A DNA stretch of 46,053 bases. Origin: a plasmid. A model generated the notes under the pieces. That model was not told where the DNA came from and did no database searches. It saw only the letters and a list, made by a program, of their open reading frames with translations. Below are positions 1 to 46,053 of the stretch, piece after piece (positions within the stretch are counted from its first letter, which is position 1; each line of letters begins with the position of its first letter). Position numbers and translations under genes: made by a program. Location: the sequence record NZ_CP037828.1. The stretch is one strand, 5' to 3'.

Positions 1-63
1 TTGTTAATGCGCTTGATCACAAGCCAAAGGATGAAGAAAAAGAAATAGGCTTTCAAGTTTTAG

Positions 64-648
64 ATGATGAAGATATTCCATTTTAAATTGGATGGTGATT
101 ATATGAGAAGTTTAGAAGAGAAAAATAAATTATTTGAAGATAATATAAATCTTGTACATTTTATTATAAATAGATATTTCAAATCCTTTTTAAGAAGGTA
201 TCCATATTTAAAAGAAGATTTATTTCAAGAAGGATATATAGGATTATATAAAACAACATGTTGCTTTGATGAAAGTAAAGGAAAATTTTCTACAATAGCA
301 TTTTCGTATATATCAGGACATTTGAAAAGATTTACGACTGGATATGTTAAGAAACATTATAGAAATGATATAGATAGTTTTGAAAAGTGTATTTATAGAG
401 ATAATTATGGAGAAGAGATAAGAATAGAAGATAGATTGGCTGGCAATGAAAATGTAGATATAGAAAATGTTCGTGTTATTAGATCTTGTATAAAAAGAAG
501 TGAGATAAAAGATATACAGAAAATAGTTTGTCTAAGAGAAAAAGGTTATACTCAACAAGAAATAAGTAAAGTGCTTGGAACTAGCCAAACGTCAATATAT
601 AGGAGACTTAAAAAATTAAAAACTGAAATTAATATACTAGGTAAATAA
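64..648 (+). CDS. Sigma-70 family RNA polymerase sigma factor (region 2 and region 4 only), likely phage late-gene sigma; the true start may be the ATG at 103
   Basis: Region-2-like 'EDLFQEGYIGLYK' and a C-terminal region-4 HTH 'GYTQQEISKVLGTSQTSIYRRLKKLK'. An upstream gene ends at base 48. Confidence 0.6.
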   Translation: MMKIFHFKLDGDYMRSLEEKNKLFEDNINLVHFIINRYFKSFLRRYPYLKEDLFQEGYIGLYKTTCCFDESKGKFSTIAFSYISGHLKRFTTGYVKKHYRNDIDSFEKCIYRDNYGEEIRIEDRLAGNENVDIENVRVIRSCIKRSEIKDIQKIVCLREKGYTQQEISKVLGTSQTSIYRRLKKLKTEINILGK

Positions 649-676
649 TAAATGATTTAAGTTTATTGGAGGTAAA

Positions 677-835
677 ATGAAAACTAAAATAATTGGTGGT
701 AGGGAAAATGAGTGTCCAATTTGTAATGGTAATATATTTAAGATTGAAACATTAATTGGAATAGTGTGGCAATGTAAGGATTGTGGATGTATGTATCAAG
801 ATATGAGTTCTAAAGAAAGTAAAAGGGGGTATTAA
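677..835 (+). CDS. Small zinc-ribbon protein (52 aa, CPIC...CKDC)
   Basis: GGAGGT RBS 6 nt before the ATG. Two CxxC pairs. Not in the ORF track because it is under 60 aa. Confidence 0.35.
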   Translation: MKTKIIGGRENECPICNGNIFKIETLIGIVWQCKDCGCMYQDMSSKESKRGY

Positions 836-837
836 AG

Positions 838-1164
838 ATGAGTTGTGTTATAAAGTGTGATTTTTGTGGTGAAACAATAGCAGAAATTCTAAACATAAAG
901 GTATTCAGAATTGATGATGAAGGTAATATAATGAGTATCGGAAAAGATGTATGTGACAAATGTTATGACAGATTATTTAGAAGTAACTTGAATAAGAAGA
1001 TGACTAATTATGAAAAGATAAAAAATATGAGCAAAATAGAAATGGCTGAATTTCTTGCAAATGGCGGAAGTGGATGTACTAGTTGTGCTTATGATTTTCA
1101 AGAATGCTTAGGCGGATGTTTAGAAGGTAGAAAAAAATGGCTTGAAAGTGAGGCGATGAAATAA
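838..1164 (+). CDS. Cys-rich zinc-ribbon hypothetical protein
   Basis: N-terminal CDFC...CDKC and C-terminal CTSC...C..GC clusters. Stop overlaps the next start (ATGA). Confidence 0.4.
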   Translation: MSCVIKCDFCGETIAEILNIKVFRIDDEGNIMSIGKDVCDKCYDRLFRSNLNKKMTNYEKIKNMSKIEMAEFLANGGSGCTSCAYDFQECLGGCLEGRKKWLESEAMK

Positions 1165-1700
1165 TGAAAAAGACGTTAATAATCGTAGGAGTAGTTATTT
1201 CAATATTAATTATGTTTGCTTGCTTGTTCTTAGTAACTAAAAATAAAGCAATTGATTTAGAAGAGCAGGTCCAATCAGCAACTGCATCTGTAGAGGTGCA
1301 AGAAAAAAGGAGAATTGATTTAATTAAGAACATAGTAGACTGCGTAAAAGACTATGCTAAATATGAAAATAGAACATTAAAAGAAGTAACTGACATGAGA
1401 GTAAGTGCAAATGATGAATCTATCAAGGAAGCAAAATTAAATATACAAGCAGTAGCAGAGAAGTACCCAGATTTAAAAGCTAATGAAAATTATAAGCAAC
1501 TAATGAGTGAGTTGAGTATAACAGAAAATATGATTGCACAACATAGAGAAAATTATAATATGCAAGTTCGCAATTACAATAAATATATAAGAAAATTTCC
1601 AGCAAATTTAATTCTAAATAGTATGGGATATGAAAAAATAGAATCTAAATATACTGAATATAAAGCAAAAGAGGATGCACCTCAAAATTTATTTGATTAA
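1164..1700 (+). CDS. lemA: LemA family membrane protein
   Basis: N-terminal TM helix followed by the 'LEEQVQSA.ASVEVQEKRRIDLI.NIV..VK.YA.YE..TL..VT..R' LemA signature. Confidence 0.7.
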   Translation: MKKTLIIVGVVISILIMFACLFLVTKNKAIDLEEQVQSATASVEVQEKRRIDLIKNIVDCVKDYAKYENRTLKEVTDMRVSANDESIKEAKLNIQAVAEKYPDLKANENYKQLMSELSITENMIAQHRENYNMQVRNYNKYIRKFPANLILNSMGYEKIESKYTEYKAKEDAPQNLFD

Positions 1701-1711
1701 GAGGTGCACAT

Positions 1712-2518
1712 ATGAAATTTAAAACTTTTGAAATAACTAAGAGAGAATTTTTAGTGAGCATAATAATTGCTTGCATGATGATTGTGCTTGGATTTTTCAT
1801 TGATGATAAAGTTCAATCAAAATTTTTAGAAGATAATGAAAGATATTACAAAGCAACTAAAATAAATAATGACAAAGATCTCTTTGATTATGCTATGGAA
1901 ACAAGTGCGGGAGATTCTTTGATAAGTGGAAGATTTAAAAGTGTAGATTCTGTATCTATAGAAGAATTAAAAGGGGACTATTGGTTTATAGAAAGAACGG
2001 AAGAAAAATACACTATGCATACTAGAGTGGTTACCACTAAAGACAGTAAAGGCCATTCACATAAATATACTGAAACATATTGGACTTGGGATTACCATGA
2101 TTCAATAGAGAAAAAATGTAATAAATTTAATTTCATGGGTAAAGAGTTTGATGCGAAAGTAATTACTAATTTATCTAAAGAGAGATTGGCATTAAAGAAA
2201 GATATATTTAAAAATAATAATCTTAAAATAAAAGGTAATTATGCTTACATTAATAATAAGAGAAGGTACTATTATGAAGTTATACCGAAAGAATTTAATG
2301 GTACTATGTATGCTAATTTAAAAAATAATACTATAGCGAATCCAGCTGATAAAAACATAAAAGTTTTTAAGGGTGAGTCTATACAGAATGTTTTAGAAAA
2401 TAATAATTTTAATACAGGGTTTTTTAAAGTAGTGTTTTGGATCATCTGGATATTAATAACTACAATCATTATATATGTATTTTATTATTTAAAAAATGAT
2501 TGGCTTGAAGATAAATAA
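1712..2518 (+). CDS. Membrane protein with N- and C-terminal TM helices and a roughly 200-aa exposed domain, partner of LemA
   Basis: Hydrophobic segments 'FLVSIIIACMMIVLGFFI' and 'VVFWIIWILITTIIIYVFYYL'. Tightly linked downstream of lemA. Confidence 0.45.
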   Translation: MKFKTFEITKREFLVSIIIACMMIVLGFFIDDKVQSKFLEDNERYYKATKINNDKDLFDYAMETSAGDSLISGRFKSVDSVSIEELKGDYWFIERTEEKYTMHTRVVTTKDSKGHSHKYTETYWTWDYHDSIEKKCNKFNFMGKEFDAKVITNLSKERLALKKDIFKNNNLKIKGNYAYINNKRRYYYEVIPKEFNGTMYANLKNNTIANPADKNIKVFKGESIQNVLENNNFNTGFFKVVFWIIWILITTIIIYVFYYLKNDWLEDK

Positions 2519-2542
2519 AGATGTAAGAGGAGAAGATCAGGT

Positions 2543-2803
2543 ATGAAATGTAAGGTGTACCATGCTATTAAAAATATAAAAGATGCAAATGAGTTAATTG
2601 ATAGATTTGAAACGGAAAATATATTCTTTGAATTAAATAACATAGATAATGAAAATGTCTTAAATGGAGAAATGGATTTAACTGATATAGAAGATATTGC
2701 ATCATTGCAATTTATATTAGATGGAGATTTATTTATATTTAGTAGTTGTGATGAAATGATATTTATGAATAAATACACTCAAAGGGAGTTGGGACTTCAA
2801 TAA
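2543..2803 (+). CDS. Hypothetical protein whose last 12 codons are duplicated downstream of the HNH gene
   Basis: ORF ends 'MNKYTQRELGLQ*'. A near copy 'MNKYTQKELGLQ*' lies at 3438-3476. Confidence 0.4.
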   Translation: MKCKVYHAIKNIKDANELIDRFETENIFFELNNIDNENVLNGEMDLTDIEDIASLQFILDGDLFIFSSCDEMIFMNKYTQRELGLQ

Positions 2804-3445
2804 ATGAATAAGAGAATAGTATGTCAAGATACAAACGAGATTGTCTATAATTATAAAGAATATCAAAAAACTAAACACTGGGAATCATTAAAAAATGAAT
2901 TCTATTTTTCTAATGAATGTAAATGTGTTTTGTGTGATTCAGTAAAGAAAGTGTCTTTGCATCATAAAACATATCGAAGAATAGGAGCGGAAGAATTGGA
3001 TGATTTAATTCCATTATGCAATAGTTGTCACTATAAAGTTCATCGAAATAATAAACAATATCTATTTAATAAGGCAACGGAAAAACAGATAAGATGCATA
3101 AATGATTTATTGGAAGTTTATGTAGATATTGTGGAAGAATTATTTATGAATGAATATATTTATCTTTATGTTGCCATGGGAATAGAATTTTACAATGAAA
3201 ATCTAATGTTATTTGAAGCAAATCATATTATCAATGATCTTAAGTTTGTTTCTGCAATGCTGTATGAGTTTTATGCCACAAAGTTGGAAATAAAACTTCC
3301 AGGATATTTCAATGGATTTGACTACGAAGAAATAAAAGATTCTTTATATAAAAAGATGCAGCGATTAAGTAAATATATTTATGTTCCCAAAAAACAAGAG
3401 ATTGAGTTATTATTTAAAAAAAGAAAAAAGGAGCATTATGAATAA
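2804..3445 (+). CDS. HNH endonuclease, free-standing and homing-type
   Basis: 'C.LCDS...LHHKTY...DLIPLCNSCHYKVH' HNH/zinc motif. Gene is bracketed by 45-bp direct repeats. Confidence 0.7.
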   Translation: MNKRIVCQDTNEIVYNYKEYQKTKHWESLKNEFYFSNECKCVLCDSVKKVSLHHKTYRRIGAEELDDLIPLCNSCHYKVHRNNKQYLFNKATEKQIRCINDLLEVYVDIVEELFMNEYIYLYVAMGIEFYNENLMLFEANHIINDLKFVSAMLYEFYATKLEIKLPGYFNGFDYEEIKDSLYKKMQRLSKYIYVPKKQEIELLFKKRKKEHYE

Positions 3446-3499
3446 ATATACTCAAAAAGAGTTGGGACTTCAATAAATGAATGAGGGGAGATACTAAAG

Positions 3500-3985
3500 A
3501 TGGATTTAAAGTTAATTAGCAGCATACCTAATTGGAAGGTAGAAGATCAGTTGGCAAAAATTGATGAAGAGGTAACTGAGTTTAAAAATGCTATAGATAC
3601 AGGAATAACTAAAGATATAATTGCAGAAGGATTAGATGTTTGTCAAACTATTTTAACAATGTTTCAAGTTTTAGAAATAGAAAACTATATTACTGAAGGA
3701 GTAGAGACACATAATAAGAAACTAAATGGAAGAGGATGGGATCTCAAAGAAATAGGAGACGATATACTTAATTTAATTAAAAATTCAATGATTAATGAAT
3801 TGATTAATATGAACAAGAAATTAAAATGCCTTGATGAAAAAGAATTTAATGCAAAAATACAATTTTTAGATGTAGATAAACTATGGAATTTGTGCATGCC
3901 TTTAGTTAACTTAAGTACTATAAAAGGAGTTAATGAAAGCATTGATGAAATGAAAATGGGAGAGTTTCTAAAAAATATTAATTAA
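3500..3985 (+). CDS. Hypothetical protein
   Basis: ORF preceded by a GGGGAG RBS. No recognisable motif. Confidence 0.35.
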   Translation: MDLKLISSIPNWKVEDQLAKIDEEVTEFKNAIDTGITKDIIAEGLDVCQTILTMFQVLEIENYITEGVETHNKKLNGRGWDLKEIGDDILNLIKNSMINELINMNKKLKCLDEKEFNAKIQFLDVDKLWNLCMPLVNLSTIKGVNESIDEMKMGEFLKNIN

Positions 3986-4004
3986 AGTAAGGAGATAATA
4001 TAAT

Positions 4005-4262
4005 ATGTTGATAGAAGTAACTGAAAATAATAGAGAATTAAAAGTAGGAGATATTGTTGAAATTAATGGTGGTAATAAGTTATATATGATTCTTTCTTTA
4101 AAGGAAACAATAGGTGGGTATGTTATTATAAATATGCAGAATGGATATGGTTCATTTGGTGCTTATAAAAGTTTAAGTCAACTAGAATTAGACTTGAAGG
4201 TAAGAGGTTATAAATTATATAGTTCTGATGATTACAAGTTGCAATTAGTGCCTAGAGAATAA
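4005..4262 (+). CDS. Hypothetical small protein
   Basis: ORF preceded by an AAGGAG RBS. Confidence 0.35.
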   Translation: MLIEVTENNRELKVGDIVEINGGNKLYMILSLKETIGGYVIINMQNGYGSFGAYKSLSQLELDLKVRGYKLYSSDDYKLQLVPRE

Positions 4263-4370
4263 GATATATTTCAAAAAAGAAAAAAAGGAGCATTACTTCA
4301 CACTCCTGCTTGTCAAAATTCTAAAACCGTTATCACAACATCATTATAACATAATTAGGAGTGTGAGGTA

Positions 4371-4814
4371 ATGCAATCTAGCAAAAAAGACAATTTGTTT
4401 AGTAGTGCAGAAGGTAAGTTATATAATTATAAAAAAATAAAAGCGGAAATAGAAAAAATAGACATTGATATGCAGATGATAAAAAACGACTACAGAGGAT
4501 GTAGTGGAGTTGAAATTAAAGAAAAGACAAGCAAGACATATGATATTAAAAGTGTAATTGAAATAGAGACTGAAGAAAAAGAAAAGAAAATTGCCTTAAA
4601 AGAAAAAGAGAAGAGACATAAAGAGTTGATAATAGAAAAAATAGATAATGCAATGAAAATATTAAGTGAAGAAGAAAAAAAGATAGTACAGTATAAATAC
4701 TTTTCAAGTAGCAGGACATCTTGGGAATATGTTGGCAGAATGATTGGTTTTTCAGCGAGTAAGTGTAAGCAAATGAGGTTTGATATTATAGATAAGATAA
4801 AAGGATTGCTATAA
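4371..4814 (+). CDS. ArpU-family / sigma-70 region-4-like late transcriptional regulator
   Basis: About 147 aa, charged, with a C-terminal region-4-like HTH 'SWEYVGRMIGFSASKCKQMRFDIIDKIKGLL'. Lies just upstream of the packaging genes, as ArpU homologues do. Confidence 0.45.
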   Translation: MQSSKKDNLFSSAEGKLYNYKKIKAEIEKIDIDMQMIKNDYRGCSGVEIKEKTSKTYDIKSVIEIETEEKEKKIALKEKEKRHKELIIEKIDNAMKILSEEEKKIVQYKYFSSSRTSWEYVGRMIGFSASKCKQMRFDIIDKIKGLL

Positions 4815-4817
4815 AAA

Positions 4818-4909
4818 TGTCCGATTTGTGACGATTTTAAACCGATTTATGTCTGTTTTGTGTCTAAAAAATGTCCGATTTGTGACCAATTTATGTCTGT
4901 TTTGTGTCT
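4818..4909. repeat. Four direct copies of the 15-bp motif TGTCYGWTTTGTGWC, arranged as two 45-bp tandem units
   Basis: Copies at 4818, 4850, 4873 and 4895, read directly from the sequence. Confidence 0.85.
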
Positions 4910-4932
4910 TTTAATCATGATAAGATTGTATT

Positions 4933-5502
4933 GTGAGAAAAATATATTTAATAAAAATGGCTTGGAATTTACGTTCTAAGTCTTTTTTATTGTCTAGAGA
5001 GGTGTTGAAGATTAAACGTGATATAATAGAAGAAATTTCAAGTGCTGCATATGTACCAGACAATCTAAAGTATTACGACAATGTAATGAGAGAAACTCCT
5101 GGTATGTATGGAAGAGAATGTTCTTTAGATTTTATAAAGAAAAAGCAAGAAAAACTCTTGAAACTAAAAAAGAAGGTTAAGAAAAATTATGATTCTAATA
5201 TTAATAAGATAGACTCATATCTAAAAATTTTAGATGAAAGTATAATTGATGAGTCTGATCACGTTGAGTTGGTTGTATTTAAATTATATTTGCAATTAGA
5301 AAATGTTGTAAAAGTAACTGAAACTGTAAATGACTTAGGATTTAGAATAAAGACCAATACTTATGCAAGAGAAAGAAAATATAGTACAAATGATATAACC
5401 TCTATAATCACAGATCCTTTTGCTAATGTAGTTGAAGACTTAAAAATATTGGTGCAAGATAGGCAAAGAAAAAATTATCATGGTAATAAGGAGTGTTTTT
5501 AA
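4933..5502 (+). CDS. Hypothetical protein
   Basis: ORF only. Translationally coupled to the recombinase gene. Confidence 0.3.
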   Translation: MRKIYLIKMAWNLRSKSFLLSREVLKIKRDIIEEISSAAYVPDNLKYYDNVMRETPGMYGRECSLDFIKKKQEKLLKLKKKVKKNYDSNINKIDSYLKILDESIIDESDHVELVVFKLYLQLENVVKVTETVNDLGFRIKTNTYARERKYSTNDITSIITDPFANVVEDLKILVQDRQRKNYHGNKECF

Positions 5503-5505
5503 TGA

Positions 5506-6150
5506 ATGGAAGCACATAGTGGACAAAAAGTTAATCCAATAAAAGATATAGAGGATGTATTTAGACTCTTGAATTTTCTAGAGGAATGGAACGAAAGAAA
5601 TTACTTATTAGCCCTCTTTGGAATGTGTACTGGACTTAGAATAGGAGATATATTAGCACTTAAAGTTGCAGATGTAACAGATATAAAGTTAGATAAAAAA
5701 GGAAAAAAGATAAGAGTGTCTAAGGACTGGATTAGAGTTATAGAAGAAAAAAGAGACTATGATAGAGAAGTTTTCTTATCTGATGTAATAAAGAGTGCTA
5801 TAGAAAACTATACTCAAGATAAACCAGGAGAAGAATTTTTATTTAAAAGTGGCAAGAGGAAGAAATTTAATAGACCTATCCAAACAAGACAAGCAGGAAG
5901 AATAATAAAAGGAGCAGCAAAAAAGGTAGGAATAAAAGAAAATGTTGCAACACACTCTTTAAGAAAAACATTTGCAAGGCATATTTATGATGAAGAAGAG
6001 AATAAGACTTATGCATTAGAACTTATAAGGAAGATTCTAGGACATAAGACAATAGAAATGACTAGAAGATATATAGGAATAGATAAGGATGAAGAAGTAA
6101 AAGCAATAACTAAATTTACTAATAAGTTAAAGAAAAGAAAAAGAAATTAA
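5506..6150 (+). CDS. Tyrosine recombinase carrying only the catalytic domain (FimB/FimE-size, no N-terminal core-binding domain)
   Basis: Catalytic residues R 'TGLRIGDIL', H-x-x-R 'HSLRKTFARH', H 'LGHKT' and Y 'RRYIG' are all present. Only 214 aa. Confidence 0.7.
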   Translation: MEAHSGQKVNPIKDIEDVFRLLNFLEEWNERNYLLALFGMCTGLRIGDILALKVADVTDIKLDKKGKKIRVSKDWIRVIEEKRDYDREVFLSDVIKSAIENYTQDKPGEEFLFKSGKRKKFNRPIQTRQAGRIIKGAAKKVGIKENVATHSLRKTFARHIYDEEENKTYALELIRKILGHKTIEMTRRYIGIDKDEEVKAITKFTNKLKKRKRN

Positions 6151-6364
6151 AATATCTTGTATTTTATCTAAAATTTAATATGTTACGTTTTTCAACAACA
6201 GGACATTATTAGAATGCAAAGAGCCTTAACAATAGAGTTTACAAGGAATAGAATAGATTTATTAAAATGTCTGAAAATATATATTAAAGGTCATTTATTC
6301 AAGGGATTTATAGGGATGTAGATATTTAAATGTTTATTTAGAAGCTGAGTAAAGAGGTGATTAA

Positions 6365-6823
6365 TTGGATGTGAATGAAGTTGAAATAATCGACAGTAGC
6401 TATGAAAAAGGTAAAGAGTTGACAGAAGATCAGTGCAATATGGTAACTCTATTGATTACAGGTACTACAGTAACAGAAACTGCCAGAATTATTGGAGTAA
6501 ATAGAAAAACAATCTATAATTGGATGAATAAAGAGCATGTTAGGAAAGAAATGGACAGACGGAAACAGGAGCTAACAAACCAAGGGAACTTAATGATATT
6601 AAAGGATTTAGATAGTTATATCAACAATATCAAGGAATTAGCTAGTGACAAGAGCGATAAGAGGGTTATGTTGGCAGCCAATCAGTATCTTATAAATCGT
6701 ATATATGGAACTCCTACAAGTACAGTTATACAAGCAGAGGATAATAGTGTTGGCATGGGTATGGATGCAACAGAGATAGAAGCAGCTATAGCTAAGATAA
6801 GAATAAGAACAAGCAAGAAGTAA
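6365..6823 (+). CDS. Terminase small subunit (HTH type)
   Basis: HTH 'ETARIIGVNRKTIYNWMNK'. Sits immediately upstream of the large terminase. Confidence 0.5.
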   Translation: MDVNEVEIIDSSYEKGKELTEDQCNMVTLLITGTTVTETARIIGVNRKTIYNWMNKEHVRKEMDRRKQELTNQGNLMILKDLDSYINNIKELASDKSDKRVMLAANQYLINRIYGTPTSTVIQAEDNSVGMGMDATEIEAAIAKIRIRTSKK

Positions 6824-7377
6824 TTAGATATGAAATAAATCCTGCAAGAATATGTTTTAATTATGTTTGAAATTAATTAAAGCAAAACATATATTATATA
6901 TATATTTACTTTAATAATTAAATCATATATTGTATTTAACTTTAGTTATAGCTAATTTAATAAAATTTAGTGAGACTTAATAATTAAAGTTTCATACAGT
7001 GAAGTGATGTGGATTATTATAGGATATGTGAACCTATTGGAAATGCTAGGTTCTTTTTAACTATGCCGAAAATACATATTTAAGGAATAGTTGAAAGATA
7101 ATTAATAATTCTAATCAAAAAAATATTTCTTGCAAGAAAATAATTCAAAATACTTTAATATATTTATTTTTTTTATTAATAGGGGGTGTCCTTCTATTTT
7201 GAAAAAATTATTTTTTATGGAAAATGAGTTCTAGAAATTTTCTAGCAAAATTTAAAAACCAGAGATGTATTTCAAAGAGGGTGATTTTATTAGAGAAAAA
7301 TTTACATTGTTTATTTTATTAATTGCATTACTCACTGAGCCTAAAAAAATAGAAGAAGTAAGAGGAAGTAAATACGA

Positions 7378-9117
7378 GTGGATAATCTAGAAAGAAATAT
7401 ACAATTAATATTTAGTTATCTAGCAAAGACTTTTATAAGAAATGGAGCATCTATAAAAGATGCTGAAAAAGAAGCAAATGAGATTATAAAAGCCAATTCA
7501 AACAATCTTTGGGGAGTTAATGGTCTCGCTTATCAACTTGGAAAAATAAACCTAGAATTTTTCTGTATGTATTTTATGCAAGACACATATTTACCAAAAG
7601 AAGATAATGCTGCTGCTCCTATAGCTAAAGTTCATCATGAGCTATGGGAAGATATACAAGAATCTATAATTGGAGATGGTTCACAGCAATTAGGAAGAAT
7701 TTATCCAAGAGGGACAGGTAAAAGTGCATTTGGAGATTTAGCGACAACTGTATGGTCGCATTGCTATAAACATAAGACATATACTTTGATTTGCTCTGAC
7801 ATAGGATCTACAGCAGAGAAATTTGTAAAAGATATAAAAAATGCATTACTTGAAAATGAGTATATTAAAAAAGCATTTGGTGTCCTTTTAAATGATAATG
7901 ATAGAAAATACATTTGTAATAGTACTCAACTAGAGCTAACAAATAAAACTTTTATTGAAGCTATATCATCTTCATCACCCATGAGAGGAAGAAAATACAA
8001 TAATAACCGTCCAGATCTTATCATACTTGATGATTATCAGTCAGAAGAAAATGTTAGAACAGAAGATGCTAGAGAGAAAAAATTTAAAAGATTTTCTGAT
8101 GATGTAAAATATGCTGCTCAAAAACCAGTCATAAGAAATGGTAAAACTATAAAAAGAGGAACAACTTTTATAGCATTAGGAACCTTACAACACAAAGAAT
8201 GTTTTTATAGTAGACTAAAAAATTTACCAACTTGGAAGTTTAAATGCGAAAAAGGAGTTTTAGTTGATAATGTAGATGAATTATTTAATTCTGGTTTATG
8301 GCTTAAGTTCAAAGAGATCTTATTTGATTTTAAAAATACAAATCATCTTGAAGATGCTAAAGAATTTTACTGGGAAAATGAAAAAGAAATGAAATTCCCT
8401 ATATTATGGCCAAGTTTTTGGGATTGTTTAGATATGGCTCTAAGTTATTATGAAAATCCAACATCTTTTAAGCAGGAAGTGCAAAATGATGTCAATTCTA
8501 TAGGAGAAAAATGGTTTAAAACTGTTAGAACAGAAACTAGAGAAGAAATTGAATCGCATACTTTTAAAAAGACAATGCTGTTATGTGATCCAGCATCTGC
8601 GGGTGGGTCGAAACATGACTATAGCGCTTTTCTTGTTGGAAGTGAATCAGAAAATGGTTTACTATATGGAAGATTGGCAGAACTAGCTAAAATAAATGCT
8701 AGAACTGATTTTGATAAATATATAGACCATATGATTTATTTATTAAAAGTGTATTCAGATATAACACATATTTATATAGAAAAAAATACATTTAATGGCG
8801 CAGATGCCAACCAATTAGAGTTTAAAATAAAAAATGATAATGTTCTTAGTTATAGAGATATAGAAATCATTAATGAGCAACAAAAGAAAAATAAAGATGA
8901 TAAAATCTCTACTTTAATACCTGTTTTAAGCAAAGGCCAAATGATTTTTGCAGAAGAAGATAAGGAATTTATACAGCAAATACTTGATTTTACAGGACAA
9001 AAATACTCTCTACATGATGATGCTCCGGATATATCATCGGAATTTATTAATCGAATTAACAACATAAAAGTTTCTGAGACAGTAAATATCTTTGATAGAA
9101 AATTATTAGGTTTTTAG
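7378..9117 (+). CDS. Terminase large subunit
   Basis: Walker A-like 'YPRGTGKS' and Walker B 'LIILDD', with a C-terminal nuclease region. GTG start preceded by an AGAGGAAG RBS. Confidence 0.85.
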   Translation: MDNLERNIQLIFSYLAKTFIRNGASIKDAEKEANEIIKANSNNLWGVNGLAYQLGKINLEFFCMYFMQDTYLPKEDNAAAPIAKVHHELWEDIQESIIGDGSQQLGRIYPRGTGKSAFGDLATTVWSHCYKHKTYTLICSDIGSTAEKFVKDIKNALLENEYIKKAFGVLLNDNDRKYICNSTQLELTNKTFIEAISSSSPMRGRKYNNNRPDLIILDDYQSEENVRTEDAREKKFKRFSDDVKYAAQKPVIRNGKTIKRGTTFIALGTLQHKECFYSRLKNLPTWKFKCEKGVLVDNVDELFNSGLWLKFKEILFDFKNTNHLEDAKEFYWENEKEMKFPILWPSFWDCLDMALSYYENPTSFKQEVQNDVNSIGEKWFKTVRTETREEIESHTFKKTMLLCDPASAGGSKHDYSAFLVGSESENGLLYGRLAELAKINARTDFDKYIDHMIYLLKVYSDITHIYIEKNTFNGADANQLEFKIKNDNVLSYRDIEIINEQQKKNKDDKISTLIPVLSKGQMIFAEEDKEFIQQILDFTGQKYSLHDDAPDISSEFINRINNIKVSETVNIFDRKLLGF

Positions 9118-9321
9118 TTGGGAGGTAATTTATTGGCTAATAGATCAAAGTTTGAAGAAGTTCAAAAAACTTTAACTAAAAAAGGAAAGAAGTTCAATGT
9201 TGGAATAGGAAAAGATGAAAAAGGATATTTTGCATATACTCATAGAGCAAGGAGTAAAAGTTATATTTCAAAGCAAGATATTCCAATAAAAGTTTTAAAA
9301 TTTATAGAGTCTACAGGATAG
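9118..9321 (+). CDS. Small basic hypothetical protein; the likely start is the TTG at 9133
   Basis: GGGAGGT RBS before the TTG at 9133. Confidence 0.3.
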   Translation: MGGNLLANRSKFEEVQKTLTKKGKKFNVGIGKDEKGYFAYTHRARSKSYISKQDIPIKVLKFIESTG

Positions 9322-9324
9322 GAT

Positions 9325-10611
9325 GTGTTGTTAATGGAATTAGATTTAGACTTAATAAAAGACATATATGACGATTGGAACTCTAATAAATCCGAATATG
9401 ATACTATGTATAAGTATTATAAAGGTGAAACGGATGCTATTAGCAACTATAAAATGGTTACCAAGAGATCTAATAATAAGATAAACACTAATTTCTTAAA
9501 AAAGTTTATTAATGAAGAAGTCGCTTATTCTCTTGCAAATAAGATTACCTATACAAGTAGATCTGGTGATGAGAAGATTATAAATGATTTAGAATACTAT
9601 ACTTGCCATTGGAGTAAAAAACATGACTCAGATTTATTGAGGTATGCACTATTATTTGGGCTTTGCTATGAACTTTACTATGTAAAAGATGATGAAATAC
9701 AAGTAAAGATAATCAAGCCAACAGATGGCTGTCATTATGAAAATGAAAATGGAGAAATAGTATGCTTTATTAGAGAGTTTACCAAAGGTTTCGAAGATGA
9801 CACGTATGTAGATGTATATGACAAAGAATATATATATCATTTTGATTCAAATTTCAAAGAAGTTGAAAGTCCTACAGTAAACAATATATTTGATGGAAAT
9901 GTTCCAATATCAATTTGCAAAAGAAGTGAAGAACTAGGAAAAAATACAATATTTAATGATATAAAAGGGTTACAAGATGCTTATGAAACTAATTTAAGTG
10001 ATATAAGTAATGAAATTAGTGATTTTAGAAATGCTTATTTAACCTTTTCTGGATGTAATATTAAAGAAGATGATTTGCCAAGGATGAAAGAACTTGGAAT
10101 ACTTCAAGTTAATGGAGATGGAAAAATAGAGTGGCTTATTAAAGATATGAATGATACATTTGTTCAAAATACACTATCTTCAATAAAAGAAAATATGTAT
10201 GAAATTACATCTCATATAAATCACAATGAAAAAATGCAAAGTAATACATCAAGTCTAGCAGTTATAGCAAGATTAATCAGTACAGAATGGATTTGTAGCC
10301 AAAATAATGATAGTATTGCAGATACTTTATTTAATAGGTACAAATTATTGTGCATTTGGCTTAATAAAAAATATGGTTTTGACTATGATTATAAAGATAT
10401 TAAGGCTAAATTTACCCCTAAGATACCACGTGATGATTTAGTTGTAGCAAATATATTAAGCCAACTTGGAGATAAATTATCTACTGAAACTGGCTTATCT
10501 CAACTAAGTTTCATTGATAATCCTCATGCTGAAATAGAAAAAGCTAAAAAAGAACAGGAAATAGTTTCAGAGGGAGAGATTTTATTAGATGAATCAAAAG
10601 ATTATAACTAA
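9325..10611 (+). CDS. Portal protein; the likely start is the ATG at 9343
   Basis: About 420 aa and immediately follows the terminase. Assigned by size and position. Confidence 0.6.
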   Translation: MLLMELDLDLIKDIYDDWNSNKSEYDTMYKYYKGETDAISNYKMVTKRSNNKINTNFLKKFINEEVAYSLANKITYTSRSGDEKIINDLEYYTCHWSKKHDSDLLRYALLFGLCYELYYVKDDEIQVKIIKPTDGCHYENENGEIVCFIREFTKGFEDDTYVDVYDKEYIYHFDSNFKEVESPTVNNIFDGNVPISICKRSEELGKNTIFNDIKGLQDAYETNLSDISNEISDFRNAYLTFSGCNIKEDDLPRMKELGILQVNGDGKIEWLIKDMNDTFVQNTLSSIKENMYEITSHINHNEKMQSNTSSLAVIARLISTEWICSQNNDSIADTLFNRYKLLCIWLNKKYGFDYDYKDIKAKFTPKIPRDDLVVANILSQLGDKLSTETGLSQLSFIDNPHAEIEKAKKEQEIVSEGEILLDESKDYN

Positions 10612-11350
10612 ATTGACTGAAGATATATATAAATCTGCTGAAAATAGGACAAAACCATTTTATAAGTATCAAAGAGAAAATAGGGATAAACTTTTATTAG
10701 AAATAGCAAAGATATTGCTAACACACGATATTATTAATGAATACTTAAATATTAATAATAAAGATAAGAAAAATCTAAGGTCAAAACTTAATAAAATTAT
10801 AAATGAGTATTCTAATAGTTATGATGAAGAAGTCAAGGATATAGAAACTATTTTATCTGATTCATCTAAGAATAAATATTCAAATTTGATAATTTTATTA
10901 GGAGTAATACTGAAGATAAAAGATGTTAGTAATATAAACAATAAAGTTATAAATAAGATAGTGAATAATAAGGTTGATGGAAAACATTGGAGCGATAGAC
11001 TCTGGAAGAATAAAAAAGGTATAGAAGAGTCCTTAAAAAAAGAAATAAAGAGTTTTCTAAATGGAAAAACTTCTGTAAATAAGATAGAAAAAGCAATAAG
11101 AGATAAATATTCAACAGGTGCAGGACAAACCAGCAGACTAATAGAAAATGAAGTTGCCAGATGTCAAAGTGAAGTAAATGAGTATTTTTTCAAGGTTCAA
11201 GGGATTATAAAAGTAATGTATTGTGCAGATTTAGATTCTCGCACATGTAGTGATTGTTCTATGCATAATGGAGTGATATTTTATGTCAATGAAGATAGGC
11301 CCTCTTTGCCAAGACACTGTCACTGTAGATGTCAATATATACCTGTTTAA
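10589..11350 (+). CDS. Head morphogenesis / minor capsid protein (Phage_Mu_F, SPP1 gp7-like)
   Basis: C-terminal 'CSDCSMHNG...PRHCHCRCQYIPV' motif typical of the Mu F family. Confidence 0.7.
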   Translation: MNQKIITKLTEDIYKSAENRTKPFYKYQRENRDKLLLEIAKILLTHDIINEYLNINNKDKKNLRSKLNKIINEYSNSYDEEVKDIETILSDSSKNKYSNLIILLGVILKIKDVSNINNKVINKIVNNKVDGKHWSDRLWKNKKGIEESLKKEIKSFLNGKTSVNKIEKAIRDKYSTGAGQTSRLIENEVARCQSEVNEYFFKVQGIIKVMYCADLDSRTCSDCSMHNGVIFYVNEDRPSLPRHCHCRCQYIPV

Positions 11351-11408
11351 CATGTATTAATTAATTTAATAGGTGTTTTTATTATGTCTAAAAAATATGA
11401 GGTGAAAT

Positions 11409-11735
11409 ATGAAAGTTGAAATATTAGGAACAGAATATCTAGTGATAGAGAAACTTGAAAGCGAAGATGTGCTATTAAAGGAAAGAGCTGGATATTGTGA
11501 TCACTCTGTTAAGGAAATTGTTATAGAGAAAATAAATTCTGAAGAAGGTTCATTGAAAGATTTAAGTGTATATAAAAATGAAGTTGCTAGGCATGAAATA
11601 ATTCATGCATTTCTTAGTGAAAGTGGATTGAAGAGTTGTAGTTCTTGGGCTACAAACGAAGAAATGATTGACTTCTTTGCAATTCAATTTCCTAAAATAG
11701 TAAAGGTTATGGATAAAATAGAATGTTTGAATTAA
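11409..11735 (+). CDS. Small HExxH-motif protein, a putative zincin-like protein, within the head module
   Basis: 'VARHEIIHAF' motif. Occupies the position usually held by a prohead protease. Confidence 0.4.
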   Translation: MKVEILGTEYLVIEKLESEDVLLKERAGYCDHSVKEIVIEKINSEEGSLKDLSVYKNEVARHEIIHAFLSESGLKSCSSWATNEEMIDFFAIQFPKIVKVMDKIECLN

Positions 11736-11760
11736 ATTTTCAAAAAGGAGAACTTTATAC

Positions 11761-12363
11761 ATGTTAAAAAAAGAAGTGTTGGAATTACTAAAAGAAATAG
11801 AAGATGATGCAGAAATAGATTCATTGCTGCAATCAACAGATTTATTCAAATCTGCATCTGATAAAAAGCTTACAATAGAAGAGTTTAGAGAATTAATTAA
11901 TAATGATGCAAACTTTAAAGCTATTATAGATAATGAAAAAAATAAATATCACAGCGAAGCACTTGAAAACTTTAAGAAAAAAGATATGCAGACACTTATA
12001 AGTGCTGAAGTTCTAAAAAGAACTGGAGCAAATGAAACAGAAGAGCAAAAAGCAATAAGGGAATTAAGAGAAAGCCTAGACAAACTAAAAAAAGAAAAGC
12101 AGTACGCAGAAAAAGTTTCTAAATATAAAGATATTTTAGTTGAAAAGAAAATACCTACAAACTTAATTGAATATCTATTATCTGATGATGATGATAAAAC
12201 AAATGCAAATATAGAGATATTTGAAAATTCAATGAAGCAATATGTGCAGTCAAAGGTAGATGAAAGAATTAAAGATGGTTCATACGTTCCACCTGGCAAA
12301 GATAGTGCAGGTTCGCTATCAGAAATTAGAAAACAAATAAAGCAAGGGCTAAATAGTCTTTAG
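11761..12363 (+). CDS. Scaffolding protein
   Basis: Highly charged, predicted coiled coil, about 200 aa, directly upstream of the major capsid gene. Confidence 0.5.
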   Translation: MLKKEVLELLKEIEDDAEIDSLLQSTDLFKSASDKKLTIEEFRELINNDANFKAIIDNEKNKYHSEALENFKKKDMQTLISAEVLKRTGANETEEQKAIRELRESLDKLKKEKQYAEKVSKYKDILVEKKIPTNLIEYLLSDDDDKTNANIEIFENSMKQYVQSKVDERIKDGSYVPPGKDSAGSLSEIRKQIKQGLNSL

Positions 12364-12391
12364 TATAAAAAAAGAAAGGATGATTTTATAA

Positions 12392-13315
12392 ATGGCTAAT
12401 GTATTACAATATGTAACACTTTTTCAACAAGAACTAGATATGCAGGTAACAGTTGGCTCAACTACTGGATGGATGGAGAAAAATGCTGGTCAAGTTATAT
12501 ATAATGGAGGAAGAGAGGTAAAAGTACCAAAAGTAACAATGGATGGCTTAGGTGATTATGACAGATCTAAAGGATATACGCAAGGCGCAGTTACACTTGA
12601 GTACGAAACAATGAAAATGGAGATGGATAGAGGTAGGACTTTTATGTTAGATTCAATGGATGTAAATGAAAGTAACTTCGTTATAAATGCATCTTCTGTA
12701 ATGGGATTATTTCAAAAGCAACATGTTATACCAGAAATAGATGCATATAGATACTCAAAGATATTTTCTGAAACAGCTAAAGTAGATGAGCGTGTAAAAT
12801 ATTCATACGAAGCTACAGTAACTACAATATTAAGTGAATTGAAAAATCAACTTGCATCAATACAAGATTTATCTGGAGATATACCTCTTATTATTAGTAT
12901 GTCTAGCATAATTGCAAGCATATTAGAACAATCATCTCAACTTGATGATATTGAATTTGGCGATGGAGATATAAAAAGAATTGTAAAGTCTATAGACAAT
13001 GTACCTATAATAAAAGTTCCATCAAAAAGAATGAAAACAGAATACGTATTTAGAGATGGTAAAACATCTGGACAAACAGAGGGTGGGTTTACTGAAGGAG
13101 CAAAGGCTTTAGATATAAACTGGTTAATAACTCCAGCATCTGCTCCAATTGCAGTATCTAAGACTGATAAGCCAAGAATATTTACTCCAGATCAAAACCA
13201 AACAGCAGATGCTTATCAAATAGACTATAGAAAATATCACGATTTGTGGATATTGGATGAATATTTAAAACTTTGTAGAGCATCTGTGAGACAAGCTAAA
13301 GCTGCACAAGAATAA
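12392..13315 (+). CDS. Major capsid protein
   Basis: Assigned by position and size (307 aa) after the scaffold gene. Strong AGGATGA-like RBS. Confidence 0.55.
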   Translation: MANVLQYVTLFQQELDMQVTVGSTTGWMEKNAGQVIYNGGREVKVPKVTMDGLGDYDRSKGYTQGAVTLEYETMKMEMDRGRTFMLDSMDVNESNFVINASSVMGLFQKQHVIPEIDAYRYSKIFSETAKVDERVKYSYEATVTTILSELKNQLASIQDLSGDIPLIISMSSIIASILEQSSQLDDIEFGDGDIKRIVKSIDNVPIIKVPSKRMKTEYVFRDGKTSGQTEGGFTEGAKALDINWLITPASAPIAVSKTDKPRIFTPDQNQTADAYQIDYRKYHDLWILDEYLKLCRASVRQAKAAQE

Positions 13316-13328
13316 GGAGTTGTTTTAA

Positions 13329-13601
13329 ATGTTTGCATTGATAAAAAATAACATAATTAAAGTTGTTGAAGATGAAAATTCGAGAGATAAATTGATTTCA
13401 AAAGGATTTAAAATATATTCAGAAGAAGTGACTAAAGAGAATATTGAGAAAAAAGAAGAAAAAGTTAAATCAACCTCTAATGATTTATTTAATCTATCTA
13501 AACCAGAGCTTATGGAAATTGCTAAAGGCAAGAATATAAAGGGATATTCAACTAAAACTAAAGAGGAATTAATTCAACTACTAGATGAGTACAATGCTTG
13601 A
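13329..13601 (+). CDS. Small head-associated protein with a C-terminal Rho-N-like domain
   Basis: 'LSKPELMEIAKGKNIKGYSTKTKEELIQLL' matches the Rho termination factor N-terminal domain pattern. Confidence 0.45.
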   Translation: MFALIKNNIIKVVEDENSRDKLISKGFKIYSEEVTKENIEKKEEKVKSTSNDLFNLSKPELMEIAKGKNIKGYSTKTKEELIQLLDEYNA

Positions 13602-13965
13602 TAATGTTAAATTAGTTTTAGGAATAGAAAATGATAGATATGACAAATTAATAATCCTTTATATAAATAAAATAAGTGAGATGGTTTTAGAATATTGTTC
13701 TAGGCAGGAACTAAGTATAGCACTAGAAGGGTTTGTAGAAGAAAAAGTAATATCAATATTATCTTCAAGATTTGAAGAACTTAAGAAAAATAGTGGACTT
13801 GATAATCTAGAAAAAAGCTTAAAAGCTATAACTAGAGGTGACACTAAGATAGAATATAATGCTTTAACATTACAAACTGCTGAAAATAGCATCAGTTCAT
13901 CATCTTTTTTAACTGATACTGATAAAAAATTTCTAAGCCCATTTTGTATTGTTAGTATGTACTAA
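13585..13965 (+). CDS. Head-tail connector protein
   Basis: Assigned by position and size only. Confidence 0.35.
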   Translation: MSTMLDNVKLVLGIENDRYDKLIILYINKISEMVLEYCSRQELSIALEGFVEEKVISILSSRFEELKKNSGLDNLEKSLKAITRGDTKIEYNALTLQTAENSISSSSFLTDTDKKFLSPFCIVSMY

Positions 13966-13976
13966 GGGGTGATTAA

Positions 13977-14324
13977 ATGACTGAAGCAGATATATTAGAA
14001 ATGACATACCTTGATAAAATGACTATAATTAGAAAATTAAAAGGCTGGAATGAAGAAACATGTTCTAATGATTTTAGTAATGTTGTTATAGCTGAAAATA
14101 TCCCATGTGCAATTTCTAGAAAAGAAGAAGCCATTGTAAATGGTGATATTGGATCTATAGTTGTAAATAGAAAGTTATTTTGTAGACCAGAAGTAGATAT
14201 AAAAATAGGTGATACTATAAATACAACCTATAATCATGGAGAAGAAGCTGTATTTAAGGTTTCTAAGGCAAATATATATCCAAGCCATATGGAAATACCT
14301 ATTACAGAATTGGAGAGGATATAA
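13977..14324 (+). CDS. Head closure / head-tail adaptor protein
   Basis: Assigned by position and size only. Confidence 0.35.
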   Translation: MTEADILEMTYLDKMTIIRKLKGWNEETCSNDFSNVVIAENIPCAISRKEEAIVNGDIGSIVVNRKLFCRPEVDIKIGDTINTTYNHGEEAVFKVSKANIYPSHMEIPITELERI

Positions 14325-14680
14325 TGGGAATAGATAATTTAGGAGTCTTTGAAGCATTAGCCTTAGATTTAGGTCTAAATGCATCAAACTTTAATAGAAA
14401 AATCAAGAAGTTTACAAAAGAAACTGGGCAAGAACTAGCAGAAAATATAAGAGATGAAACTCCTGTAAAAACTGAAAAGTTAAAAAATGGATGGGAAGAA
14501 AAGCAACCAGAATATGATACTTATATTGTTAAAAATGAAGTTGATTATGCTACTTTAGTAAATAATGGCCATTCAACTAAAAATGGTGGCATTGTCCCTG
14601 GTTCTTTTATGGTTGAAAAGGGAATTGAAAGAACAAAAGAAAATATGACAAGTGCAAAAGCAAATTTATTTGATTGGTAG
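14324..14680 (+). CDS. HK97 gp10-family tail-component protein
   Basis: 'ETPVKTEKLKNGW' resembles the PVdTGrLrnS motif of the gp10 family. Confidence 0.45.
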   Translation: MGIDNLGVFEALALDLGLNASNFNRKIKKFTKETGQELAENIRDETPVKTEKLKNGWEEKQPEYDTYIVKNEVDYATLVNNGHSTKNGGIVPGSFMVEKGIERTKENMTSAKANLFDW

Positions 14681-14688
14681 GTGATTAG

Positions 14689-15138
14689 TTGCTTACAAAC
14701 AGAGACATTATAATAGCAGTTAATAAAAGAATCGAAAATGAGTTTAGATATATAGATATTTTTATTAATGAGGATAATATACAAGGCTTTGAGGAGGCTT
14801 GTTTTTTTGTGCAACTTTTACCTGTTTCTAATAATATTGCAAATAAAGTTTTAGATACTAAAAAGATATTCATAGATATTGAATATTACCAAAAGGCTAG
14901 AAAAAATAAATTAAATCTATACGACATACAAAGTAGATTAGAAAAAATATTTAACAGAAACATTAGAGTTAAAGATAGAAGTTTAATCATTGAGAATATA
15001 TCTCCATCAATCGCAAAAGATCCTGTAGGATATAAACTAACTTTTCTAATGACTGTATCTTATTTTGAAGAAGTCTATTTTGAAAATGAAACATTTGAAA
15101 TTATGGAAAGTGTAGATTTAGAGATAGGAAGTGATTAA
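14689..15138 (+). CDS. Tail completion / hypothetical protein
   Basis: Assigned by position only. Confidence 0.3.
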   Translation: MLTNRDIIIAVNKRIENEFRYIDIFINEDNIQGFEEACFFVQLLPVSNNIANKVLDTKKIFIDIEYYQKARKNKLNLYDIQSRLEKIFNRNIRVKDRSLIIENISPSIAKDPVGYKLTFLMTVSYFEEVYFENETFEIMESVDLEIGSD

Positions 15139-16194
15139 ATGGGTTTACCAGAAATTAATATTTCTTTTATCCAAGCAGGAAAAACTTTTGTTAAACGCTC
15201 TGGTGGTATTGTAGCGCTTATTTTAAAAGATACAAAAAATATAGGGTTAGTTGAGATAAAAGAAATAGAGGATATTCCAGAAAATTATTCTGCTGCTAAT
15301 TTAGATTATATAAAAATGGCTATGAAGGGAAATGTATATCCTCCAAATAAAGTATTAGTTTATACATTAGATACAGATGAATCAATAGATGATGCACTAG
15401 ATTTTCTTGAAACTTGTGAGTTTAATTATCTTTGTATGCTAGATGAGACAGAACAAGATTTGCCTAAAATCAAAACGTGGATTAAGAAAATGAGAGAAGA
15501 TAATAAAATAAAGGTTAAAGCTATTACTGCAAGTAATTCAGCGGATTATGAAGGTATAATAAACTTTACAGCAACTGATATTGAAGTTGAAGGTAAAAAA
15601 TACACTTCAAATGAATTTCTGCCAAGAATAGCAGGTTTTATTGCAGGAACTCCATCAACTCAATCTGTAACATATGCAGAAATACCAGAAGTTACTAATA
15701 TACCTAAGCTAACAAGAGCTGAAGCAAATACAAGGATAAATAATGGAGAGCTAATTTTAATAAAAGAAAGTGGAGCTATAGTAATCGCTAGAGGAGTTAC
15801 ATCCTTTACAACAATTACTGATTCAAAAGGTGATATATTCAAAAAGATTAAGTTGGTTGATACACTAGATCAAATTCATAACGATATTAAAAAAATAATT
15901 GTAAAAAATTATATAGGAAAAACCCAAAACACTTATGATAATAAGTGTTTACTTATTGTTGCAATACAATTATATCTTCAAGAATTAGAAAAAGATGGTT
16001 TAATTGATGAAGGTTCAACTGTAGAAATTAATTTAGATGCTCAAAGAGCATGGCTAAAAAAACAAAATATAGATATATCTAATATGGAAGAACAACAGAT
16101 AAAAGAATACAATACTGACACTCTTGTATTTTTAAAAGCAAGAATTAAATTAATAGATGCAATGGAAGATGTATATTTAGACATCTCTATGTAG
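15139..16194 (+). CDS. Contractile tail sheath protein (XkdK-like)
   Basis: 351 aa, directly upstream of the tube and chaperone genes, in PBSX-like gene order. Confidence 0.6.
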   Translation: MGLPEINISFIQAGKTFVKRSGGIVALILKDTKNIGLVEIKEIEDIPENYSAANLDYIKMAMKGNVYPPNKVLVYTLDTDESIDDALDFLETCEFNYLCMLDETEQDLPKIKTWIKKMREDNKIKVKAITASNSADYEGIINFTATDIEVEGKKYTSNEFLPRIAGFIAGTPSTQSVTYAEIPEVTNIPKLTRAEANTRINNGELILIKESGAIVIARGVTSFTTITDSKGDIFKKIKLVDTLDQIHNDIKKIIVKNYIGKTQNTYDNKCLLIVAIQLYLQELEKDGLIDEGSTVEINLDAQRAWLKKQNIDISNMEEQQIKEYNTDTLVFLKARIKLIDAMEDVYLDISM

Positions 16195-16209
16195 TTTGGA
16201 GGTTAAAAT

Positions 16210-16650
16210 TTGAAAGCTAAAATAGATGCAAAAAGAATAATATCTGGTACTTTTGGAGAGTGTTGGCTAGATAATAAGCAACTTACATCAACAAAAGGGA
16301 TGGAAGCCAAGGTTGATATAGATAAAGAAGAAATAAAATTATGTGGTCAAATAATGACCACATATAAAATGATTGGTGCAACTGGAAAAGGATCTATAAC
16401 TCTTTATAAGATAAGTACCTTATTTGGCGAGTATGTCGAAAAAATGTTAAATGAAGGTAAAGAATTTAAAGTAACTATAATAAGTAAATTGCAAGACCCA
16501 GATTCATATGGTTCTGAGAGAATTGCACTTTATGGATGTATGTTTGACGACTTAACTTTGGCTGATTGGGAAGCTGCGAAAGTTGGAGAAATAGAAGTTC
16601 CATTCACATTTGAAGGCTTTGAATACTTAGATAAAATAAAAGAAAAATAG
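16210..16650 (+). CDS. Tail tube protein (XkdM-like)
   Basis: 146 aa, following the sheath gene. Confidence 0.6.
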   Translation: MKAKIDAKRIISGTFGECWLDNKQLTSTKGMEAKVDIDKEEIKLCGQIMTTYKMIGATGKGSITLYKISTLFGEYVEKMLNEGKEFKVTIISKLQDPDSYGSERIALYGCMFDDLTLADWEAAKVGEIEVPFTFEGFEYLDKIKEK

Positions 16651-16664
16651 GAGGATTTTATTAT

Positions 16665-17081
16665 ATGAACACAGTAGAAAAATTATTAAATATGGATGCA
16701 GGTAAATTAAAAATGCCATCTAGCGCATTTGAATTATATTGTAAAAAACTAGATGATACTTTAGAAATAGAGTGCAAGGCTATTGATCCAGAACGTTTTG
16801 ACGAAATAAGAATGAACTCTATGGACGTTAATAGTGGAGATGTAGAAAACATTAACATATATGAACTTAAAGTAAATACAATATTAGAATCATGTTCTAT
16901 ATTTAGCAATATGGAATTAGTTAAAAAATTTAGTGCAATTACACCTAAAGAATTAATTAAAAAGCTATTACTTAGTGGTGAAATAGATAAATTATACGAG
17001 GAGGTTAATAAAGTAAATGGAATAGATGCAGAGGGCGATAAAAAAAGACAAAAAGAAAGAGCTAAAGATATAAAAAACTAA
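16665..17081 (+). CDS. Tail assembly chaperone (XkdN-like)
   Basis: 138 aa, acidic C-terminus, directly upstream of the tape measure gene. Confidence 0.45.
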   Translation: MNTVEKLLNMDAGKLKMPSSAFELYCKKLDDTLEIECKAIDPERFDEIRMNSMDVNSGDVENINIYELKVNTILESCSIFSNMELVKKFSAITPKELIKKLLLSGEIDKLYEEVNKVNGIDAEGDKKRQKERAKDIKN

Positions 17082-17260
17082 TTAAAACGGATGGAGAAGT
17101 TAACTTGATGTACTTATTATTTAAGTATAAAGGTATAATGCCATCCGTTTCTTATCGTATACTAAGAGGCGAAAAAGAAATTGTTAGTGTTTTTATGGAT
17201 CAAGAATTAGATGAAAGAGAAGAAGAAATAAAATCTGGTGCTGGGAGGTTGTTTTAGTAT

Positions 17261-20200
17261 ATGAGTTCTAATACAAAAGTCCTACAAGCAATAATAAAAA
17301 TGAGAGATGAAGCAAGTTCAACATTAAAAAGAGTAGCAGCAAATACTAGAGCTCTACATGATTCATCTTCTCAAGCATCAAGAACATTAAATAATGTTCA
17401 AAGTAATTTAAAAAGCGTTGGAACTAGTGCTTTAAAAGCAGGAGGTCTTATCACTGCTGGAGTTGGTGGCGCATTTGCAGCTGCAACTAAAGTTGGAACA
17501 GAATTTGAAAGCGCTATGTCGCAAGTTAAGGCTACATTTGGAAATTCCTTAAAACCAGGAGATTTTGAAGCTCTGTCTAAGGCTGCTAGAGATGCCGGAA
17601 AAGCTACAACTAAAACTGCTGCTGATTCTGCTAATGCACTTCAATACATGGGGCTTGCTGGATGGGATGTTCAAAAGTCAATGCATGCCTTAATGCCAGT
17701 GCTTAATTTATCAGAAGCAGCCTCTATGGATCTTGGTCTAGCATCAGATTTAGTAACTGATAGCATGAGTTCTATGTGCTTAGAAGTTGATAAGGTCAGT
17801 AAAAGTGGAAAAGTATTAGCCGGTGCAGGTTTAAGTGAGTATTTAGATAAAGTTGCAAATGCATCTACTAAATCAAATACAAGTATACAACAGTTGATGG
17901 AAGCGTTTAATGTTGCAGGTGGTACATTTAGCAATTTAAAAGTTCCGCTTTCAGAAGCAACTGCTATCATGGGAATACTTGCAAACAGAGGAGTTAAGGG
18001 TACAGATGCAGGCCATGCTTTAAACTCTATCATGGTAAATCTTACAACAGGTGCAGGCCAAGCAGGTAAGGCAATGAAAAAGCTAGGCGTAAGTGCATTT
18101 GATAATCAAGGTAAATTTAAAGGTATGTCAAATGTACTTAAAGAAGTTGCAAATAAAACAAAAGATATGACTGATAAACAGAAAAATTATTACTTAGCAG
18201 CTATAGGAGGAAAAACTCAATTAAAAACGTTACAAAAGTTACTTGATGGTGTGGGAAATGAATATGATAGTTTAAAGAAAAAAATAGATAATTCAAAAGG
18301 TGCTTTAAAAACAATGTCTGATGTAATGAAGGATAATACTAAGGGTGGACTTGCAACCTTAAAATCAGCCCTTGAAGAAACTGGAATTACTATTTACTAT
18401 CAACTAAAGCCAGCAATAGCATCTGTAGTTGATAATTTAACTAAAATGACTGTTTGGTTTAATAATCTAAGTGAACCAATAAAAAGAGTCATAACTAATG
18501 TAATGCTTTCAGTTGGAGCATTTGGAGTACTTTTATTAACTATAGGGGCTGTGTCTTTAATTGTTTCAAAAGCTATAGGTATATTTGGCTTTTTTGTTCC
18601 AATAATATTAAGAGCAAAAGTTGCTTTCAGAGCTTTTGTAATTGGTATGAAACCATTAAGTGCAGTATTTTTAGCTGTAATGGGTCCTATAGGATGGACT
18701 ATAACAGCTGTAATTGCATTGTCAGTAGCATTTACCATTGCTTATGCTAAATCTGAAGTATTTAGAAATAAGGTTAATTCATTAGTAAAATCATTTACAG
18801 AATTTGCAAAACCTATAGTAAATTTTTGTATGCCTGCACTTAAACAATTAGGGGAAAAATTTAAAGAGTTGTTATCAGCATTTGGTCCACTATTTGCGTC
18901 TATTTTAAACTTAGGAAGTGTAATAATGAAGGTACTAGGACCTGTTTTAATTGGCGTAATAGGTTTTCATATAGCAAAATTAGTTTTGATTTTATCTACT
19001 CTGGCAACTGCCTTTAAAGCTGTAGTTGATACTATAACTAATGTATTAAATGGTCTAGCATCTATTTTAAATGGAGTATTTAATTTAATTATAGGTATTG
19101 TCACAGGCGATAGTAAAAAGATGATGAATGGAGTTAAACAAATATTTGATGGTGGAGTAAAAATTATAAAATCAATTTGGAAAGGTTTCATAGATTTTGT
19201 AACTGCTCCTATACAAGCTATAGCTGATATAGCTGACAGCTTATTTAAAGATAAAGCTAAATGGCTTACAGATAAGTGGAAAGATTTAAGAACATTCTTA
19301 GAAAATCCAATTGAAGCAACTGCCAAAATATCTACTAAAACAAATGTAAACATTCCAGGAAGTAAAGCAGCTGATGCAGCTGGGAAATCTACACCAAATA
19401 CAGGTGGATTAAAACAAACAATAGCAAATCTAAAAGGTTCATTTAGTGATTTTAAAACTTTTATTAAACCTATGACAGATTCTATAAGTCAAGGAGTTGA
19501 ATCTGGAAAAACTAAATTTACAGAACTGCAAAACAAAATATTAAATGATGTTAAACCTGCATTAAAGGTCCTAGAGGATTCTGGAGTAAATTTTAAGGAT
19601 AAGTTTAAGGAGTCAATAACTTCAATAAAGGATAAATTTAATGAATTAAAGAACATATTAGCTGGAAATATTAAAACAAATATAGATAATTTAGTAAAAG
19701 CATTTGAACCTTTAAAACCTCATTTAGATAATTTGAAAGAGTGTTTTGATAAGGTTAAAAAAGCGATTACTGATTTTTTTACTCCAGCCAAACAGGTTGG
19801 AGATACAGTAAACAAAGTAAGCCAACCAATGGATAGTGTTAAAAAGTCTACTGATGGAATTAAACTTTCTTTCCAAAGTTTAACTCAAGCACTTGCTCCT
19901 GTTAAAGCTTGGTTTCAAGGATTTATGCCTTTCCTATCACAAATAGGACAACAACTTTTACCATCTATAGGAATTGCAATAGCTGGTGTTGTTGGCGGAA
20001 TAATTTTAGCATTTACATGGGTTTTAAATACATTAACCGCAATAATAACAACAGTATCTGGAATCATAAATGGAATTATGTCTTTTATATCTGGAATTAT
20101 TAATGTTATTATGGGGCTTATAACAGGAAATGCTGATCAAACTATGGATGGACTTAAACAAATATTTGATAGTGGAGTAGGTGTAATAAAATCAATTTGG

Positions 20201-20650
20201 AATGGCCTTGTTGATCTAGTTAGTGGTGTACTGGAACCTGTAATAGATCTTGCTGACTCATTTTTTAAAGATAAAGTTAAAGGGGTAAAAGAAGCTTGGA
20301 ATAAACTTAAAGATTTCTTTAAACATCCAATTAAGGGAACAATAGAAATATTTAAAAAAGGTCCTAGTTTACAAATTGGAAAAGGTGCAGATGCTGCTGG
20401 CAAAAGTCCAAGAAAAGCATTTGGTATAAATAGAGTTCCTAGAAATGATTATTTAATTAGGGCACATGAAGGAGAGAAACTTTTAACCAAACAAGAAGCC
20501 AATCAATACAAAAGAAATAGTTCAAATGGAAGTTTATTTCTTGATAAATTGGCTGATACAATAATTGTAAGAGAAGAGGCTGACATAGATAAAATTGTAA
20601 GAAAAATAAACAAAAAAATATCTCTTGCAAAAGTTGGAGGCGTTTTGTAA
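17261..20650 (+). CDS. Tail tape measure protein
   Basis: 1129 aa, Ala/Gly-rich, with TM helices in the middle and an internal duplication ('GVKQIFDGGVKIIKSIW...' and 'GLKQIFDSGVGVIKSIW...'). Confidence 0.85.
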   Translation: MSSNTKVLQAIIKMRDEASSTLKRVAANTRALHDSSSQASRTLNNVQSNLKSVGTSALKAGGLITAGVGGAFAAATKVGTEFESAMSQVKATFGNSLKPGDFEALSKAARDAGKATTKTAADSANALQYMGLAGWDVQKSMHALMPVLNLSEAASMDLGLASDLVTDSMSSMCLEVDKVSKSGKVLAGAGLSEYLDKVANASTKSNTSIQQLMEAFNVAGGTFSNLKVPLSEATAIMGILANRGVKGTDAGHALNSIMVNLTTGAGQAGKAMKKLGVSAFDNQGKFKGMSNVLKEVANKTKDMTDKQKNYYLAAIGGKTQLKTLQKLLDGVGNEYDSLKKKIDNSKGALKTMSDVMKDNTKGGLATLKSALEETGITIYYQLKPAIASVVDNLTKMTVWFNNLSEPIKRVITNVMLSVGAFGVLLLTIGAVSLIVSKAIGIFGFFVPIILRAKVAFRAFVIGMKPLSAVFLAVMGPIGWTITAVIALSVAFTIAYAKSEVFRNKVNSLVKSFTEFAKPIVNFCMPALKQLGEKFKELLSAFGPLFASILNLGSVIMKVLGPVLIGVIGFHIAKLVLILSTLATAFKAVVDTITNVLNGLASILNGVFNLIIGIVTGDSKKMMNGVKQIFDGGVKIIKSIWKGFIDFVTAPIQAIADIADSLFKDKAKWLTDKWKDLRTFLENPIEATAKISTKTNVNIPGSKAADAAGKSTPNTGGLKQTIANLKGSFSDFKTFIKPMTDSISQGVESGKTKFTELQNKILNDVKPALKVLEDSGVNFKDKFKESITSIKDKFNELKNILAGNIKTNIDNLVKAFEPLKPHLDNLKECFDKVKKAITDFFTPAKQVGDTVNKVSQPMDSVKKSTDGIKLSFQSLTQALAPVKAWFQGFMPFLSQIGQQLLPSIGIAIAGVVGGIILAFTWVLNTLTAIITTVSGIINGIMSFISGIINVIMGLITGNADQTMDGLKQIFDSGVGVIKSIWNGLVDLVSGVLEPVIDLADSFFKDKVKGVKEAWNKLKDFFKHPIKGTIEIFKKGPSLQIGKGADAAGKSPRKAFGINRVPRNDYLIRAHEGEKLLTKQEANQYKRNSSNGSLFLDKLADTIIVREEADIDKIVRKINKKISLAKVGGVL

Positions 20651-20696
20651 ATTATCGTGCTATAATTGTAGTATATAATTTACAGGGGGTTATGTT

Positions 20697-21173
20697 ATGA
20701 ATAAAAAAATACCAGCATTAGCAATATTAATTGTATTATCTTTAAGTTTAGTTGGATGCAGCACAAATGATTCAAAAAATGGAGATAGTAAACCTAAGCA
20801 AAATACAGAGGAAATTAAAAATCATAAAATAGGCGAAGTTGTTGATTTGGACGGAGCAAAGGTATCTGTTAAAAATGTTAGAAAACTAGAATCAGATAGT
20901 AATGTATATGCAGTTGAGATTGAAATCACCAATACAGGAGATACAGATCTTGAAAGTGATTTCCTTCAAAACTACATACTAAAAACGGATGATAATACAG
21001 TTGGAAATGCAATAAATAATCAAGAATTAAATGGAGAATTACTATTTGACACAATACATCCAGGAGATACATTAAAAGGTGAGATAGCATTTGAACTTAC
21101 AAAAGATACAAAGCCAAAAACAATTGAAATTGCTTATGAAAATGTAGGAAAATATACAGTATTTGATTTATAA
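20697..21173 (+). CDS. Lipoprotein moron
   Basis: Lipobox 'LSLVGC' after a signal peptide. Has its own extended -10 promoter (TGCTATAAT at 20658) and its own terminator. Confidence 0.6.
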   Translation: MNKKIPALAILIVLSLSLVGCSTNDSKNGDSKPKQNTEEIKNHKIGEVVDLDGAKVSVKNVRKLESDSNVYAVEIEITNTGDTDLESDFLQNYILKTDDNTVGNAINNQELNGELLFDTIHPGDTLKGEIAFELTKDTKPKTIEIAYENVGKYTVFDL

Positions 21174-21184
21174 TAATTATCTTA

Positions 21185-21218
21185 AAAGACACTTATTGAA
21201 ATAAGTGTCTTTTATTTT
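21185..21218 (+). terminator. Rho-independent terminator after the lipoprotein gene
   Basis: 12-bp perfect stem AAAGACACTTAT/ATAAGTGTCTTT, a TGAA loop and a T-run. Confidence 0.7.
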
Positions 21219-21230
21219 AGGAGGAGTTTA

Positions 21231-21866
21231 ATGGAAATATGGTTAAGACAAGCAAATAATACATTTAGGTTTCCTGTTATTCCACCCTCTTTTGAGATAA
21301 ATGGAAGTGCAACAATAAATACATCTAATATTTTAAGTGTTGGAGATATTGCAGTATTTGGAGGGTTAGGGCTTAAAACTATAGAACTATCCTCTTTTTT
21401 CCCTAATCAAGAATATAGTTTCTGTAATTATAATGGATTTCCAAAACCATATGATTGTGTAAATTTAATAGAAAGTTGGATGAAAGAAGGATATATATTA
21501 AGATTTATCATTACAGAAACTAATATAAACTTTGAATGTATAATTGCAGATTTTAATTATAGAGAACAAGATTATTCAAGAGATGTTTATTTTACCTTAA
21601 GTCTAAAAGAATATAGGAGGATACAAATATCCAAAGTAAACATTAATAATGATGAAAAATTATCTTCTGAAAAGGATGTTCCACTAACAAAAGGATTTGA
21701 TACTAAGCAAAAAACACATAAGGTTGTTGAAGGAGATACCCTTTTTAAGATAGCAAAAAAATATTATGGCAATGGAGATTTGTGGGAGAAGATTTATAAA
21801 GCAAATGAAGATAAGATTAAAGATCCATCTGTAATAAAAAATGGTTGGATATTAATAATTCCTTAA
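21231..21866 (+). CDS. LysM-domain tail protein (XkdP-like)
   Basis: C-terminal LysM 'HKVVEGDTLFKIAKKYYGNGDLWEKIYKAN'. Confidence 0.6.
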   Translation: MEIWLRQANNTFRFPVIPPSFEINGSATINTSNILSVGDIAVFGGLGLKTIELSSFFPNQEYSFCNYNGFPKPYDCVNLIESWMKEGYILRFIITETNINFECIIADFNYREQDYSRDVYFTLSLKEYRRIQISKVNINNDEKLSSEKDVPLTKGFDTKQKTHKVVEGDTLFKIAKKYYGNGDLWEKIYKANEDKIKDPSVIKNGWILIIP

Positions 21867-21946
21867 AATGGTGGTGATTTATAATTAATAAAATCAAAAT
21901 ACAAGTTCATATAAAAAACGGAAATATATATAATGTAACTGATTTA

Positions 21947-23623
21947 GTGGATAAGTGTACTTGGTCTGGTGATTATAGATCACCATCAAGAACTTTAGAA
22001 TTTTCTATAATTCAATCTGCAAGTGATATTAATTTTAGGCAGATAGATATTCCAGTAGCAAGTACAGTTTGTTTCTATGTTGATGATAAAGAACTTTTTA
22101 GAGGAATGATAATAGATAGATCTAAAGACTCTAGCAATAATAATATAGATTTTACAGCTAAAGATATGGGCTTTTTACTTTTACAAAGCGAAGTGTCATA
22201 CAATTTTAAAGATAAATTAGTTGAAGATATTGCAAAGCAGGTTTTTGTAGATAATAAATTCCCACTAGGTAATTTACCTAAAACTAACGTTAAATATACA
22301 AAAATGTTTATTGGTGTAACTGGCTATGATACTATAATGAGCGTTTATACAGAAGCAAGCAAGACAACTAAAAAAAAGTATATGATAGAGTCTAATCTTG
22401 ATAAATTTAATGTTATTGAGAAGGGTGTAGTTACTTTAAATATAACATTTGAAGAAGGCTTTAATCTTATCAATACAAATTTTTCTGAAAGCATGGAGAA
22501 TGTAAAAAATAAAGTACTAGTTGTTGATCAGTATGGTAATAAAATTAGTGAGAAAATAAATGACTCTATATTTAAAGACGTTGGGGTAATTATGCAAAAG
22601 GTAATACAACAACAAGAAAACAGTACTATAGACATAGATGGAGAGTTTAAAGGAATCGAAAAAACTTGCTCTTTAAAAGGATATGGTGATATAACTTGTG
22701 TAACTGGTAGAGGTGTAAAAGTAAAAGACTCATATACAAAATTAATAGGTCTTTTTTATATAGATACAGATAAGCATACATGGCAAAATGGAGATTATCA
22801 AATTGAACTAGAGCTTAATTTTGAGAATATAATGGATGAAAAATCTGCTGGTCAAGATGAACAAAAAGAAGATGGTTCAGAGTATACTGGAGGAACAGAA
22901 TACTCTGCTGAATTTACTGCTTATTGTCCTAGAAAATCTGAGGGTGGAGATAAAGATTGTAGAGGTAAAAAACTAGATCCTTCTAAAAAAACATGTGCTG
23001 CTCCTATGGTTGGAACATATGAAAAATCTTACTATACAAAAGATTTCTTAAACAAACATCCTCTTATGAGATATGGAGATGAAATACAATTGGTTACAGG
23101 TGTTTCAAGTCGAGATGGAACGTATAAGGTAAATGATAATGGGCCTGCAATAATTATAGAAAAGGATGGAACATATCATATAGATATTTTATTTGGAAAT
23201 GTTGAAGAAGCCAATAACTTTGGAAGAAGAAAAGGGAAGATTATAATTGGTGGTTATTCTGGAAACGTGACAGAAAAAGCAAAAACAGTAATTTCAGAAG
23301 CAAGAAAACATCTTGGAAAGCCATACAAATGGGGTGGGAATGGACCAAGTAGCTTTGATTGTTCTGGACTAATGGTATATTGCTTTAAGAAGGTTAATGT
23401 TAATTTACCAAGAACCTCAAGTCAGCAATCTAAGGTAGGTAAGAAAGTAGAGAAAAATAATTTACAGGCAGGAGATTTGGTATTTTTCCATAATCCAGTC
23501 AGCCATGTTGGACTATATGTAGGTAATGGAGAATTTTTACATGCGCCACAAACAGGAGATGTAGTCAAAATAAGTAAATTAAGTAATAGAAAAGATTTTA
23601 ATACAGCTAGAAGAGTTTTGTAA
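21947..23623 (+). CDS. Tail-associated cell-wall hydrolase with a 3D-like domain and a C-terminal NlpC/P60 domain (XkdQ-like); the coding sequence appears to extend upstream to about 21868-21881
   Basis: 3D-like 'EFTAYCP'. NlpC/P60 'YKWGGNGPSSFDCSGL...HVGLYVGNGEFLHAP' (Cys/His). The in-frame upstream 22 codons are open and look protein-like. Confidence 0.65.
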   Translation: MDKCTWSGDYRSPSRTLEFSIIQSASDINFRQIDIPVASTVCFYVDDKELFRGMIIDRSKDSSNNNIDFTAKDMGFLLLQSEVSYNFKDKLVEDIAKQVFVDNKFPLGNLPKTNVKYTKMFIGVTGYDTIMSVYTEASKTTKKKYMIESNLDKFNVIEKGVVTLNITFEEGFNLINTNFSESMENVKNKVLVVDQYGNKISEKINDSIFKDVGVIMQKVIQQQENSTIDIDGEFKGIEKTCSLKGYGDITCVTGRGVKVKDSYTKLIGLFYIDTDKHTWQNGDYQIELELNFENIMDEKSAGQDEQKEDGSEYTGGTEYSAEFTAYCPRKSEGGDKDCRGKKLDPSKKTCAAPMVGTYEKSYYTKDFLNKHPLMRYGDEIQLVTGVSSRDGTYKVNDNGPAIIIEKDGTYHIDILFGNVEEANNFGRRKGKIIIGGYSGNVTEKAKTVISEARKHLGKPYKWGGNGPSSFDCSGLMVYCFKKVNVNLPRTSSQQSKVGKKVEKNNLQAGDLVFFHNPVSHVGLYVGNGEFLHAPQTGDVVKISKLSNRKDFNTARRVL

Positions 23624-23636
23624 AAGAGGTGATATC

Positions 23637-23969
23637 GTGGCAGATCCAATCAATGAATTTATAGGAATAATGAGACAAGAAGGTAAATTTCATAATGAAC
23701 CTTCTTTTTTTATTGGAAAAATTAAAAGTAAATTACCAGATTTAAAAATAGAGATAAATAACATCATATTAGAAAAAGAAGATATCTTGATAGACAGTTG
23801 GATGCTTGATAGACAGATAGAGTTATTTGATACAGAAACAAGTCAAGAACATAAACATGAAATAAAAAATCCCTTTATAGATACTTTTGAATCTGGAGAC
23901 ACAGTAATAATGTTTAAAATAGGTGAAAAATTTGCTGTTGTAAGTAAATTGGTGAGTCTAGATGAATAA
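23637..23969 (+). CDS. Baseplate assembly protein (XkdR-like), hypothetical
   Basis: Assigned by position only. Confidence 0.3.
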   Translation: MADPINEFIGIMRQEGKFHNEPSFFIGKIKSKLPDLKIEINNIILEKEDILIDSWMLDRQIELFDTETSQEHKHEIKNPFIDTFESGDTVIMFKIGEKFAVVSKLVSLDE

Positions 23970-24396
23970 TACTATATTCCCTTTCATGGGTGTTCCAGAA
24001 GATTATATTTCTCCAACCAATGAAGAATTACCTATTTTTAAAGAATTTGCTTGGGATTTTAATAAAGATGAAAAGATAATTGAAAATGGAGACTTTAAAA
24101 TAGTTGAAAGAAATGAAGCAATTAAAGTATGGATTTACAAAACAATAAAAACAGATAAGTATGTTCATTTAATATATGATTGGGATTATGGAACAGATAT
24201 AAAAAATCTAATAGGGCAAAAGTATACTAAAGGTCTTACTGAAAGTGAGGCAAAAAGGTATATACAAGAAACCCTATTAACTAATCCATATATATTAGAA
24301 GTCAATGTAACAAATACAAAATTTAAAGATGATAATTTATCTATAAGTTTAAATGTAAAAACAATTTATGGAGAGGAGGAGATTACTTTTGCATAA
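23962..24396 (+). CDS. Baseplate protein (XkdS-like), hypothetical
   Basis: Assigned by position only. Confidence 0.3.
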   Translation: MNNTIFPFMGVPEDYISPTNEELPIFKEFAWDFNKDEKIIENGDFKIVERNEAIKVWIYKTIKTDKYVHLIYDWDYGTDIKNLIGQKYTKGLTESEAKRYIQETLLTNPYILEVNVTNTKFKDDNLSISLNVKTIYGEEEITFA

Positions 24397-25441
24397 TGGT
24401 CAATCATTTAGTGTCTTAAATAATAGAACTTTAAATAACATAAATCTACCTCTTTATAAAGGTCAAGGATCTTCTCTTTATAATATAGTCTCTCCAATAA
24501 ATTCAGAACTTGCACAGTTATATATAGAACTTTCTTATATACATAAGAGAGTTTTTATTCAAGATAATTTTGATGATTTTCTTGATAGAAGAGTTAATGA
24601 ATTTGGAGTATACAGAAAGTTAGGCACAGAGGCAATAGGTGAGGTAATATTTGAGGGAAAAATAGGAACTAAAATACCAAATGGAACAATAATATCTTAT
24701 AGTGATTTATTATTTGTAGTTATTAAAGATATTACGATAGATGAAGATAGTAAGTTAAATGTAAGTCCTATACAGGCTTTAGAGGTTGGTATTAAGTATA
24801 ATTTATCAGCTAAGACAGAATTTAAACTTATAGAAGAAATAAATGGAGTAACTAAAATTTATAATGAACTAGACATAAAGGGTGGAACAGAAATAGAAAC
24901 TGATGAAGAATTAAAAGAGAGGTTCTATAAAATACAAAAAAATCAAGCAACAAGCGGGAATAAAGCACATTATCAGTCTTGGGCCTTAGAGGTTGAAGGT
25001 GTTTATAATGCAAAAGTAATTCCTCGCTGGGATGGACCAGGTACAATTAAAATCCTAATTTATGGTCAAAACAATCAATCAGTTGACAATGAAGTATTAC
25101 AAAGATGCACTGAACATATAGAAGAGGAAAAACCTATTGGTCCTACTATTACAATTGTTACACCAAGTACTTTTGATATTACCATTAGTGCAACTTTAAC
25201 ACTTGAAAATGGATATGATATTGAATCTATAAAGGTTATGTTTTTGGATATTATAAATTCTTATTTAATAGAAAATTCAAAAGAGATTATTTATATAAAA
25301 ATAATGAGTTTGTTAGCAAGCATAGAAGGTGTTCACGATATAAAAAATCTCCTTGTAAATGATGATGTTAAAAACATAATAGTTGATGAAGAAAAAGTTC
25401 CTGCTGTTTCAAGTGCTATATTTGATATCGAGGTGAGTTAA
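24368..25441 (+). CDS. Baseplate J-like protein (XkdT-like)
   Basis: 357 aa, in the expected position within the baseplate module. Confidence 0.5.
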   Translation: MERRRLLLHNGQSFSVLNNRTLNNINLPLYKGQGSSLYNIVSPINSELAQLYIELSYIHKRVFIQDNFDDFLDRRVNEFGVYRKLGTEAIGEVIFEGKIGTKIPNGTIISYSDLLFVVIKDITIDEDSKLNVSPIQALEVGIKYNLSAKTEFKLIEEINGVTKIYNELDIKGGTEIETDEELKERFYKIQKNQATSGNKAHYQSWALEVEGVYNAKVIPRWDGPGTIKILIYGQNNQSVDNEVLQRCTEHIEEEKPIGPTITIVTPSTFDITISATLTLENGYDIESIKVMFLDIINSYLIENSKEIIYIKIMSLLASIEGVHDIKNLLVNDDVKNIIVDEEKVPAVSSAIFDIEVS

Positions 25442-25442
25442 A

Positions 25443-26060
25443 TTGAAGTTAATTGATTACCTGCCAAGTTTTGCAAATAATGAAATTGACATACAAATCC
25501 AGGAAGCACTTGAAAATGAACTTCTAACATTAATTGACGAAAAAGATGATTTATTAGATCAGTTTTTTATAGATACAGCAACTTGGGGGCTTGATGATTG
25601 GGAAAGTCTCTTAGATATAAAAATAAATTATAAGTTGGATTTTGATACTAGAAGAAGTAATATAAAAGCTAAATTAAGAGGCAAGGGCACAACTACAATA
25701 GAAGTTATAAAAGCTATATCAGAAGCTTATACAAAGACTAATGTTGATGTAAAAGTGTTCAGTAATCTATTTAGTTTTACACTTAGTTTTTTAACAAATG
25801 ATTGTAGTTATAACACTATTTTAGAGTTAGATAAGAAAATAGAGGAAATAAAACCTTGTCATTTAGAGCATAAATTTGAAATGATTTTATTCAATAAAAA
25901 TAACATGTTTACAGGTTCTACAATGAATACAGGTGAAACAGTTACTATATATCCTTACAGTACAACTGATATAACTTCTTTTGGAGAATTGACTATAACT
26001 ACAGGTAATGACAGAAGTATGGAAAAAGTAACATTATATCCTAGACAGGAGGTGGTATAG
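25443..26060 (+). CDS. Tail protein (XkdU-like), hypothetical
   Basis: Assigned by position only. Confidence 0.3.
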   Translation: MKLIDYLPSFANNEIDIQIQEALENELLTLIDEKDDLLDQFFIDTATWGLDDWESLLDIKINYKLDFDTRRSNIKAKLRGKGTTTIEVIKAISEAYTKTNVDVKVFSNLFSFTLSFLTNDCSYNTILELDKKIEEIKPCHLEHKFEMILFNKNNMFTGSTMNTGETVTIYPYSTTDITSFGELTITTGNDRSMEKVTLYPRQEVV

Positions 26061-26061
26061 G

Positions 26062-26886
26062 TTGGCAGAACAAAAATATTATACACTTTTGACAACGATA
26101 GGAAAAGCATCTATTGCAAATGCAACAGCTTTAGGCAATAAAGTAGATTTAGTTAAATTACAGCTTGGCGACGGAGCAGGGGCAGAATATAATCCAACAG
26201 AAGAACAAACTTCTCTAAAAAACGTAGTTTGGGAAGGTTCTATAAATAATGTAAAGATAGACGAAGAAAATCCAAACTGGATAGTAATAGAAACTGTAAT
26301 CCCGGGTAGTGTGGGTGGCTTTATGATAAGAGAAGTAGGGATATTTGATTCAAAAGAACAACTAATTGCAGTATCTAAATATCCAGAAACGTACAAACCA
26401 ACAGCTGACAGCGGAAGTGTAAAAGACTTAGTTATAAAAATTATTTTAGTAGTCTCTAATACTTCAAGTGTAAATTTGAAAGTAGACCCAACTGTTATTT
26501 TAGCAACACTTAAAGACATACAAGATTTAGACTCTAAAATTGATACAACTAAAACAGAATTAACAAGCAACATAGAAACTGCTAAAACAGAGTTGAATAC
26601 AAAAATAGGAGATACAACACAACTTACTACAACAGATAAAACAAATATAGTTAATGCATTAAATGAGGTAAAAACTAGTGTAGATAGCATAGAAACAACA
26701 GCAGAGAAAACAAGTATAAAAGATATAGATAACTTATTTGAAAGCGACAATGTAGAGGGAGCATTAAATCAATTAGCAATAAATTATAATATATTATTGG
26801 AAAAACAGGATAATTTAGAAACAGAAGTGAATGGACAGAGAATAAAAGGAATTTCAATAGCAAATAGTTTGATAGACATGATATAA
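26062..26886 (+). CDS. Tail fibre protein (tail-collar fibre N-terminal domain)
   Basis: N-terminus 'KYYTLLTTIGKASIANATALGNKVDLVKLQLGDGAG' resembles the tail-collar fibre N-terminal domain. C-terminal T-rich repeats. Confidence 0.55.
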   Translation: MAEQKYYTLLTTIGKASIANATALGNKVDLVKLQLGDGAGAEYNPTEEQTSLKNVVWEGSINNVKIDEENPNWIVIETVIPGSVGGFMIREVGIFDSKEQLIAVSKYPETYKPTADSGSVKDLVIKIILVVSNTSSVNLKVDPTVILATLKDIQDLDSKIDTTKTELTSNIETAKTELNTKIGDTTQLTTTDKTNIVNALNEVKTSVDSIETTAEKTSIKDIDNLFESDNVEGALNQLAINYNILLEKQDNLETEVNGQRIKGISIANSLIDMI

Positions 26887-26899
26887 GAGAGGTGAGAAT

Positions 26900-27496
26900 A
26901 TGACAGAAAAGTTGACTGATAATGCTAGTTTAAGAGAACTTATGATAGCATTTGAAAGTGCAAAAAATGATTTGCAGATAGATAAAAATAATATAGCCAG
27001 TACATTGGGAAGTCCATTTTTAGGAACAGATAAATTAGATACAACTAAAACAAAAACACAAACATTAAAAAATACACTTGCAAGTAATATAACTAATAAA
27101 GGTATTGTAACAAACAGTACAGAAAGTTTGCAAGATATGATAAGTAAAGTTAGCAGTATAAAAGATTTAAGACAAGCAAGTGGTACAGCTAGTGCATTTA
27201 AAGGCAGATTTTATGATGATTATTACTACCTATGGAGTGTAAATTTACCACAATTAAATTTTGTGCCACTTGTTGTTTTTGTCTATGCTGACTATAGACG
27301 GCTTTCGATTTGGGTTAAAAGTCCTTTTTCTAAATATATTTTTTATGGTAAAAAAGATAATGTAAAAACAGAGTTAAAAGATTTTTATATAAAAGAGTTA
27401 GACGATGGAATTTCTACAGAGACAGTTATACATCTCTATGGGGCTTCAGGAGACACTTATGAAGTACAATGGTTAGCAATAGGTCAGGAGGCTTAA
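26900..27496 (+). CDS. Tail fibre-associated hypothetical protein
   Basis: Assigned by position only. Confidence 0.3.
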   Translation: MTEKLTDNASLRELMIAFESAKNDLQIDKNNIASTLGSPFLGTDKLDTTKTKTQTLKNTLASNITNKGIVTNSTESLQDMISKVSSIKDLRQASGTASAFKGRFYDDYYYLWSVNLPQLNFVPLVVFVYADYRRLSIWVKSPFSKYIFYGKKDNVKTELKDFYIKELDDGISTETVIHLYGASGDTYEVQWLAIGQEA

Positions 27497-27792
27497 ATAT
27501 GGAAGTAGGAAAATTAATAATTTATGATAATAAAGGGAAAATTTTATTTCAAGGTGGAGAAGGAAAAGGAGATTTAATTCCATATGACAAAGACATGAAA
27601 GTTGATTGGGTAGAGATAAAATACAATTCTATAGATTATTCTAAATACAGGATTATTGGAATAAATGTAGAAACAAAAGAACCTGTTTTAGAAGAAATAA
27701 AAGTAGAATTAACAGAAGAAGAAAAGAGAATACAAGAATTAGAAAATCAAATATTGATTGCAGAAAACGAAAAAGTAGGAGGAATTTTATAA
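27469..27792 (+). CDS. Hypothetical protein, possibly a tail fibre assembly protein
   Basis: Assigned by position only. Confidence 0.3.
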   Translation: MVSNRSGGLNMEVGKLIIYDNKGKILFQGGEGKGDLIPYDKDMKVDWVEIKYNSIDYSKYRIIGINVETKEPVLEEIKVELTEEEKRIQELENQILIAENEKVGGIL

Positions 27793-27974
27793 TGAATATA
27801 AATAATGTTGTCGTAAGAATATTGGCAGAGAGAATTTTAAGTGGAGGTTTAAACCCTCTAAAAAATCGAGAATTTGAACTGGATGATGTAACTAATGCAG
27901 AGTACAGAAAAGCAGTAGAGGATTATATAATTAGAGAAAGTGGAGTAATAGAAGGAACAGAACTAACAGTATAG
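27792..27974 (+). CDS. Hypothetical small protein
   Basis: ORF only. Confidence 0.25.
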   Translation: MNINNVVVRILAERILSGGLNPLKNREFELDDVTNAEYRKAVEDYIIRESGVIEGTELTV

Positions 27975-28013
27975 GAATGTTCCTTTTTTATTTCAATTAA
28001 TTAGGAGGCTTAC

Positions 28014-28244
28014 ATGAATGAAGAACTTTTCGAAGCAGATTTAAAAAGACATGAAACAAGAATAAATAAGCATGGAGAAGAAATAGACGAATTAAAAATA
28101 GCAAATATAGAGTCTAAAGCAGAGTTGAAAGCATTGTGTGAGAATCTAAACTCACTTACAAGTATGCTCAAATGGCTAATTGGTACAATGATTACAACAT
28201 TAGTAGGATTCTTTATATTTGCAGTTCAAAGAGGAATATTTTAA
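28014..28244 (+). CDS. XhlA-like haemolysin/lysis-accessory protein
   Basis: Coiled-coil N-terminus with a single C-terminal TM helix; 76 aa; lies before the holin gene. Confidence 0.5.
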   Translation: MNEELFEADLKRHETRINKHGEEIDELKIANIESKAELKALCENLNSLTSMLKWLIGTMITTLVGFFIFAVQRGIF

Positions 28245-28259
28245 TTAGGAGGATAAAAG

Positions 28260-28517
28260 ATGGATAATTTAATAAGTTTTATACCAGAGCAGTTGCTAAT
28301 TTTAGTAGCTGCTCTTTATGTTATAGGAGCAGGTTGCAAGAAGTATAAACAACTAGATAATAAGTATATTCCAGTAGTATTACTAGCACTTGGAATAGGT
28401 TTCTCAATATGGATGTTAGGATTAAATCCTGTTGCAGTCTTACAAGGCGTGATTTGTTGGGGTATATCAATAGGTATAAATCAAACTTACAAACAACTAA
28501 AGGAGGAAAATAAATAA
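28260..28517 (+). CDS. Holin
   Basis: 85 aa, two to three TM helices, charged C-terminus, immediately upstream of the endolysin. Confidence 0.55.
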   Translation: MDNLISFIPEQLLILVAALYVIGAGCKKYKQLDNKYIPVVLLALGIGFSIWMLGLNPVAVLQGVICWGISIGINQTYKQLKEENK

Positions 28518-29320
28518 TGAAAATAGCAATAGTACCAGGGCATACATTAAGTGGAAAAGGAACAGGAACAACCGGGTATATAGATGAAGGAAAAGAAAAC
28601 AGAATACTAACTGATTTAATAGTAAAATGGTTGAAACAAGGTGGAACTACTGTGTATACTGGAAAAGTAGATAAATCTAATAACTATTTAGCAGAGCAAT
28701 GTCAAATAGCCAATAAACAAGATATAGACTTAGCAGTACAAATCCATTTCAACGCAAATAAAACAACACTAAACGCAATGGGTACAGAGACAATATACAA
28801 AACTAACAATGGTAAGGTATATGCTGAAAGAGTTAACAAAAAACTATCAACAATATTTAAAAATAGGGGTGCAAAATCGGATGCAAGAGGTCTTTACTGG
28901 CTTAAGCATACAAAAGCTCCAGCGATATTGATTGAGGTGTGCTTCGTAGATAGTAAAGCAGATACAGACTATTATATCAGACATAAAGACATAGTTGCTA
29001 AGTTAATAGCAGAGGGTATATTAAATAAAAATATAAATAACAAAGAGAATGGTGAGGGAAAAATCATGTACAAACATACAATCGTTTATGATGGAGAAGT
29101 TGACAAAATACCTGCAACTGTAGTTGGCTGGGGCTATAATGATGGGAAAATACTGATATGTGATATAAAAGATTATGTACCAGGTCAGACGCAAAATCTT
29201 TATGTCATTGGTGGTGCAGCATGTGAGAAGATTGGTTCTATGACTAAAGAAAAATTTACTATGATAAAGGGTAATGATAGATTTGATACACTTTACAAAG
29301 CATTAGATTTTATCAAATAA
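28517..29320 (+). CDS. N-acetylmuramoyl-L-alanine amidase endolysin (Amidase_3 family) with a C-terminal cell-wall-binding domain
   Basis: 'MKIAIVPGHT...GKGTG' and 'DLAVQIHFNA' Amidase_3 motifs. Confidence 0.8.
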   Translation: MKIAIVPGHTLSGKGTGTTGYIDEGKENRILTDLIVKWLKQGGTTVYTGKVDKSNNYLAEQCQIANKQDIDLAVQIHFNANKTTLNAMGTETIYKTNNGKVYAERVNKKLSTIFKNRGAKSDARGLYWLKHTKAPAILIEVCFVDSKADTDYYIRHKDIVAKLIAEGILNKNINNKENGEGKIMYKHTIVYDGEVDKIPATVVGWGYNDGKILICDIKDYVPGQTQNLYVIGGAACEKIGSMTKEKFTMIKGNDRFDTLYKALDFIK

Positions 29321-29378
29321 TAACTTGTTGTAATATCCAATCAATATAAAATTTATTCAACTTAGGAGGACTTGCAAC

Positions 29379-30148
29379 ATGCTTAACATAGAAAAATATA
29401 AACTATACAATGGAAACTGTTTAGAAATAATGGATCTAATAGAAGATAAATCAATAGATTTAATTCTATGTGATCTTCCTTATGGCACAACTAATTGTAA
29501 ATGGGACACAATAATACCTTTCAAATCAATCTGGAATCAATATAATAGAATTATAAAAGATAATGGAGCTATAGTACTATTTTCAGCACAACCATTTACT
29601 ACTAGTTTGATAAATTCAAATATTAAAAACTATAAATATAGTTGGTACTGGATTAAAAATAAATCTACAGGATTCGCATTTTCTAAATACCAGCCACTTC
29701 GAAAAGTAGAAGATATTAATGTATTCTATAAAAAGCTCCTTTATACAATCCTCAAAACTTAGAAAAATTAGATAAACCTATTACATGTAAAAAGAAAAAT
29801 AAAAATAAAGATGGAATATATAGACATCATACTTTATCAAAAGAATATGTTCAAGAATATACAAATTATCCTAATAATACATTGTATTTTAATAAAGAAA
29901 CAAATTGCATCCATCCAGCTCAAAAGCCAGTAGATCTTTTAGAATATCTTATAAAAACTTATACAAACGAAAATGAACTTGTTTTGGATAATTGTTTTGG
30001 TTCTGGCAGTGTAGGAATAGCTTGTGCAAATATAAATAGAAAGTTTGTTGGAATAGAATTAGATAGCGATTATTTTCTTCAAGGTAAAAATAGAATTGAA
30101 AGAGCATACAGAAACAATGCAATTGACAAAAACATAGTAAAATCCTAA
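29379..30148 (+). pseudogene. N6-adenine/N4-cytosine DNA methyltransferase (beta class), interrupted by a -1 frameshift at an A AAA AAG run (about 29730-29736)
   Basis: Motif IV 'DLPY' (DPPY-like) lies in the 5' ORF. Motif I 'FGSGS' and 'HPAQKP' lie in the 3' ORF. The 3' frame is open from 29732. Confidence 0.65.
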
Positions 30149-30156
30149 TATTAGAG

Positions 30157-30209
30157 AAAGCAAAGGATAATAGATAAAAAAACTATCCTCCTTTGCTTTC
30201 TTTATTTTT
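30157..30209 (+). terminator. Rho-independent terminator ending the late operon
   Basis: Stem AAAGCAAAGGA/TCCTTTGCTTT followed by a T-run. Confidence 0.65.
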
Positions 30210-30576
30210 CTATTTCTTTTAATAATCTTATACGTTGCAATTACGCATCTGTTAAATCTAAGATTAAATAAATAAAAAGACTAGAAAATTTTATTATCTT
30301 CTAATTCTTTTTATTTAACTTATCACAATAAAAATAAATCATTTTTTAATGACATTTATATGATATTTATCATATTTAGTTTTGAAACATTCTAGCGTTG
30401 CTTTTTTTCTGGAATAACTTACCTGTACTATCTTAAATAAAAAAATGCTACTATATTATAAACCAAATATAAAATAAATGATTTAGAGCCAGATTATTTA
30501 GATAGATATTTTATACGATTAATGTCCACTGTGCATAAATTTAAAAATCTAGATGAAGAAGATTAAATATCTCCCT

Positions 30577-31107
30577 TCATCTGCTCTTCACATATTTTAA
30601 TAGACTTTCAAGCAATAATTGACTTAGCAAATCATGTTTATCATAATGTTTATTCTCATCTGCAAATTTATTAAACATTTCCCACACTGTATTATTTACC
30701 CTAATTGTAGTTCTTTTTATAGACTGATCTGGAAGATCTATAGATATATCATTTTCTTTAATGCTATCTATATGACATTTATCATCTTTAGTTTTAAACC
30801 ATTCTATCACACTTTTTATATTATCAATTTCATTAGATAAATATTTGATATCATCATCAATCTTACTGTTAATGCTATCTATATGATATTTATCATCATA
30901 ACTTTTATTATCTTCTAAAAACCTGTTTCCAACTCTTTTATATCCTTTCTTATTAAGCCACTTCCTTATAGTACTTTCATTTGCCCCTAATTCATCTCCA
31001 ACTTTTTTAAGACTTTCAAATTCACTTAATTTATTATTAATACAATCAACAACTTCATTAATATTTTTTTCTTTCAAATCACTCCAAGTCATATAAAACC
31101 TCCTCAA
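30577..31107 (-). CDS. Partition adaptor / DNA-binding protein (N-terminal HTH, internal repeat, C-terminal RHH-like segment)
   Basis: HTH 'ESTIRKWLNKKGYKRVG'. Downstream of the ParM gene in the same operon. Internal DDKYHIDSI repeat. Confidence 0.45.
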   Translation of the reverse strand: MRRFYMTWSDLKEKNINEVVDCINNKLSEFESLKKVGDELGANESTIRKWLNKKGYKRVGNRFLEDNKSYDDKYHIDSINSKIDDDIKYLSNEIDNIKSVIEWFKTKDDKCHIDSIKENDISIDLPDQSIKRTTIRVNNTVWEMFNKFADENKHYDKHDLLSQLLLESLLKYVKSR

Positions 31108-31174
31108 AAAAATAATAGATTACAAATATCATATATTTGTAATCTATTATACATACTATAAACTAAATCCTTTT

Positions 31175-32080
31175 TTATTTCATCATTTTTTTGTATCCTT
31201 TTGCATTTGCAAAAACATGTTTATCTACATCACTCATGACTATTATGCCAGGTATATTCTTTTTAAATGCTTCACCTAACAATTTAGCACCTCCACCCAT
31301 AACGACAACAGCAGAAGTTGATATTGGGTAATTTAATTTCAATTCATTATATATTTGTTTAAATAATCCAACAGACGCATCTATATTTTTCTTTATATCT
31401 TGTTTTTCACCATTTAGGTAAAACCCTTTGTCTATGTAGTCTTGTATTTTTTCTCTTTTTATCTCAACTTTACCCAGAAATCTTTCATCCATTTCAAGAG
31501 ATTTTTTTATTGCATCATATATATTTATCGTTCCAACATTTACAGAATATGGATCAGTCGCTTTATTCCCTTGTACAAGCGCAATATCTGTTGTCTTTCC
31601 ACCAATATCAACTAAAACAACATCTCTTCCTGCAATTTGGTCAACTATGTCTTTTGCATAATATAAGTATCCTGTAACTCCCTCTGGAAACACTTGAACA
31701 GATCTTATTGTTATATCTCTTTTAGTAGTTTCATTTCCTTTTGCAAATTCAACATGATATTCTTTTCCTTGTAATTTTTCAATCAAATCTTTTCTTAATC
31801 CTCCAAATTGCTTCACTGGTAGACCTAATGCTAGATCAATAACTTCATCATCTGTATTTCTGCATATAGCCCCAAGTAAAAGTGGTAAGAAGTTTTCTTT
31901 CTCATATTTAACTATATTTATTTCCTCGTCACCTTCGCCTAAATAATATGTTTTATTACCTATTTTAATGCTATCTGAATCTGAACCAAAGTTTTTTACC
32001 TCTGTAACTTTACTTTCAAAAATATCATCTGTACTTGTTTTAACTGCATAATTTCCAATATCTATACCTAATTTACTCAT
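31175..32080 (-). CDS. parM: ParM/StbA-family actin-like plasmid segregation ATPase
   Basis: Phosphate-1 'LGIDIGNYAVK', phosphate-2 'LVDIGGKTTDIALV', and the 'VVMGGGA' motif. Confidence 0.7.
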   Translation of the reverse strand: MSKLGIDIGNYAVKTSTDDIFESKVTEVKNFGSDSDSIKIGNKTYYLGEGDEEINIVKYEKENFLPLLLGAICRNTDDEVIDLALGLPVKQFGGLRKDLIEKLQGKEYHVEFAKGNETTKRDITIRSVQVFPEGVTGYLYYAKDIVDQIAGRDVVLVDIGGKTTDIALVQGNKATDPYSVNVGTINIYDAIKKSLEMDERFLGKVEIKREKIQDYIDKGFYLNGEKQDIKKNIDASVGLFKQIYNELKLNYPISTSAVVVMGGGAKLLGEAFKKNIPGIIVMSDVDKHVFANAKGYKKMMK

Positions 32081-32098
32081 TTATGTTATTTCCTCCTT

Positions 32099-32302
32099 TT
32101 ATTCTAAACTTCCAAAATCAAAATTGTTAGCTGGATCTTCTATTTCTTTTTTCTGTTCAACTACAGCATTATCCTTTTTTTCATTCATTTTTTCCCAAAC
32201 GAGTTCTTTTAAATAAGCTGTAGCTGATAATTTCTCATCTAAAAACTTTTCAATTGCTTTTTCTTTATCATTGTTTTTAAATGTTAGAACTATCCTACTC
32301 AT
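32099..32302 (-). CDS. Small RHH-like protein, first gene of the partition operon
   Basis: 'MSRIVLTFKNNDKEKAIEKFLDEK' ribbon-helix-helix-like N-terminus with an acidic tail. Confidence 0.35.
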   Translation of the reverse strand: MSRIVLTFKNNDKEKAIEKFLDEKLSATAYLKELVWEKMNEKKDNAVVEQKKEIEDPANNFDFGSLE

Positions 32303-32506
32303 TCAACCACTTCCTTTTTTGTAAAATATTATAAAATTTATTAATATTTACATATATTTTACCAAATTTCACATAGTAATTCAATAGATTCATAAGATAT
32401 TTTTTATAATATTTTATAATTTTTTACGTAATTTTATAATTTTTTATAAAATTTATCATTTTGTATATAATTAAGAACACACTTTTTATAATTTTGCATA
32501 AAAAAA

Positions 32507-32545
32507 AGAGTGTTTCATATATTTCTAAACACTCTTTTCTACTTT
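32507..32545. terminator. Hairpin terminator/insulator upstream of the partition operon
   Basis: 10-bp perfect stem AAGAGTGTTT/AAACACTCTT followed by T-rich sequence. Confidence 0.5.
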
Positions 32546-32747
32546 TTATAATTATCTAATTGTAAAAGAAGCTTCAGCTGGACTAGAGAATAATATAATA
32601 CCTCCTGTACAAACACCTTTTCCTTTTATATTTTTACAAGATTATATAAAATTATTCTTTAATCAATTAAAGTGTTTTTCTATTTCTTAATAATAAGAAA
32701 TGATATAAAATTGTATCATTTTAAAGATTTTGTGATATAATAAAAGC

Positions 32748-32878
32748 AAGAAGAACTACAATCTATTTAGGCGTAGAGTGGAGTTCATAATAAACGTAGT
32801 TTATTTTTTGAATTTAAATATAAATTTAAATTCAACCTGTAAGTCACTCTTTGCACGAGAGTGGCTTTTTGCTTTTTT
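32748..32878 (+). ncRNA. Candidate type I antitoxin antisense RNA
   Basis: Extended -10 promoter TGATATAAT at 32733-32741. Plus-strand terminator (CACTCT/GAGAGTG plus T-run, 32843-32878) lies inside the 3' end of the toxin ORF. Confidence 0.35.
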
Positions 32879-32953
32879 GAATAGTTCACTGATTAAGTAA
32901 ACTACCACACTAGCTGTTAAACTAGCTAAAACATTAAACAAAAAGTTATCCAT
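32801..32953 (-). CDS. Candidate type I toxin, a 50-aa membrane peptide
   Basis: 'MDNFLFNVLASLTASVVVYLISELFKKAKSHSRAKS...' has a hydrophobic N-terminus and a Lys-rich tail. SD GGAGG can pair with CCUCCC in the 5'UTR. Strong TTAACT-17-TGgTATAAT promoter at 33048-33076. Confidence 0.5.
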   Translation of the reverse strand: MDNFLFNVLASLTASVVVYLISELFKKAKSHSRAKSDLQVEFKFIFKFKK

Positions 32954-33072
32954 GTAACTCACCTCCCCTCGAATCGTTGGGAGGATAATCTTTTGTACAT
33001 GAACTCCACTCTATAGATTGTATATTACGCTCTTCTTGCTAAATTTAATTATACCATATTTTGTAATATCAG

Positions 33073-33807
33073 TTAAGAGTTTGCACTACAATAATCAGAA
33101 AGCTTGTTCCACTCACAATCAACCCCTATTATTTTAAGAATATCATTGACTTGGCTATTTAAATCTTTAATATCTGATTTAGACATTAAAGGATCTTTCA
33201 TTATTTCATTTAGAAAAATACTATCAATGATTAAACATACATTTTCTGATAAATATTCACGTTTTACTGAGATTACTGTTCCAACTGTACTTTCTTTTAG
33301 TGTCTTATATGCTACACTCAATATGCATGGTTCTAAATTAATTCCTTCTAGTACTGTTTCAAAGTAATATTTTATTCTTATATTTTCATTTCCAATAAAT
33401 ATTTCTTCATTGCTGCTTATCTTCTTTAATTTTCTCATTATGCCTAACATCTTAGCATTCACTTCATAATTTATTCCATATCTCTTTGATGCCAAACTCG
33501 ACATTAAGTCTCTTTCTAAATAAATTACCCACTGACCATTATAGGAAAATGATGTTTTAGCGATATCCATTTCTCCTTTTCCAGTAATATTAAATTTAGG
33601 CTCTAGTTTATTTATTAAGTAAATCTCATAAAAATCCATAGTATATTTATTATCTAATTCCATATACTCAAGTCTTAAATTCTTATTACACCAATTTTCT
33701 TTTTTATTACTTAAATGACTAGCGTGTCTATCACAGATATTCTCTGTTTTCCCAACGTATAAACATTCTTCCGTATCTTGATTAATATATTTATAAACAT
33801 AATACAT
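33073..33807 (-). CDS. GIY-YIG domain protein, paralog A
   Basis: 'YVYKYI...ECLYVGKTENI..RH..H' and 'YLINKLEPKFN' GIY-YIG core residues. Confidence 0.6.
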   Translation of the reverse strand: MYYVYKYINQDTEECLYVGKTENICDRHASHLSNKKENWCNKNLRLEYMELDNKYTMDFYEIYLINKLEPKFNITGKGEMDIAKTSFSYNGQWVIYLERDLMSSLASKRYGINYEVNAKMLGIMRKLKKISSNEEIFIGNENIRIKYYFETVLEGINLEPCILSVAYKTLKESTVGTVISVKREYLSENVCLIIDSIFLNEIMKDPLMSKSDIKDLNSQVNDILKIIGVDCEWNKLSDYCSANS

Positions 33808-33826
33808 TTTTTATTTTCTCCAATTC

Positions 33827-34627
33827 TTAATTGTCATATTTACAGCCCTTATATATTTCAAATAATTCTTGCCATGTATATCCAACTTCTAGTATGTGAA
33901 AAATATCCTCTATTTGTTGGAAAATCTCAGTAATTTTATATTCAAATGTTGGCATTAATTCCATTAAATTGGCCAAAGATCCAATCCTAATCTCTAATGT
34001 TATATTTATAAGTATTTTTTTATTTGTTGCTGTATATTCTTTCCATCTGGGATAAACTGAAATCAAAGAACAACTTCCAAATCTTTCTAATGTTTCAAAA
34101 TCATATGATATCAAATTAATATCTAATTCATTCTCACAAAATTCTATATCCATATTTTCAAAGTTATATAGCACACTTAAAACATTATTTTCATATAACA
34201 TTTCAACCTTGGCATCTAACTTTTCAATTCTCTTTAAAAAATTAATAGATTTTTTACTTACTTCATATTTCATATCTATCTTTCTTTCTCTGAATCTTCT
34301 TTTTCCCTTTGTCTTTTCCTTAAAATCTTCTTCTGAATATGTACTCCAATCTTCTTCCTTGTAATCAAAAAAGATGTGTTCAGTATCCATATCACCTTTA
34401 CTTAGTTTATTAAATATTGGATTTAGTTCATTTATTAAATAAACTTCAAAAAAATCCATATTATATCTACGTGGAAGTTCAATATATTTTAATATTAATT
34501 CTTTAGTACACCAATCTTCTTCTTTATTACTCAAATGAGATGAATGCCTTGCATATATATCTTCTGTTTTTCCAACGTATAAACATTCTTCTGTAGCTGG
34601 ATCAATATATTTATAAACATAATACAT
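33827..34627 (-). CDS. GIY-YIG domain protein, paralog B
   Basis: Same N-terminal GIY-YIG domain. About 75 bp of near-identical DNA at the 5' ends of both genes. Confidence 0.6.
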   Translation of the reverse strand: MYYVYKYIDPATEECLYVGKTEDIYARHSSHLSNKEEDWCTKELILKYIELPRRYNMDFFEVYLINELNPIFNKLSKGDMDTEHIFFDYKEEDWSTYSEEDFKEKTKGKRRFRERKIDMKYEVSKKSINFLKRIEKLDAKVEMLYENNVLSVLYNFENMDIEFCENELDINLISYDFETLERFGSCSLISVYPRWKEYTATNKKILINITLEIRIGSLANLMELMPTFEYKITEIFQQIEDIFHILEVGYTWQELFEIYKGCKYDN

Positions 34628-34646
34628 TTTTTATTTTCTCCAATTT

Positions 34647-35834
34647 TTATTTATAGTAATATCCTTCTTCATTTACTAGACCTTGATCAAATAAATTTCT
34701 CCTAACAGTTTCAAGTCTGACAGGATCTTTGCTATAATCAACTTCTCTTTCTTCTTTTTTAACATCTTCATCATCCCAATATTTATCTAATTCTTCTTTA
34801 AACTTTAAATCATCTTTTTGATGAATTATAACTTCACTTATTTTATTTGAAAGTGTTGATTTAAAAAAATCATAATTCTTTGTATTTATAATATCAGTAT
34901 TATCTCTTTCAAATGCTATAGCAATAGACTTATTAAAAGCATTCAGATAAACATCTTTCTTAAAATCAAACTCTTTAAAATCTTCTTTAAATAGTTTAAT
35001 CGTCCCTGTTGTAAAAATATTTTCATTTGGTATATAAAAACTAAAAGACACTTCATTGTCCTGCTTCTTTTTAGGTATATAATCTTCAACCAATATATCT
35101 TTATCAAAATATTTTCTAGGTTCATAATCTATCACAGAAAAAATTATTTCATCTATTTTTCTATTTTTTCTTTTTTCTTCTTTTATTGAAACAACCATGT
35201 TGCCTTTTTTATTTATTTCATTCATTGCTCTTTTTAGAACATTTTGTTTAAAATATTTATACTCTGGATATACATTATCTTTTAATTTCAAATAAAATCT
35301 TAATTCATCTAACTTATATTTTATCTCCACTTCCTTATTTTCTCTGCTCCATAGTCTAAATAAAGTGTATAACCTCTGAGTATATGCACCTCTAAAATTA
35401 AATAACACTGATAAATTAATAGCTGTATATCCATTTTTCTTTTTCTGCATTTTTACAAAATCAGTTATATGATTGTATAGAACTTCATGCATCATAATTG
35501 TATAAATTTGGTCTGTATGATCCAATTCATATGTATTAATTAAACCACTTCCAAAAGTTTTTAACTTGCCAGTTGTCTCTTCTATATAGTCAAATTCCAA
35601 AACACTTTGTTGAAACATGTTCAAAATTTCTTTTATATTTTTATGCTCATAATCATTATTGTTTTTCATAAATACTTTTAGTTCTTCTTTTGATATAGTT
35701 GTAACATAAGATGAATTTTGCTGTTTCTGAGCATTAAAAAGTATTTTGTAAAATAATTTATTTTCCACATTTGTAAAATCATATTTACTTTTTATTAAAT
35801 TATTTGGTTGCATTAAAATTTCTTTTTTTTCCAA
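34647..35834 (-). CDS. Rep_3-family plasmid/theta replication initiator
   Basis: N-terminal 'QPNNLIKSKYDFTNVENKLFYKILFNAQ' typical of the Rep_3 family. Iterons lie directly upstream. Confidence 0.65.
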   Translation of the reverse strand: MEKKEILMQPNNLIKSKYDFTNVENKLFYKILFNAQKQQNSSYVTTISKEELKVFMKNNNDYEHKNIKEILNMFQQSVLEFDYIEETTGKLKTFGSGLINTYELDHTDQIYTIMMHEVLYNHITDFVKMQKKKNGYTAINLSVLFNFRGAYTQRLYTLFRLWSRENKEVEIKYKLDELRFYLKLKDNVYPEYKYFKQNVLKRAMNEINKKGNMVVSIKEEKRKNRKIDEIIFSVIDYEPRKYFDKDILVEDYIPKKKQDNEVSFSFYIPNENIFTTGTIKLFKEDFKEFDFKKDVYLNAFNKSIAIAFERDNTDIINTKNYDFFKSTLSNKISEVIIHQKDDLKFKEELDKYWDDEDVKKEEREVDYSKDPVRLETVRRNLFDQGLVNEEGYYYK

Positions 35835-35897
35835 AATCTATCACCTCATATAAATTATAATACCTAATTTATAAAAAGGTCAACTATTTTTGAAAGA

Positions 35898-36041
35898 CGC
35901 TCACCTTTGACCCTTAAAATGATGACCTTTGACCCTTAAAATGATGACCTTTGACCCTTAAAATGATGACCTTTCGACCCTTAAAATGATGACCTTTGAC
36001 CCTTAAAATGATGACCTTTGACCCTTAAAATGATGACCTTT
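35898..36041. repeat. Iteron array: six perfect 22-bp direct repeats GACCCTTAAAATGATGACCTTT plus a partial seventh copy (candidate replication origin)
   Basis: Read directly. Copies at 35909, 35931, 35953, 35976, 35998 and 36020. Confidence 0.9.
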
Positions 36042-36253
36042 CATCTCTGAAACCTAGATATACCAATTATTATAGCTTGTCTAAAAACTATTAAAGACTT
36101 TAAAAACTGTTTTAAAAACTATTAAAGACTAGAAAAGATGTTCTGAACTATTCTTTTTTTATATTAAAAAACTTTAGTATTTATTTTTCTAGTATACTTT
36201 AAACACTTACTAAAAATAATTTCTTATAAAAGATTGGAGATGAAGAATTTTTT

Positions 36254-36943
36254 ATGCTTGAAAACAGAAAACAAATTCAGAAAGAAATTTACTTACCAAT
36301 AGCAACATATTGTTTAAAAGATAAGCAATATTATATAAAAGAATATGGAGCACTATTAATAAAGAGTGCTGAAAATAGTGACATTTTTAATACCCATAAA
36401 AATAGAATTTTGTATAAGAATAAACTTGATATTCAAGAAATAGCAAATGAACTGAATGTAAATAAAGCAACAATCCAAAGAAATATAAAAAAACTAGAGA
36501 AGTTAGATTTTAAAATTCTAAAAATAGAAAATACCCTAAATGGAATTGTATATTGTTTGCCGTCAGAAAATAATATTGATTTAAACAAATTTGCATTGAT
36601 AAATTATGAAATGCTTAAAAAAATGGTCAATAAATTTAAATCAAATACAATAAAAGTATATTTTTTACTTAAAACAATCACTACAGAAACTAATTTTAAA
36701 CCTGCAACTAATAGTTTTATAGCAGAAAATATAGGACTAAGTTCTAAAAGTAAAAATAATTTAGATATCATAACTTCTTCTGTTAAAACTTTAGAAGAAA
36801 ATAAATACATTGAAACAAAAAAAGTAAATGTATATGAATATGACAAAGAAAAACTTAGAGAAGTTCCAAAAATAAGAAAAGTTTATCGGATTTGTAATTT
36901 TGATGAGTGGAAAAAGGAAATTGATAAAAATAAAGTTTATTAA
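36254..36943 (+). CDS. HTH-containing hypothetical protein
   Basis: HTH 'IQEIANELNVNKATIQRNIKKLEKL'. Transcribed divergently from the iteron array. Confidence 0.4.
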   Translation: MLENRKQIQKEIYLPIATYCLKDKQYYIKEYGALLIKSAENSDIFNTHKNRILYKNKLDIQEIANELNVNKATIQRNIKKLEKLDFKILKIENTLNGIVYCLPSENNIDLNKFALINYEMLKKMVNKFKSNTIKVYFLLKTITTETNFKPATNSFIAENIGLSSKSKNNLDIITSSVKTLEENKYIETKKVNVYEYDKEKLREVPKIRKVYRICNFDEWKKEIDKNKVY

Positions 36944-37091
36944 ATATAGCTTAAAAGCATTTAAAGGCTTGTCTGACGTGTTTTAATTACAAACTTGATG
37001 TTATTTACCTAAAAAGATACAAATTTGCTTAAAAATGGAAATAGAAGGTCAAATATATAGATAGAGAACCAAATAAAATTATATTGGCTCT

Positions 37092-37487
37092 CTATTTATC
37101 TTCTTCCCAATCCTCAATAAACTTTTCTAAACTTTTTAATTTATTTTCAGACACTTCTTCATCATCATGCAGAGCACTTATAAAACTTTCAAAAGAATTT
37201 TTGTGAAAGAAACTAAAGAAACTTTTAGTCTCAACTTTTAAATATTCTTCTTTTTCTATTAATGCTTTATAATATGTAAATCTATCTTTCTTAACAACTT
37301 CTAAAAATCCTCTACCAACTAACCTTCTTAAAAAAGTTAACATAGTTGATTTTTTCCATTCATATTTTTCACCTAATGTTTTTAAAATTTCAGTAGATGC
37401 AACTTCTTCATCTTCACTATCCCAAATGTACATCATTACCAAAAGTTCTGATTCTGGAATCTTTTTTATCTTCATAAAGCACACCAC
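37092..37487 (-). CDS. BlaI/MecI/CopY-family transcriptional repressor (orphan; no BlaR1/MecR1 partner)
   Basis: Winged-helix 'LSdsELLVMMYIW...STMLTFLRRLVGRGFLEVVKKDRFTYYKALI' matches the penicillinase-repressor family. Confidence 0.6.
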   Translation of the reverse strand: MVCFMKIKKIPESELLVMMYIWDSEDEEVASTEILKTLGEKYEWKKSTMLTFLRRLVGRGFLEVVKKDRFTYYKALIEKEEYLKVETKSFFSFFHKNSFESFISALHDDEEVSENKLKSLEKFIEDWEEDK

Positions 37488-37685
37488 CTTTTCAAAAGTA
37501 TAACTAAAATACTATAACAATAGAGTTAACTATACAATACTAAATGTCTAAAAATGTTATTCCAATTTTTACCAATTAATTTTTCTTTAAAAAAAATTTA
37601 AGCAGGAGTAAAAAAAATAAAAAATTATCAAAATTTATCAATATAAAAAGAAATATAAGTATAAATTTTTCTCTTTGTATATTGA

Positions 37686-37787
37686 TTGTATACAATTCTA
37701 TTTTTGTAAAATTAAATTTTACAAAATAATCAAAAATGGTAAATTTTGACATTTGCCTAATGTCAAATTAGGTGTTACAATTGTAAC
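37686..37787. promoter_or_regulatory. Cluster of TACA/TGTA dyad palindromes (candidate cop/bla-box operators)
   Basis: TTGTATACAA at 37686-37695. TTTGTAAAATTAAATTTTACAAA at 37703-37725. TTGACATTtgcctAATGTCAA at 37746-37766. GTTACAATTGTAAC at 37774-37787. Confidence 0.5.
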
Positions 37788-38204
37788 ATAAAGAAGATAT
37801 ATATCGAAATAATACATATAAAATACATATAAAACTACGTACGTAAAATATTTTTAAAAATAATCAAAAATCTTAATTTTCAATATTGAATACAATTAAA
37901 TTTTCAAACTCATCTAGGGCATGACATACAAAAGCAAAAAACATTAATTTAGTATCTGATAAAAATTTAAAAATTATAAAAGGGGGAAGTCTGTTATTTT
38001 TCAGAAGCAATGTAACTGTAAAAATATAAATCAGAATATTTTGAAAATATGGGGGATTCTATGGGAGAATTAAAACTTGAATCAAAAATGAATTGCACTA
38101 AAAATAAGAAAAAAGTTGCTATATCTATACATCAAATGAAAAAAATTTCTAAAAAAGATTATGTTTTTTTAACAGATTGCATAGAAACATTTTATATGAA
38201 AATA

Positions 38205-38240
38205 AAAGAGGTTTGATAAATTTTCAAACCTCTTTTTATT
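38205..38240. terminator. Bidirectional terminator hairpin
   Basis: 11-bp perfect stem AAGAGGTTTGA/TCAAACCTCTT followed by TTTATT. Confidence 0.6.
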
Positions 38241-38241
38241 G

Positions 38242-38610
38242 CTATTTGTTTTTCTTTTGCAATAATTCTATCATTTTCAAGATAGCATCTCTATCTTCTT
38301 GTTCTAATTCATAAAGTTTGTTAGTTATTTCTTTTACATCATCATCAATTTCTAAGTCAGCTAAACAATCTTTATAAATTTCACCTTTTCCACTTCTTAG
38401 CCATTCCTCATTTACTTCAAATTCTCTGCATATGTCGTTAATACTTCTTTCTGTCAAAACTCTTTTTCCTTTTTCCAATAAAGAAATTTGATCTTGTGAT
38501 AAGAAAATTCTTTCCCCAAACGCTCTCTGCGAAAGTCTTTCAAGAGTTCTTAACTCATTTAATCTTTTTCCAATTTCTTTAGCTTTTAATTTTTTTGAAA
38601 CTTCTGCCAT
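38242..38610 (-). CDS. XRE-family HTH repressor-like regulator (module A)
   Basis: HTH 'LSQRAFGERIFLSQDQISLLEKGKR'. Paralog of the 39244 ORF. Confidence 0.7.
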   Translation of the reverse strand: MAEVSKKLKAKEIGKRLNELRTLERLSQRAFGERIFLSQDQISLLEKGKRVLTERSINDICREFEVNEEWLRSGKGEIYKDCLADLEIDDDVKEITNKLYELEQEDRDAILKMIELLQKKNK

Positions 38611-38650
38611 TTTTACAATCCTCCTCTGTCATTACTATACTATAAAAACA

Positions 38651-38763
38651 CGACTTTGTCATTAAAAAAATAATTATAACGACAAAATCATGATAAAAAT
38701 AAAAAAGATATTGATTTTTAACGACAAAGTAGTTATACTTAAAATAAGTTGAACGACAAAGTA
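38651..38763. promoter_or_regulatory. Operator/promoter region of module A: four CGACAAAGT half-sites (one inverted) overlapping a TTGATT-17-TATACT promoter
   Basis: Sites at 38651 (inverted), 38681, 38722 and 38754. Confidence 0.5.
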
Positions 38764-38782
38764 AGTGTAGGAGGATAAAAAA

Positions 38783-38943
38783 TGATTTGTTCAAACAAAG
38801 AGAAAGTAGAAACAGCTTTGATGATAGATTATTTAAAAAAAAATGAACCAACTGAATGGAGAACTATAGAAACCATAATCTCCAGTACATACGCATTAAG
38901 TAATTTCAAAAAAGAAAATAAAGACATTATGAATCAGAAATAA
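38783..38943 (+). CDS. Small hypothetical protein (53 aa), first + strand gene of module A
   Basis: AGGAGGAT RBS. Not in the ORF track because it is under 60 aa. Confidence 0.3.
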
Positions 38944-38965
38944 CAACAGTAAATACTTAAGGGGA

Positions 38966-39682
38966 GTGATAAGCTTGAAAATTTCAGATTTTAATAAAGA
39001 TCATATAGGTAAAGCGATTCAACTACAAGAGACAAGATTTAATGTCATAACGGATTGCATCATCACAGAAGTAGAAGTAGGCGAAATTGTTGTAATGTTT
39101 TACATGCAAGAAAATGATGACACAGGATACAAGGCTATAACATGGGAAGATTTAAAAAATTATATCATAAATGGCAAAGGGAAGAGGCATTATAGGATTT
39201 TTGTGGCTTGGGGGATTGTTATAAAAAGAGGTATAACCTCTTTTTATAACTCTTCATTTTTGATTTTTAGATATGCATTGTCAATTATTTTTTCTATCGC
39301 TTCTCTATCTTCATCTTCCAATGCAAATATCTTTTTTATCATAGTTTTTATTTCTTCACTAGTTTCTAAATCTTCTGTAATGTCAACGAACATTTCACCT
39401 TCTCCATGCAATAACCATTGTTCATTTACATTAAATTCTCTACAAATATCATTTATGGTTCTTTGTGGTATCTTTCTATGCCCTGTTTCATATGAAGAGA
39501 TTTGCGAAAGAGACAAACCTAATTTTTTGCCAAAATCTTTTTGTTTTAATTTCTTTGAAAGCCTTATATCTTTAAGTCGTTGTCTTCTTTCATTATCTTC
39601 TAAGTTTTGTTTTTCCATAACGTCACCCCTTATGAGTATAATTATAACATTTAAAAATACGCTTTGCAATTACAAATTTTAA
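38966..39682 (+). CDS. Small protein paralogous to the 39952 ORF; the reading frame runs on antisense to the module B XRE gene, so the real C-terminus is uncertain
   Basis: The first ~65 aa match 39952..40158. The C-terminus 'NYIINGKGKRHYRIFVAWG' resembles the end of the 40187 ORF. The remainder is low-complexity. Confidence 0.35.
   Translation: MISLKISDFNKDHIGKAIQLQETRFNVITDCIITEVEVGEIVVMFYMQENDDTGYKAITWEDLKNYIINGKGKRHYRIFVAWGIVIKRGITSFYNSSFLIFRYALSIIFSIASLSSSSNANIFFIIVFISSLVSKSSVMSTNISPSPCNNHCSFTLNSLQISFMVLCGIFLCPVSYEEICERDKPNFLPKSFCFNFFESLISLSRCLLSLSSKFCFSITSPLMSIIITFKNTLCNYKF
39244..39618 (-). CDS. XRE-family HTH repressor-like regulator (module B); start trimmed to 'MEKQN'
   Basis: HTH 'LKQKDFGKKLGLSLSQISSYETGHRK'. 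AAGGGGTGA RBS. Confidence 0.7.
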   Translation of the reverse strand: MEKQNLEDNERRQRLKDIRLSKKLKQKDFGKKLGLSLSQISSYETGHRKIPQRTINDICREFNVNEQWLLHGEGEMFVDITEDLETSEEIKTMIKKIFALEDEDREAIEKIIDNAYLKIKNEEL

Positions 39683-39747
39683 AAAAATACGCAAAATAAA
39701 ATAAAAACTCAAAGCGTATTGACATAGTATGCAAAGCGTAATATAAT
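39657..39747. promoter_or_regulatory. Operator/promoter region of module B: GCAAAGCGT/ACGCTTTGC sites and a TTGACA-17-TATAAT promoter
   Basis: Sites at 39659 (inverted), 39712 and 39733. -35 at 39718 and -10 at 39741. Confidence 0.5.
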
Positions 39748-39771
39748 TGAATCACAGGAAGGAGTGTTAGA

Positions 39772-39948
39772 ATGAATCAAGAAAAAGAAAAAGCGAATGA
39801 TTTGTTATTAAAACTTGAACTTCTTAAAAAGATAAACCCACAAGAGTTTGGATACATAAGCGGAAGAATAGACGTAAATATTGAGAAGTTAAAACAAGAA
39901 ACCGAAAGAAATAAAAGCAAAAAAATAAGATATAGGAAGGGGGCTTAA
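39772..39948 (+). CDS. Small hypothetical protein (58 aa)
   Basis: AGGAAGGAG RBS. Positional analogue of the 38783 ORF. Confidence 0.3.
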   Translation: MNQEKEKANDLLLKLELLKKINPQEFGYISGRIDVNIEKLKQETERNKSKKIRYRKGA

Positions 39949-39951
39949 AAA

Positions 39952-40158
39952 TTGACTTTTAATAAAAATCAAATAGGAACAGCAGTTCAATTACAAGATA
40001 TAAGGTTTGATACAAAAGTTGATTGCATCATTACAAAAGTAGAAAAGAATGAAATACTAGTCATGTATTATGAAAAAGAAACAGAGGAAATAGCATATAA
40101 AACTTTGACTAAAGAGGATCTAATACTTGATGATTACAAACTTAAGTTATTATATTAA
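39952..40158 (+). CDS. Small protein, paralog of the N-terminus of the 38966 ORF
   Basis: 'IGTAVQLQDIRFDTKVDCIITKVE' aligns with 'IGKAIQLQETRFNVITDCIITEVE'. Confidence 0.45.
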   Translation: MTFNKNQIGTAVQLQDIRFDTKVDCIITKVEKNEILVMYYEKETEEIAYKTLTKEDLILDDYKLKLLY

Positions 40159-40186
40159 AAAGTAATTTCGGAAGGGAGGTGATTAA

Positions 40187-40909
40187 ATGGATCTTTTGAA
40201 AGATGCAAGAAAAAAAGAATGGTTTTGGCTGGAAAATGATTTGGTGGATAGAGAGGATCTAAGTGTTTACGAAAAAATGGCTTATATGGTAATGGCAAGA
40301 TATTCAGATGATGAAAGTTCTTGTTTCCCAAGTTTATCATTAATATCCAAGAAAATGGGATGCGGAATAACGACTGTCAAAAAAACAATAAATAGTTTAG
40401 AAGAAAAAAATTTAATAATAAAAGTACATCGCAAGGTTAAAAACAAAAAGGAAAATGATACAAATGTTTATTACATTATGAGTTTGAAAGGTAAGTCGTC
40501 TGGCGACATAGGTCATGAGGCGACAGACGGTAGGTCGCCATACGACCAACAGGTAGGTCGCGAGGCGACTAGTAAAAAGACTTATAATAAAAAGACTTAT
40601 ATAAAAAGTAATACCACTCCACAAAATGAACCTAAAACTGATTATTTAGACCTATCATTTTTAGATTTAGATATAGAAAAAGTAAAACTAACTAAAGATG
40701 AATATGACAAACTTATAAGCAAGTTTGGGAAGAAATACATACATGATAAAATTGTTAGTTTAGAAAACTATATCATAAATGGTAAAGGGAGTAGGTATAA
40801 GAGCCACTATAGGGCTTTGCTGACTTGGGGGAATGGAGATGCTAGTAAAGGTATAGTACCAGAAGTTACAAAGACTAAGAATCCTCTTAGTGGATTTAAA
40901 GAACTTTAA
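40187..40909 (+). CDS. Replisome organizer / DnaD-like replication protein with an internal GC-rich repeat island
   Basis: Winged-helix 'FPSLSLISKKMGCGITTVKKTINSLEEKNLI'. Lies upstream of the helicase gene. Confidence 0.5.
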   Translation: MDLLKDARKKEWFWLENDLVDREDLSVYEKMAYMVMARYSDDESSCFPSLSLISKKMGCGITTVKKTINSLEEKNLIIKVHRKVKNKKENDTNVYYIMSLKGKSSGDIGHEATDGRSPYDQQVGREATSKKTYNKKTYIKSNTTPQNEPKTDYLDLSFLDLDIEKVKLTKDEYDKLISKFGKKYIHDKIVSLENYIINGKGSRYKSHYRALLTWGNGDASKGIVPEVTKTKNPLSGFKEL

Positions 40910-40936
40910 AAACTAAATAGTAAGGAGGTAGATAGG

Positions 40937-41122
40937 ATGAATGAAAAAGAAGAGACTGTTTATTTGAATAGTTCTAATGTGAAGTTATTCTTAGGCGTTA
41001 GGGATATTAAGGAATTTGAGGAATTGATAGAAAATGTCAATGAGCGAATTTGTCAACTCCAAGAATCGATTAATAAACTTGCCCAATTTAATATTGAGTT
41101 CGATATTAAGTCAGATATTTAG
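40937..41122 (+). CDS. Hypothetical small protein
   Basis: AAGGAGGT RBS. Confidence 0.3.
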   Translation: MNEKEETVYLNSSNVKLFLGVRDIKEFEELIENVNERICQLQESINKLAQFNIEFDIKSDI

Positions 41123-41147
41123 TTAAGTATAAATTAGGAGGTTGCCT

Positions 41148-41366
41148 ATGAAAGATGAAAAGTTAGAACTTACTGAAAAAGATTTACACTGTATTGCAAG
41201 ACATTTACAAAATGAAGTTATGGAGATGGTGTTTAGAGGGAATATAGAAGCCCCTACATCATGCGAAGTTTGCGATTACTTGCAAGAATGCAAGGACTAT
41301 TTCACCCATATAGACACTTTTATAAAATTAAGTGAAATGACAGGTGTAGATATTTTTACTAAATAA
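41148..41366 (+). CDS. Small HC..H/CxxC protein, copy 1
   Basis: 'LHCIARH...TSCEVCDYLQEC'. AGGAGG RBS. Paralog of the 41760 ORF. Confidence 0.45.
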   Translation: MKDEKLELTEKDLHCIARHLQNEVMEMVFRGNIEAPTSCEVCDYLQECKDYFTHIDTFIKLSEMTGVDIFTK

Positions 41367-41384
41367 ATTTAGTAAATTAAAATT

Positions 41385-41603
41385 TTAGTATTGTAATTGA
41401 CGTGCTTTTTTAAAAAGAGGACAGTTGCTATTAGCAGTCATTATTTGAATTTTGCAAATGTAATTTTTATTACATTCGCATTCTAAAAGTTTTGATCCAG
41501 TGAATCCAGGAAAAGTTTTATATTCACCAGAAAATTCAACTTTATCGTCAATAAGAGAGCATTTTTCTCTTAAGGTTTTAATTTTGCACATATTCATCAC
41601 CAC
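41385..41603 (-). CDS. Cys-rich small protein, copy 1 (convergent partner)
   Basis: Six Cys. Shared 'EY..PG.TGSKL...C...IC....CP.FKK' pattern with the 42013 ORF. Confidence 0.4.
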   Translation of the reverse strand: MVMNMCKIKTLREKCSLIDDKVEFSGEYKTFPGFTGSKLLECECNKNYICKIQIMTANSNCPLFKKARQLQY

Positions 41604-41759
41604 CCTATAATTGATTTGAACATACTGTCAATATGCTCCAATTAATTATAACATGCAAATTATCATGGTGTAGAATTAAAGCATAGGTCAATTAAATTTA
41701 GTTATAAAATCAATGAAACAGATAAAGAATTAAATGTTAAATAAATTAGGGGGTTGTTC

Positions 41760-42020
41760 ATGAAAGAGGAAAAGTTAGAACTTACTGAAAAAGAATTGCA
41801 TTGTATTGCAAGACATTTGCAAAATGAAGTTATGGAGATGGTGTTTAGAGGGAATAGAGAAGCCCCCACATCATGTGAAGTTTGCGATTACCTGCAAGAA
41901 TGTGAGGGAGATTTTACCTGTATGTATCATTCTTTTACTAAATTAAGCAAAATAACAGGTGTAAAAGTGACTGCATTTAAGTATTGTTTTCCAGATGAAA
42001 ATCCCAAAGCTACTATCTAA
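41760..42020 (+). CDS. Small HC..H/CxxC protein, copy 2
   Basis: First 50 aa nearly identical to copy 1. Confidence 0.45.
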   Translation: MKEEKLELTEKELHCIARHLQNEVMEMVFRGNREAPTSCEVCDYLQECEGDFTCMYHSFTKLSKITGVKVTAFKYCFPDENPKATI

Positions 42021-42201
42021 GAAGTTTTTTTAGAATAGGACATTCTTCATTAGAAGAAGAGTCGCAAATATGACTTCCATCACATCTAGTTGACATTAAC
42101 TTAGATCCAAAAGTACCTGGAGGAGCTGAATATTCGCAAGTAAGAGAAATGGTTTCGTTTATTACAGGACATTCTTTGCTTATAACTCGATATTGGCTCA
42201 T
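42013..42201 (-). CDS. Cys-rich small protein, copy 2 (convergent partner)
   Basis: Paralog of the 41385 ORF. Conserved promoter block upstream. Confidence 0.4.
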   Translation of the reverse strand: MSQYRVISKECPVINETISLTCEYSAPPGTFGSKLMSTRCDGSHICDSSSNEECPILKKLLR

Positions 42202-42338
42202 ACTCTCACCACCTTTCTAATTAATTTAAACATATTGGAAGTATGTTTAAATTAATTATAGCATGTAAATTATCATGGTGTAGAATAGTTTCAAATCAAA
42301 AGAAGCAACTAAATAGTTAAAGACAGGAGGTATGCTAA

Positions 42339-42656
42339 GTGGAAAGAAAAAAACATGAACTTACAGATCAAGATATACAAAGACTTATTGAAGGATTAAG
42401 AACTGATCCAAAAATAAGAGAAATGATATTTGAAAGTAAAGGTTGTGAAACTAGAACAAGTACAAGAAGTAAATGCGAACAATTTGTTGAAGAAAAACTT
42501 GCTTATAGAAGTTATGGATTTGAAACTCCAAAATACTATGCAAAACTTATTGCCGACATAATTGATATTTTAGTTTACAAAAATGTTCCAAGAGATCGTA
42601 TTTGTGGGGTATTGTATGACGTCGAAAGGGTGATTCCTTTAGTTGTGACATTTTAA
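42339..42656 (+). CDS. Hypothetical protein
   Basis: ORF with RBS. Confidence 0.3.
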   Translation: MERKKHELTDQDIQRLIEGLRTDPKIREMIFESKGCETRTSTRSKCEQFVEEKLAYRSYGFETPKYYAKLIADIIDILVYKNVPRDRICGVLYDVERVIPLVVTF

Positions 42657-42677
42657 TAATAAGCTGGGGGTGATTAA

Positions 42678-44009
42678 ATGAATTACTCTTTAGAAGCAGA
42701 GCAAAACATTCTAGGAAGTTTTCTTATAAATGACTCTATAGGTTACAAAATAAGGGAATTAAAAGAAAATGATTTCTACTTTGAGTCACATAAAATTATT
42801 TTATCTTGCATGAAGAAAATAATTGACTCAAATAAACCACTAGATCTTTTGCTTTTAAAAAATGAATTAGAAAAAATAGATAGATTAGTAGACGTTGGAG
42901 GAGTTAGTTACATTACCAGTTTAACAACTATAGTCATAACTACTTCAAACATAGATCACTATATAAAAATCATAAAAGAGAAGTTACTTAAAAGACAAAT
43001 TTCAGAGCTAGCAAATGAATTAATTAATAATTCAAATTCAGATACAAGTATAGATGAATTGATTGTAGATATAAACGATTTAAAAGCACTTGTGACGACG
43101 AGCAGTAGTATAAATGGTAATTATATTGACGCATCAAAAATAAAACGTGAAAAAGGCGTACACAAGTCCATAGACACGGGTTTTAATAAACTAAACAATA
43201 TGCTAGATGGATTTAGATATGGAACTCTTACAATTTTGACTGGTAAACCTGCATCTGGTAAATCAACTATAGTTAACCAGTTTATAGCAGAAGCAATTGC
43301 AAATAAAGAAAAAGCATTTTTGTATTCTGGAGAATTACCCTCTTTCATGGCTATGGATTGGTTTAGAAAAACTGTAGCTAATGATTATCACATAAAAGAA
43401 TATAAAAGTGTCTATGGAGGAACATACACAGATATTCCAGATTACGCCGTTGAGCTTATATCAGACTGGATAGAAGATAAATTTTTTCTCTATGATGAAG
43501 ATGCAATAAGTGATGAAGTAAATCTACTAAATACCATAGAACATTTATATTTAAAAAAAGGGGTTAGGCTCTTTGTTCTTGACAATCTAATGACAATAAA
43601 AACTGGCAATAAGGCAGATAAATATGAGAGACAAGAGCAGATAGTAAGCAACTTAAAAAATCTCGCTAAAAAATATAACTTAGTAATAGTTTTAGTTGCA
43701 CATCCTAGAAAAAATATGGGTGACATGAAACCAACTATGTATGATGTGTCTGGAGCAAGTGAGATTGTTAATTATGCAGATTATATTTTATCAACTTACA
43801 GAGTTATTGATGAAGAAGAAGAGGCAGACGACACTTATTTATTAATTTTAAAAAATAGAATAACAGGAAAACAGAATATAAGTTTCAAAATGAATTTTTC
43901 AGAAAGAAGAAAAAGACTTTACACAACTAGTGAAGAGTTAAATAGAGATTACAAATATGATGTAAATAAACAATATGTGCAAGCAGAAATTCCAGAAGAT
44001 GTATTTTAA
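42678..44009 (+). CDS. dnaB: Replicative DNA helicase, DnaB family
   Basis: DnaB N-terminal 'EAEQNILGSFLIND'. Walker A 'GKPASGKST'. Walker B 'LFVLDNL'. Confidence 0.85.
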   Translation: MNYSLEAEQNILGSFLINDSIGYKIRELKENDFYFESHKIILSCMKKIIDSNKPLDLLLLKNELEKIDRLVDVGGVSYITSLTTIVITTSNIDHYIKIIKEKLLKRQISELANELINNSNSDTSIDELIVDINDLKALVTTSSSINGNYIDASKIKREKGVHKSIDTGFNKLNNMLDGFRYGTLTILTGKPASGKSTIVNQFIAEAIANKEKAFLYSGELPSFMAMDWFRKTVANDYHIKEYKSVYGGTYTDIPDYAVELISDWIEDKFFLYDEDAISDEVNLLNTIEHLYLKKGVRLFVLDNLMTIKTGNKADKYERQEQIVSNLKNLAKKYNLVIVLVAHPRKNMGDMKPTMYDVSGASEIVNYADYILSTYRVIDEEEEADDTYLLILKNRITGKQNISFKMNFSERRKRLYTTSEELNRDYKYDVNKQYVQAEIPEDVF

Positions 44010-44060
44010 AAAAGGATAAAAAATAGGAAATTTTATTAAGTAATGATTTTACAATAAAAA

Positions 44061-44154
44061 TCAATATTGAATAATTTAAAAAATCAATATTGAAAAAATA
44101 CCGTTTTTCAATATTGAAATTAAAATTTCATAAGGTATTGAAAATCAATATTGA
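44061..44154. promoter_or_regulatory. Array of four perfect 10-bp palindromes TCAATATTGA
   Basis: Copies at 44061, 44084, 44108 and 44145, plus the overlapping palindrome TATTGAAAATCAATA. Confidence 0.7.
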
Positions 44155-44382
44155 AAAAAATTAATAAATATAGTAATTGCAATGATTGCAGAATACGATT
44201 ACATTACACAAAAAACACAGGTTTAAAGAATTTGTCAAAAACTATTAAAAGATGGTAATGATAGAGAGAAAAAAATAAAATCAAAAATTTTGATAAAAAT
44301 GTTATTAAATTATAGTCAAAGTTTATTAATTAATTTCCTCGTAGAAAAATATTATTTTAAATAAATAAAGGAGTGATTTTAC

Positions 44383-44769
44383 ATGATAGCATTAGAAAAA
44401 TTTGCAGGTGGAGTTCTAAAAGAAAAGTTTAATACAGAGTTACAAAAAGTTTTAGATAATATTGCAGATCCAAATACAGATTTTAAAAAAACAAGAAAAA
44501 TTAGTTTAGAGATAGTGTTTAAAGCAAATGAAGATAGAGATCTTGCTGAAGTAGATATAAAATCTAAAGCAACTATAGTAGAAGCAAAGGCTACAACAAC
44601 TAAAGTTCTGATAGGAAAAGATTTAGAGACAGGAAGAGTTGAAGCGTCTGAATTTAAAAATCAAGTAGCAGGGCAGTTGGTCATGGATATTCCAGATAGT
44701 GAAGAAACTAATGAAACAGAAGAAAATAGTGCTAGTGTAATTGATTTCAGAAATGCAAGTTCAAAGTAG
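44383..44769 (+). CDS. Hypothetical protein
   Basis: AAGGAG RBS. Confidence 0.35.
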   Translation: MIALEKFAGGVLKEKFNTELQKVLDNIADPNTDFKKTRKISLEIVFKANEDRDLAEVDIKSKATIVEAKATTTKVLIGKDLETGRVEASEFKNQVAGQLVMDIPDSEETNETEENSASVIDFRNASSK

Positions 44770-44820
44770 TTTAAGAAAGTAAGTAAAATATAAATTTAAA
44801 TAAAAAAGGAGAATAAAAAA

Positions 44821-45525
44821 ATGATAAGAAATGCAATAGAATATTTAGTTAAGTTAGGAAAAAGAGAAACAGTATGTGTAGATGGGTTTAAGTACACAAC
44901 AGATGCATTAGAAATAATAGAAGAACCAAAAGCTAATGAATTAGAAATAACTACATTGAGTGGTTTAGTAGATTATATAAAAAGTGGCATAGATCATAAA
45001 GAAGATGAATTGTTATTAATACAAGTTCTAACTCCAAGAAAAGTGCTTTTAAAATCTCCTTTGAGAAAAAATAGAGATAGAGAGACATATATTGAATGTG
45101 TTGCACTACTACCAGAGAAAAGATTTGACAGACCTTTAGACTTAGATAGTTTTAACATAATGCTACAATCAGCATTTATAAAGAATAATGATAGAGATAC
45201 ACTTTTAAAAATTGCAGGTAATATCCAAGAATCTACAGTAAAAAACGTGGGAGATGATGGAGTTTCTCAATCTGTAACAATAAAAACAGGTGTCGCTAGT
45301 GTATCAGAAGCAATAGTTCCAAATAGAGTAAAATTGATTCCTTACCGTACTTTCCAAGAAGTAGAGCAACCAGAAAGTGAATTTATTTTCAGAATGAGTT
45401 CTGGACCAGCAGCAGGATTATATGAAGCAGATGGTGGAGCATGGAAAAATCAAGCAATGTTAAATATTAAAGCGTACTTGCAAGAAGAATTAAAAGATTT
45501 TAAAAATGTAAATATAATTGCTTAA
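44821..45525 (+). CDS. Hypothetical protein, possibly recombination-associated given its position before ssb
   Basis: Position only. No diagnostic motif found. Confidence 0.3.
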   Translation: MIRNAIEYLVKLGKRETVCVDGFKYTTDALEIIEEPKANELEITTLSGLVDYIKSGIDHKEDELLLIQVLTPRKVLLKSPLRKNRDRETYIECVALLPEKRFDRPLDLDSFNIMLQSAFIKNNDRDTLLKIAGNIQESTVKNVGDDGVSQSVTIKTGVASVSEAIVPNRVKLIPYRTFQEVEQPESEFIFRMSSGPAAGLYEADGGAWKNQAMLNIKAYLQEELKDFKNVNIIA

Positions 45526-45582
45526 TTGAAAATCTAAGAGGACTTATTATAAGTCCTCTTAGTAAAACAAGGAGGGAGTTAA

Positions 45583-45765
45583 ATGAAAAGTATTTCTCAT
45601 ATGAACATTTTAGAAAGAGCAGAATTTACAGACAAAATTGCTAATGCAATTATGTCTGCAAATAAAGAAATTGAAAGAGGTTGTGCCTTTAATGAAGCAG
45701 TTGAGATTGTAAAACAAATGGAATATAGAGAAAATAAATACAATGAAGGAGATATTGCAATATGA
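45583..45765 (+). CDS. Hypothetical small protein
   Basis: AGGAGGGAG RBS. Confidence 0.3.
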   Translation: MKSISHMNILERAEFTDKIANAIMSANKEIERGCAFNEAVEIVKQMEYRENKYNEGDIAI

Positions 45766-46053
45766 ATAATGTAGTTTTAGTTGGAAGATTAGCAAGAGAT
45801 CCAGAATTAAGATATATACCAGAGTATGGTACTCCAGTTGCTACTTTTGCATTGGCAGTTGATAGGGGTTATGCAAAAAAGGATGGAACTAGAGAAGTTG
45901 ATTTTATACCAATTGAAGTTATGGGAGGATCAGCAGAATTTTGTGCTAATTATCTCACAAAAGGAAGAATGGTTTCAATTCAAGGCCAAATAAGGATAGA
46001 AAAATATGAAAAAGATGGAGAGAAAAAAACTTTCACAAAAGTAAGAACAAAAA
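45762..46053 (+). CDS. ssb: Single-stranded DNA-binding protein (SSB), 5' partial; runs off the window end
   Basis: 'MNNVVLVGRLARDPELRYIPEYGTPVATFALAVDRGY...DFIPIEVMG' OB-fold signature. Confidence 0.8.
   Translation, partial: MNNVVLVGRLARDPELRYIPEYGTPVATFALAVDRGYAKKDGTREVDFIPIEVMGGSAEFCANYLTKGRMVSIQGQIRIEKYEKDGEKKTFTKVRTK

Follow-up and report, generated by a model that had tools for sequence, protein, structure and literature searches.

The locus and its host element

The window, by which we mean the whole 46,053-nt stretch of plasmid DNA analyzed here (record NZ_CP037828.1), contains a 213-aa HNH nuclease ORF between two small genes, X and Y, with a copy of a short direct repeat on either side of it (Table 1). 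Judged by its gene content, the window is a Clostridioides difficile phage-plasmid of ~46 kb that belongs to the group including pCDBI1. It encodes terminase, portal, major head, tape-measure, and endolysin proteins as well as partition and replication-initiation proteins, and positions 2300-4300 are 100% identical to circular 47-kb C. difficile plasmids such as p840101_1 (NZ_CP132147.1). Phage proteins, plasmid maintenance proteins, and identity to circular plasmids together identify the element as a phage-plasmid. The pCDBI1 group has been listed among "probable phages and megaplasmids" (PMC6807378). The G+C content of the region is ~26-30%. The GenBank phage collection contained no close relative, the best match being phiCD119 with 69% identity over 229 nt.

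Table 1. Features of the HNH locus, with positions in the window
Feature	Position	Strand	Basis or remark
Gene X, 86 aa	2543..2803	+	ORF list; phrog_4449
Repeat copy 1 (R1), resident copy	2765..2809	+	Sequence; haplotype comparison
HNH nuclease ORF, 213 aa	2804..3445	+	ORF list; Pfam, PHROG, and PDB matches
A24 piece, AAAAAAAGAAAAAAGGAGCATTAT	3416..3439	+	Copy of the sequence just upstream of the leader helix of the 147-aa gene
Repeat copy 2 (R2), cassette-borne copy	3438..3482	+	Haplotype and junction in the window, L013, and L025
Shine-Dalgarno region GAGGGGAG and gene Y	3483..3985	+	Directly after the single repeat in empty genomes
Gene Y, 161 aa	3500..3985	+	phrog_3770
Native A24/A30 copy (A30')	4270..4295	+	Downstream of the 85-aa gene; repeat and pattern searches

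The protein encoded by X ends in MNKYTQRELGLQ*. Its homologues are restricted to Clostridioides phage-plasmids, where all of them carry the MNKYTQKELGLQ tail, and the exact protein was found in 915 contigs. Public C. difficile assemblies contain the gene on more than 2,000 contigs. A 67-aa variant of X (P0183) with a 19-residue internal deletion occurs in 14 contigs.

The repeat pair

The two 45-mers, read directly from the sequence, are mismatched at three positions. A pattern search allowing up to three mismatches found the 45-mer at exactly two sites in the window and at none in 100 dinucleotide-preserving shuffles, and a repeat search extended the pair to 59 nt with 86% identity (2754-2812 and 3427-3485, spacing 673 nt). 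In copy 1, a 39-nt core (2765-2803) forms the end of X, namely its last 12 codons and stop, and the hexamer ATGAAT (2804-2809) forms the start of the HNH ORF, whose ATG directly abuts the stop codon of X (TAAATG). Copy 2 consists of a 12-codon mini-ORF (3438-3476) encoding MNKYTQKELGLQ*, followed by the resident ATGAAT hexamer. The initial annotation had described 45-bp direct repeats with three differences around the HNH gene, the first ending the upstream ORF and supplying the HNH start codon and the second being an orphan mini-ORF; the pattern search, the shuffles, and the ORF coordinates bear out this description in full. Absent from it was the observation that the HNH stop codon (TAA, 3443-3445) falls within copy 2.

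The length of 45 nt in the window is owed solely to the resident hexamer that follows the X stop codon there, which happens to be ATGAAT and equals the first six bases of the HNH gene. In the other filled lineages (L013-L016 and L025), it measures just 39-41 nt, ATGAAT...CAATAA(AT). We considered whether ATGAAT after the repeat in empty sites is the footprint of a past excision and rejected this reading, as other backbones have ATAATA, ATAGCA, or nothing at this position and there is no microhomology to explain such a deletion. Within R1, the window lineage alone has the substitution AAA>AGG (2784-2785), by which K becomes R in X. Three complete plasmid records share the repeat-HNH-repeat structure, and it also occurs in contigs from IMG/VR and in assemblies from Logan and NCBI; such recurrence rules out an assembly artefact.

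Folding of both copies and of three empty sites revealed no RNA structure in the repeat (z-scores +0.1 to +0.9), and Rfam gave zero family matches anywhere in the window. The only inverted repeat within the repeat is 4 bp long with a 5-nt spacer (ACTC AAAAA GAGT). A role as promoter was rejected by eye, the -10-like GATACT being located just 5 nt ahead of the ATG of Y.

The HNH protein

On the strength of its motifs and profile matches, the 213-aa protein belongs to the HNH (beta-beta-alpha-metal) nuclease superfamily, within the subclass that has a zinc knuckle of two CxxC motifs. Residues 1-85 constitute the zinc-knuckle HNH domain (C41xxC44, H53-H54, D67, C72xxC75-H76, and H80), and residues 90-213 form a helical domain confined to this family; the searches returned no known relatives for these C-terminal ~120 residues. 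The Pfam HNH model matches with E=5.6e-4 and 20.4 bits, slightly under its gathering score of 21.4, and PHROG HNH families match down to 5e-9, with phrog_8060 aligning across the full length. The HNH domain of IscB in the PDB matches at E=7e-4 with the motif aligned. An AlphaFold model had a mean pLDDT of 60.5 with only 10 sequences and is too weak for a fold search.

Searching 1.8 billion representatives yielded 13,635 homologues of the N-domain (residues 1-85), and the full two-domain architecture was common to P0003 only (37% identity), in which the HNH motif is degenerate and the context is non-phage. P0003 is found at L017:1-1202 as two tandem paralogues adjoining a 634-aa HATPase_c_3 protein, an arrangement that is not phage-like. 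The exact HNH protein was present in 866 contigs. Seemingly truncated HNH proteins of 171 and 162 aa were rejected as variants, as they reflect start-codon choices of the gene caller and their DNA is the same as in the window. No further HNH locus was found with the HNH protein in species-representative genomes or with the HNH alignment in JGI metagenomes, and the repeat pattern detected nothing further in species-representative genomes. In IMG/VR, protein and alignment searches returned no locus beyond the one already known. An essential packaging HNH can be dismissed because near-isogenic plasmids lack the gene and because the terminase genes are 3.5 kb away.

Empty and filled sites

Relatives without the HNH gene, both among IMG/VR sequences and among PLSDB plasmids, have a single copy of the repeat between X and Y. 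Empty sites with one copy were identified at no fewer than seven loci on several backbones (L001, L003, L004, L007, L030, L031, and L032); plasmid p830101_1 (NZ_CP132145.1) is an example of a plasmid with the empty site. L001 shows 99.7% identity to positions 1-2812 of the window and 99.0% to positions 3436-7982; its two alignments overlap by one repeat length, and it differs by the absence of the insert alone. Among 17 PLSDB relatives, 3 were filled and 10 were empty, and the remaining 4 (pCDBI1 and ATCC 9689 type) are also without X. The inserted cassette is roughly 0.67 kb in size and is positioned precisely after the stop codon of X and ahead of the ribosome-binding site of Y. The HNH ORF involves neither an intron nor an intein and is present or absent at one site among near-identical genomes, which defines it as free-standing.

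That the HNH gene is an insertion had been claimed in the initial annotation, with the expectation that an empty site carries a single 45-mer. The claim holds in the form of an insertion polymorphism: near-identical plasmids lacking exactly this insert have the single copy, and the combination that would have spoken against it, both copies in a genome lacking the HNH gene, was not seen in any related genome examined.

Origin of the second repeat copy

The HNH gene and copy 2 are separated by the A24 piece, the source of which is located ~0.85 kb downstream in the leader of a regulator gene. The leader helix of the 147-aa RinA/sigma-like gene begins with the last bases of this native copy, A30'. 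A24-like sites number two in the window versus 0.06 expected, and exact 21-mer matches to A24 occur at the native downstream site in L001, L005, L006, and L024. In the window, A24 now codes for the terminal residues of the HNH protein (..KKRKKEHY).

The most complete right end among the relatives was found in L025 (Clostridioides sp. ES-S-0048-02), where the HNH gene has its own stop codon (..ELLIKKKKKM TAG), followed by 17 nt, a 30-mer, copy 2, and Y. This 30-mer matches the native downstream site of L007 at every position. The right end of the window type equals that of the L025 type minus 42 nt, which are missing between two AAAAAAAGAAAAA runs; this loss took the HNH gene's own stop codon, and the window ORF therefore runs on into copy 2. 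L024 has undergone a larger deletion, with the stop codon, the A30 piece, and copy 2 all gone, and carries a W25* nonsense mutation.

The junction between A30 and R2, GGAGCATT|ATGAAT, is common to the window, L013, and L025, which represent three diverged backbones, and so is the R2 haplotype AAATAT at repeat positions 7-12. At the same positions, R1 reads AAATAC in the window, L013, and L024 or AAGTAT in L025, and the haplotype of empty sites follows the backbone (AAATAC, AAGTAT, or AAATAT). One illegitimate junction in three backbones indicates a single origin and assigns copy 2 to the cassette, which thus comprises the HNH ORF, a 24-30-nt piece of downstream leader with a Shine-Dalgarno sequence, and a 39-nt copy of the X tail (copy 2). 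By the evidence of junction and haplotypes, the duplication goes back to a single event and is passed on as part of the cassette instead of being made at each insertion; direct repeats bracket the insert because the cassette carries its own copy of the 39-nt X tail.

In the founding event, a TTAT microhomology may have allowed the end of A30 (..GCATTAT) to be joined illegitimately to the start of the repeat (..ATTTATGAAT), most simply through unequal crossover with a genome having the HNH gene between the repeat and the downstream leader. Such a donor, which would be without Y, was not found among the loci examined. The 42-nt deletion between the AAAAAAAGAAAAA runs would have occurred later, in the window lineage.

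Divergence of the cassette and its flanks

Synonymous divergence (dS) between the window and L025 is 0.068 for the HNH gene, 0.30 for X, 0.38 for Y, 0.60 for the 147-aa gene (g147), and 0.43 for the recombinase. Between the window and L013, the corresponding values are 0.028, 0.12, 0.20, 0, and 0.18. The HNH gene is thus 3-9 times below its flanks in dS, with the exception of g147 in the comparison with L013, and its nucleotide identity between the window and L025 is 98.0% versus 88.6-94.5% for the flanks. As its dS is below that of the flanks, the gene has moved between backbones. The divergence values thereby show movement of the cassette between diverged plasmid backbones and uphold the earlier view of a mobile cassette, lower divergence than in the flanks being expected of a mobile gene. 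The dN/dS ratio of the HNH gene is 0.10-0.43, in keeping with purifying selection, and the protein has therefore been kept functional.

Shared blocks among the filled lineages stop within ~25-65 nt of the repeat on both sides, the left limit of the shared stretch being located ~25-65 nt before the HNH start and the right limit coinciding with the end of copy 2. These limits match what recombination begun by a break at the site would leave, although they are no proof of it in plasmids as mosaic as these. The mosaicism extends throughout the plasmids: the window and L013 agree fully in g147 (100% identity) but show 92.6% identity in Y. Ordinary recombination could also explain the low divergence of the HNH gene.

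Of the nine substitutions in the first 7.5 kb that are private to the window, four are located within ~170 nt of the cassette (2639, 2784-2785, and 3523). This clustering could reflect target-site immunity or repair errors; it is suggestive, and the numbers are too small to use.

A probable homing cassette

On balance, and with some reserve, we favor the view that the insert is an HNH gene of the free-standing kind that probably encodes a homing endonuclease and forms a selfish cassette inserted after the stop codon of X and provided with a tail that rebuilds the upstream context of Y. The cassette would spread by homologous recombination, with X and copy 1 serving as the left arm of homology and copy 2 and Y as the right arm. 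Most likely, recombination would be triggered by the HNH protein cutting the empty site, i.e., by homing. The left end of the broken empty site would then prime on X and copy 1, copy the HNH gene, A24, and copy 2, and rejoin in Y. Such left-end priming would give a resident copy 1 and a donor-type copy 2, which is the pattern observed.

The HNH start is without a good Shine-Dalgarno sequence of its own, and the gene may be translated by ribosomes arriving from X through coupling at TAAATG. At the other end of the cassette, the A24 piece sets AAGGAG 4 nt ahead of the ATG of copy 2, and, just as at empty sites, the same TAA closes the repeat 23 nt ahead of the Y start codon. This layout suggests that the cassette tail, a Shine-Dalgarno sequence plus a mini-ORF running to the original TAA, would restore termination just upstream of Y. 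With the native context before Y rebuilt in this way, insertion would cost the host little. The direct repeats would also provide a route to precise loss of the cassette. It is possible, and we put this forward only tentatively, that the cassette is built to be harmless, the coupling from X through the HNH gene and the mini-ORF to Y being kept and the repeats allowing precise loss and re-invasion. If true, this would make it a phage-plasmid counterpart, with opposite polarity, of the fungal mitochondrial elements that combine an endonuclease with a duplicated tail.

A difficulty for simple homing is that, from the start of R2 into Y, the only difference between filled and empty sites is T versus C at repeat position 12. 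The filled R2-Y sequence otherwise departs from the empty site only upstream of the repeat, and R1 departs from it only downstream of the repeat. A simple immunity in which insertion destroys the target is inapplicable because filled R2-Y differs at no more than that one base. To spare its own genome, the nuclease would have to read more than ~35 nt across the repeat or recognize the boundary between X and the repeat. Two-domain nucleases with long split sites exist. The degenerate HNH motif and non-phage setting of P0003, the one full-length relative, also speak against homing.

Alternative explanations

The initial annotation regarded the repeats as the target duplication expected of a homing cassette, so that each insertion would duplicate 45 nt of its target much as a transposon does. 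An insert flanked by direct repeats, with one copy at empty sites, agrees with this, yet we consider it very improbable. The piece of 24-30 nt from ~0.85 kb downstream that intervenes between the HNH gene and copy 2 contradicts it, as does the shared copy 2 junction. In a transposon-type duplication both copies match the local target, whereas here R2 and the A30|R2 junction are constant in three backbones and the resident repeats vary. Neither terminal inverted repeats nor a transposase were found. In homing, the gene is copied by recombinational repair, and target duplication is not produced; a duplication of 39-45 nt also far exceeds, to our knowledge, those made by known transposases. A copy number of one at empty sites would equally result if the filled state were ancestral and recombination between the 39-45-nt direct repeats had deleted the cassette, and the repeat of L001 could be taken for a hybrid that has its left part from copy 1 and its right part from copy 2. 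There is little chance of this as a general account, as empty sites with their own haplotypes occur in every backbone, even the most diverged ones (L007 and L031), the synonymous divergence of the HNH gene is several-fold under that of the flanks, and A30 is a derived copy of native downstream sequence. Individual empty sites may nevertheless be secondary losses. Nor do we give much credence to the repeat being the core of an attachment site, with a small circle of HNH gene, A30, and repeat moved in trans by a tyrosine recombinase. An insert flanked by direct repeats that preserves the 3' end of its target gene and leaves a single copy when empty would suit such a mechanism, and so would the 214-aa tyrosine recombinase gene located 2 kb away in all relatives (5506-6150) and the crossover that the haplotypes place right of repeat position 12. 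However, the cassette is without a recombinase, the 4-bp inverted repeat with its 5-nt spacer makes a poor core site, the recombinase adjoins packaging genes in every relative, filled or empty, and no circular junction separate from the integrated form was seen.

Carrying more weight than these, although in our judgment still unlikely, is the possibility that the gene encodes an accessory HNH protein that does not home, serving for example competition, defense, or DNA processing, and that it sits in a region of hypervariable cargo, having arrived by unequal crossover and being exchanged among plasmids by ordinary homologous recombination, with the repeats as a by-product. The gene sets between gene W and the late regulator do vary among relatives: pCDBI1-type plasmids are without the LemA gene, the 268-aa gene, and X, L024 is without the 85-aa gene, and L033 has the 85-aa gene only. 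Mosaic blocks are frequent in these plasmids, the HNH gene is under purifying selection, and a filled genome retains a near-intact empty-site sequence at R2-Y. Against this, the exchanged blocks end tens of nucleotides from the cassette on both sides and in several backbones, and since these ends hug the cassette, a break made at the site is the easier explanation. The decayed copy of L024, with its nonsense mutation and deletion, agrees with the cycle in which selfish nuclease genes are gained, decay, and are lost, and near-isogenic plasmids manage without the gene. The homing cassette stays our preferred reading.

Comparison with known systems

In T4-type phages, Seg and Mob are examples of free-standing homing endonuclease genes. 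For Cluster J mycobacteriophages, Pope et al. described free-standing HNH insertions, one of them precise and one accompanied by a 35-bp loss that was put down to repair errors (PMC3706429). The present locus resembles phage free-standing HNH homing genes in having a nuclease ORF between genes that is present or absent at one site in near-identical genomes, lower divergence than in the flanks, decayed copies, and junctions that are clean or scarred by repair. Unlike them, the cassette adds a 39-nt copy of the X tail and a 24-30-nt piece, hence the flanking repeats, and the filled genome retains a near-copy of the empty site. The C-terminal domain is also unlike theirs in being without known relatives, and cleavage activity is putative here.

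A closer structural likeness is seen in fungal mitochondrial mORFs with a carboxy-terminal duplication, described for atp6 of Allomyces macrogynus and for atp6, atp9, cox2, and nad3 of Glomus (PMC3630166). There as here, the order is gene core, tail copy, endonuclease ORF, and orphan tail, and the target gene stays intact. In the fungal elements, the upstream, expressed tail is foreign and the native tail is displaced downstream (PMC3630166), whereas in the phage-plasmids the upstream copy tracks the backbone and the downstream orphan travels with the cassette. Unlike the HNH protein, the enzymes of the fungal elements come from other families of nuclease and often take the form of in-frame fusions to the gene. 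With integrative elements whose att core repeats duplicate the 3' end of the target gene, the locus shares direct repeats of tens of nucleotides, a preserved gene end, and a single copy when empty, but the cassette has neither a recombinase nor a convincing core-type inverted repeat and contains an extra templated piece at one junction. The literature searched held no report of the same layout in a phage or phage-plasmid, which is a weak negative.

Much of the mosaicism of phages is credited to free-standing nuclease genes, whose first entry into a new site is rarely visible. The present locus appears to show how a first insertion took up two short stretches of sequence from its neighborhood, and it preserves the stages that surround it: empty sites on several backbones, the fullest cassette (L025), an ORF fused into the repeat (the window), and a decaying copy (L024). 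These phage-plasmids are widespread in clinical isolates, as the number of contigs with the exact HNH protein illustrates. If the nuclease cuts the empty site, they would offer a simple natural system for studying homing, the cost to a neighboring gene, and cycles of gain and loss in C. difficile phage-plasmids.

Variation in neighboring genes

A 1.6-kb module made up of the LemA gene, the 268-aa gene, and X (window 1152-2764) is missing from pCDBI1-type plasmids, including L005 (3900-3990), L006, L020, and the pCDBI1 and ATCC 9689 plasmids. The module junction falls within a 10-nt near-repeat, ATGAAATAAT at 1156-1165 and ATGAAATGAT at 2752-2761. Where the module is absent, the 39-nt repeat before Y is left as an intact orphan mini-ORF, MNKHTQKRLGLQ*. 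The 268-aa gene is split in L013-L016 (~2908-3715, corresponding to window 1712-2518) into ORFs of 136 aa and 127 aa (or 121 aa), which suggests a frameshift or stop codon in this second filled lineage.

The 85-aa gene (window 3974-4270) is absent in L024 (5800-5837), and the distant plasmid CP103805.1 (L033:3440-3920) has no gene other than this one between W and the late regulator. This variation marks the region from W to the regulator as a hot spot for variable small genes.

Farther downstream, the 147-aa RinA/sigma-like gene (4371-4814) is preceded by a leader (4287-4377) that folds into a long helix with -32.2 kcal/mol and z = -6.2, in which 4290-4307 is paired with 4357-4374 and the Shine-Dalgarno sequence and start codon of the gene are buried. 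In relatives, a local hairpin, AGGAGC...GCTCCT, could compete with this helix. The helix arm carries a G>A substitution at 4302 that is private to the window, and the helix had no match in Rfam. The 214-aa tyrosine recombinase gene is located immediately upstream of the small terminase gene in every relative, and its product may resolve plasmid dimers rather than integrate the element.

Follow-up and report, generated by a model that had tools for sequence, protein, structure and literature searches.

Analysis of the maintenance region of a ~46 kb Clostridioides difficile phage-plasmid (record NZ_CP037828.1; the whole stretch of 46,053 nucleotides is referred to here as the window) raised the question of whether a short region with convergent promoters encodes a type I toxin-antitoxin (TA) system and to which of the known systems it is related. 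This region has the parM partition genes on one side and the rep/iteron origin on the other; ParM, a Rep3 initiator, iterons, a portal and a tape measure protein are found around it. A GIY-YIG gene is located upstream of the putative toxin gene, and its stop codon is overlapped by the -35 element of the toxin promoter; no terminator was found between the two. Two C. difficile plasmids, NZ_CP020425.2 and NC_017176.1, showed 99.8% identity to the window across the region. The locus is very probably a type I TA cassette of the C. difficile CD0956.2/CD2517.1-RCd family, for which the toxin/antitoxin mechanism and a role in maintenance are taken over from the homologues. The system as such is already known, being published and represented by a curated NCBI model; only a 5'-3' fold-back of the toxin mRNA was not found described in the papers on these systems available to us.

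The minus strand contains an open reading frame (32953 to 32801) of 50 codons plus stop. Its translation, MDNFLFNVLASLTASVVVYLISELFKKAKSHSRAKSDLQVEFKFIFKFKK, is exactly the peptide quoted in the initial annotation; a GTG at 32962 offers an alternative start. In line with the claimed hydrophobic helix and Lys-rich tail, residues 4 to 22 form a hydrophobic stretch, and Lys or Arg accounts for 11 of the last 25 residues. A comparison with C. difficile type I toxins had also been proposed. NCBIfam model NF047374.1 (CD_typeI_toxin), a curated equivalog model of the C. difficile type I toxin, matched the peptide with 70.2 bits (cutoff, 60), aligning residues 1 to 50 with positions 1 to 51 of the 51-position profile. 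The peptide also matched phrog_738 (E = 1e-25), and its cluster mates carry the name "type I toxin-antitoxin system toxin." A Pfam search revealed no family at E <= 1, which rules out Fst, Hok, or another Pfam toxin. The reading frame is intact, with 49 to 54 codons, in 41 of the 42 homologous loci, so that a chance reading frame is excluded, and codons 1 to 25 gave dN/dS values of 0.06 to 0.59 in ten comparisons.

The ~330-bp cassette recurs at 70 to 95% identity in phages, plasmids, and chromosomes of C. difficile, including 55 plasmid and 59 phage records. One of the homologues is phiCD38-2 gp33, named as a TA by Peltier et al. 2020 (PMC7699646), who also reported toxin homologues on C. difficile plasmids. 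Truncated or frameshifted copies occur elsewhere (homologue L029 and phiCD119). The toxins studied by Maikova 2018 (PMC5961336) are peptides of 50 to 53 amino acids whose N-terminal helix is hydrophobic and whose charged C terminus is rich in Lys, and their mRNAs have 5' untranslated regions (5'UTRs) of 83 to 88 nt with a sequestered ribosome-binding site. For members of this family, RACE showed that the CD0956.2 mRNA comprises 298 nt, with a 5'UTR of 83 nt and a 3' end at the RCd10 transcription start site (TSS), and that the RCd9 and RCd10 antitoxins comprise 134 nt. The systems CD0956.2-RCd10, CD2907.1-RCd9, and CD2517.1-RCd8 (PMC5961336) share with the window copy the toxin family NF047374, the peptide length, and, as predicted for the window copy, convergent transcripts, a toxin mRNA of ~300 nt with a 5'UTR of ~85 nt and a sequestered SD, an antitoxin of ~132 nt inside the 3' end of this mRNA, and a location on mobile elements. 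The window copy differs in carrying Glu23 and in lying near the parM and rep genes of a phage-plasmid, whereas the chromosomal copies adjoin a CRISPR array; for the predicted fold-back, no counterpart was found described in the papers available to us. The initial annotation, which had recognized a type I TA from the sequence alone and likened the locus to prophage- and plasmid-borne systems of Clostridia, is supported in this reading, and the predicted convergent geometry agrees with that of the RACE-mapped pairs CD0956.2/RCd10 and CD2907.1/RCd9. The toxin model, the peptide make-up, the convergent antisense gene of ~130 nt, and the long sequestered 5'UTR were all found in silico, and the membership of the window copy in this family and its conserved anatomy are established.

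The RACE-mapped mRNA of CD0956.2 served as the model for placing the ends of the transcripts, to within 3 nt on either side. The near-consensus toxin promoter of the initial annotation is present on the minus strand (33076 to 33048) and scored 10 of 12 in the promoter scan: TTAACT (33076-33071) is followed, after a 17-nt spacer, by TATAAT with an upstream TG, which form the extended -10 element TGgTATAAT (33056-33048). Alignment of the homologues revealed an invariant TGnTATAAT and a -35 region that is not conserved. From a predicted TSS at about 33040, a toxin mRNA of ~296 nt (33040 to 32745, minus strand) would comprise a 5'UTR of ~87 nt, the 50-codon reading frame, and a 3'UTR of ~55 nt. 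These sizes are close to those obtained by RACE for the homologues (298 nt for the toxin mRNA and 83 to 88 nt for the 5'UTR). The mRNA is predicted to be highly structured (minimum free energy [MFE], -103.7 kcal/mol; z = -9.2).

The SD GGAGG (32966 to 32962) is located 8 nt ahead of the toxin ATG. As had been claimed, an upstream CCUCCC (32984 to 32979) can pair with the GGGAGG of the SD, in a predicted hairpin from 32990 to 32956 with an energy of -15.0 kcal/mol (z = -3.0). Over 39 distinct homologues, 84.6% of the alignment cells of this hairpin are paired, and both sides have changed at 3 pairs. As judged from these alignments, sequestration of the SD is conserved in the cassette homologues, with some compensatory changes. 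At the other end of the mRNA (32788 to 32745, minus strand), a weak local hairpin from 32786 to 32753 (-8.2 kcal/mol) is followed by the U-rich UUCUUCUUGCUUUUAUUA; from the predicted fold, these two elements are the probable terminator of the toxin transcript.

On the plus strand, the extended -10 element TGATATAAT is present at 32733 to 32741 as stated in the initial annotation, and its TGnTATAAT is invariant in all aligned homologues. It has no recognizable -35 element; the consensus promoter scan did not list it because a -35-like hexamer is lacking. The TSS is predicted at about 32747, and the antitoxin RNA would extend to 32878. Its predicted length of ~132 nt, deduced from promoter, terminator, and homologue sizes, agrees with the claimed ~130 nt and with the 134 nt of RCd9 and RCd10, to which, like RCd8, it corresponds. 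The claimed terminator was recovered by the terminator scan as a stem-loop (32841-32867; predicted energy, -13.6 kcal/mol) with a T-run to 32877; the scan found no other terminator-like site in 1.2 kb, where 0.1 would be expected. This terminator lies inside toxin codons 26 to 38, with the codons for the invariant KSHS and KSDL residues in its arms, and a U-run is absent on the minus strand. In homologue L065, the stem is kept by CCGCUC/GAGCGG despite changed amino acids. The antitoxin RNA is predicted to form four hairpins (-36.6 kcal/mol; z = -5.2). Of these, the 5' hairpin and the terminator are retained by 28 distinct homologues, and 5 pairs show compensatory changes. The anti-SD hairpin, the antitoxin extended -10 element, and the terminator inside the reading frame are conserved across 28 to 42 homologues.

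The antitoxin had been described as antisense to the last ~78 nt of the toxin mRNA. The overlap with the 3' end is correct, but by coordinates its extent is ~132 nt: full complementarity is predicted to the last 78 nt of the reading frame and the ~55-nt 3'UTR. The toxin SD lies outside the region covered by this short antitoxin. Within the reading frame, a palindrome at 32808 to 32835 (UUGAAUUUAAAU-AUAA-AUUUAAAUUCAA, encoding EFKFIFKF) is predicted to fold into a hairpin in the toxin mRNA as well as in the antitoxin RNA and may serve as a kissing-loop site. The idea of loop-loop initiation of pairing between toxin and antitoxin RNAs comes from Maikova 2018 (PMC5961336). Two other readings of this strand were rejected. 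A 40-codon GTG reading frame (32778-32900) lacks an SD, and in homologue L024 it breaks off at a stop following the first 5 codons. Inspection of the 5' arm of the inverted repeat described below as a terminator for a long antitoxin form revealed by eye no convincing hairpin, the loop being missing. A search of the whole window against Rfam (release 15; 4227 families) gave no match at the gathering score; at E <= 1 the locus matched only frnS (23.6 versus 60 bits; E = 0.1), which was taken as chance.

The module had been described as bracketed by a 17-bp inverted repeat. This repeat is real, with a perfect core at 32774-32788 and 32999-33013, 1 to 2 nt away from the coordinates given, but its arms are longer, ~45 nt. 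Repeat search, alignment, and folding delimited gapped arms at 32745-32788 and 32999-33040, each of which continues into its own -10 box. The repeat does stand at both ends of the module; rather than being a simple bracket, it represents the shared beginning of both transcripts, since the toxin mRNA begins with ~42 nt (the 5' arm; 33040 to 32999, minus strand) that are almost the same as the ~45 nt with which the antitoxin RNA begins. The conserved 15-mer, searched with up to 3 mismatches, occurs in the window only in the two arms and in the local hairpin partner, and no second cassette was found there. The inverted repeat is conserved family-wide, and in every homologue one arm carries an 8-nt loop that the other lacks.

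As a consequence of this arrangement, the 5' end of the toxin mRNA is predicted to pair with its own 3' end in a fold-back of 36 bp. The fold-back was predicted in 39 of 39 distinct homologues, with 29 to 40 MFE pairs and duplex energies of -31 to -51 kcal/mol (shuffled sequences, about -14 kcal/mol). In the alignment, 94% of the cells are paired and 7 pairs show compensatory changes, values reached by 0 of 500 shuffles; co-evolution of the two arms as DNA could also leave this pattern. That the finished toxin mRNA zips its 5' end onto its 3' end throughout the family, the leader serving as a built-in mimic of the antitoxin, is a serious possibility, which on the strength of these models stops just short of being probable. 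The ~45-nt repeat could also act as DNA, either as a duplicated promoter and leader under gene conversion or as recombination-prone ends of the cassette. Between copies in unrelated contexts, homology ends just beyond the -10 box on either side, which makes the repeat the boundary of the cassette, and both arms include a promoter. The 5'-3' duplex is, moreover, almost equally stable on the complementary strand, with a mean energy of -40.2 kcal/mol versus -42.2 kcal/mol on the toxin strand, which is the better one in only 26 of 39 homologues. The arms have, however, never been homogenized, the 8-nt loop staying confined to one of them, and neither a transposase nor a recombinase is associated with the cassette. 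Non-Watson-Crick positions correspond to G.U on the toxin strand in 17 pair columns and to A.C in 8, 3 of which are alignment-shift artifacts; this count leans to the toxin strand, in a comparison of related sequences. The phiCD38-2 group has two substitutions at mismatches within the local 3' hairpin, and for both a compensating change is seen in the 5' arm far away. Taken as a whole, a function of the repeat in DNA appears rather unlikely.

A fold-back of the toxin mRNA would have several consequences. Both RNA ends would be shielded from exonucleases, which could explain half-lives of 35 to 89 min. The 3' target of the antitoxin 5' hairpin would be hidden, leaving the internal loops alone for kissing, and the toxin mRNA itself would become a substrate of RNase III. 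The functions of the fold-back given here are our own inference from the predicted structure.

Closure of a toxin mRNA between its two ends is a feature of other type I systems. In hok/Sok of plasmid R1, the full-length hok mRNA is closed 5'-3' through the fbi element and is stable and inert. The full-length toxin mRNA of AapA1/IsoA1 from Helicobacter pylori is likewise closed by a 5'-3' long-distance interaction, stable, and inert, and 5'-3' long-distance interactions serve as family descriptors in T1TAdb. The likeness is one of a possible mRNA mechanism only: the window toxin has no sequence relation to these toxins (no Pfam family at E <= 1), and membership in either group was rejected in the absence of a Hok/Gef or AapA toxin family. 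In the window, the predicted mask of the SD is a nearby upstream anti-SD instead of the 3' end, and systems of the window type, in contrast to hok/AapA1, are not known to undergo 3' processing. Unlike the pairing with the 5' leader in hok/AapA1-type systems, the window antitoxin would pair with the 3' end of the toxin mRNA, so that the fold-back would compete with the 5' third of the antitoxin. Another plasmid-borne Gram-positive type I system, Fst/RNA I-RNA II (par) of Enterococcus faecalis pAD1, has convergent transcripts and 5' repeats and acts by post-segregational killing. Its two RNAs share one bidirectional terminator, and their 5' repeats are mutually complementary and cover the start region. 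In the window, each RNA has its own terminator and the 5' ends have the same sequence instead of complementary ones; each is therefore complementary to the 3' side of the other RNA only. Membership in Fst/par was rejected on the basis of the missing minus-strand U-run at the plus-strand terminator, the 5' ends identical in sense, and the lack of an Fst Pfam match. TxpA/RatA and BsrG/SR4 of Bacillus subtilis are not known to have a 5' leader common to both RNAs or an inverted repeat at their ends. These systems resemble the window locus in the overlap of the antitoxin with the toxin mRNA 3' end, and their toxin sequences are unrelated; in cited accounts, the overlap is ~120 nt, RNase III cuts the duplex, and the genes lie on prophage-like elements.

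By analogy with the homologues, the window copy would be transcribed, toxic, neutralized by its antisense RNA, and active in maintenance as follows. The extended -10 promoter on the minus strand would give rise to the ~296-nt toxin mRNA, whose SD, locked by the local CCUCCC/GGGAGG hairpin, would allow only poor translation of the nascent RNA. The 50-amino-acid membrane peptide, a single hydrophobic helix followed by a Lys-rich tail, would cause growth arrest. The convergent extended -10 promoter would drive the ~132-nt antisense RNA, which ends at the intrinsic terminator within the toxin reading frame. Pairing of the two RNAs probably begins at complementary hairpin loops, and the long duplex would be degraded, by RNase III in the homologues studied, which would keep the toxin off. 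Folding of the completed toxin mRNA through the ~45-nt inverted repeat may protect both ends and help the mRNA to live long. In homologous C. difficile modules, the toxin mRNA outlives the antitoxin (35 versus 13 min and 89 versus 8 min). With such a faster decay of the antitoxin, cells losing the element would be poisoned, and the phage-plasmid would be stabilized.

The same cassette might instead serve mainly in defense, by abortive infection or exclusion of phages and plasmids, or in stress-linked growth control. Abortive infection and persistence are among the TA roles proposed in reviews, the chromosomal copies beside CRISPR arrays respond to SigB and biofilm signals, and a phage-plasmid must compete with other phages. 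The only function tested for homologous modules is, however, stabilization of plasmids and prophage (Peltier 2020, PMC7699646); the window copy sits between partition and replication genes, and no CRISPR array is found in the window. A main role other than post-segregational killing is judged unlikely; defense and stabilization do not exclude each other. It is more improbable still that the toxin gene in the window is attenuated or in decay. Residue 23 is Lys in 24 of 28 distinct peptide variants and Leu, Ile, or Arg in three, and only the window type carries Glu; read-through from the upstream operon is conceivable with no terminator after the GIY-YIG gene, and damaged copies occur at other loci. 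The exact Glu23 peptide is nevertheless present on about 1000 public contigs, which marks it as a common, maintained allele, and every part of the cassette is intact, from the reading frame and the SD to the two promoters, the two terminators, and the repeat.

With the family assignment, WP_009894412.1, annotated as a "hypothetical protein" in NZ_CP020425.2, can be renamed a type I toxin. At the level of kind, a published system of this sort offers nothing new, and the family-wide terminal inverted repeat is the one point of possible specialist interest. By analogy with the homologues, the cassette probably helps this ~45 kb phage-plasmid, which is widespread, to persist in clinical lineages of C. 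difficile. If the fold-back is real, it would explain mechanistically why the toxin mRNAs are so unusually stable and would bring the C. difficile systems in line with the hok and AapA1 paradigm.

Analysis of the ORF listing for both strands confirmed the 50-aa frame that the initial annotation had placed at 32953..32801 on the minus strand, and the encoded peptide was exactly as quoted. An alternative GTG start is located at 32962, three codons upstream of the ATG. Comparison of the peptide with C. difficile type I toxins, as the initial annotation had proposed, gave an end-to-end match of 70.2 bits to the NCBIfam equivalog NF047374.1 ("CD_typeI_toxin"), a curated model with a cutoff of 60 bits. 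The peptide also matched phrog_738, a family of unknown function (E = 1e-25). Relatives in a large protein collection were all from Clostridioides, several of them named "type I toxin-antitoxin system toxin," and the identical peptide sequence was present on about 1000 contigs.

The 600 bp around the locus was 99.8% identical to C. difficile plasmids of ~45 to 48 kb, including NZ_CP020425.2, NZ_CP011969.1, and NC_017176.1 (strain BI1); these records annotate the toxin ORF only as "hypothetical protein." Matches to the central ~370 bp, at 70 to 78% identity, came from 59 phage records of C. difficile as well as from additional plasmids. The cassette homologues include gp33 of phage phiCD38-2, explicitly termed a TA by Peltier et al. 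2020 (PMC7699646), who also found homologues of the toxin on C. difficile and P. sordellii plasmids. When copies from unrelated contexts are compared, homology begins and ends just outside the two -10 boxes, and the unit is thus a cassette of ~330 bp. From 64 related loci, 42 segments equivalent to the toxin mRNA (39 distinct) were aligned. The ORF was intact, with 49 to 54 codons, in all but one of the 42, and dN/dS for codons 1 to 25, the part of the ORF outside the antisense overlap, was 0.06 to 0.59 in ten computable comparisons. This conservation excludes a chance ORF. The exception is the phage phiCD119 record (AY855346.1), in which the copy has a GTG start, is frameshifted to 40 aa, and is unannotated, explained either by decay of the copy or by mis-sequencing in an old record. 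A truncated copy was observed in IMGVR_UViG_2879510609_000012 (about 455-698), where homology stops within the terminator region (window-equivalent 32856) and unrelated sequence replaces the toxin C-terminus and the whole antitoxin promoter.

A consensus scan recovered the predicted toxin promoter at 33076..33048 on the minus strand, with TTAACT, a 17-nt spacer, TATAAT, and a TG before the -10 box (10/12 matches). The SD GGAGG (32966-32962) lies 8 nt 5' of the ATG on the same strand, and the CCUCCC segment said to pair with it is present at 32984-32979 and is complementary. In the homologue alignment, this helix was paired in 84.6% of cells and three pairs had changed on both sides, for example, CUUCCU/AGGAGG in the CDMH1 group versus CCUCCC/GGGAGG in the window. 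The extended -10 box TGATATAAT assigned to the antitoxin was read in the sequence at 32733-32741 on the plus strand; the scan missed this promoter because no -35-like hexamer precedes it. Both TGnTATAAT boxes were invariant among homologues, and the -35 regions were not conserved. The scan also bore out the plus-strand intrinsic terminator, a stem-loop at 32841-32867 followed by TTTGCTTTTT, which is the sole plus-strand terminator-like site in 1.2 kb (0.1 in shuffles of the region).

With each TSS set about 7 nt past its -10 box, the predicted toxin mRNA extends from about 33040 to 32745 (296 nt, 5'UTR of ~87 nt) and the predicted antitoxin RNA from about 32747 to 32878 (132 nt). Along its full length, the antitoxin is expected to be complementary to the toxin mRNA, covering 78 nt of the ORF and ~55 nt of the 3'UTR; the ~78 nt first given for this overlap is an underestimate. 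The 5' hairpin and terminator on the antitoxin strand were retained in 28 of 28 distinct sequences, with five compensatory pairs, and a T-run followed the terminator in every one. KSHS and KSDL, both invariant in the toxin, are encoded by the two arms of this terminator. At the homologous locus L065, the stem was maintained as CCGCUC/GAGCGG by compensatory change while the amino acids were altered, and therefore RNA structure constrains the protein at the terminator. The antitoxin matched none of the families in Rfam 15.

The anatomy of the cassette was compared with that of the CHARACTERISED systems described by Maikova et al. 2018. The CD0956.2 mRNA is 298 nt long and ends at the exact start nucleotide of RCd10; RCd10 and RCd9 each have a short form of 134 nt and a long form of 283 to 299 nt that ends at the toxin TSS; and the 5'UTRs are 83 to 88 nt long, with an RBS described as sequestered (PMC5961336). 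The corresponding values predicted for the window are similar (~296 nt for the mRNA, ~132 nt for the antitoxin, and ~87 nt for the 5'UTR), and every defining feature of the C. difficile family that sequence can test is present. The window toxin falls outside the Hok, AapA, and Fst families and matched no Pfam family; the geometry also differs, each RNA having a terminator of its own and both 5' ends being of the same sense. The type I toxin-antitoxin reading is supported by the NF047374.1 match, the matching anatomy, and the conserved cassette, and the system is already known.

By its gene content, the window is a phage-plasmid, with genes spanning 1-30000 and 31175-44009 that include an SPP1-type portal (9325-10611), a tape-measure protein (17261-20650), an amidase endolysin (28517-29320), ParM (31175-32080), a Rep3-type initiator (34647-35834, minus strand), and DnaB (42678-44009). 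Seven tandem 22-bp repeats (TTTGACCCTTAAAATGATGACC, 35884-36061) directly upstream of the initiator gene are probably iterons of the plasmid origin. The TA cassette has the parM operon on one side and, on the other, two GIY-YIG nuclease genes followed by rep. These tandem paralogs (33073-33807 and 33827-34627) have a 269-nt repeat in common at 78% identity. The toxin -35 shares nucleotides with the stop codon of the first GIY-YIG gene, and the consensus scan found no terminator between this gene and the toxin promoter, so that transcripts might read through into the toxin gene. A perfect 12-bp inverted repeat (AAAAGAGTGTTT/AAACACTCTTTT, 32504-32538) lies between the TA and the side of the parM operon; with an A-run and a T-rich stretch at its flanks, it resembles a bidirectional terminator. 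Repeated motifs of the TTTTATAA type, rich in AT, occur at 32400-32470 upstream of a 67-aa gene and parM and may represent a promoter cluster or a centromere-like partition site. About 0.9 kb of NZ_CP020425.2 is missing from the window at 32302-32620; it carries two small hypothetical genes and lies between the 67-aa gene and the cassette. The region homologous to this plasmid begins at 32620.

By analogy, the cassette is very probably a functional C. difficile type I TA member that acts as the studied homologues do; everything past the sequence anatomy of the window copy is what we infer. The local anti-SD hairpin would hold the nascent toxin mRNA untranslated, and the ~132-nt antisense RNA would pair with the 3' third of the mRNA, probably beginning at the complementary 7-nt terminator loops or at an AU-rich palindrome (32808-32835). 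The duplex would then be cleaved, as RNase III did in vitro with the RCd9/CD2907.1 duplex (Maikova et al. 2018, PMC5961336). An antitoxin that decays faster than the toxin mRNA would lead to post-segregational killing. In homologues, the half-lives are 13 min (antitoxin) versus 35 min (toxin mRNA) and 8 versus 89 min. Homologous modules lift plasmid retention from 1% to 22 to 64% (Peltier et al. 2020, PMC7699646). A defense or stress role, instead of or beside maintenance, is improbable, the roles not being exclusive. Residue 23 of the window peptide is Glu (GAA, 32885-32887), and among 28 distinct peptide variants it is Lys in 24 (usually AAA) and Leu, Ile, or Arg in three. Attenuation of the window copy through Glu23 is nevertheless highly improbable, since the allele is common, occurring on about 1000 contigs despite the Lys majority among variants, and every signal of the cassette is intact.

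The inverted repeat bracketing the module is real, with its perfect core at 32774-32788/32999-33013, 1 to 2 nt from the positions first assigned, and is much longer than first described. Over its first ~42 nt (33040-32999), the toxin mRNA nearly copies the 5' ~45 nt of the antitoxin (32747-32788), the sole missing segment being an 8-nt hairpin loop, and the similarity continues into both -10 boxes. The 5' and 3' ends of the mRNA are therefore complementary to each other. The predicted fold of the full-length toxin RNA (-103.7 kcal/mol, z = -9.2, 0/200 shuffles as stable) closes the 5' end on the 3' end with 36 bp and encloses the anti-SD hairpin. This closure was present in the MFE structure of all 39 distinct homologues (29 to 40 pairs), with duplex energies of -31 to -51 kcal/mol versus about -14 ± 3 with a shuffled 3' arm. 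In tests on related sequences with the structure taken from the window, the helix was paired in 94% of alignment cells versus 37 to 49% with the partner slid 1 to 3 columns, and seven pairs had changed on both sides, a number reached in 0/500 shuffles. Three neighboring pairs have changed in concert in the phiCD38-2 group (A-U to G-C, C-G to U-A, and A-U to U-A; GCAAGAAGA/UCUUCUUGC to GCAAGAGAA/UUCUCUUGC). Two of the 3'-arm substitutions in this group are at positions mismatched in the local terminator hairpin and therefore are not explained by it. Most positions without a Watson-Crick pair are G.U on the toxin strand (17 pair columns); A.C occurs in 8, 3 of which are alignment-shift artifacts. 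As a caveat on the fold-back, the complementary strand forms nearly as good a 5'/3' duplex. For the repeat itself, a DNA-level feature instead of an RNA fold-back is the rather unlikely alternative.

The toxin mRNA has a weak local 3' hairpin (-8.2 kcal/mol) with a U-rich tract after it. This hairpin could serve as the toxin terminator before yielding to the far more stable fold-back. We tentatively suggest that the fold-back might protect the mRNA ends and mask part of the antitoxin target, and through it the cassette may work like hok and AapA1, for which 5'-3' interaction is a known principle (T1TAdb; 2021 review). The two primary papers, a 2019 review, T1TAdb, and the 2021 review make no mention of such an interaction in the C. 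difficile systems. The predicted family-wide 5'-3' pairing apparently has not been described previously and is the remaining point of interest in an otherwise known system.

Follow-up and report, generated by a model that had tools for sequence, protein, structure and literature searches.

The window analysed here, a stretch of 46,053 nucleotides (NZ_CP037828.1), is a ~46-kb phage-plasmid of Clostridioides difficile in which two repressor modules, A and B, lie in tandem (Table 1). On balance, we favour a reading in which these are heteroimmune cassettes stacked by recombination: XRE-B would be the master switch, and XRE-A an orphan that would give A-type immunity. Our confidence in this statement as a whole is held down by the immunity function. 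Taken alone, an origin of the tandem by recombination with a related phage, with module A left as a cut-off orphan, is very probable from the gene layout and junctions described below. No account of tandem immunity modules in C. difficile elements emerged from literature searches.

The window includes a tail sheath gene and other virion genes, and over 77% of bases 1-25000 it matches phage HGP05 at 91% identity; the tail genes are those of a PBSX-like (Xkd-type) myovirus. Plasmid functions are represented by a Rep3 initiator with 22-bp iterons and by a ParM-like ATPase, and complete circular plasmids near-identical to the window are 45-48.6 kb in length. Virion genes are combined with plasmid replication and partition in a circular extrachromosomal replicon, as defines a phage-plasmid. 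Elements of 46 kb resembling the window have been discussed previously (PMC6127314). The exact XRE-A protein is found in 1532 blocks of public assemblies and the exact XRE-B protein in 1508; six complete circular plasmids carry the A-B tandem (99.9% identical).

Table 1. Features of the tandem modules and their surroundings (positions in the window; promoters, operators and terminators are predicted).
Feature	Position	Strand	Description
ORF0	38049..38216	+	55 aa, phrog_7633; convergent with XRE-A
Terminator, ORF0/XRE-A gap	38204..38236		Bidirectional hairpin; dG -16.4/-15.9 kcal/mol, z -5.6/-6.6
XRE-A	38242..38610	-	Repressor, 122 aa; N-terminal HTH_19 and ~45-aa helical C-terminal region
Module A control region	38611..38781		Operator-like words and divergent promoters
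Module A operator-like 13-mers	38650-38662, 38679-38691, 38721-38733, 38753-38765		Starting ACGAC
Module A minus-strand promoter	38662-38634	-	ATGACA-17-TATAGT; -35 within first operator
Module A plus-strand promoter	38711-38739	+	TTGATT-17-TATACT; spacer contains operator
A1	38782..38943	+	53 aa, phrog_7500; predicted two-helix hairpin, without HTH
A2'	38977..39150	+	Codons 1-58 of ORF2 gene (phrog_1564), cut at junction J1
Rep C-terminus relic	39151..39210	+	Replication-initiator piece NYIINGKGKRHYRIFVAWG, in frame; without stop codon; ends at J2
Terminator, between modules	39218..39250		Bidirectional hairpin, 15-bp perfect stem; dG -21.2/-18.1 kcal/mol, z -4.7/-7.7
XRE-B	39244..39618	-	Repressor, 124 aa from RBS-preceded ATG; HTH_19/HTH_3 and helical C-terminal region
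Module B control region	39619..39771		Operator words and divergent promoters
Module B operator words	39658-39668, 39688-39698, 39709-39718, 39730-39740		TACGCTTTGCA, TACGCAAAATA, TCAAAGCGTA, TGCAAAGCGTA, respectively
Module B minus-strand promoter	39669-39641	-	TTGCAA-17-TG-TATAAT
Module B plus-strand promoter	39719-39747	+	TTGACA-17-TATAAT; perfect 12/12; operator in spacer
B1	39772..39948	+	58 aa, phrog_6272; predicted two-helix hairpin
B2	39952..40158	+	Intact 68-aa ORF2, phrog_1564
RepB	40187..40909	+	240-aa phage replication initiator; HTH_36, phrog_270, internal 23-bp repeats

Each module holds an XRE helix-turn-helix (HTH) protein on the minus strand, as a first-pass annotation of this DNA had proposed. 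Both proteins are XRE (Cro/CI-type) regulators by curated Pfam thresholds: HTH_19 scores 40.4 bits in XRE-A (cut-off 30.2) and 51.4 bits in XRE-B, which also matches HTH_3 (49.1 bits). Both additionally match phrog_8 (transcriptional regulator) and, in the PDB, 434 repressor and PezA. XRE-A and XRE-B are 47% identical over 101 aa (E 2e-32; overall range 43-47% at the protein level), and given their related C-terminal regions they might form heterodimers. A Peptidase_S24 domain, the mark of LexA/CI-type self-cleavage, was found in neither protein (Pfam, E≤0.1; 122-124 aa), and a Pfam search of the adjoining genes found no ImmA-like protease.

Repeated operator-like words lie over divergent promoters in both control regions, and the words differ between the modules as originally claimed: the A word is absent from the B region, the B word is absent from the A region, and both are conserved in relatives. 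The module A word, ACGACAAAGT, had been described as three direct copies and one inverted copy. The direct copies at 38721 and 38753 are exact, but the third (38679) and the inverted one (38653-38662) each have one mismatch. At one mismatch or fewer, this word has seven matches in the window against 1.5 expected, a count reached in 0 of 100 shuffles. The module B word, GCAAAGCGTA, is likewise repeated, with exact copies at 39658 (minus strand) and 39731 (plus strand), but the copy at 39709 has one mismatch, and two of the positions first given (39659, 39712 and 39733) were off by 2-3 nt, namely the last two. The pattern TACGC-N3-GC has four matches in the window against 0.23 expected. The perfect rightward promoter of module B, with an operator in its spacer, stands as first described. 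Within the window, the operator words are restricted to the intergenic regions and enriched there; all copies of module A are kept in phiCD6356 and all those of module B in phiSemix9P1, amid flanking bases that have diverged. Six HTH types (A-F) could be distinguished among relatives, each with its own repeated word in the adjoining region, and a natural hybrid repressor (D-type HTH with an A-type C-terminal region) adjoins D-type words. Repeated candidate sites over divergent promoters, specific to the repressor type, are expected of an immunity module; here the words vary together with the HTH type in all six types and in the hybrid.

The plus-strand genes had been considered paralogous between modules. 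This is correct for the second ORFs, A2' and B2 (55% over 55 aa, E 1e-21, both phrog_1564), but not for A1 and B1, between which no sequence similarity was detectable (E 9.4). AlphaFold2 (AF2) models of A1 and B1 are two-helix hairpins (pLDDT 95 and 92, respectively), for which Foldseek found nothing in the PDB at E<3. Neither protein has the HTH or other DNA-binding Pfam match expected of a Cro-like first early gene. A search for B1 homologues returned only three near-identical C. difficile proteins, from which no useful alignment was possible, and no RNA family was found in 36900-41200 (Rfam, E≤1). ORF0 makes up the left side of the A cassette, which is exchangeable: it co-occurs with XRE-A, and a homologue lies upstream of phiCD6356 gp38; across immunity types, its 5' end alone is conserved. 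Both the rightward A promoter and A1 are kept, though pure immunity would need neither.

An earlier view of the two modules as equivalent does not hold, as B alone retains its connection with the replication operon. Cassette B is complete (terminator, XRE-B, divergent promoters, TACGC...GCA operators, B1, B2, RepB and later genes) and occupies the position of the sole switch in single-module relatives. XRE-B is divergent from an early operon, B1-B2-RepB-...-DnaB, in which RepB is the first large gene. Cassette A consists of ORF0, a terminator, XRE-A, the ACGAC operators and A1, followed by a truncated ORF2; its operon is cut at 39150 and closed by a terminator, and only in single-module relatives does XRE-A face an early operon. 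The ~70-90-aa ORF at first assigned to module A is in fact 58 codons of ORF2 fused in frame to a piece of the Rep C-terminus (E 5e-8 against the Rep at 40187-40909), with no stop codon until 39682. The join lies at a 9-nt microhomology, TTTAGAAAA, and the 60-nt relic abuts the bidirectional terminator of module B; an intact ORF2 allele, that of relative L034, ends ...YEDLENGDCKLKLLN. Both end junctions of module A (J1 and J2) are illegitimate joins. The long ORF at 38966-39682 was rejected as a 238-aa gene: it is composed of the ORF2 fragment, the Rep fragment, the terminator and XRE-B antisense.

A megablast comparison of 37000-41500 with a phage collection was empty; the sensitive blastn mode returned phiSemix9P1, phiCD6356 and HGP05. 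Module A is collinear with phiCD6356 (78% DNA identity; XRE-A is 81% identical to gp38 and has the same recognition-helix stretch, FLSQDQISLLEKGKR), and module B is collinear with phiSemix9P1 (72% DNA identity; repressor 77%). XRE-A has the relationships of an acquired repressor of foreign immunity type beside a resident switch (81% versus 43-47%). Single-module relatives, which the first-pass annotation had suggested seeking, exist on the same backbone. There, XRE-A is predicted to control ORF2-Rep directly, with A1 and without module B, and cassette A is therefore probably a working switch elsewhere. The DSM 1296 plasmid CP011969 is an A-type example of the single-module form, and CP029153 and CP081018 are examples of tandem plasmids. 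We considered whether the single-module form arose from the tandem by plain deletion, via a crossover at TTTTAATAAA at the ORF2 start; its Rep allele is only ~69% identical to RepB, which implies further mosaicism.

These comparisons bear on two origins that had been put forward. Had one switch been duplicated in situ and had the two copies then diverged in repressor and operators, the shared gene order, the ~1-kb period, and the homology of the XRE and ORF2 pairs would be accounted for, but we regard this origin as highly improbable: each module resembles a different phage far more closely than it does its neighbour, A1 has no sequence relationship to B1, the intermodule Rep relic is common (98%) to C-B tandems, and both junctions are illegitimate joins. 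The duplicated and diversified switch is accordingly unsupported. Capture of a second immunity region is instead supported, as each module is nearer a different single-module phage; the unrelated A1 and B1, the scars at the ends of module A, and the single-module relatives on the same backbone agree with it.

Three tandem forms (A-B, C-B and D-B) have a common scar, and one further tandem, (D/A hybrid)-F, formed independently, with ORF1 and ORF2 lost entirely. The Rep relic of the window matches the 3' end of a nearly full-length RepC' in the C-B relatives at 98% identity. These relatives, in which the upstream Rep is nearly intact, have the second junction too, and the events can therefore be ordered: one early region was first joined illegitimately, close to the end of its Rep gene, to an early region of type B; ORF2-Rep was then deleted; and the repressor cassette lying upstream (A, C or D) was swapped thereafter.

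In module B, XRE-B dimers would bind the four operators and repress the strong rightward promoter of the lytic replication operon, and XRE-B would autoregulate its own promoter; for these reasons, it is the putative master switch. XRE-A would still be made from its own autoregulated promoter and bind only the A operators. The A promoter would drive only A1 and a stop-less gene relic ending at the terminator; since it would lead nowhere further, XRE-A would no longer decide the element's own entry into lysis. From the truncated operon and the terminator, we infer that XRE-A would be dispensable for the element's own lysogeny and needed against the foreign type. XRE-A is most likely a captured orphan repressor that would provide immunity to A-type phages, repressing incoming A-type genomes with identical operators (single-module sibling plasmids and phiCD6356-like phages) and giving the carrier a superinfection immunity that is broadened and one-sided. 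Candidate targets are present: nine IMG/VR contigs, two of them phiCD6356-like, contain the exact A-type promoter/operator core.

The A-B arrangement could also be a young neutral scar, a recent mosaic accident carried along by a successful plasmid clone, in which case module A would be inert or without relevance and could be expected to decay. Mosaicism is pronounced in the family, A2' is a plain gene relic without a stop codon, and the tandem region is near-invariant, with no purifying selection detectable on module A among the almost identical tandem copies. Conservation of the A-B tandem is uninformative on selection because the sampled copies hardly vary. We nevertheless think this explanation unlikely, as the tandem recurs with three upstream cassettes and once via independent junctions. 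Every tandem form found keeps an intact upstream repressor ORF with intact operators beside a truncated or absent ORF2/Rep, and the tandem is commoner than the single-module form among the XRE-A-carrying contigs read.

The terminator between the modules is the left edge of the B cassette and has only four G-C pairs. It is predicted to end the XRE-B transcript and should also end the A1-A2' transcript; plus-strand read-through into XRE-B antisense may occur. Such read-through, antisense or convergent over XRE-B, or an action of A1 on XRE-B, could couple the modules into a two-tier switch in which derepression of A feeds B and both repressors gate lytic entry. The A promoter is aimed at the 3' end of XRE-B, and the frame entered from A2' is open across all of XRE-B, a mildly unusual property found in only 1.2% of synonymous recodings. 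In the independent tandem (L038), the TTGACT-17-TATAAT promoter of the orphan points towards the following repressor gene, and nothing resembling a terminator lies in between. A coupled switch is nonetheless improbable in our judgement: the perfect 15-bp hairpin separates the modules in the window, A1 is found with XRE-A and without module B in single-module relatives, and phiSemix9P1 lacks the open antisense frame.

An extension of the same wiring, to which we give similarly little credence, is that the upstream slot is a selected site of immunity collection (A, C, D and the D/A hybrid being swapped there) whose orphan promoter serves as an invasion sensor. Repeated capture of orphan repressors would favour its bearers in competition with sibling elements; an incoming homoimmune genome would titrate the orphan repressor, and the rightward promoter kept by the orphan, through transcription running convergent or antisense to the resident repressor gene, would induce the resident element.

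The captured-orphan arrangement that we favour has parallels in several known systems. As in lambdoid immunity regions, an XRE-fold repressor is divergent from an early operon, three to four operators lie over both promoters, and many specificities (A-F here) are exchanged at conserved boundaries. The differences from the lambdoid case are that an S24 autocleavage domain is absent, that the first early gene encodes a predicted two-helix hairpin rather than an HTH Cro, and that two cassettes lie in tandem, one disconnected from the early operon. Xre of the Bacillus subtilis element PBSX is a small repressor that lacks a protease domain and binds four sites between xre and the early operon. It resembles the repressors described here in size (about 113-124 aa) and in its four sites between divergent genes, and the tail genes of the window are PBSX-like too, but PBSX has one module. 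Multipartite immunity is known from the phage-plasmid P1 (immC/immI/immT) and from P22 (immC/immI). These temperate elements, too, have more than one immunity determinant, but their loci serve a single circuit by distinct mechanisms (antirepressor control, antisense RNA) and are not two homologous cassettes that differ in specificity. SinR and SinI pair an XRE HTH protein, with a short helical C-terminal region, with a ~55-aa helical partner; the resemblance to the present short-tailed repressors and small helical proteins may be taken as analogy only, as no SinI or SinR-multimerisation Pfam match was found at the locus and the gene arrangement differs.

The concept has a precedent in experiments on mycobacteriophage Mcgavigan, whose acquired Bxb1-like repressor confers only heterotypic immunity: lysogeny can do without it, but heterotypic superinfection immunity depends on it (PMC12700041). 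That temperate phage likewise has a second repressor of foreign immunity type, with the role that we propose for XRE-A. The repressor family and host are unrelated, and, unlike in Mcgavigan, the second repressor here came with a whole divergent control region, directly upstream of the resident switch and with datable scars.

Phage-plasmids of this kind (45-48 kb) are very common in sequenced C. difficile. If the orphan works as proposed, a strain carrying the tandem would be immune to two phage immunity types simultaneously, and the element would have a one-sided advantage over its single-module siblings; this would bear on phage therapy host range, on competition between plasmids and prophages, and on the evolution of immunity specificities. 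With six HTH types, six operator words and an HTH/C-terminal-domain hybrid, the locus is also a natural experiment in the recognition codes of small XRE repressors.

The window is a Clostridioides difficile phage-plasmid of myovirus-like type. Its bases 1–25000 have 91% identity to phage HGP05 and 89% to phiSemix9P1, and it encodes a tail sheath and a DnaB helicase. The class of ~46-kb plasmid-or-phage elements and the extrachromosomal phiSemix9P1 are treated in a review (PMC6127314), and HGP05 and phiSemix9P1 make up 'cluster G' (PMC12671070). Adjoining the Rep3 gene, a 22-bp unit (ACCTTTGACCCTTAAAATGATG) is present in 6.3 tandem copies (35903–36041, 98% matches) and looks like an iteron-type plasmid origin. 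The locus of the GIY-YIG genes differs in some relatives (the related element L006 has a 116-aa GIY-YIG gene), and two further regulators, phrog_3396 and a BlaI/MecI/CopY-family repressor, are encoded on the stretch that separates the plasmid replication region from the immunity modules.

Features of the replication region and the two immunity-like units
Feature	Position	Strand	Remarks
ParM-like ATPase	31175–32080		
GIY-YIG gene 1	33073–33807	-	weak nuclease domain match; neighbours gene 2
GIY-YIG gene 2	33827–34627	-	weak nuclease domain match; adjoins Rep3 gene
Rep3-family initiator	34647–35834	-	
HTH protein	36254–36943	+	phrog_3396
BlaI/MecI/CopY-family repressor	37092–37487	-	Penicillinase_R, E 9e-25
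ORF0 (small)	38049–38216	+	unit A
Hairpin terminator	38204–38236		unit A
XRE-A	38242–38610	-	122 aa
Control region A	between XRE-A and A1		171 nt
A1	38782–38943	+	53 aa
Module A second ORF	38977 (start TTG) to 39682 (first stop)	+	
Hairpin terminator	39218–39250		unit B
XRE-B	39244–39618	-	124 aa from the RBS-preceded ATG
Control region B	between XRE-B and B1		153 nt
B1	39772–39948	+	58 aa
B2	39952–40158	+	68 aa
RepB, replication initiator	40187–40909	+	240 aa; HTH_36, phrog_270

Two units with identical gene order occupy 38049–40909, and six complete 48.6-kb circular plasmids carry the 2.4-kb region 37900–40300 at 99.9% identity. XRE-A and XRE-B share 47% identity (E 2e-32); both match HTH_19/HTH_3 above Pfam thresholds, and the Pfam search found no peptidase domain in either. 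The first-pass annotation described the + strand ORFs as paralogous between modules, which is borne out for the ORF2 pair (55% identity, E 1e-21; phrog_1564 for both) but not for A1 and B1, which have no significant similarity (E 9.4) and belong to separate PHROG families. A1 and B1 are not HTH proteins; AF2 models (pLDDT 95 and 92) are two-helix hairpins that turn at residues 21–23, where the translations have the short motif LKKxxPxE[W/F] in common, and the two could be analogous in structure or very distantly related.

Control region A contains four + strand sites starting ACGAC, at 38650, 38679, 38721 and 38753. Of these, the first overlaps the -35 of a - strand promoter (ATGACA-17-TATAGT), the third lies within the spacer of a + strand promoter (TTGATT-17-TATACT), and the fourth is directly 5' of the A1 RBS. 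The TACGC-type sites of module B are in + orientation at 39658 and 39688 and inverted at 39709–39718 and 39730–39740; the first overlaps the -35 of a - strand promoter (TTGCAA-17-TG-TATAAT), and the inverted sites take up the spacer of a perfect TTGACA-17-TATAAT promoter and overlap its -35. Both words are more frequent than in shuffles and each is restricted to its own control region. All four A sites are identical in phiCD6356, though their flanks differ, and phiSemix9P1 retains the B half-sites TACGC and GCA even where the central triplet changes from TTT to AAA, suggesting that the putative B operator is pseudo-palindromic over 13 bp, with a centre that is not read. Given this enrichment, confinement and conservation, the earlier observation of two modules with distinct operator words is real, although some details have been corrected here. 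When the control regions of relatives were compared, each repressor HTH type (A–F) had its own repeated word: ACGACAAAGT (A), TACGCTTTGCA (B), GTGAAAnTTTCAC (C), ATATCTCA (D), a 15-nt inverted repeat (E) and ATGTATTGnCAATACAT (F).

In a sensitive BLAST search, 38068–38922 (ORF0, XRE-A, control region and A1) aligns collinearly with phiCD6356 at 78%, and 39219–40613 (terminator, XRE-B, control region, B1, B2 and the start of RepB) does so with phiSemix9P1 at 72%; each phage has one module. XRE-A has 81% protein identity to phiCD6356 gp38 and XRE-B 77% to phiSemix9P1 gp54, against 43–47% between XRE-A and XRE-B in the same comparison. Since each module is nearer to a separate phage than to the other, duplication and diversification of one switch in situ, one of two origins first suggested, is contradicted and very improbable. 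The other, capture of a second immunity region, is borne out by these matches and by recombination junctions.

The stop-less ORF of module A is a chimera. Codons 1–58 are ORF2, the next ~20 (NYIINGKGKRHYRIFVAWG, 39151–39210) are a piece of a Rep C-terminus (protein E 5e-8; clear DNA homology to Rep, with a 9-nt indel), and the frame then crosses the terminator into the antisense of XRE-B. ORF2 is intact in the single-module relative L034 (...YEDLENGDCKLKLLN), whose comparison with Rep places junction J1 (39150|39151) inside TTTAGAAAA, common to both genes; a junction within this shared stretch points to an ORF2–Rep deletion by microhomology inside one ancestral element. At J2 (~39210), the Rep relic is joined to the B cassette's own terminator. 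The interior of RepB (40509–40608) contains a 23-bp unit x2.7 (TAGGTCGCGAGGCGACAAACGG) followed by a 15-bp unit x2.5, possibly a lytic origin embedded in the initiator gene; the equivalent region would be lost from module A by the ORF2–Rep deletion. The early region 3' of RepB has an internal tandem duplication at a ~614-bp period (41122–41348 vs 41736–41963; 41583–41676 vs 42193–42286), including 74-aa and 88-aa ORFs (41142–41366, 41754–42020) with 75% identity (E 3e-30) and a CxxC-like motif.

Cassette forms were collected by look-up of proteins identical to XRE-A (1532 blocks listed) and XRE-B (1508 blocks listed) and by a scan of IMG/VR and GTDB genomes. Single-module elements exist on the same backbone (L004, L006, L007 and others; DSM 1296 plasmid CP011969): in these, XRE-A and A1 precede an intact ORF2 and a Rep of 243 aa, with the A-to-B-type crossover at TTTTAATAAA, where ORF2 starts. 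Single D, single E and phiCD6356-like modules also occur. Besides the A-B tandem of the window, there are C-B tandems (L012, L015, L016), whose upstream module holds a third repressor, at 25% identity to A or B, together with C1, C2 and an almost full-length RepC'; RepC' ends at the J2 shared with the window and then reads on through XRE-B. Window 39151–40927 is 98% identical to these elements, the match beginning exactly at J1. D-B tandems (L026, L028, L037, plasmid pCd11_3) contain a fourth repressor, and J1 as well as J2 is common to them and the window. A separately formed tandem, L038 (plasmid OX246692), consists of a hybrid repressor (741–1073), D-type operators, a TTGACT-17-TATAAT promoter and a complete F-type module, with no ORF1/ORF2 between. 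The hybrid joins a D-type HTH, accompanied by D words, to a C-terminal part whose 46 aa match XRE-A exactly; the two parts meet at the conserved linker INDIC...WL..G.GEI, which appears to be a recombination point between DNA-binding and C-terminal parts. This linker had already been picked out in the first sequence-only reading.

Each cassette has one ORF0, convergent with the repressor (38049–38216 in the window; 3152–3286 in L001, the phiSemix9P1 phi53 gene). Across immunity types, only its first ~9 codons and upstream region are conserved, a limit that marks a mosaic boundary. In phiSemix9P1, ORF0 and the first early gene, phi55/B1, are paralogues (E 8e-9 and 4e-8), with weaker similarity for the D-type pair (E 0.001), a hint that modules were stacked and decayed in earlier rounds.

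The + strand frame from the ORF2 remnant and Rep relic has no stop across the whole XRE-B antisense (39244–39682), and in C-B tandems gene callers give a 360–375-aa Rep' ORF through it. Such openness occurs in only 1.2% of synonymous recodings of XRE-B, and in L038 no terminator separates the orphan promoter from the repressor that follows; both points favour a coupled switch in which A-promoter transcripts would run antisense over XRE-B. Such coupling is improbable, however: a strong hairpin separates the A promoter from XRE-B in the window, and the open frame, which may be due to chance, is not conserved in phiSemix9P1.

At the level of sequence, these comparisons show a tandem made by recombination between heteroimmune relatives. 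The modules, earlier treated as equals, are not: B is still joined to the replication operon, and A is reduced to repressor, control region and A1. We infer that XRE-B would be the master switch and XRE-A an orphan repressor, whose remaining useful activity would be shutting down incoming A-type genomes. Candidate targets exist: nine IMG/VR contigs, among them single-module plasmids and two of phiCD6356-like type, carry an exact copy of the 22-nt A promoter/operator core, and the recognition-helix stretch of XRE-A is that of gp38. An experimental precedent is mycobacteriophage Mcgavigan, in which an acquired Bxb1-like repressor is needed for heterotypic immunity and dispensable for lysogeny (PMC12700041). 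Function is favoured over accident mainly by recurrence: there are four tandem forms with at least two independent origins, and all four have an intact upstream repressor with intact operators next to genes that are truncated or lost. That pattern makes a young neutral scar unlikely, although this reading keeps some plausibility because the A-B copies are almost invariant, so that their conservation is no evidence of selection.

Repressor/operator immunity cassettes and acquired heterotypic repressors are already known, and the window tandem is a variant of these; it gains interest from how common it is in C. difficile and from an unusually clear recombination history. The predicted consequence is an asymmetry, in which the tandem element would be immune to a single-module A element yet able to grow in its carriers.

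Follow-up and report, generated by a model that had tools for sequence, protein, structure and literature searches.

The window, a 46,053-nt stretch of DNA, is a pCDBI1-like phage-plasmid of C. difficile that carries a partition gene and is extrachromosomal. No integrase was detected on it, and the term prophage, used in the initial annotation of the sequence, does not fit an element of this kind, which lacks chromosomal integration. Between the genes for the replication initiator (HTH_36, phrog_270) and the DnaB helicase lie two tandem cassettes, each made up of a plus-strand gene A (phrog_1664) and a minus-strand gene B (phrog_2560) that converges on it. ORF and sequence checks located both cassettes and all of their features at the coordinates originally assigned to them. 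The four genes are as follows.

41148..41366, plus strand: A1, an ORF of 72 aa (phrog_1664, E = 2e-37)
41385..41591, minus strand: B1, an ORF of 68 aa convergent on A1 (phrog_2560, E = 2e-44)
41760..42020, plus strand: A2, an ORF of 86 aa (phrog_1664, E = 6e-39)
42013..42201, minus strand: B2, an ORF of 62 aa (phrog_2560, E = 1e-34)

Prophages and phage-plasmids shape the virulence and epidemiology of C. difficile, and few of their small genes have an annotation beyond "hypothetical." In plasmids 97% identical to this one, RefSeq lists the same four ORFs as hypothetical proteins. The 3' ends of the paired genes had been described as overlapping, which is true of A2 and B2 (by 8 nt) but not of A1 and B1, whose stop codons lie 18 nt apart. 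We took the B1 start to be the ATG codon with proper Shine-Dalgarno (SD) spacing, which gives the 68-aa form that RefSeq also calls; the 72-aa form with a GTG start (to 41603) is a mechanical ORF. A1 has an RBS (AGGAGG) at 41136-41141 and is transcribed in the same sense as the early/replication operon. Gene A always takes the orientation of the surrounding phage operon, and the RBS is its only signal of its own.

The A protein has a conserved core of ~70 aa, and the family has three invariant cysteines (C15, C39, and C42) with a fourth at a variable position. A1 and A2 share a 183-nt stretch of 89% nucleotide identity, and their products are 75% identical overall and match at 45 of the first 48 residues, in keeping with the near-identity of the N termini seen initially; the C-terminal tail of A2, which overlaps the 3' end of B2, is unlike that of A1. 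The divergence between the two copies (dS of 0.41, dN of 0.09) implies that their similarity reflects purifying selection rather than recent copying, and selection on the A core as a whole is strong (ω of 0.05 to 0.23 at dS values of 0.4 to 1.7). No helix-turn-helix (HTH) match was found in A. The protein does contain a C-x2-C motif, but there is no His at position −4, so that the H-x3-C-x2-C pattern of ZAS proteins is absent. A match of A to the Fin anti-sigma-F family was dismissed (E = 0.055; 13.9 bits against a cutoff of 95; 1 of 11 members), as was the idea that A and the downstream gene C are paralogues, given a resemblance limited to 23 N-terminal residues and an hhalign probability of 22%.

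The B proteins (62 to 70 aa) have diverged much further, as had been noticed: B1 and B2 are only 32% identical. They had been described as six-Cys peptides. B1 does have six cysteines, but B2 has five, and just four are conserved between the two and in distant homologues, in the arrangement C-x28-30-C-x4-5-C-x6-10-C-[P/E] (C11, C40, C46, and C54 in B2). The B proteins are hydrophilic (GRAVY of −0.97 to +0.14), with no hydrophobic or membrane segment visible in their sequences, and they evolve fast, with ω values of 0.3 to 0.83 at dS values similar to those of A. B1 itself is present as 100% identical copies in 10 viral contigs. The C terminus of B2 is frameshifted, with A2 intact, in about half of the relatives that carry two cassettes, suggesting that B2 may be dispensable.

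Neither family had been recognized from the sequence, and profile and structure comparisons likewise led to no characterized family or fold. Searches of Pfam, NCBIfam, PADLOC, and PDB sequence profiles with A, with B, and with expanded alignments gave nothing significant, weak matches to the KTSC domain, the RPB9 zinc ribbon, SPASM, and Fin anti-sigma-F being attributable to chance. The predicted structures were of low confidence (pLDDT of 64 and 52) and matched no fold. A SCIFF-type peptide precursor for a radical SAM enzyme was also considered for B and rejected, there being no NCBIfam match and no radical SAM gene among the neighbors. Against cultured phages, megablast gave no match and blastn a single 47-nt match to the A core; tblastn with B1 and two distant B types gave none among 50,697 phage records. 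Word-indexed protein searches returned only close C. difficile relatives, and an exhaustive HMM search of 1.84 billion representatives with a narrow B profile matched five clusters. PHROGs, to whose two entries the matches were full length, lists both phrog_1664 and phrog_2560 as "unknown function," and no paper on these genes emerged from literature searches, whether made with the RefSeq protein accessions or on phage-plasmids of C. difficile.

Each B gene was thought to be preceded by a conserved block with a promoter and a palindrome, and a promoter scan and an inverted-repeat search agreed on the following elements. The palindrome of the second copy proved to be larger than first described.

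41592..41677, minus strand: B1 leader, with a −35 element (TCTACA) at 41674..41669, an 18-nt spacer, and an extended −10 motif, TGTTATAAT, whose −10 lies at 41650..41645
41608-41624 and 41632-41648: arms of an imperfect palindrome with a 7-nt center in the B1 leader
41597-41605, minus strand: B1 SD, GGGTGGTGA, 5 nt ahead of the ATG
42202..42284, minus strand: B2 leader, with a −35 element (TCTACA) at 42284..42279 and an extended −10 motif, TGCTATAAT, whose −10 lies at 42260..42255
42218-42234 and 42242-42258: perfect 17-bp arms of the palindrome in the B2 leader, with its center at 42235-42241
42207-42215, minus strand: B2 SD, AAGGTGGTGA, 5 nt ahead of the ATG

No sigma-70-type sites in the region score higher than the two predicted B promoters (TCTACA-18-TATAAT plus an upstream TG, 10 of 12 positions matching), and the SD of each B gene is strong. 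The repeat block that contains them (41640-41676 and 42246-42282; 35 of 37 positions identical) extends to a leader of ~81 nt, and an 18-mer from its core occurs at only two sites in the 46 kb, 0.12 being expected by chance. Across 11 cassettes with five B allele types, 58 of the 81 leader positions are invariant, and p-distances between different alleles are 0.04 to 0.17 in the leader versus pS values of 0.24 to 0.68, so that this noncoding segment is conserved more strongly than synonymous sites. Even a phiC2-like B unit, whose B protein is only 26% identical, has the same 16-nt extended −10 motif (CATGCTATAATTAATT) and the same palindrome layout; in both the phage-plasmid and the phiC2-like units the palindrome spans the −10/start region.

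The B2 palindrome occurs once in the window. Its half-sites are found nowhere else in the window and are absent from the immunity region, and control by the phage repressor is thus not indicated; no candidate repressor for the putative operator was identified. When the palindrome was considered as an RNA hairpin, there was no covariation beyond conservation, and roles in DNA and in RNA are not separable. An Rfam search of the region gave only subthreshold noise. There is no terminator-like site between A and B or downstream of B, and with gene ends that abut or overlap, the A and B transcripts would probably overlap and pair as sense and antisense RNAs. A predicted plus-strand promoter facing the B1 promoter (41583-41611) is not conserved in other alleles.

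The same gene pair was sought in other Clostridial phages, as initially proposed, and it recurs, again convergent, in five or more distinct genomic settings. A lack of the pairing in related elements, named at first as an outcome that would refute the interpretation, was not what the search showed. The settings are listed here together with a B-like frame at a further site.

Near XkdP-like/tail genes: loci L056, L058, L060, L064, L068, and L078
After an XkdN-like gene: locus L072
Between terL and portal: loci L074/L077
Near HTH regulators: locus L067
In the replication module: the phage-plasmids
After the tape measure gene, a B-like frame without a start: locus L069

In every pair, B is encoded on the other strand immediately 3' of A, and its stop codon lies +19 to about −90 nt from that of A. 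The B-family profile was run against the 2,550 ORFs of all loci collected and matched only those adjoining and convergent on gene A; most of these loci had been reached by way of their A or B homologue, and the association test is to that extent not unbiased. The diverged B homologues were found solely by searching ORFs beside A genes. The module is common among the mobile elements of C. difficile and is also found in other gut Clostridia. The occurrence of this face-to-face arrangement at quite different sites shows that the A/B pair is a real, nonstructural, paired mobile module. The pairing is recorded neither in PHROGs nor in the literature found; it is previously undescribed, and its recurrence outside the replication module is new here.

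These positions also bear on the possibility that the palindromes and repeat blocks are parts of a replication origin and that the small ORFs are incidental. The region is indeed AT rich and repeat bearing, and it lies between the initiator and DnaB genes. However, two related elements (L021 and L022) carry the same initiator and helicase without the block, the same A/B unit is present in tail and packaging modules elsewhere, no iterons were found, and the ORFs are conserved as proteins. A function as an origin is therefore extremely improbable and effectively refuted, and the link to replication genes suggested by the initial annotation is incidental.

A is often found without B, as in phiCD119, phiC2, phiMMP01/03, CDHM19, CD1801, and several prophages, which implies that A has a B-independent role. 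B was seen without A only once, on a 1.9-kb contig (L037), although B genes are often uncalled by annotators and their apparent dependence on A may partly reflect the searchable set. Between phiCD119 and the otherwise syntenic locus L056, the B unit is a clean presence/absence difference of ~200 to 250 bp. In this respect, and in having its own predicted promoter and SD and lying at classic insertion sites inside early or late operons, the B unit resembles a moron; it differs from morons in its antisense orientation within the operon, in its strict coupling to an operon-oriented A, in having no terminator that we could find, and in having a leader far better conserved than its coding sequence.

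In the collections searched, B units were confined to prophage or plasmid sequences, and the cultured, lytic-competent phages carry A without B. This distribution would fit a scheme in which A is a harmful lytic factor, for example, one for host takeover or counterdefense, and the B unit is a safety catch that silences A in the lysogen, through antisense transcription, binding of A by the B protein, or both. The conservation of A, its wide spread over many phages at sites typical of accessory genes, and a predicted B promoter that is independent of the operon are in line with such a role. On the other hand, many prophages tolerate a solo A, and the rapid divergence of B beside a near-constant A core is hard to square with binding of A by B. 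We consider this scheme improbable.

The phage-plasmids carry zero, one, or two cassettes, and B alleles are reshuffled between elements (B1 with B2, the P0019 and P0021 types together, or single alleles). The A proteins fall into two mid-region types, "THID" and "TCMYHS," each of which pairs with either B clade, so that A type and B allele do not covary. Judged from these alleles, the missing covariation is not what a specific protein antidote would be expected to show, and it weighs against an addiction module in which B would be a stable toxin and A, or an antisense transcript of the 3' part of A or of the operon, the labile antidote. Extrachromosomal phage-plasmid-type elements commonly carry addiction modules, and this one has a partition gene and no detected integrase; the asymmetry of a B that is not found alone and an A that can be is that of toxin and antitoxin, and the convergent, overlapping arrangement resembles type I systems, including those of C. 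difficile prophages, which are also small convergent genes of mobile elements with overlapping 3' ends. Unlike in type I systems, however, A and B each code for a conserved protein, the B product is hydrophilic and has four cysteines but no membrane segment, and neither has sequence similarity to known families. Type II systems are co-directional and cotranscribed, whereas A and B are convergent in every locus examined, and neither type II homology nor a DNA-binding antitoxin domain was found in Pfam, NCBIfam, PADLOC, or PDB. Moreover, the pair is also present in tail and packaging modules of myophage- and siphophage-like prophages that are integrated and for which plasmid addiction has no relevance, some sister plasmids have no cassette at all, and many relatives keep an intact A2 beside a frameshifted B2. 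The toxin-antitoxin-like character proposed at first is thus not borne out (convergent genes, no operon, no hydrophobic segment in B, no homology, no A/B covariation), and we regard an addiction module as unlikely. The regulatory or anti-defense character proposed alongside it may apply.

The strong conservation of the leader raises another alternative, that the unit is a cis-antisense device in which transcription from the B promoter, converging on A, damps leaky or early expression of A and the operon, the B peptide being secondary; here, such a device would act on the stretch of the operon between the initiator and DnaB genes. In lambdoid phages, the antisense promoters oop and paQ modulate lytic operons, and the B promoter likewise points into an early operon, close to replication genes. 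Conservation within the unit is highest in the leader and promoter and lowest in the B coding sequence, no terminator separates A and B, and B always runs against the operon. In contrast to oop and paQ, the B transcript encodes a conserved protein, and the unit is optional, mobile, and also present in late operons. The persistence of the B frame, its four cysteines, its SD, and ω values below 1 across 20 to 30% identity and different hosts argues for a functional protein, the optional nature of the B unit (zero to two copies) is not that of a core regulatory element, and antisense damping fails to explain why B is always beside A and never beside other operon genes. We give this alternative a low probability.

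The reading that we tentatively favor, while granting it rather less than an even chance, is that of a mobile accessory module in which B is a self-promoted, operator-controlled, putative metal-binding miniprotein and A is its operon-encoded partner. B would be transcribed from its own sigma-A promoter while the phage operon is silent, in the plasmid or lysogenic state, and a dimeric repressor bound at the palindrome would hold it in check. Firing of the operon would turn B off through promoter collision and antisense pairing, a convergent shutoff suggested by the lack of a terminator between the genes. B may be a metal-binding effector in an arms race, acting, for example, in exclusion of competing phages or on another host or phage target, and A, expressed from the lytic operon, may be its conserved partner or antidote, so that the pair would form an effector/antidote switch. 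The solo A genes of other phages would then be stand-alone countermeasures, and two cassettes with different B alleles would confer wider specificity. The B unit is gained and lost as a block, its alleles diversifying fast beside a nearly fixed leader, and tandem copies may be gained, and lost, through unequal recombination between A cores or leaders. The conservation of A while B diversifies counts against this explanation, as do the missing covariation of A type with B allele, the low-confidence structure predictions without a fold match, and the frameshifted B2 in about half of the two-cassette relatives.

Anti-CRISPR/Aca loci share several traits with the module: an inverted repeat that overlaps a strong promoter (here with 17-bp arms abutting and overlapping the −10 element), a small diversifying protein beside a conserved small protein, and movement between genome positions. 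They differ in that A lacks an HTH, faces B, and is not cotranscribed with it. A bolder version of the accessory-module reading, which we think doubtful, is that the pair represents an effector/antidote module of a new class, convergently coupled and made of two metal-binding miniproteins, with B as a rapidly diversifying exclusion or defense effector expressed in the lysogen and A as the release factor of the phage itself. If this were true, the stand-alone A of lytic-competent phages would be a counterdefense against B-carrying lysogens, and the module would mark a phage-versus-phage arms race in C. difficile and related gut Clostridia.

More generally, should B prove to be an effector of exclusion, defense, or addiction, with A as its antidote, the module would offer a new handle on phage-phage competition and phage-plasmid maintenance, and also on the host range of C. 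difficile phages used in therapy, to which it is relevant because the cultured phages have A without B. What emerges from the analysis is a compact, mobile unit of two genes with a predicted promoter, a predicted operator, a four-Cys scaffold, and a convergent partner; its near-invariant 81-nt leader, which would combine promoter and operator, is a candidate regulatory part for use in C. difficile genetics.

A small + strand gene, A, faces a convergent - strand partner, B, in each of two tandem cassettes in the window, and the two-cassette features described in the initial annotation were all present within 41130-42290.

Genes of the two cassettes and of their flanks
40187-40909: replication initiator (HTH_36, phrog_270), on one flank of the cassettes
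41148-41366, + strand: A1, 72 aa, facing B1
41385-41591, - strand: B1, 68 aa
41760-42020, + strand: A2, 86 aa, facing B2
42013-42201, - strand: B2, 62 aa
42678-44009: DnaB helicase, on the other flank

The overlap originally attributed to the 3' ends of both pairs applies to the second pair only (8 nt in A2/B2, none in A1/B1), and of the six cysteines attributed to B only four are conserved. As had been noted, the A copies are nearly identical over their first ~50 codons (45 of the first 48 residues are the same, with 89% identity across 183 nt), the B partners have diverged (32% identity between B1 and B2) and a repeated block lies 5' of each B gene. The 18-nt core of this block occurs at only two sites in the 46-kb window, one per B gene. 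An AGGAGG/GGGGG site precedes both A genes, and the ribosome-binding site GGTGGTGA is common to B1 and B2, 5 nt 5' of the ATG.

The two blocks are also the top sigma-70-type promoter matches of the region (TCTACA-18 nt-TATAAT with TG upstream, 10/12, - strand), and B in the C. difficile cassettes has its own promoter-like region and Shine-Dalgarno (SD) sequence. The -10 box of B and its ribosome-binding site flank a palindrome. In copy 2 this is perfect, with 17-bp arms around a 7-nt centre (42218-42258); copy 1 has an imperfect version. Taken as an RNA hairpin, it was 97% paired but had only one compensatory pair, which does not exceed shuffled controls, and the covariation fits an operator at the DNA level and a 5' stem in the RNA equally well. 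The left arm begins inside the -10 box, so that most of the arm would lie upstream of the expected transcription start, a position that would favor an operator. The palindrome was found neither in the rest of the window nor in loci without B and did not resemble immunity-region inverted repeats; a phage repressor acting there is not indicated. In B2-type palindromes the centre (42235-42241) reads CTTCCAA on the - strand, the reverse complement of the centre in the other alleles (41625-41631 and related loci; TTGRCAG, compared with TTGGAAG), as though the spacer had been inverted within the palindrome. A + strand promoter-like site at 41583-41611 (TTTGCA-17-TATAAT, 10/12) opposes the B1 promoter across the palindrome; the other alleles do not conserve the equivalent sequence.

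The A/B arrangement is a conserved, mobile, non-structural two-gene module. Homologues of A were found in 45 viral contigs and several genomes, at widely differing genome positions. A B profile run against all 2550 ORFs of the fetched loci (L numbers), with one iteration added, recovered diverged B homologues that keep the four cysteines (first-pass E values of ~1e-8 for phiCD119-like ORFs and ~1e-3 for L072 and L074; after the iteration, 3e-6 for L058/L068 and ~1e-3 for L067). All these ORFs are convergent neighbors directly 3' of an A gene, on the strand opposite to it, with A-stop to B-stop distances from +19 to about -90 nt. The flanking genes of the diverged pairs were confirmed with PHROGs.

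Positions of diverged A/B pairs
L056, L058, L060, L064, L068, L078: phiCD119-like myophage prophages, between an XkdP-like gene and a tail gene
L072: phiC2-like prophage, after an XkdN-like tail gene
L074/L077: prophage of ~42% GC, between the terminase large subunit and portal genes
L067: adjoining HTH regulators
L069: after the tape measure gene, B frame without a canonical start

The B frame of L069 may be decaying. Related A genes occupy the same terminase-portal slot in Lachnospiraceae and Eubacterium genomes (L030, L031, L033). For the B genes of the phiCD119-like and phiC2-like tail modules (L072, 3228-3437), the large protein-database searches had recovered no homologues.

Among the fetched loci, which were obtained through A or B homologues and where annotation often misses B genes, B is dependent on A, but A is not dependent on B. 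The sole B-family member without an A neighbor, from a 1.9-kb contig (L037), is also the most distant of the family, and cultured phages that have A but no B are phiCD119 (two tandem A copies), phiC2, phiMMP01/03, CDHM19 and CD1801; tblastn found no B homologues in a collection of 50,697 phage records. Comparison of phiCD119 (L025, 3495-3752) with L056 (3496-3693) revealed a clean indel of the B unit, a block of ~200-250 bp comprising the B coding sequence, SD and promoter region. In its own promoter and block indel the B unit resembles a moron, but it is antisense, lacks a terminator and is bound to a partner gene. The phiC2-like B unit has the 16-nt extended -10 motif CATGCTATAATTAATT and the palindrome layout of the window cassettes, though the B proteins are 26% identical (alignment A6). 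In phiCD119-like units a TG-TAAAAT box is overlapped by a shorter palindrome, and no promoter, SD or palindrome signals were evident at B of L067 and L074.

The module is optional within the phage-plasmid family; the window has it twice, each time with a different B allele. Among the relatives, some have both cassettes, others just A1-B1, and in others again the next gene directly follows a lone A. That the region is a replication-origin element is effectively excluded, and we give this reading almost no weight: sister elements lack the cassettes despite having the same initiator and helicase. The five B allele types (31-61% mutual identity) are combined differently between elements, and their nucleotide alignment is a sharp mosaic.

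Mean pairwise nucleotide identity
A core: 78-90%
B coding region: 55-63%
B leader: 80-95%

This mosaic is explained by Nei-Gojobori estimates, with dS of 0.4-1.7 and omega of 0.05-0.23 in the A core and omega of 0.3-0.83 at similar dS in B. The similar dS implies that both genes are equally old; A is kept by purifying selection, not homogenised through recent copying, and the B protein sequence changes several times faster than that of A. Between different alleles the 81-nt non-coding leader differs at 4-17% of positions, compared with 24-68% at synonymous sites, so constraint on the leader is stronger than at silent sites; 58 of its 81 positions are invariant across 11 cassettes. The module thus combines a diversifying B with a conserved A and a conserved leader. 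In roughly half of the relatives that have two cassettes (L002, L008-L010, L016, L018-L020), a one-base change at the homopolymer of the B2 C-terminal Lys-Lys (window 42024-42030, T7 on +, A7 on -) shifts the frame and gives an 85-aa B2 with a new tail, A2 being intact; this could be decay, phase-variation-like slippage or an assembly error.

A matches phrog_1664 and B phrog_2560, and both have previously been catalogued only as families of unknown function; no papers on the families or their pairing were found in open-access text. Searches of Pfam, NCBIfam, PADLOC and solved structures gave no meaningful match. A similarity of A1 to the anti-sigma-F factor Fin (13.9 bits, in 1 of 11 family members only) was treated as chance. 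A has three invariant cysteines (C15, C39, C42) and a fourth of variable position, B has the pattern C-x28-30-C-x4-5-C-x6-10-C-[P/E], and from these patterns both may bind metal. In other Clostridia prophages (L024, 3995-4606, +; L030, L031, L033, L074) the A domain forms the N-terminus of 109-203-aa proteins with unrelated C-terminal extensions.

In layout the module recalls C. difficile prophage loci of the type I toxin-antitoxin kind, but here each partner is a conserved soluble protein. A plasmid-addiction toxin-antitoxin pair seems unlikely: the pair is also present in integrated prophages, B, like A, is hydrophilic (neither has a consistent charge), and the B clade does not go with a particular mid-region type of A ('THID' or 'TCMYHS'). 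The B unit shares with Acr-Aca loci a strong promoter and inverted-repeat operator (both predicted), a fast-evolving small protein and a conserved neighbor, whereas A is not an HTH protein and is not cotranscribed with B. The convergent ends of A and B make an antisense overlap of the type I kind likely. Beyond such resemblances of layout, the sequences of A/B showed none of the defining features of type I/II toxin-antitoxin systems, Acr-Aca, SCIFF-type precursors or zinc anti-sigma factors.

Judged from sequence, we rate A/B as a putative autonomously transcribed accessory unit or an effector/antidote-like pair, and we tentatively read it as an effector/antidote switch. B would be expressed while the surrounding operon is silent (lysogeny or the plasmid state), and operon transcription would shut it off by collision and antisense pairing, because B opposes the operon, has an operon-independent promoter and no terminator precedes A. 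The palindrome would be the site for a dimeric repressor, which could be B itself or a host factor. In an arms race, B might act as an effector built on a metal scaffold, with A, encoded in the operon, as its partner or antidote, and solo A genes might be free-standing countermeasures. Promoter activity, expression timing, metal binding and A-B contact are predictions. It is doubtful that the B unit is mainly a transcriptional antisense regulator, given its conserved protein scaffold and strict adjacency to A; we hold it equally improbable that A is the active factor, with B as a safety catch.

The window itself is an extrachromosomal, pCDBI1-like phage-plasmid, since it combines phage, partition and plasmid-type initiator genes, no integrase was detected among the ORFs scanned, and the region matches circular C. 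difficile plasmids of 45-48 kb at 97% identity, those of strains BI1 and ATCC 9689 among them. The annotation of these plasmids lists each of the four small genes as a hypothetical protein. Extrachromosomal prophages of this type are known as active phages in C. difficile (PMC10993401).

Other genes of the element
64-648, + strand: phage-encoded sigma factor of RNA polymerase (phrog_351), immediately 5' of the structural genes
31175-32080, - strand: partition protein (phrog_691)
34647-35834, - strand: plasmid-type initiator-like gene (phrog_2172/4402)

Virion, tail and lysis genes and two repressor-like genes are also present, and the sigma factor presumably drives late transcription. The next gene after the cassettes, C (42339-42656, +, 105 aa, phrog_3632), has an A-like 'ELT[DE]xD[IL]' start without cysteines; hhalign aligned only 23 residues of A and C (probability 22%), and relatives of C have variable internal insertions (105-153 aa). 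The adjacent paralogues at 33073-33807 (-) and 33827-34627 (-) each give a full-length match to phrog_2937 (unknown function) and have a weakly endonuclease-like N-terminus. A 127-aa ORF (29379-29762, +) matching only positions 120-249 of the 743-position DNA methyltransferase profile phrog_67 could be a fragment or a stand-alone domain. Finally, phrog_1564 is matched by the N-terminus of a 238-aa ORF (38966-39682, +) and by an entire 68-aa ORF (39952-40158, +), and a 24-residue stretch of the former (39152-39214) is 62% identical to initiator residues 192-215, signs of domain shuffling in the early region.
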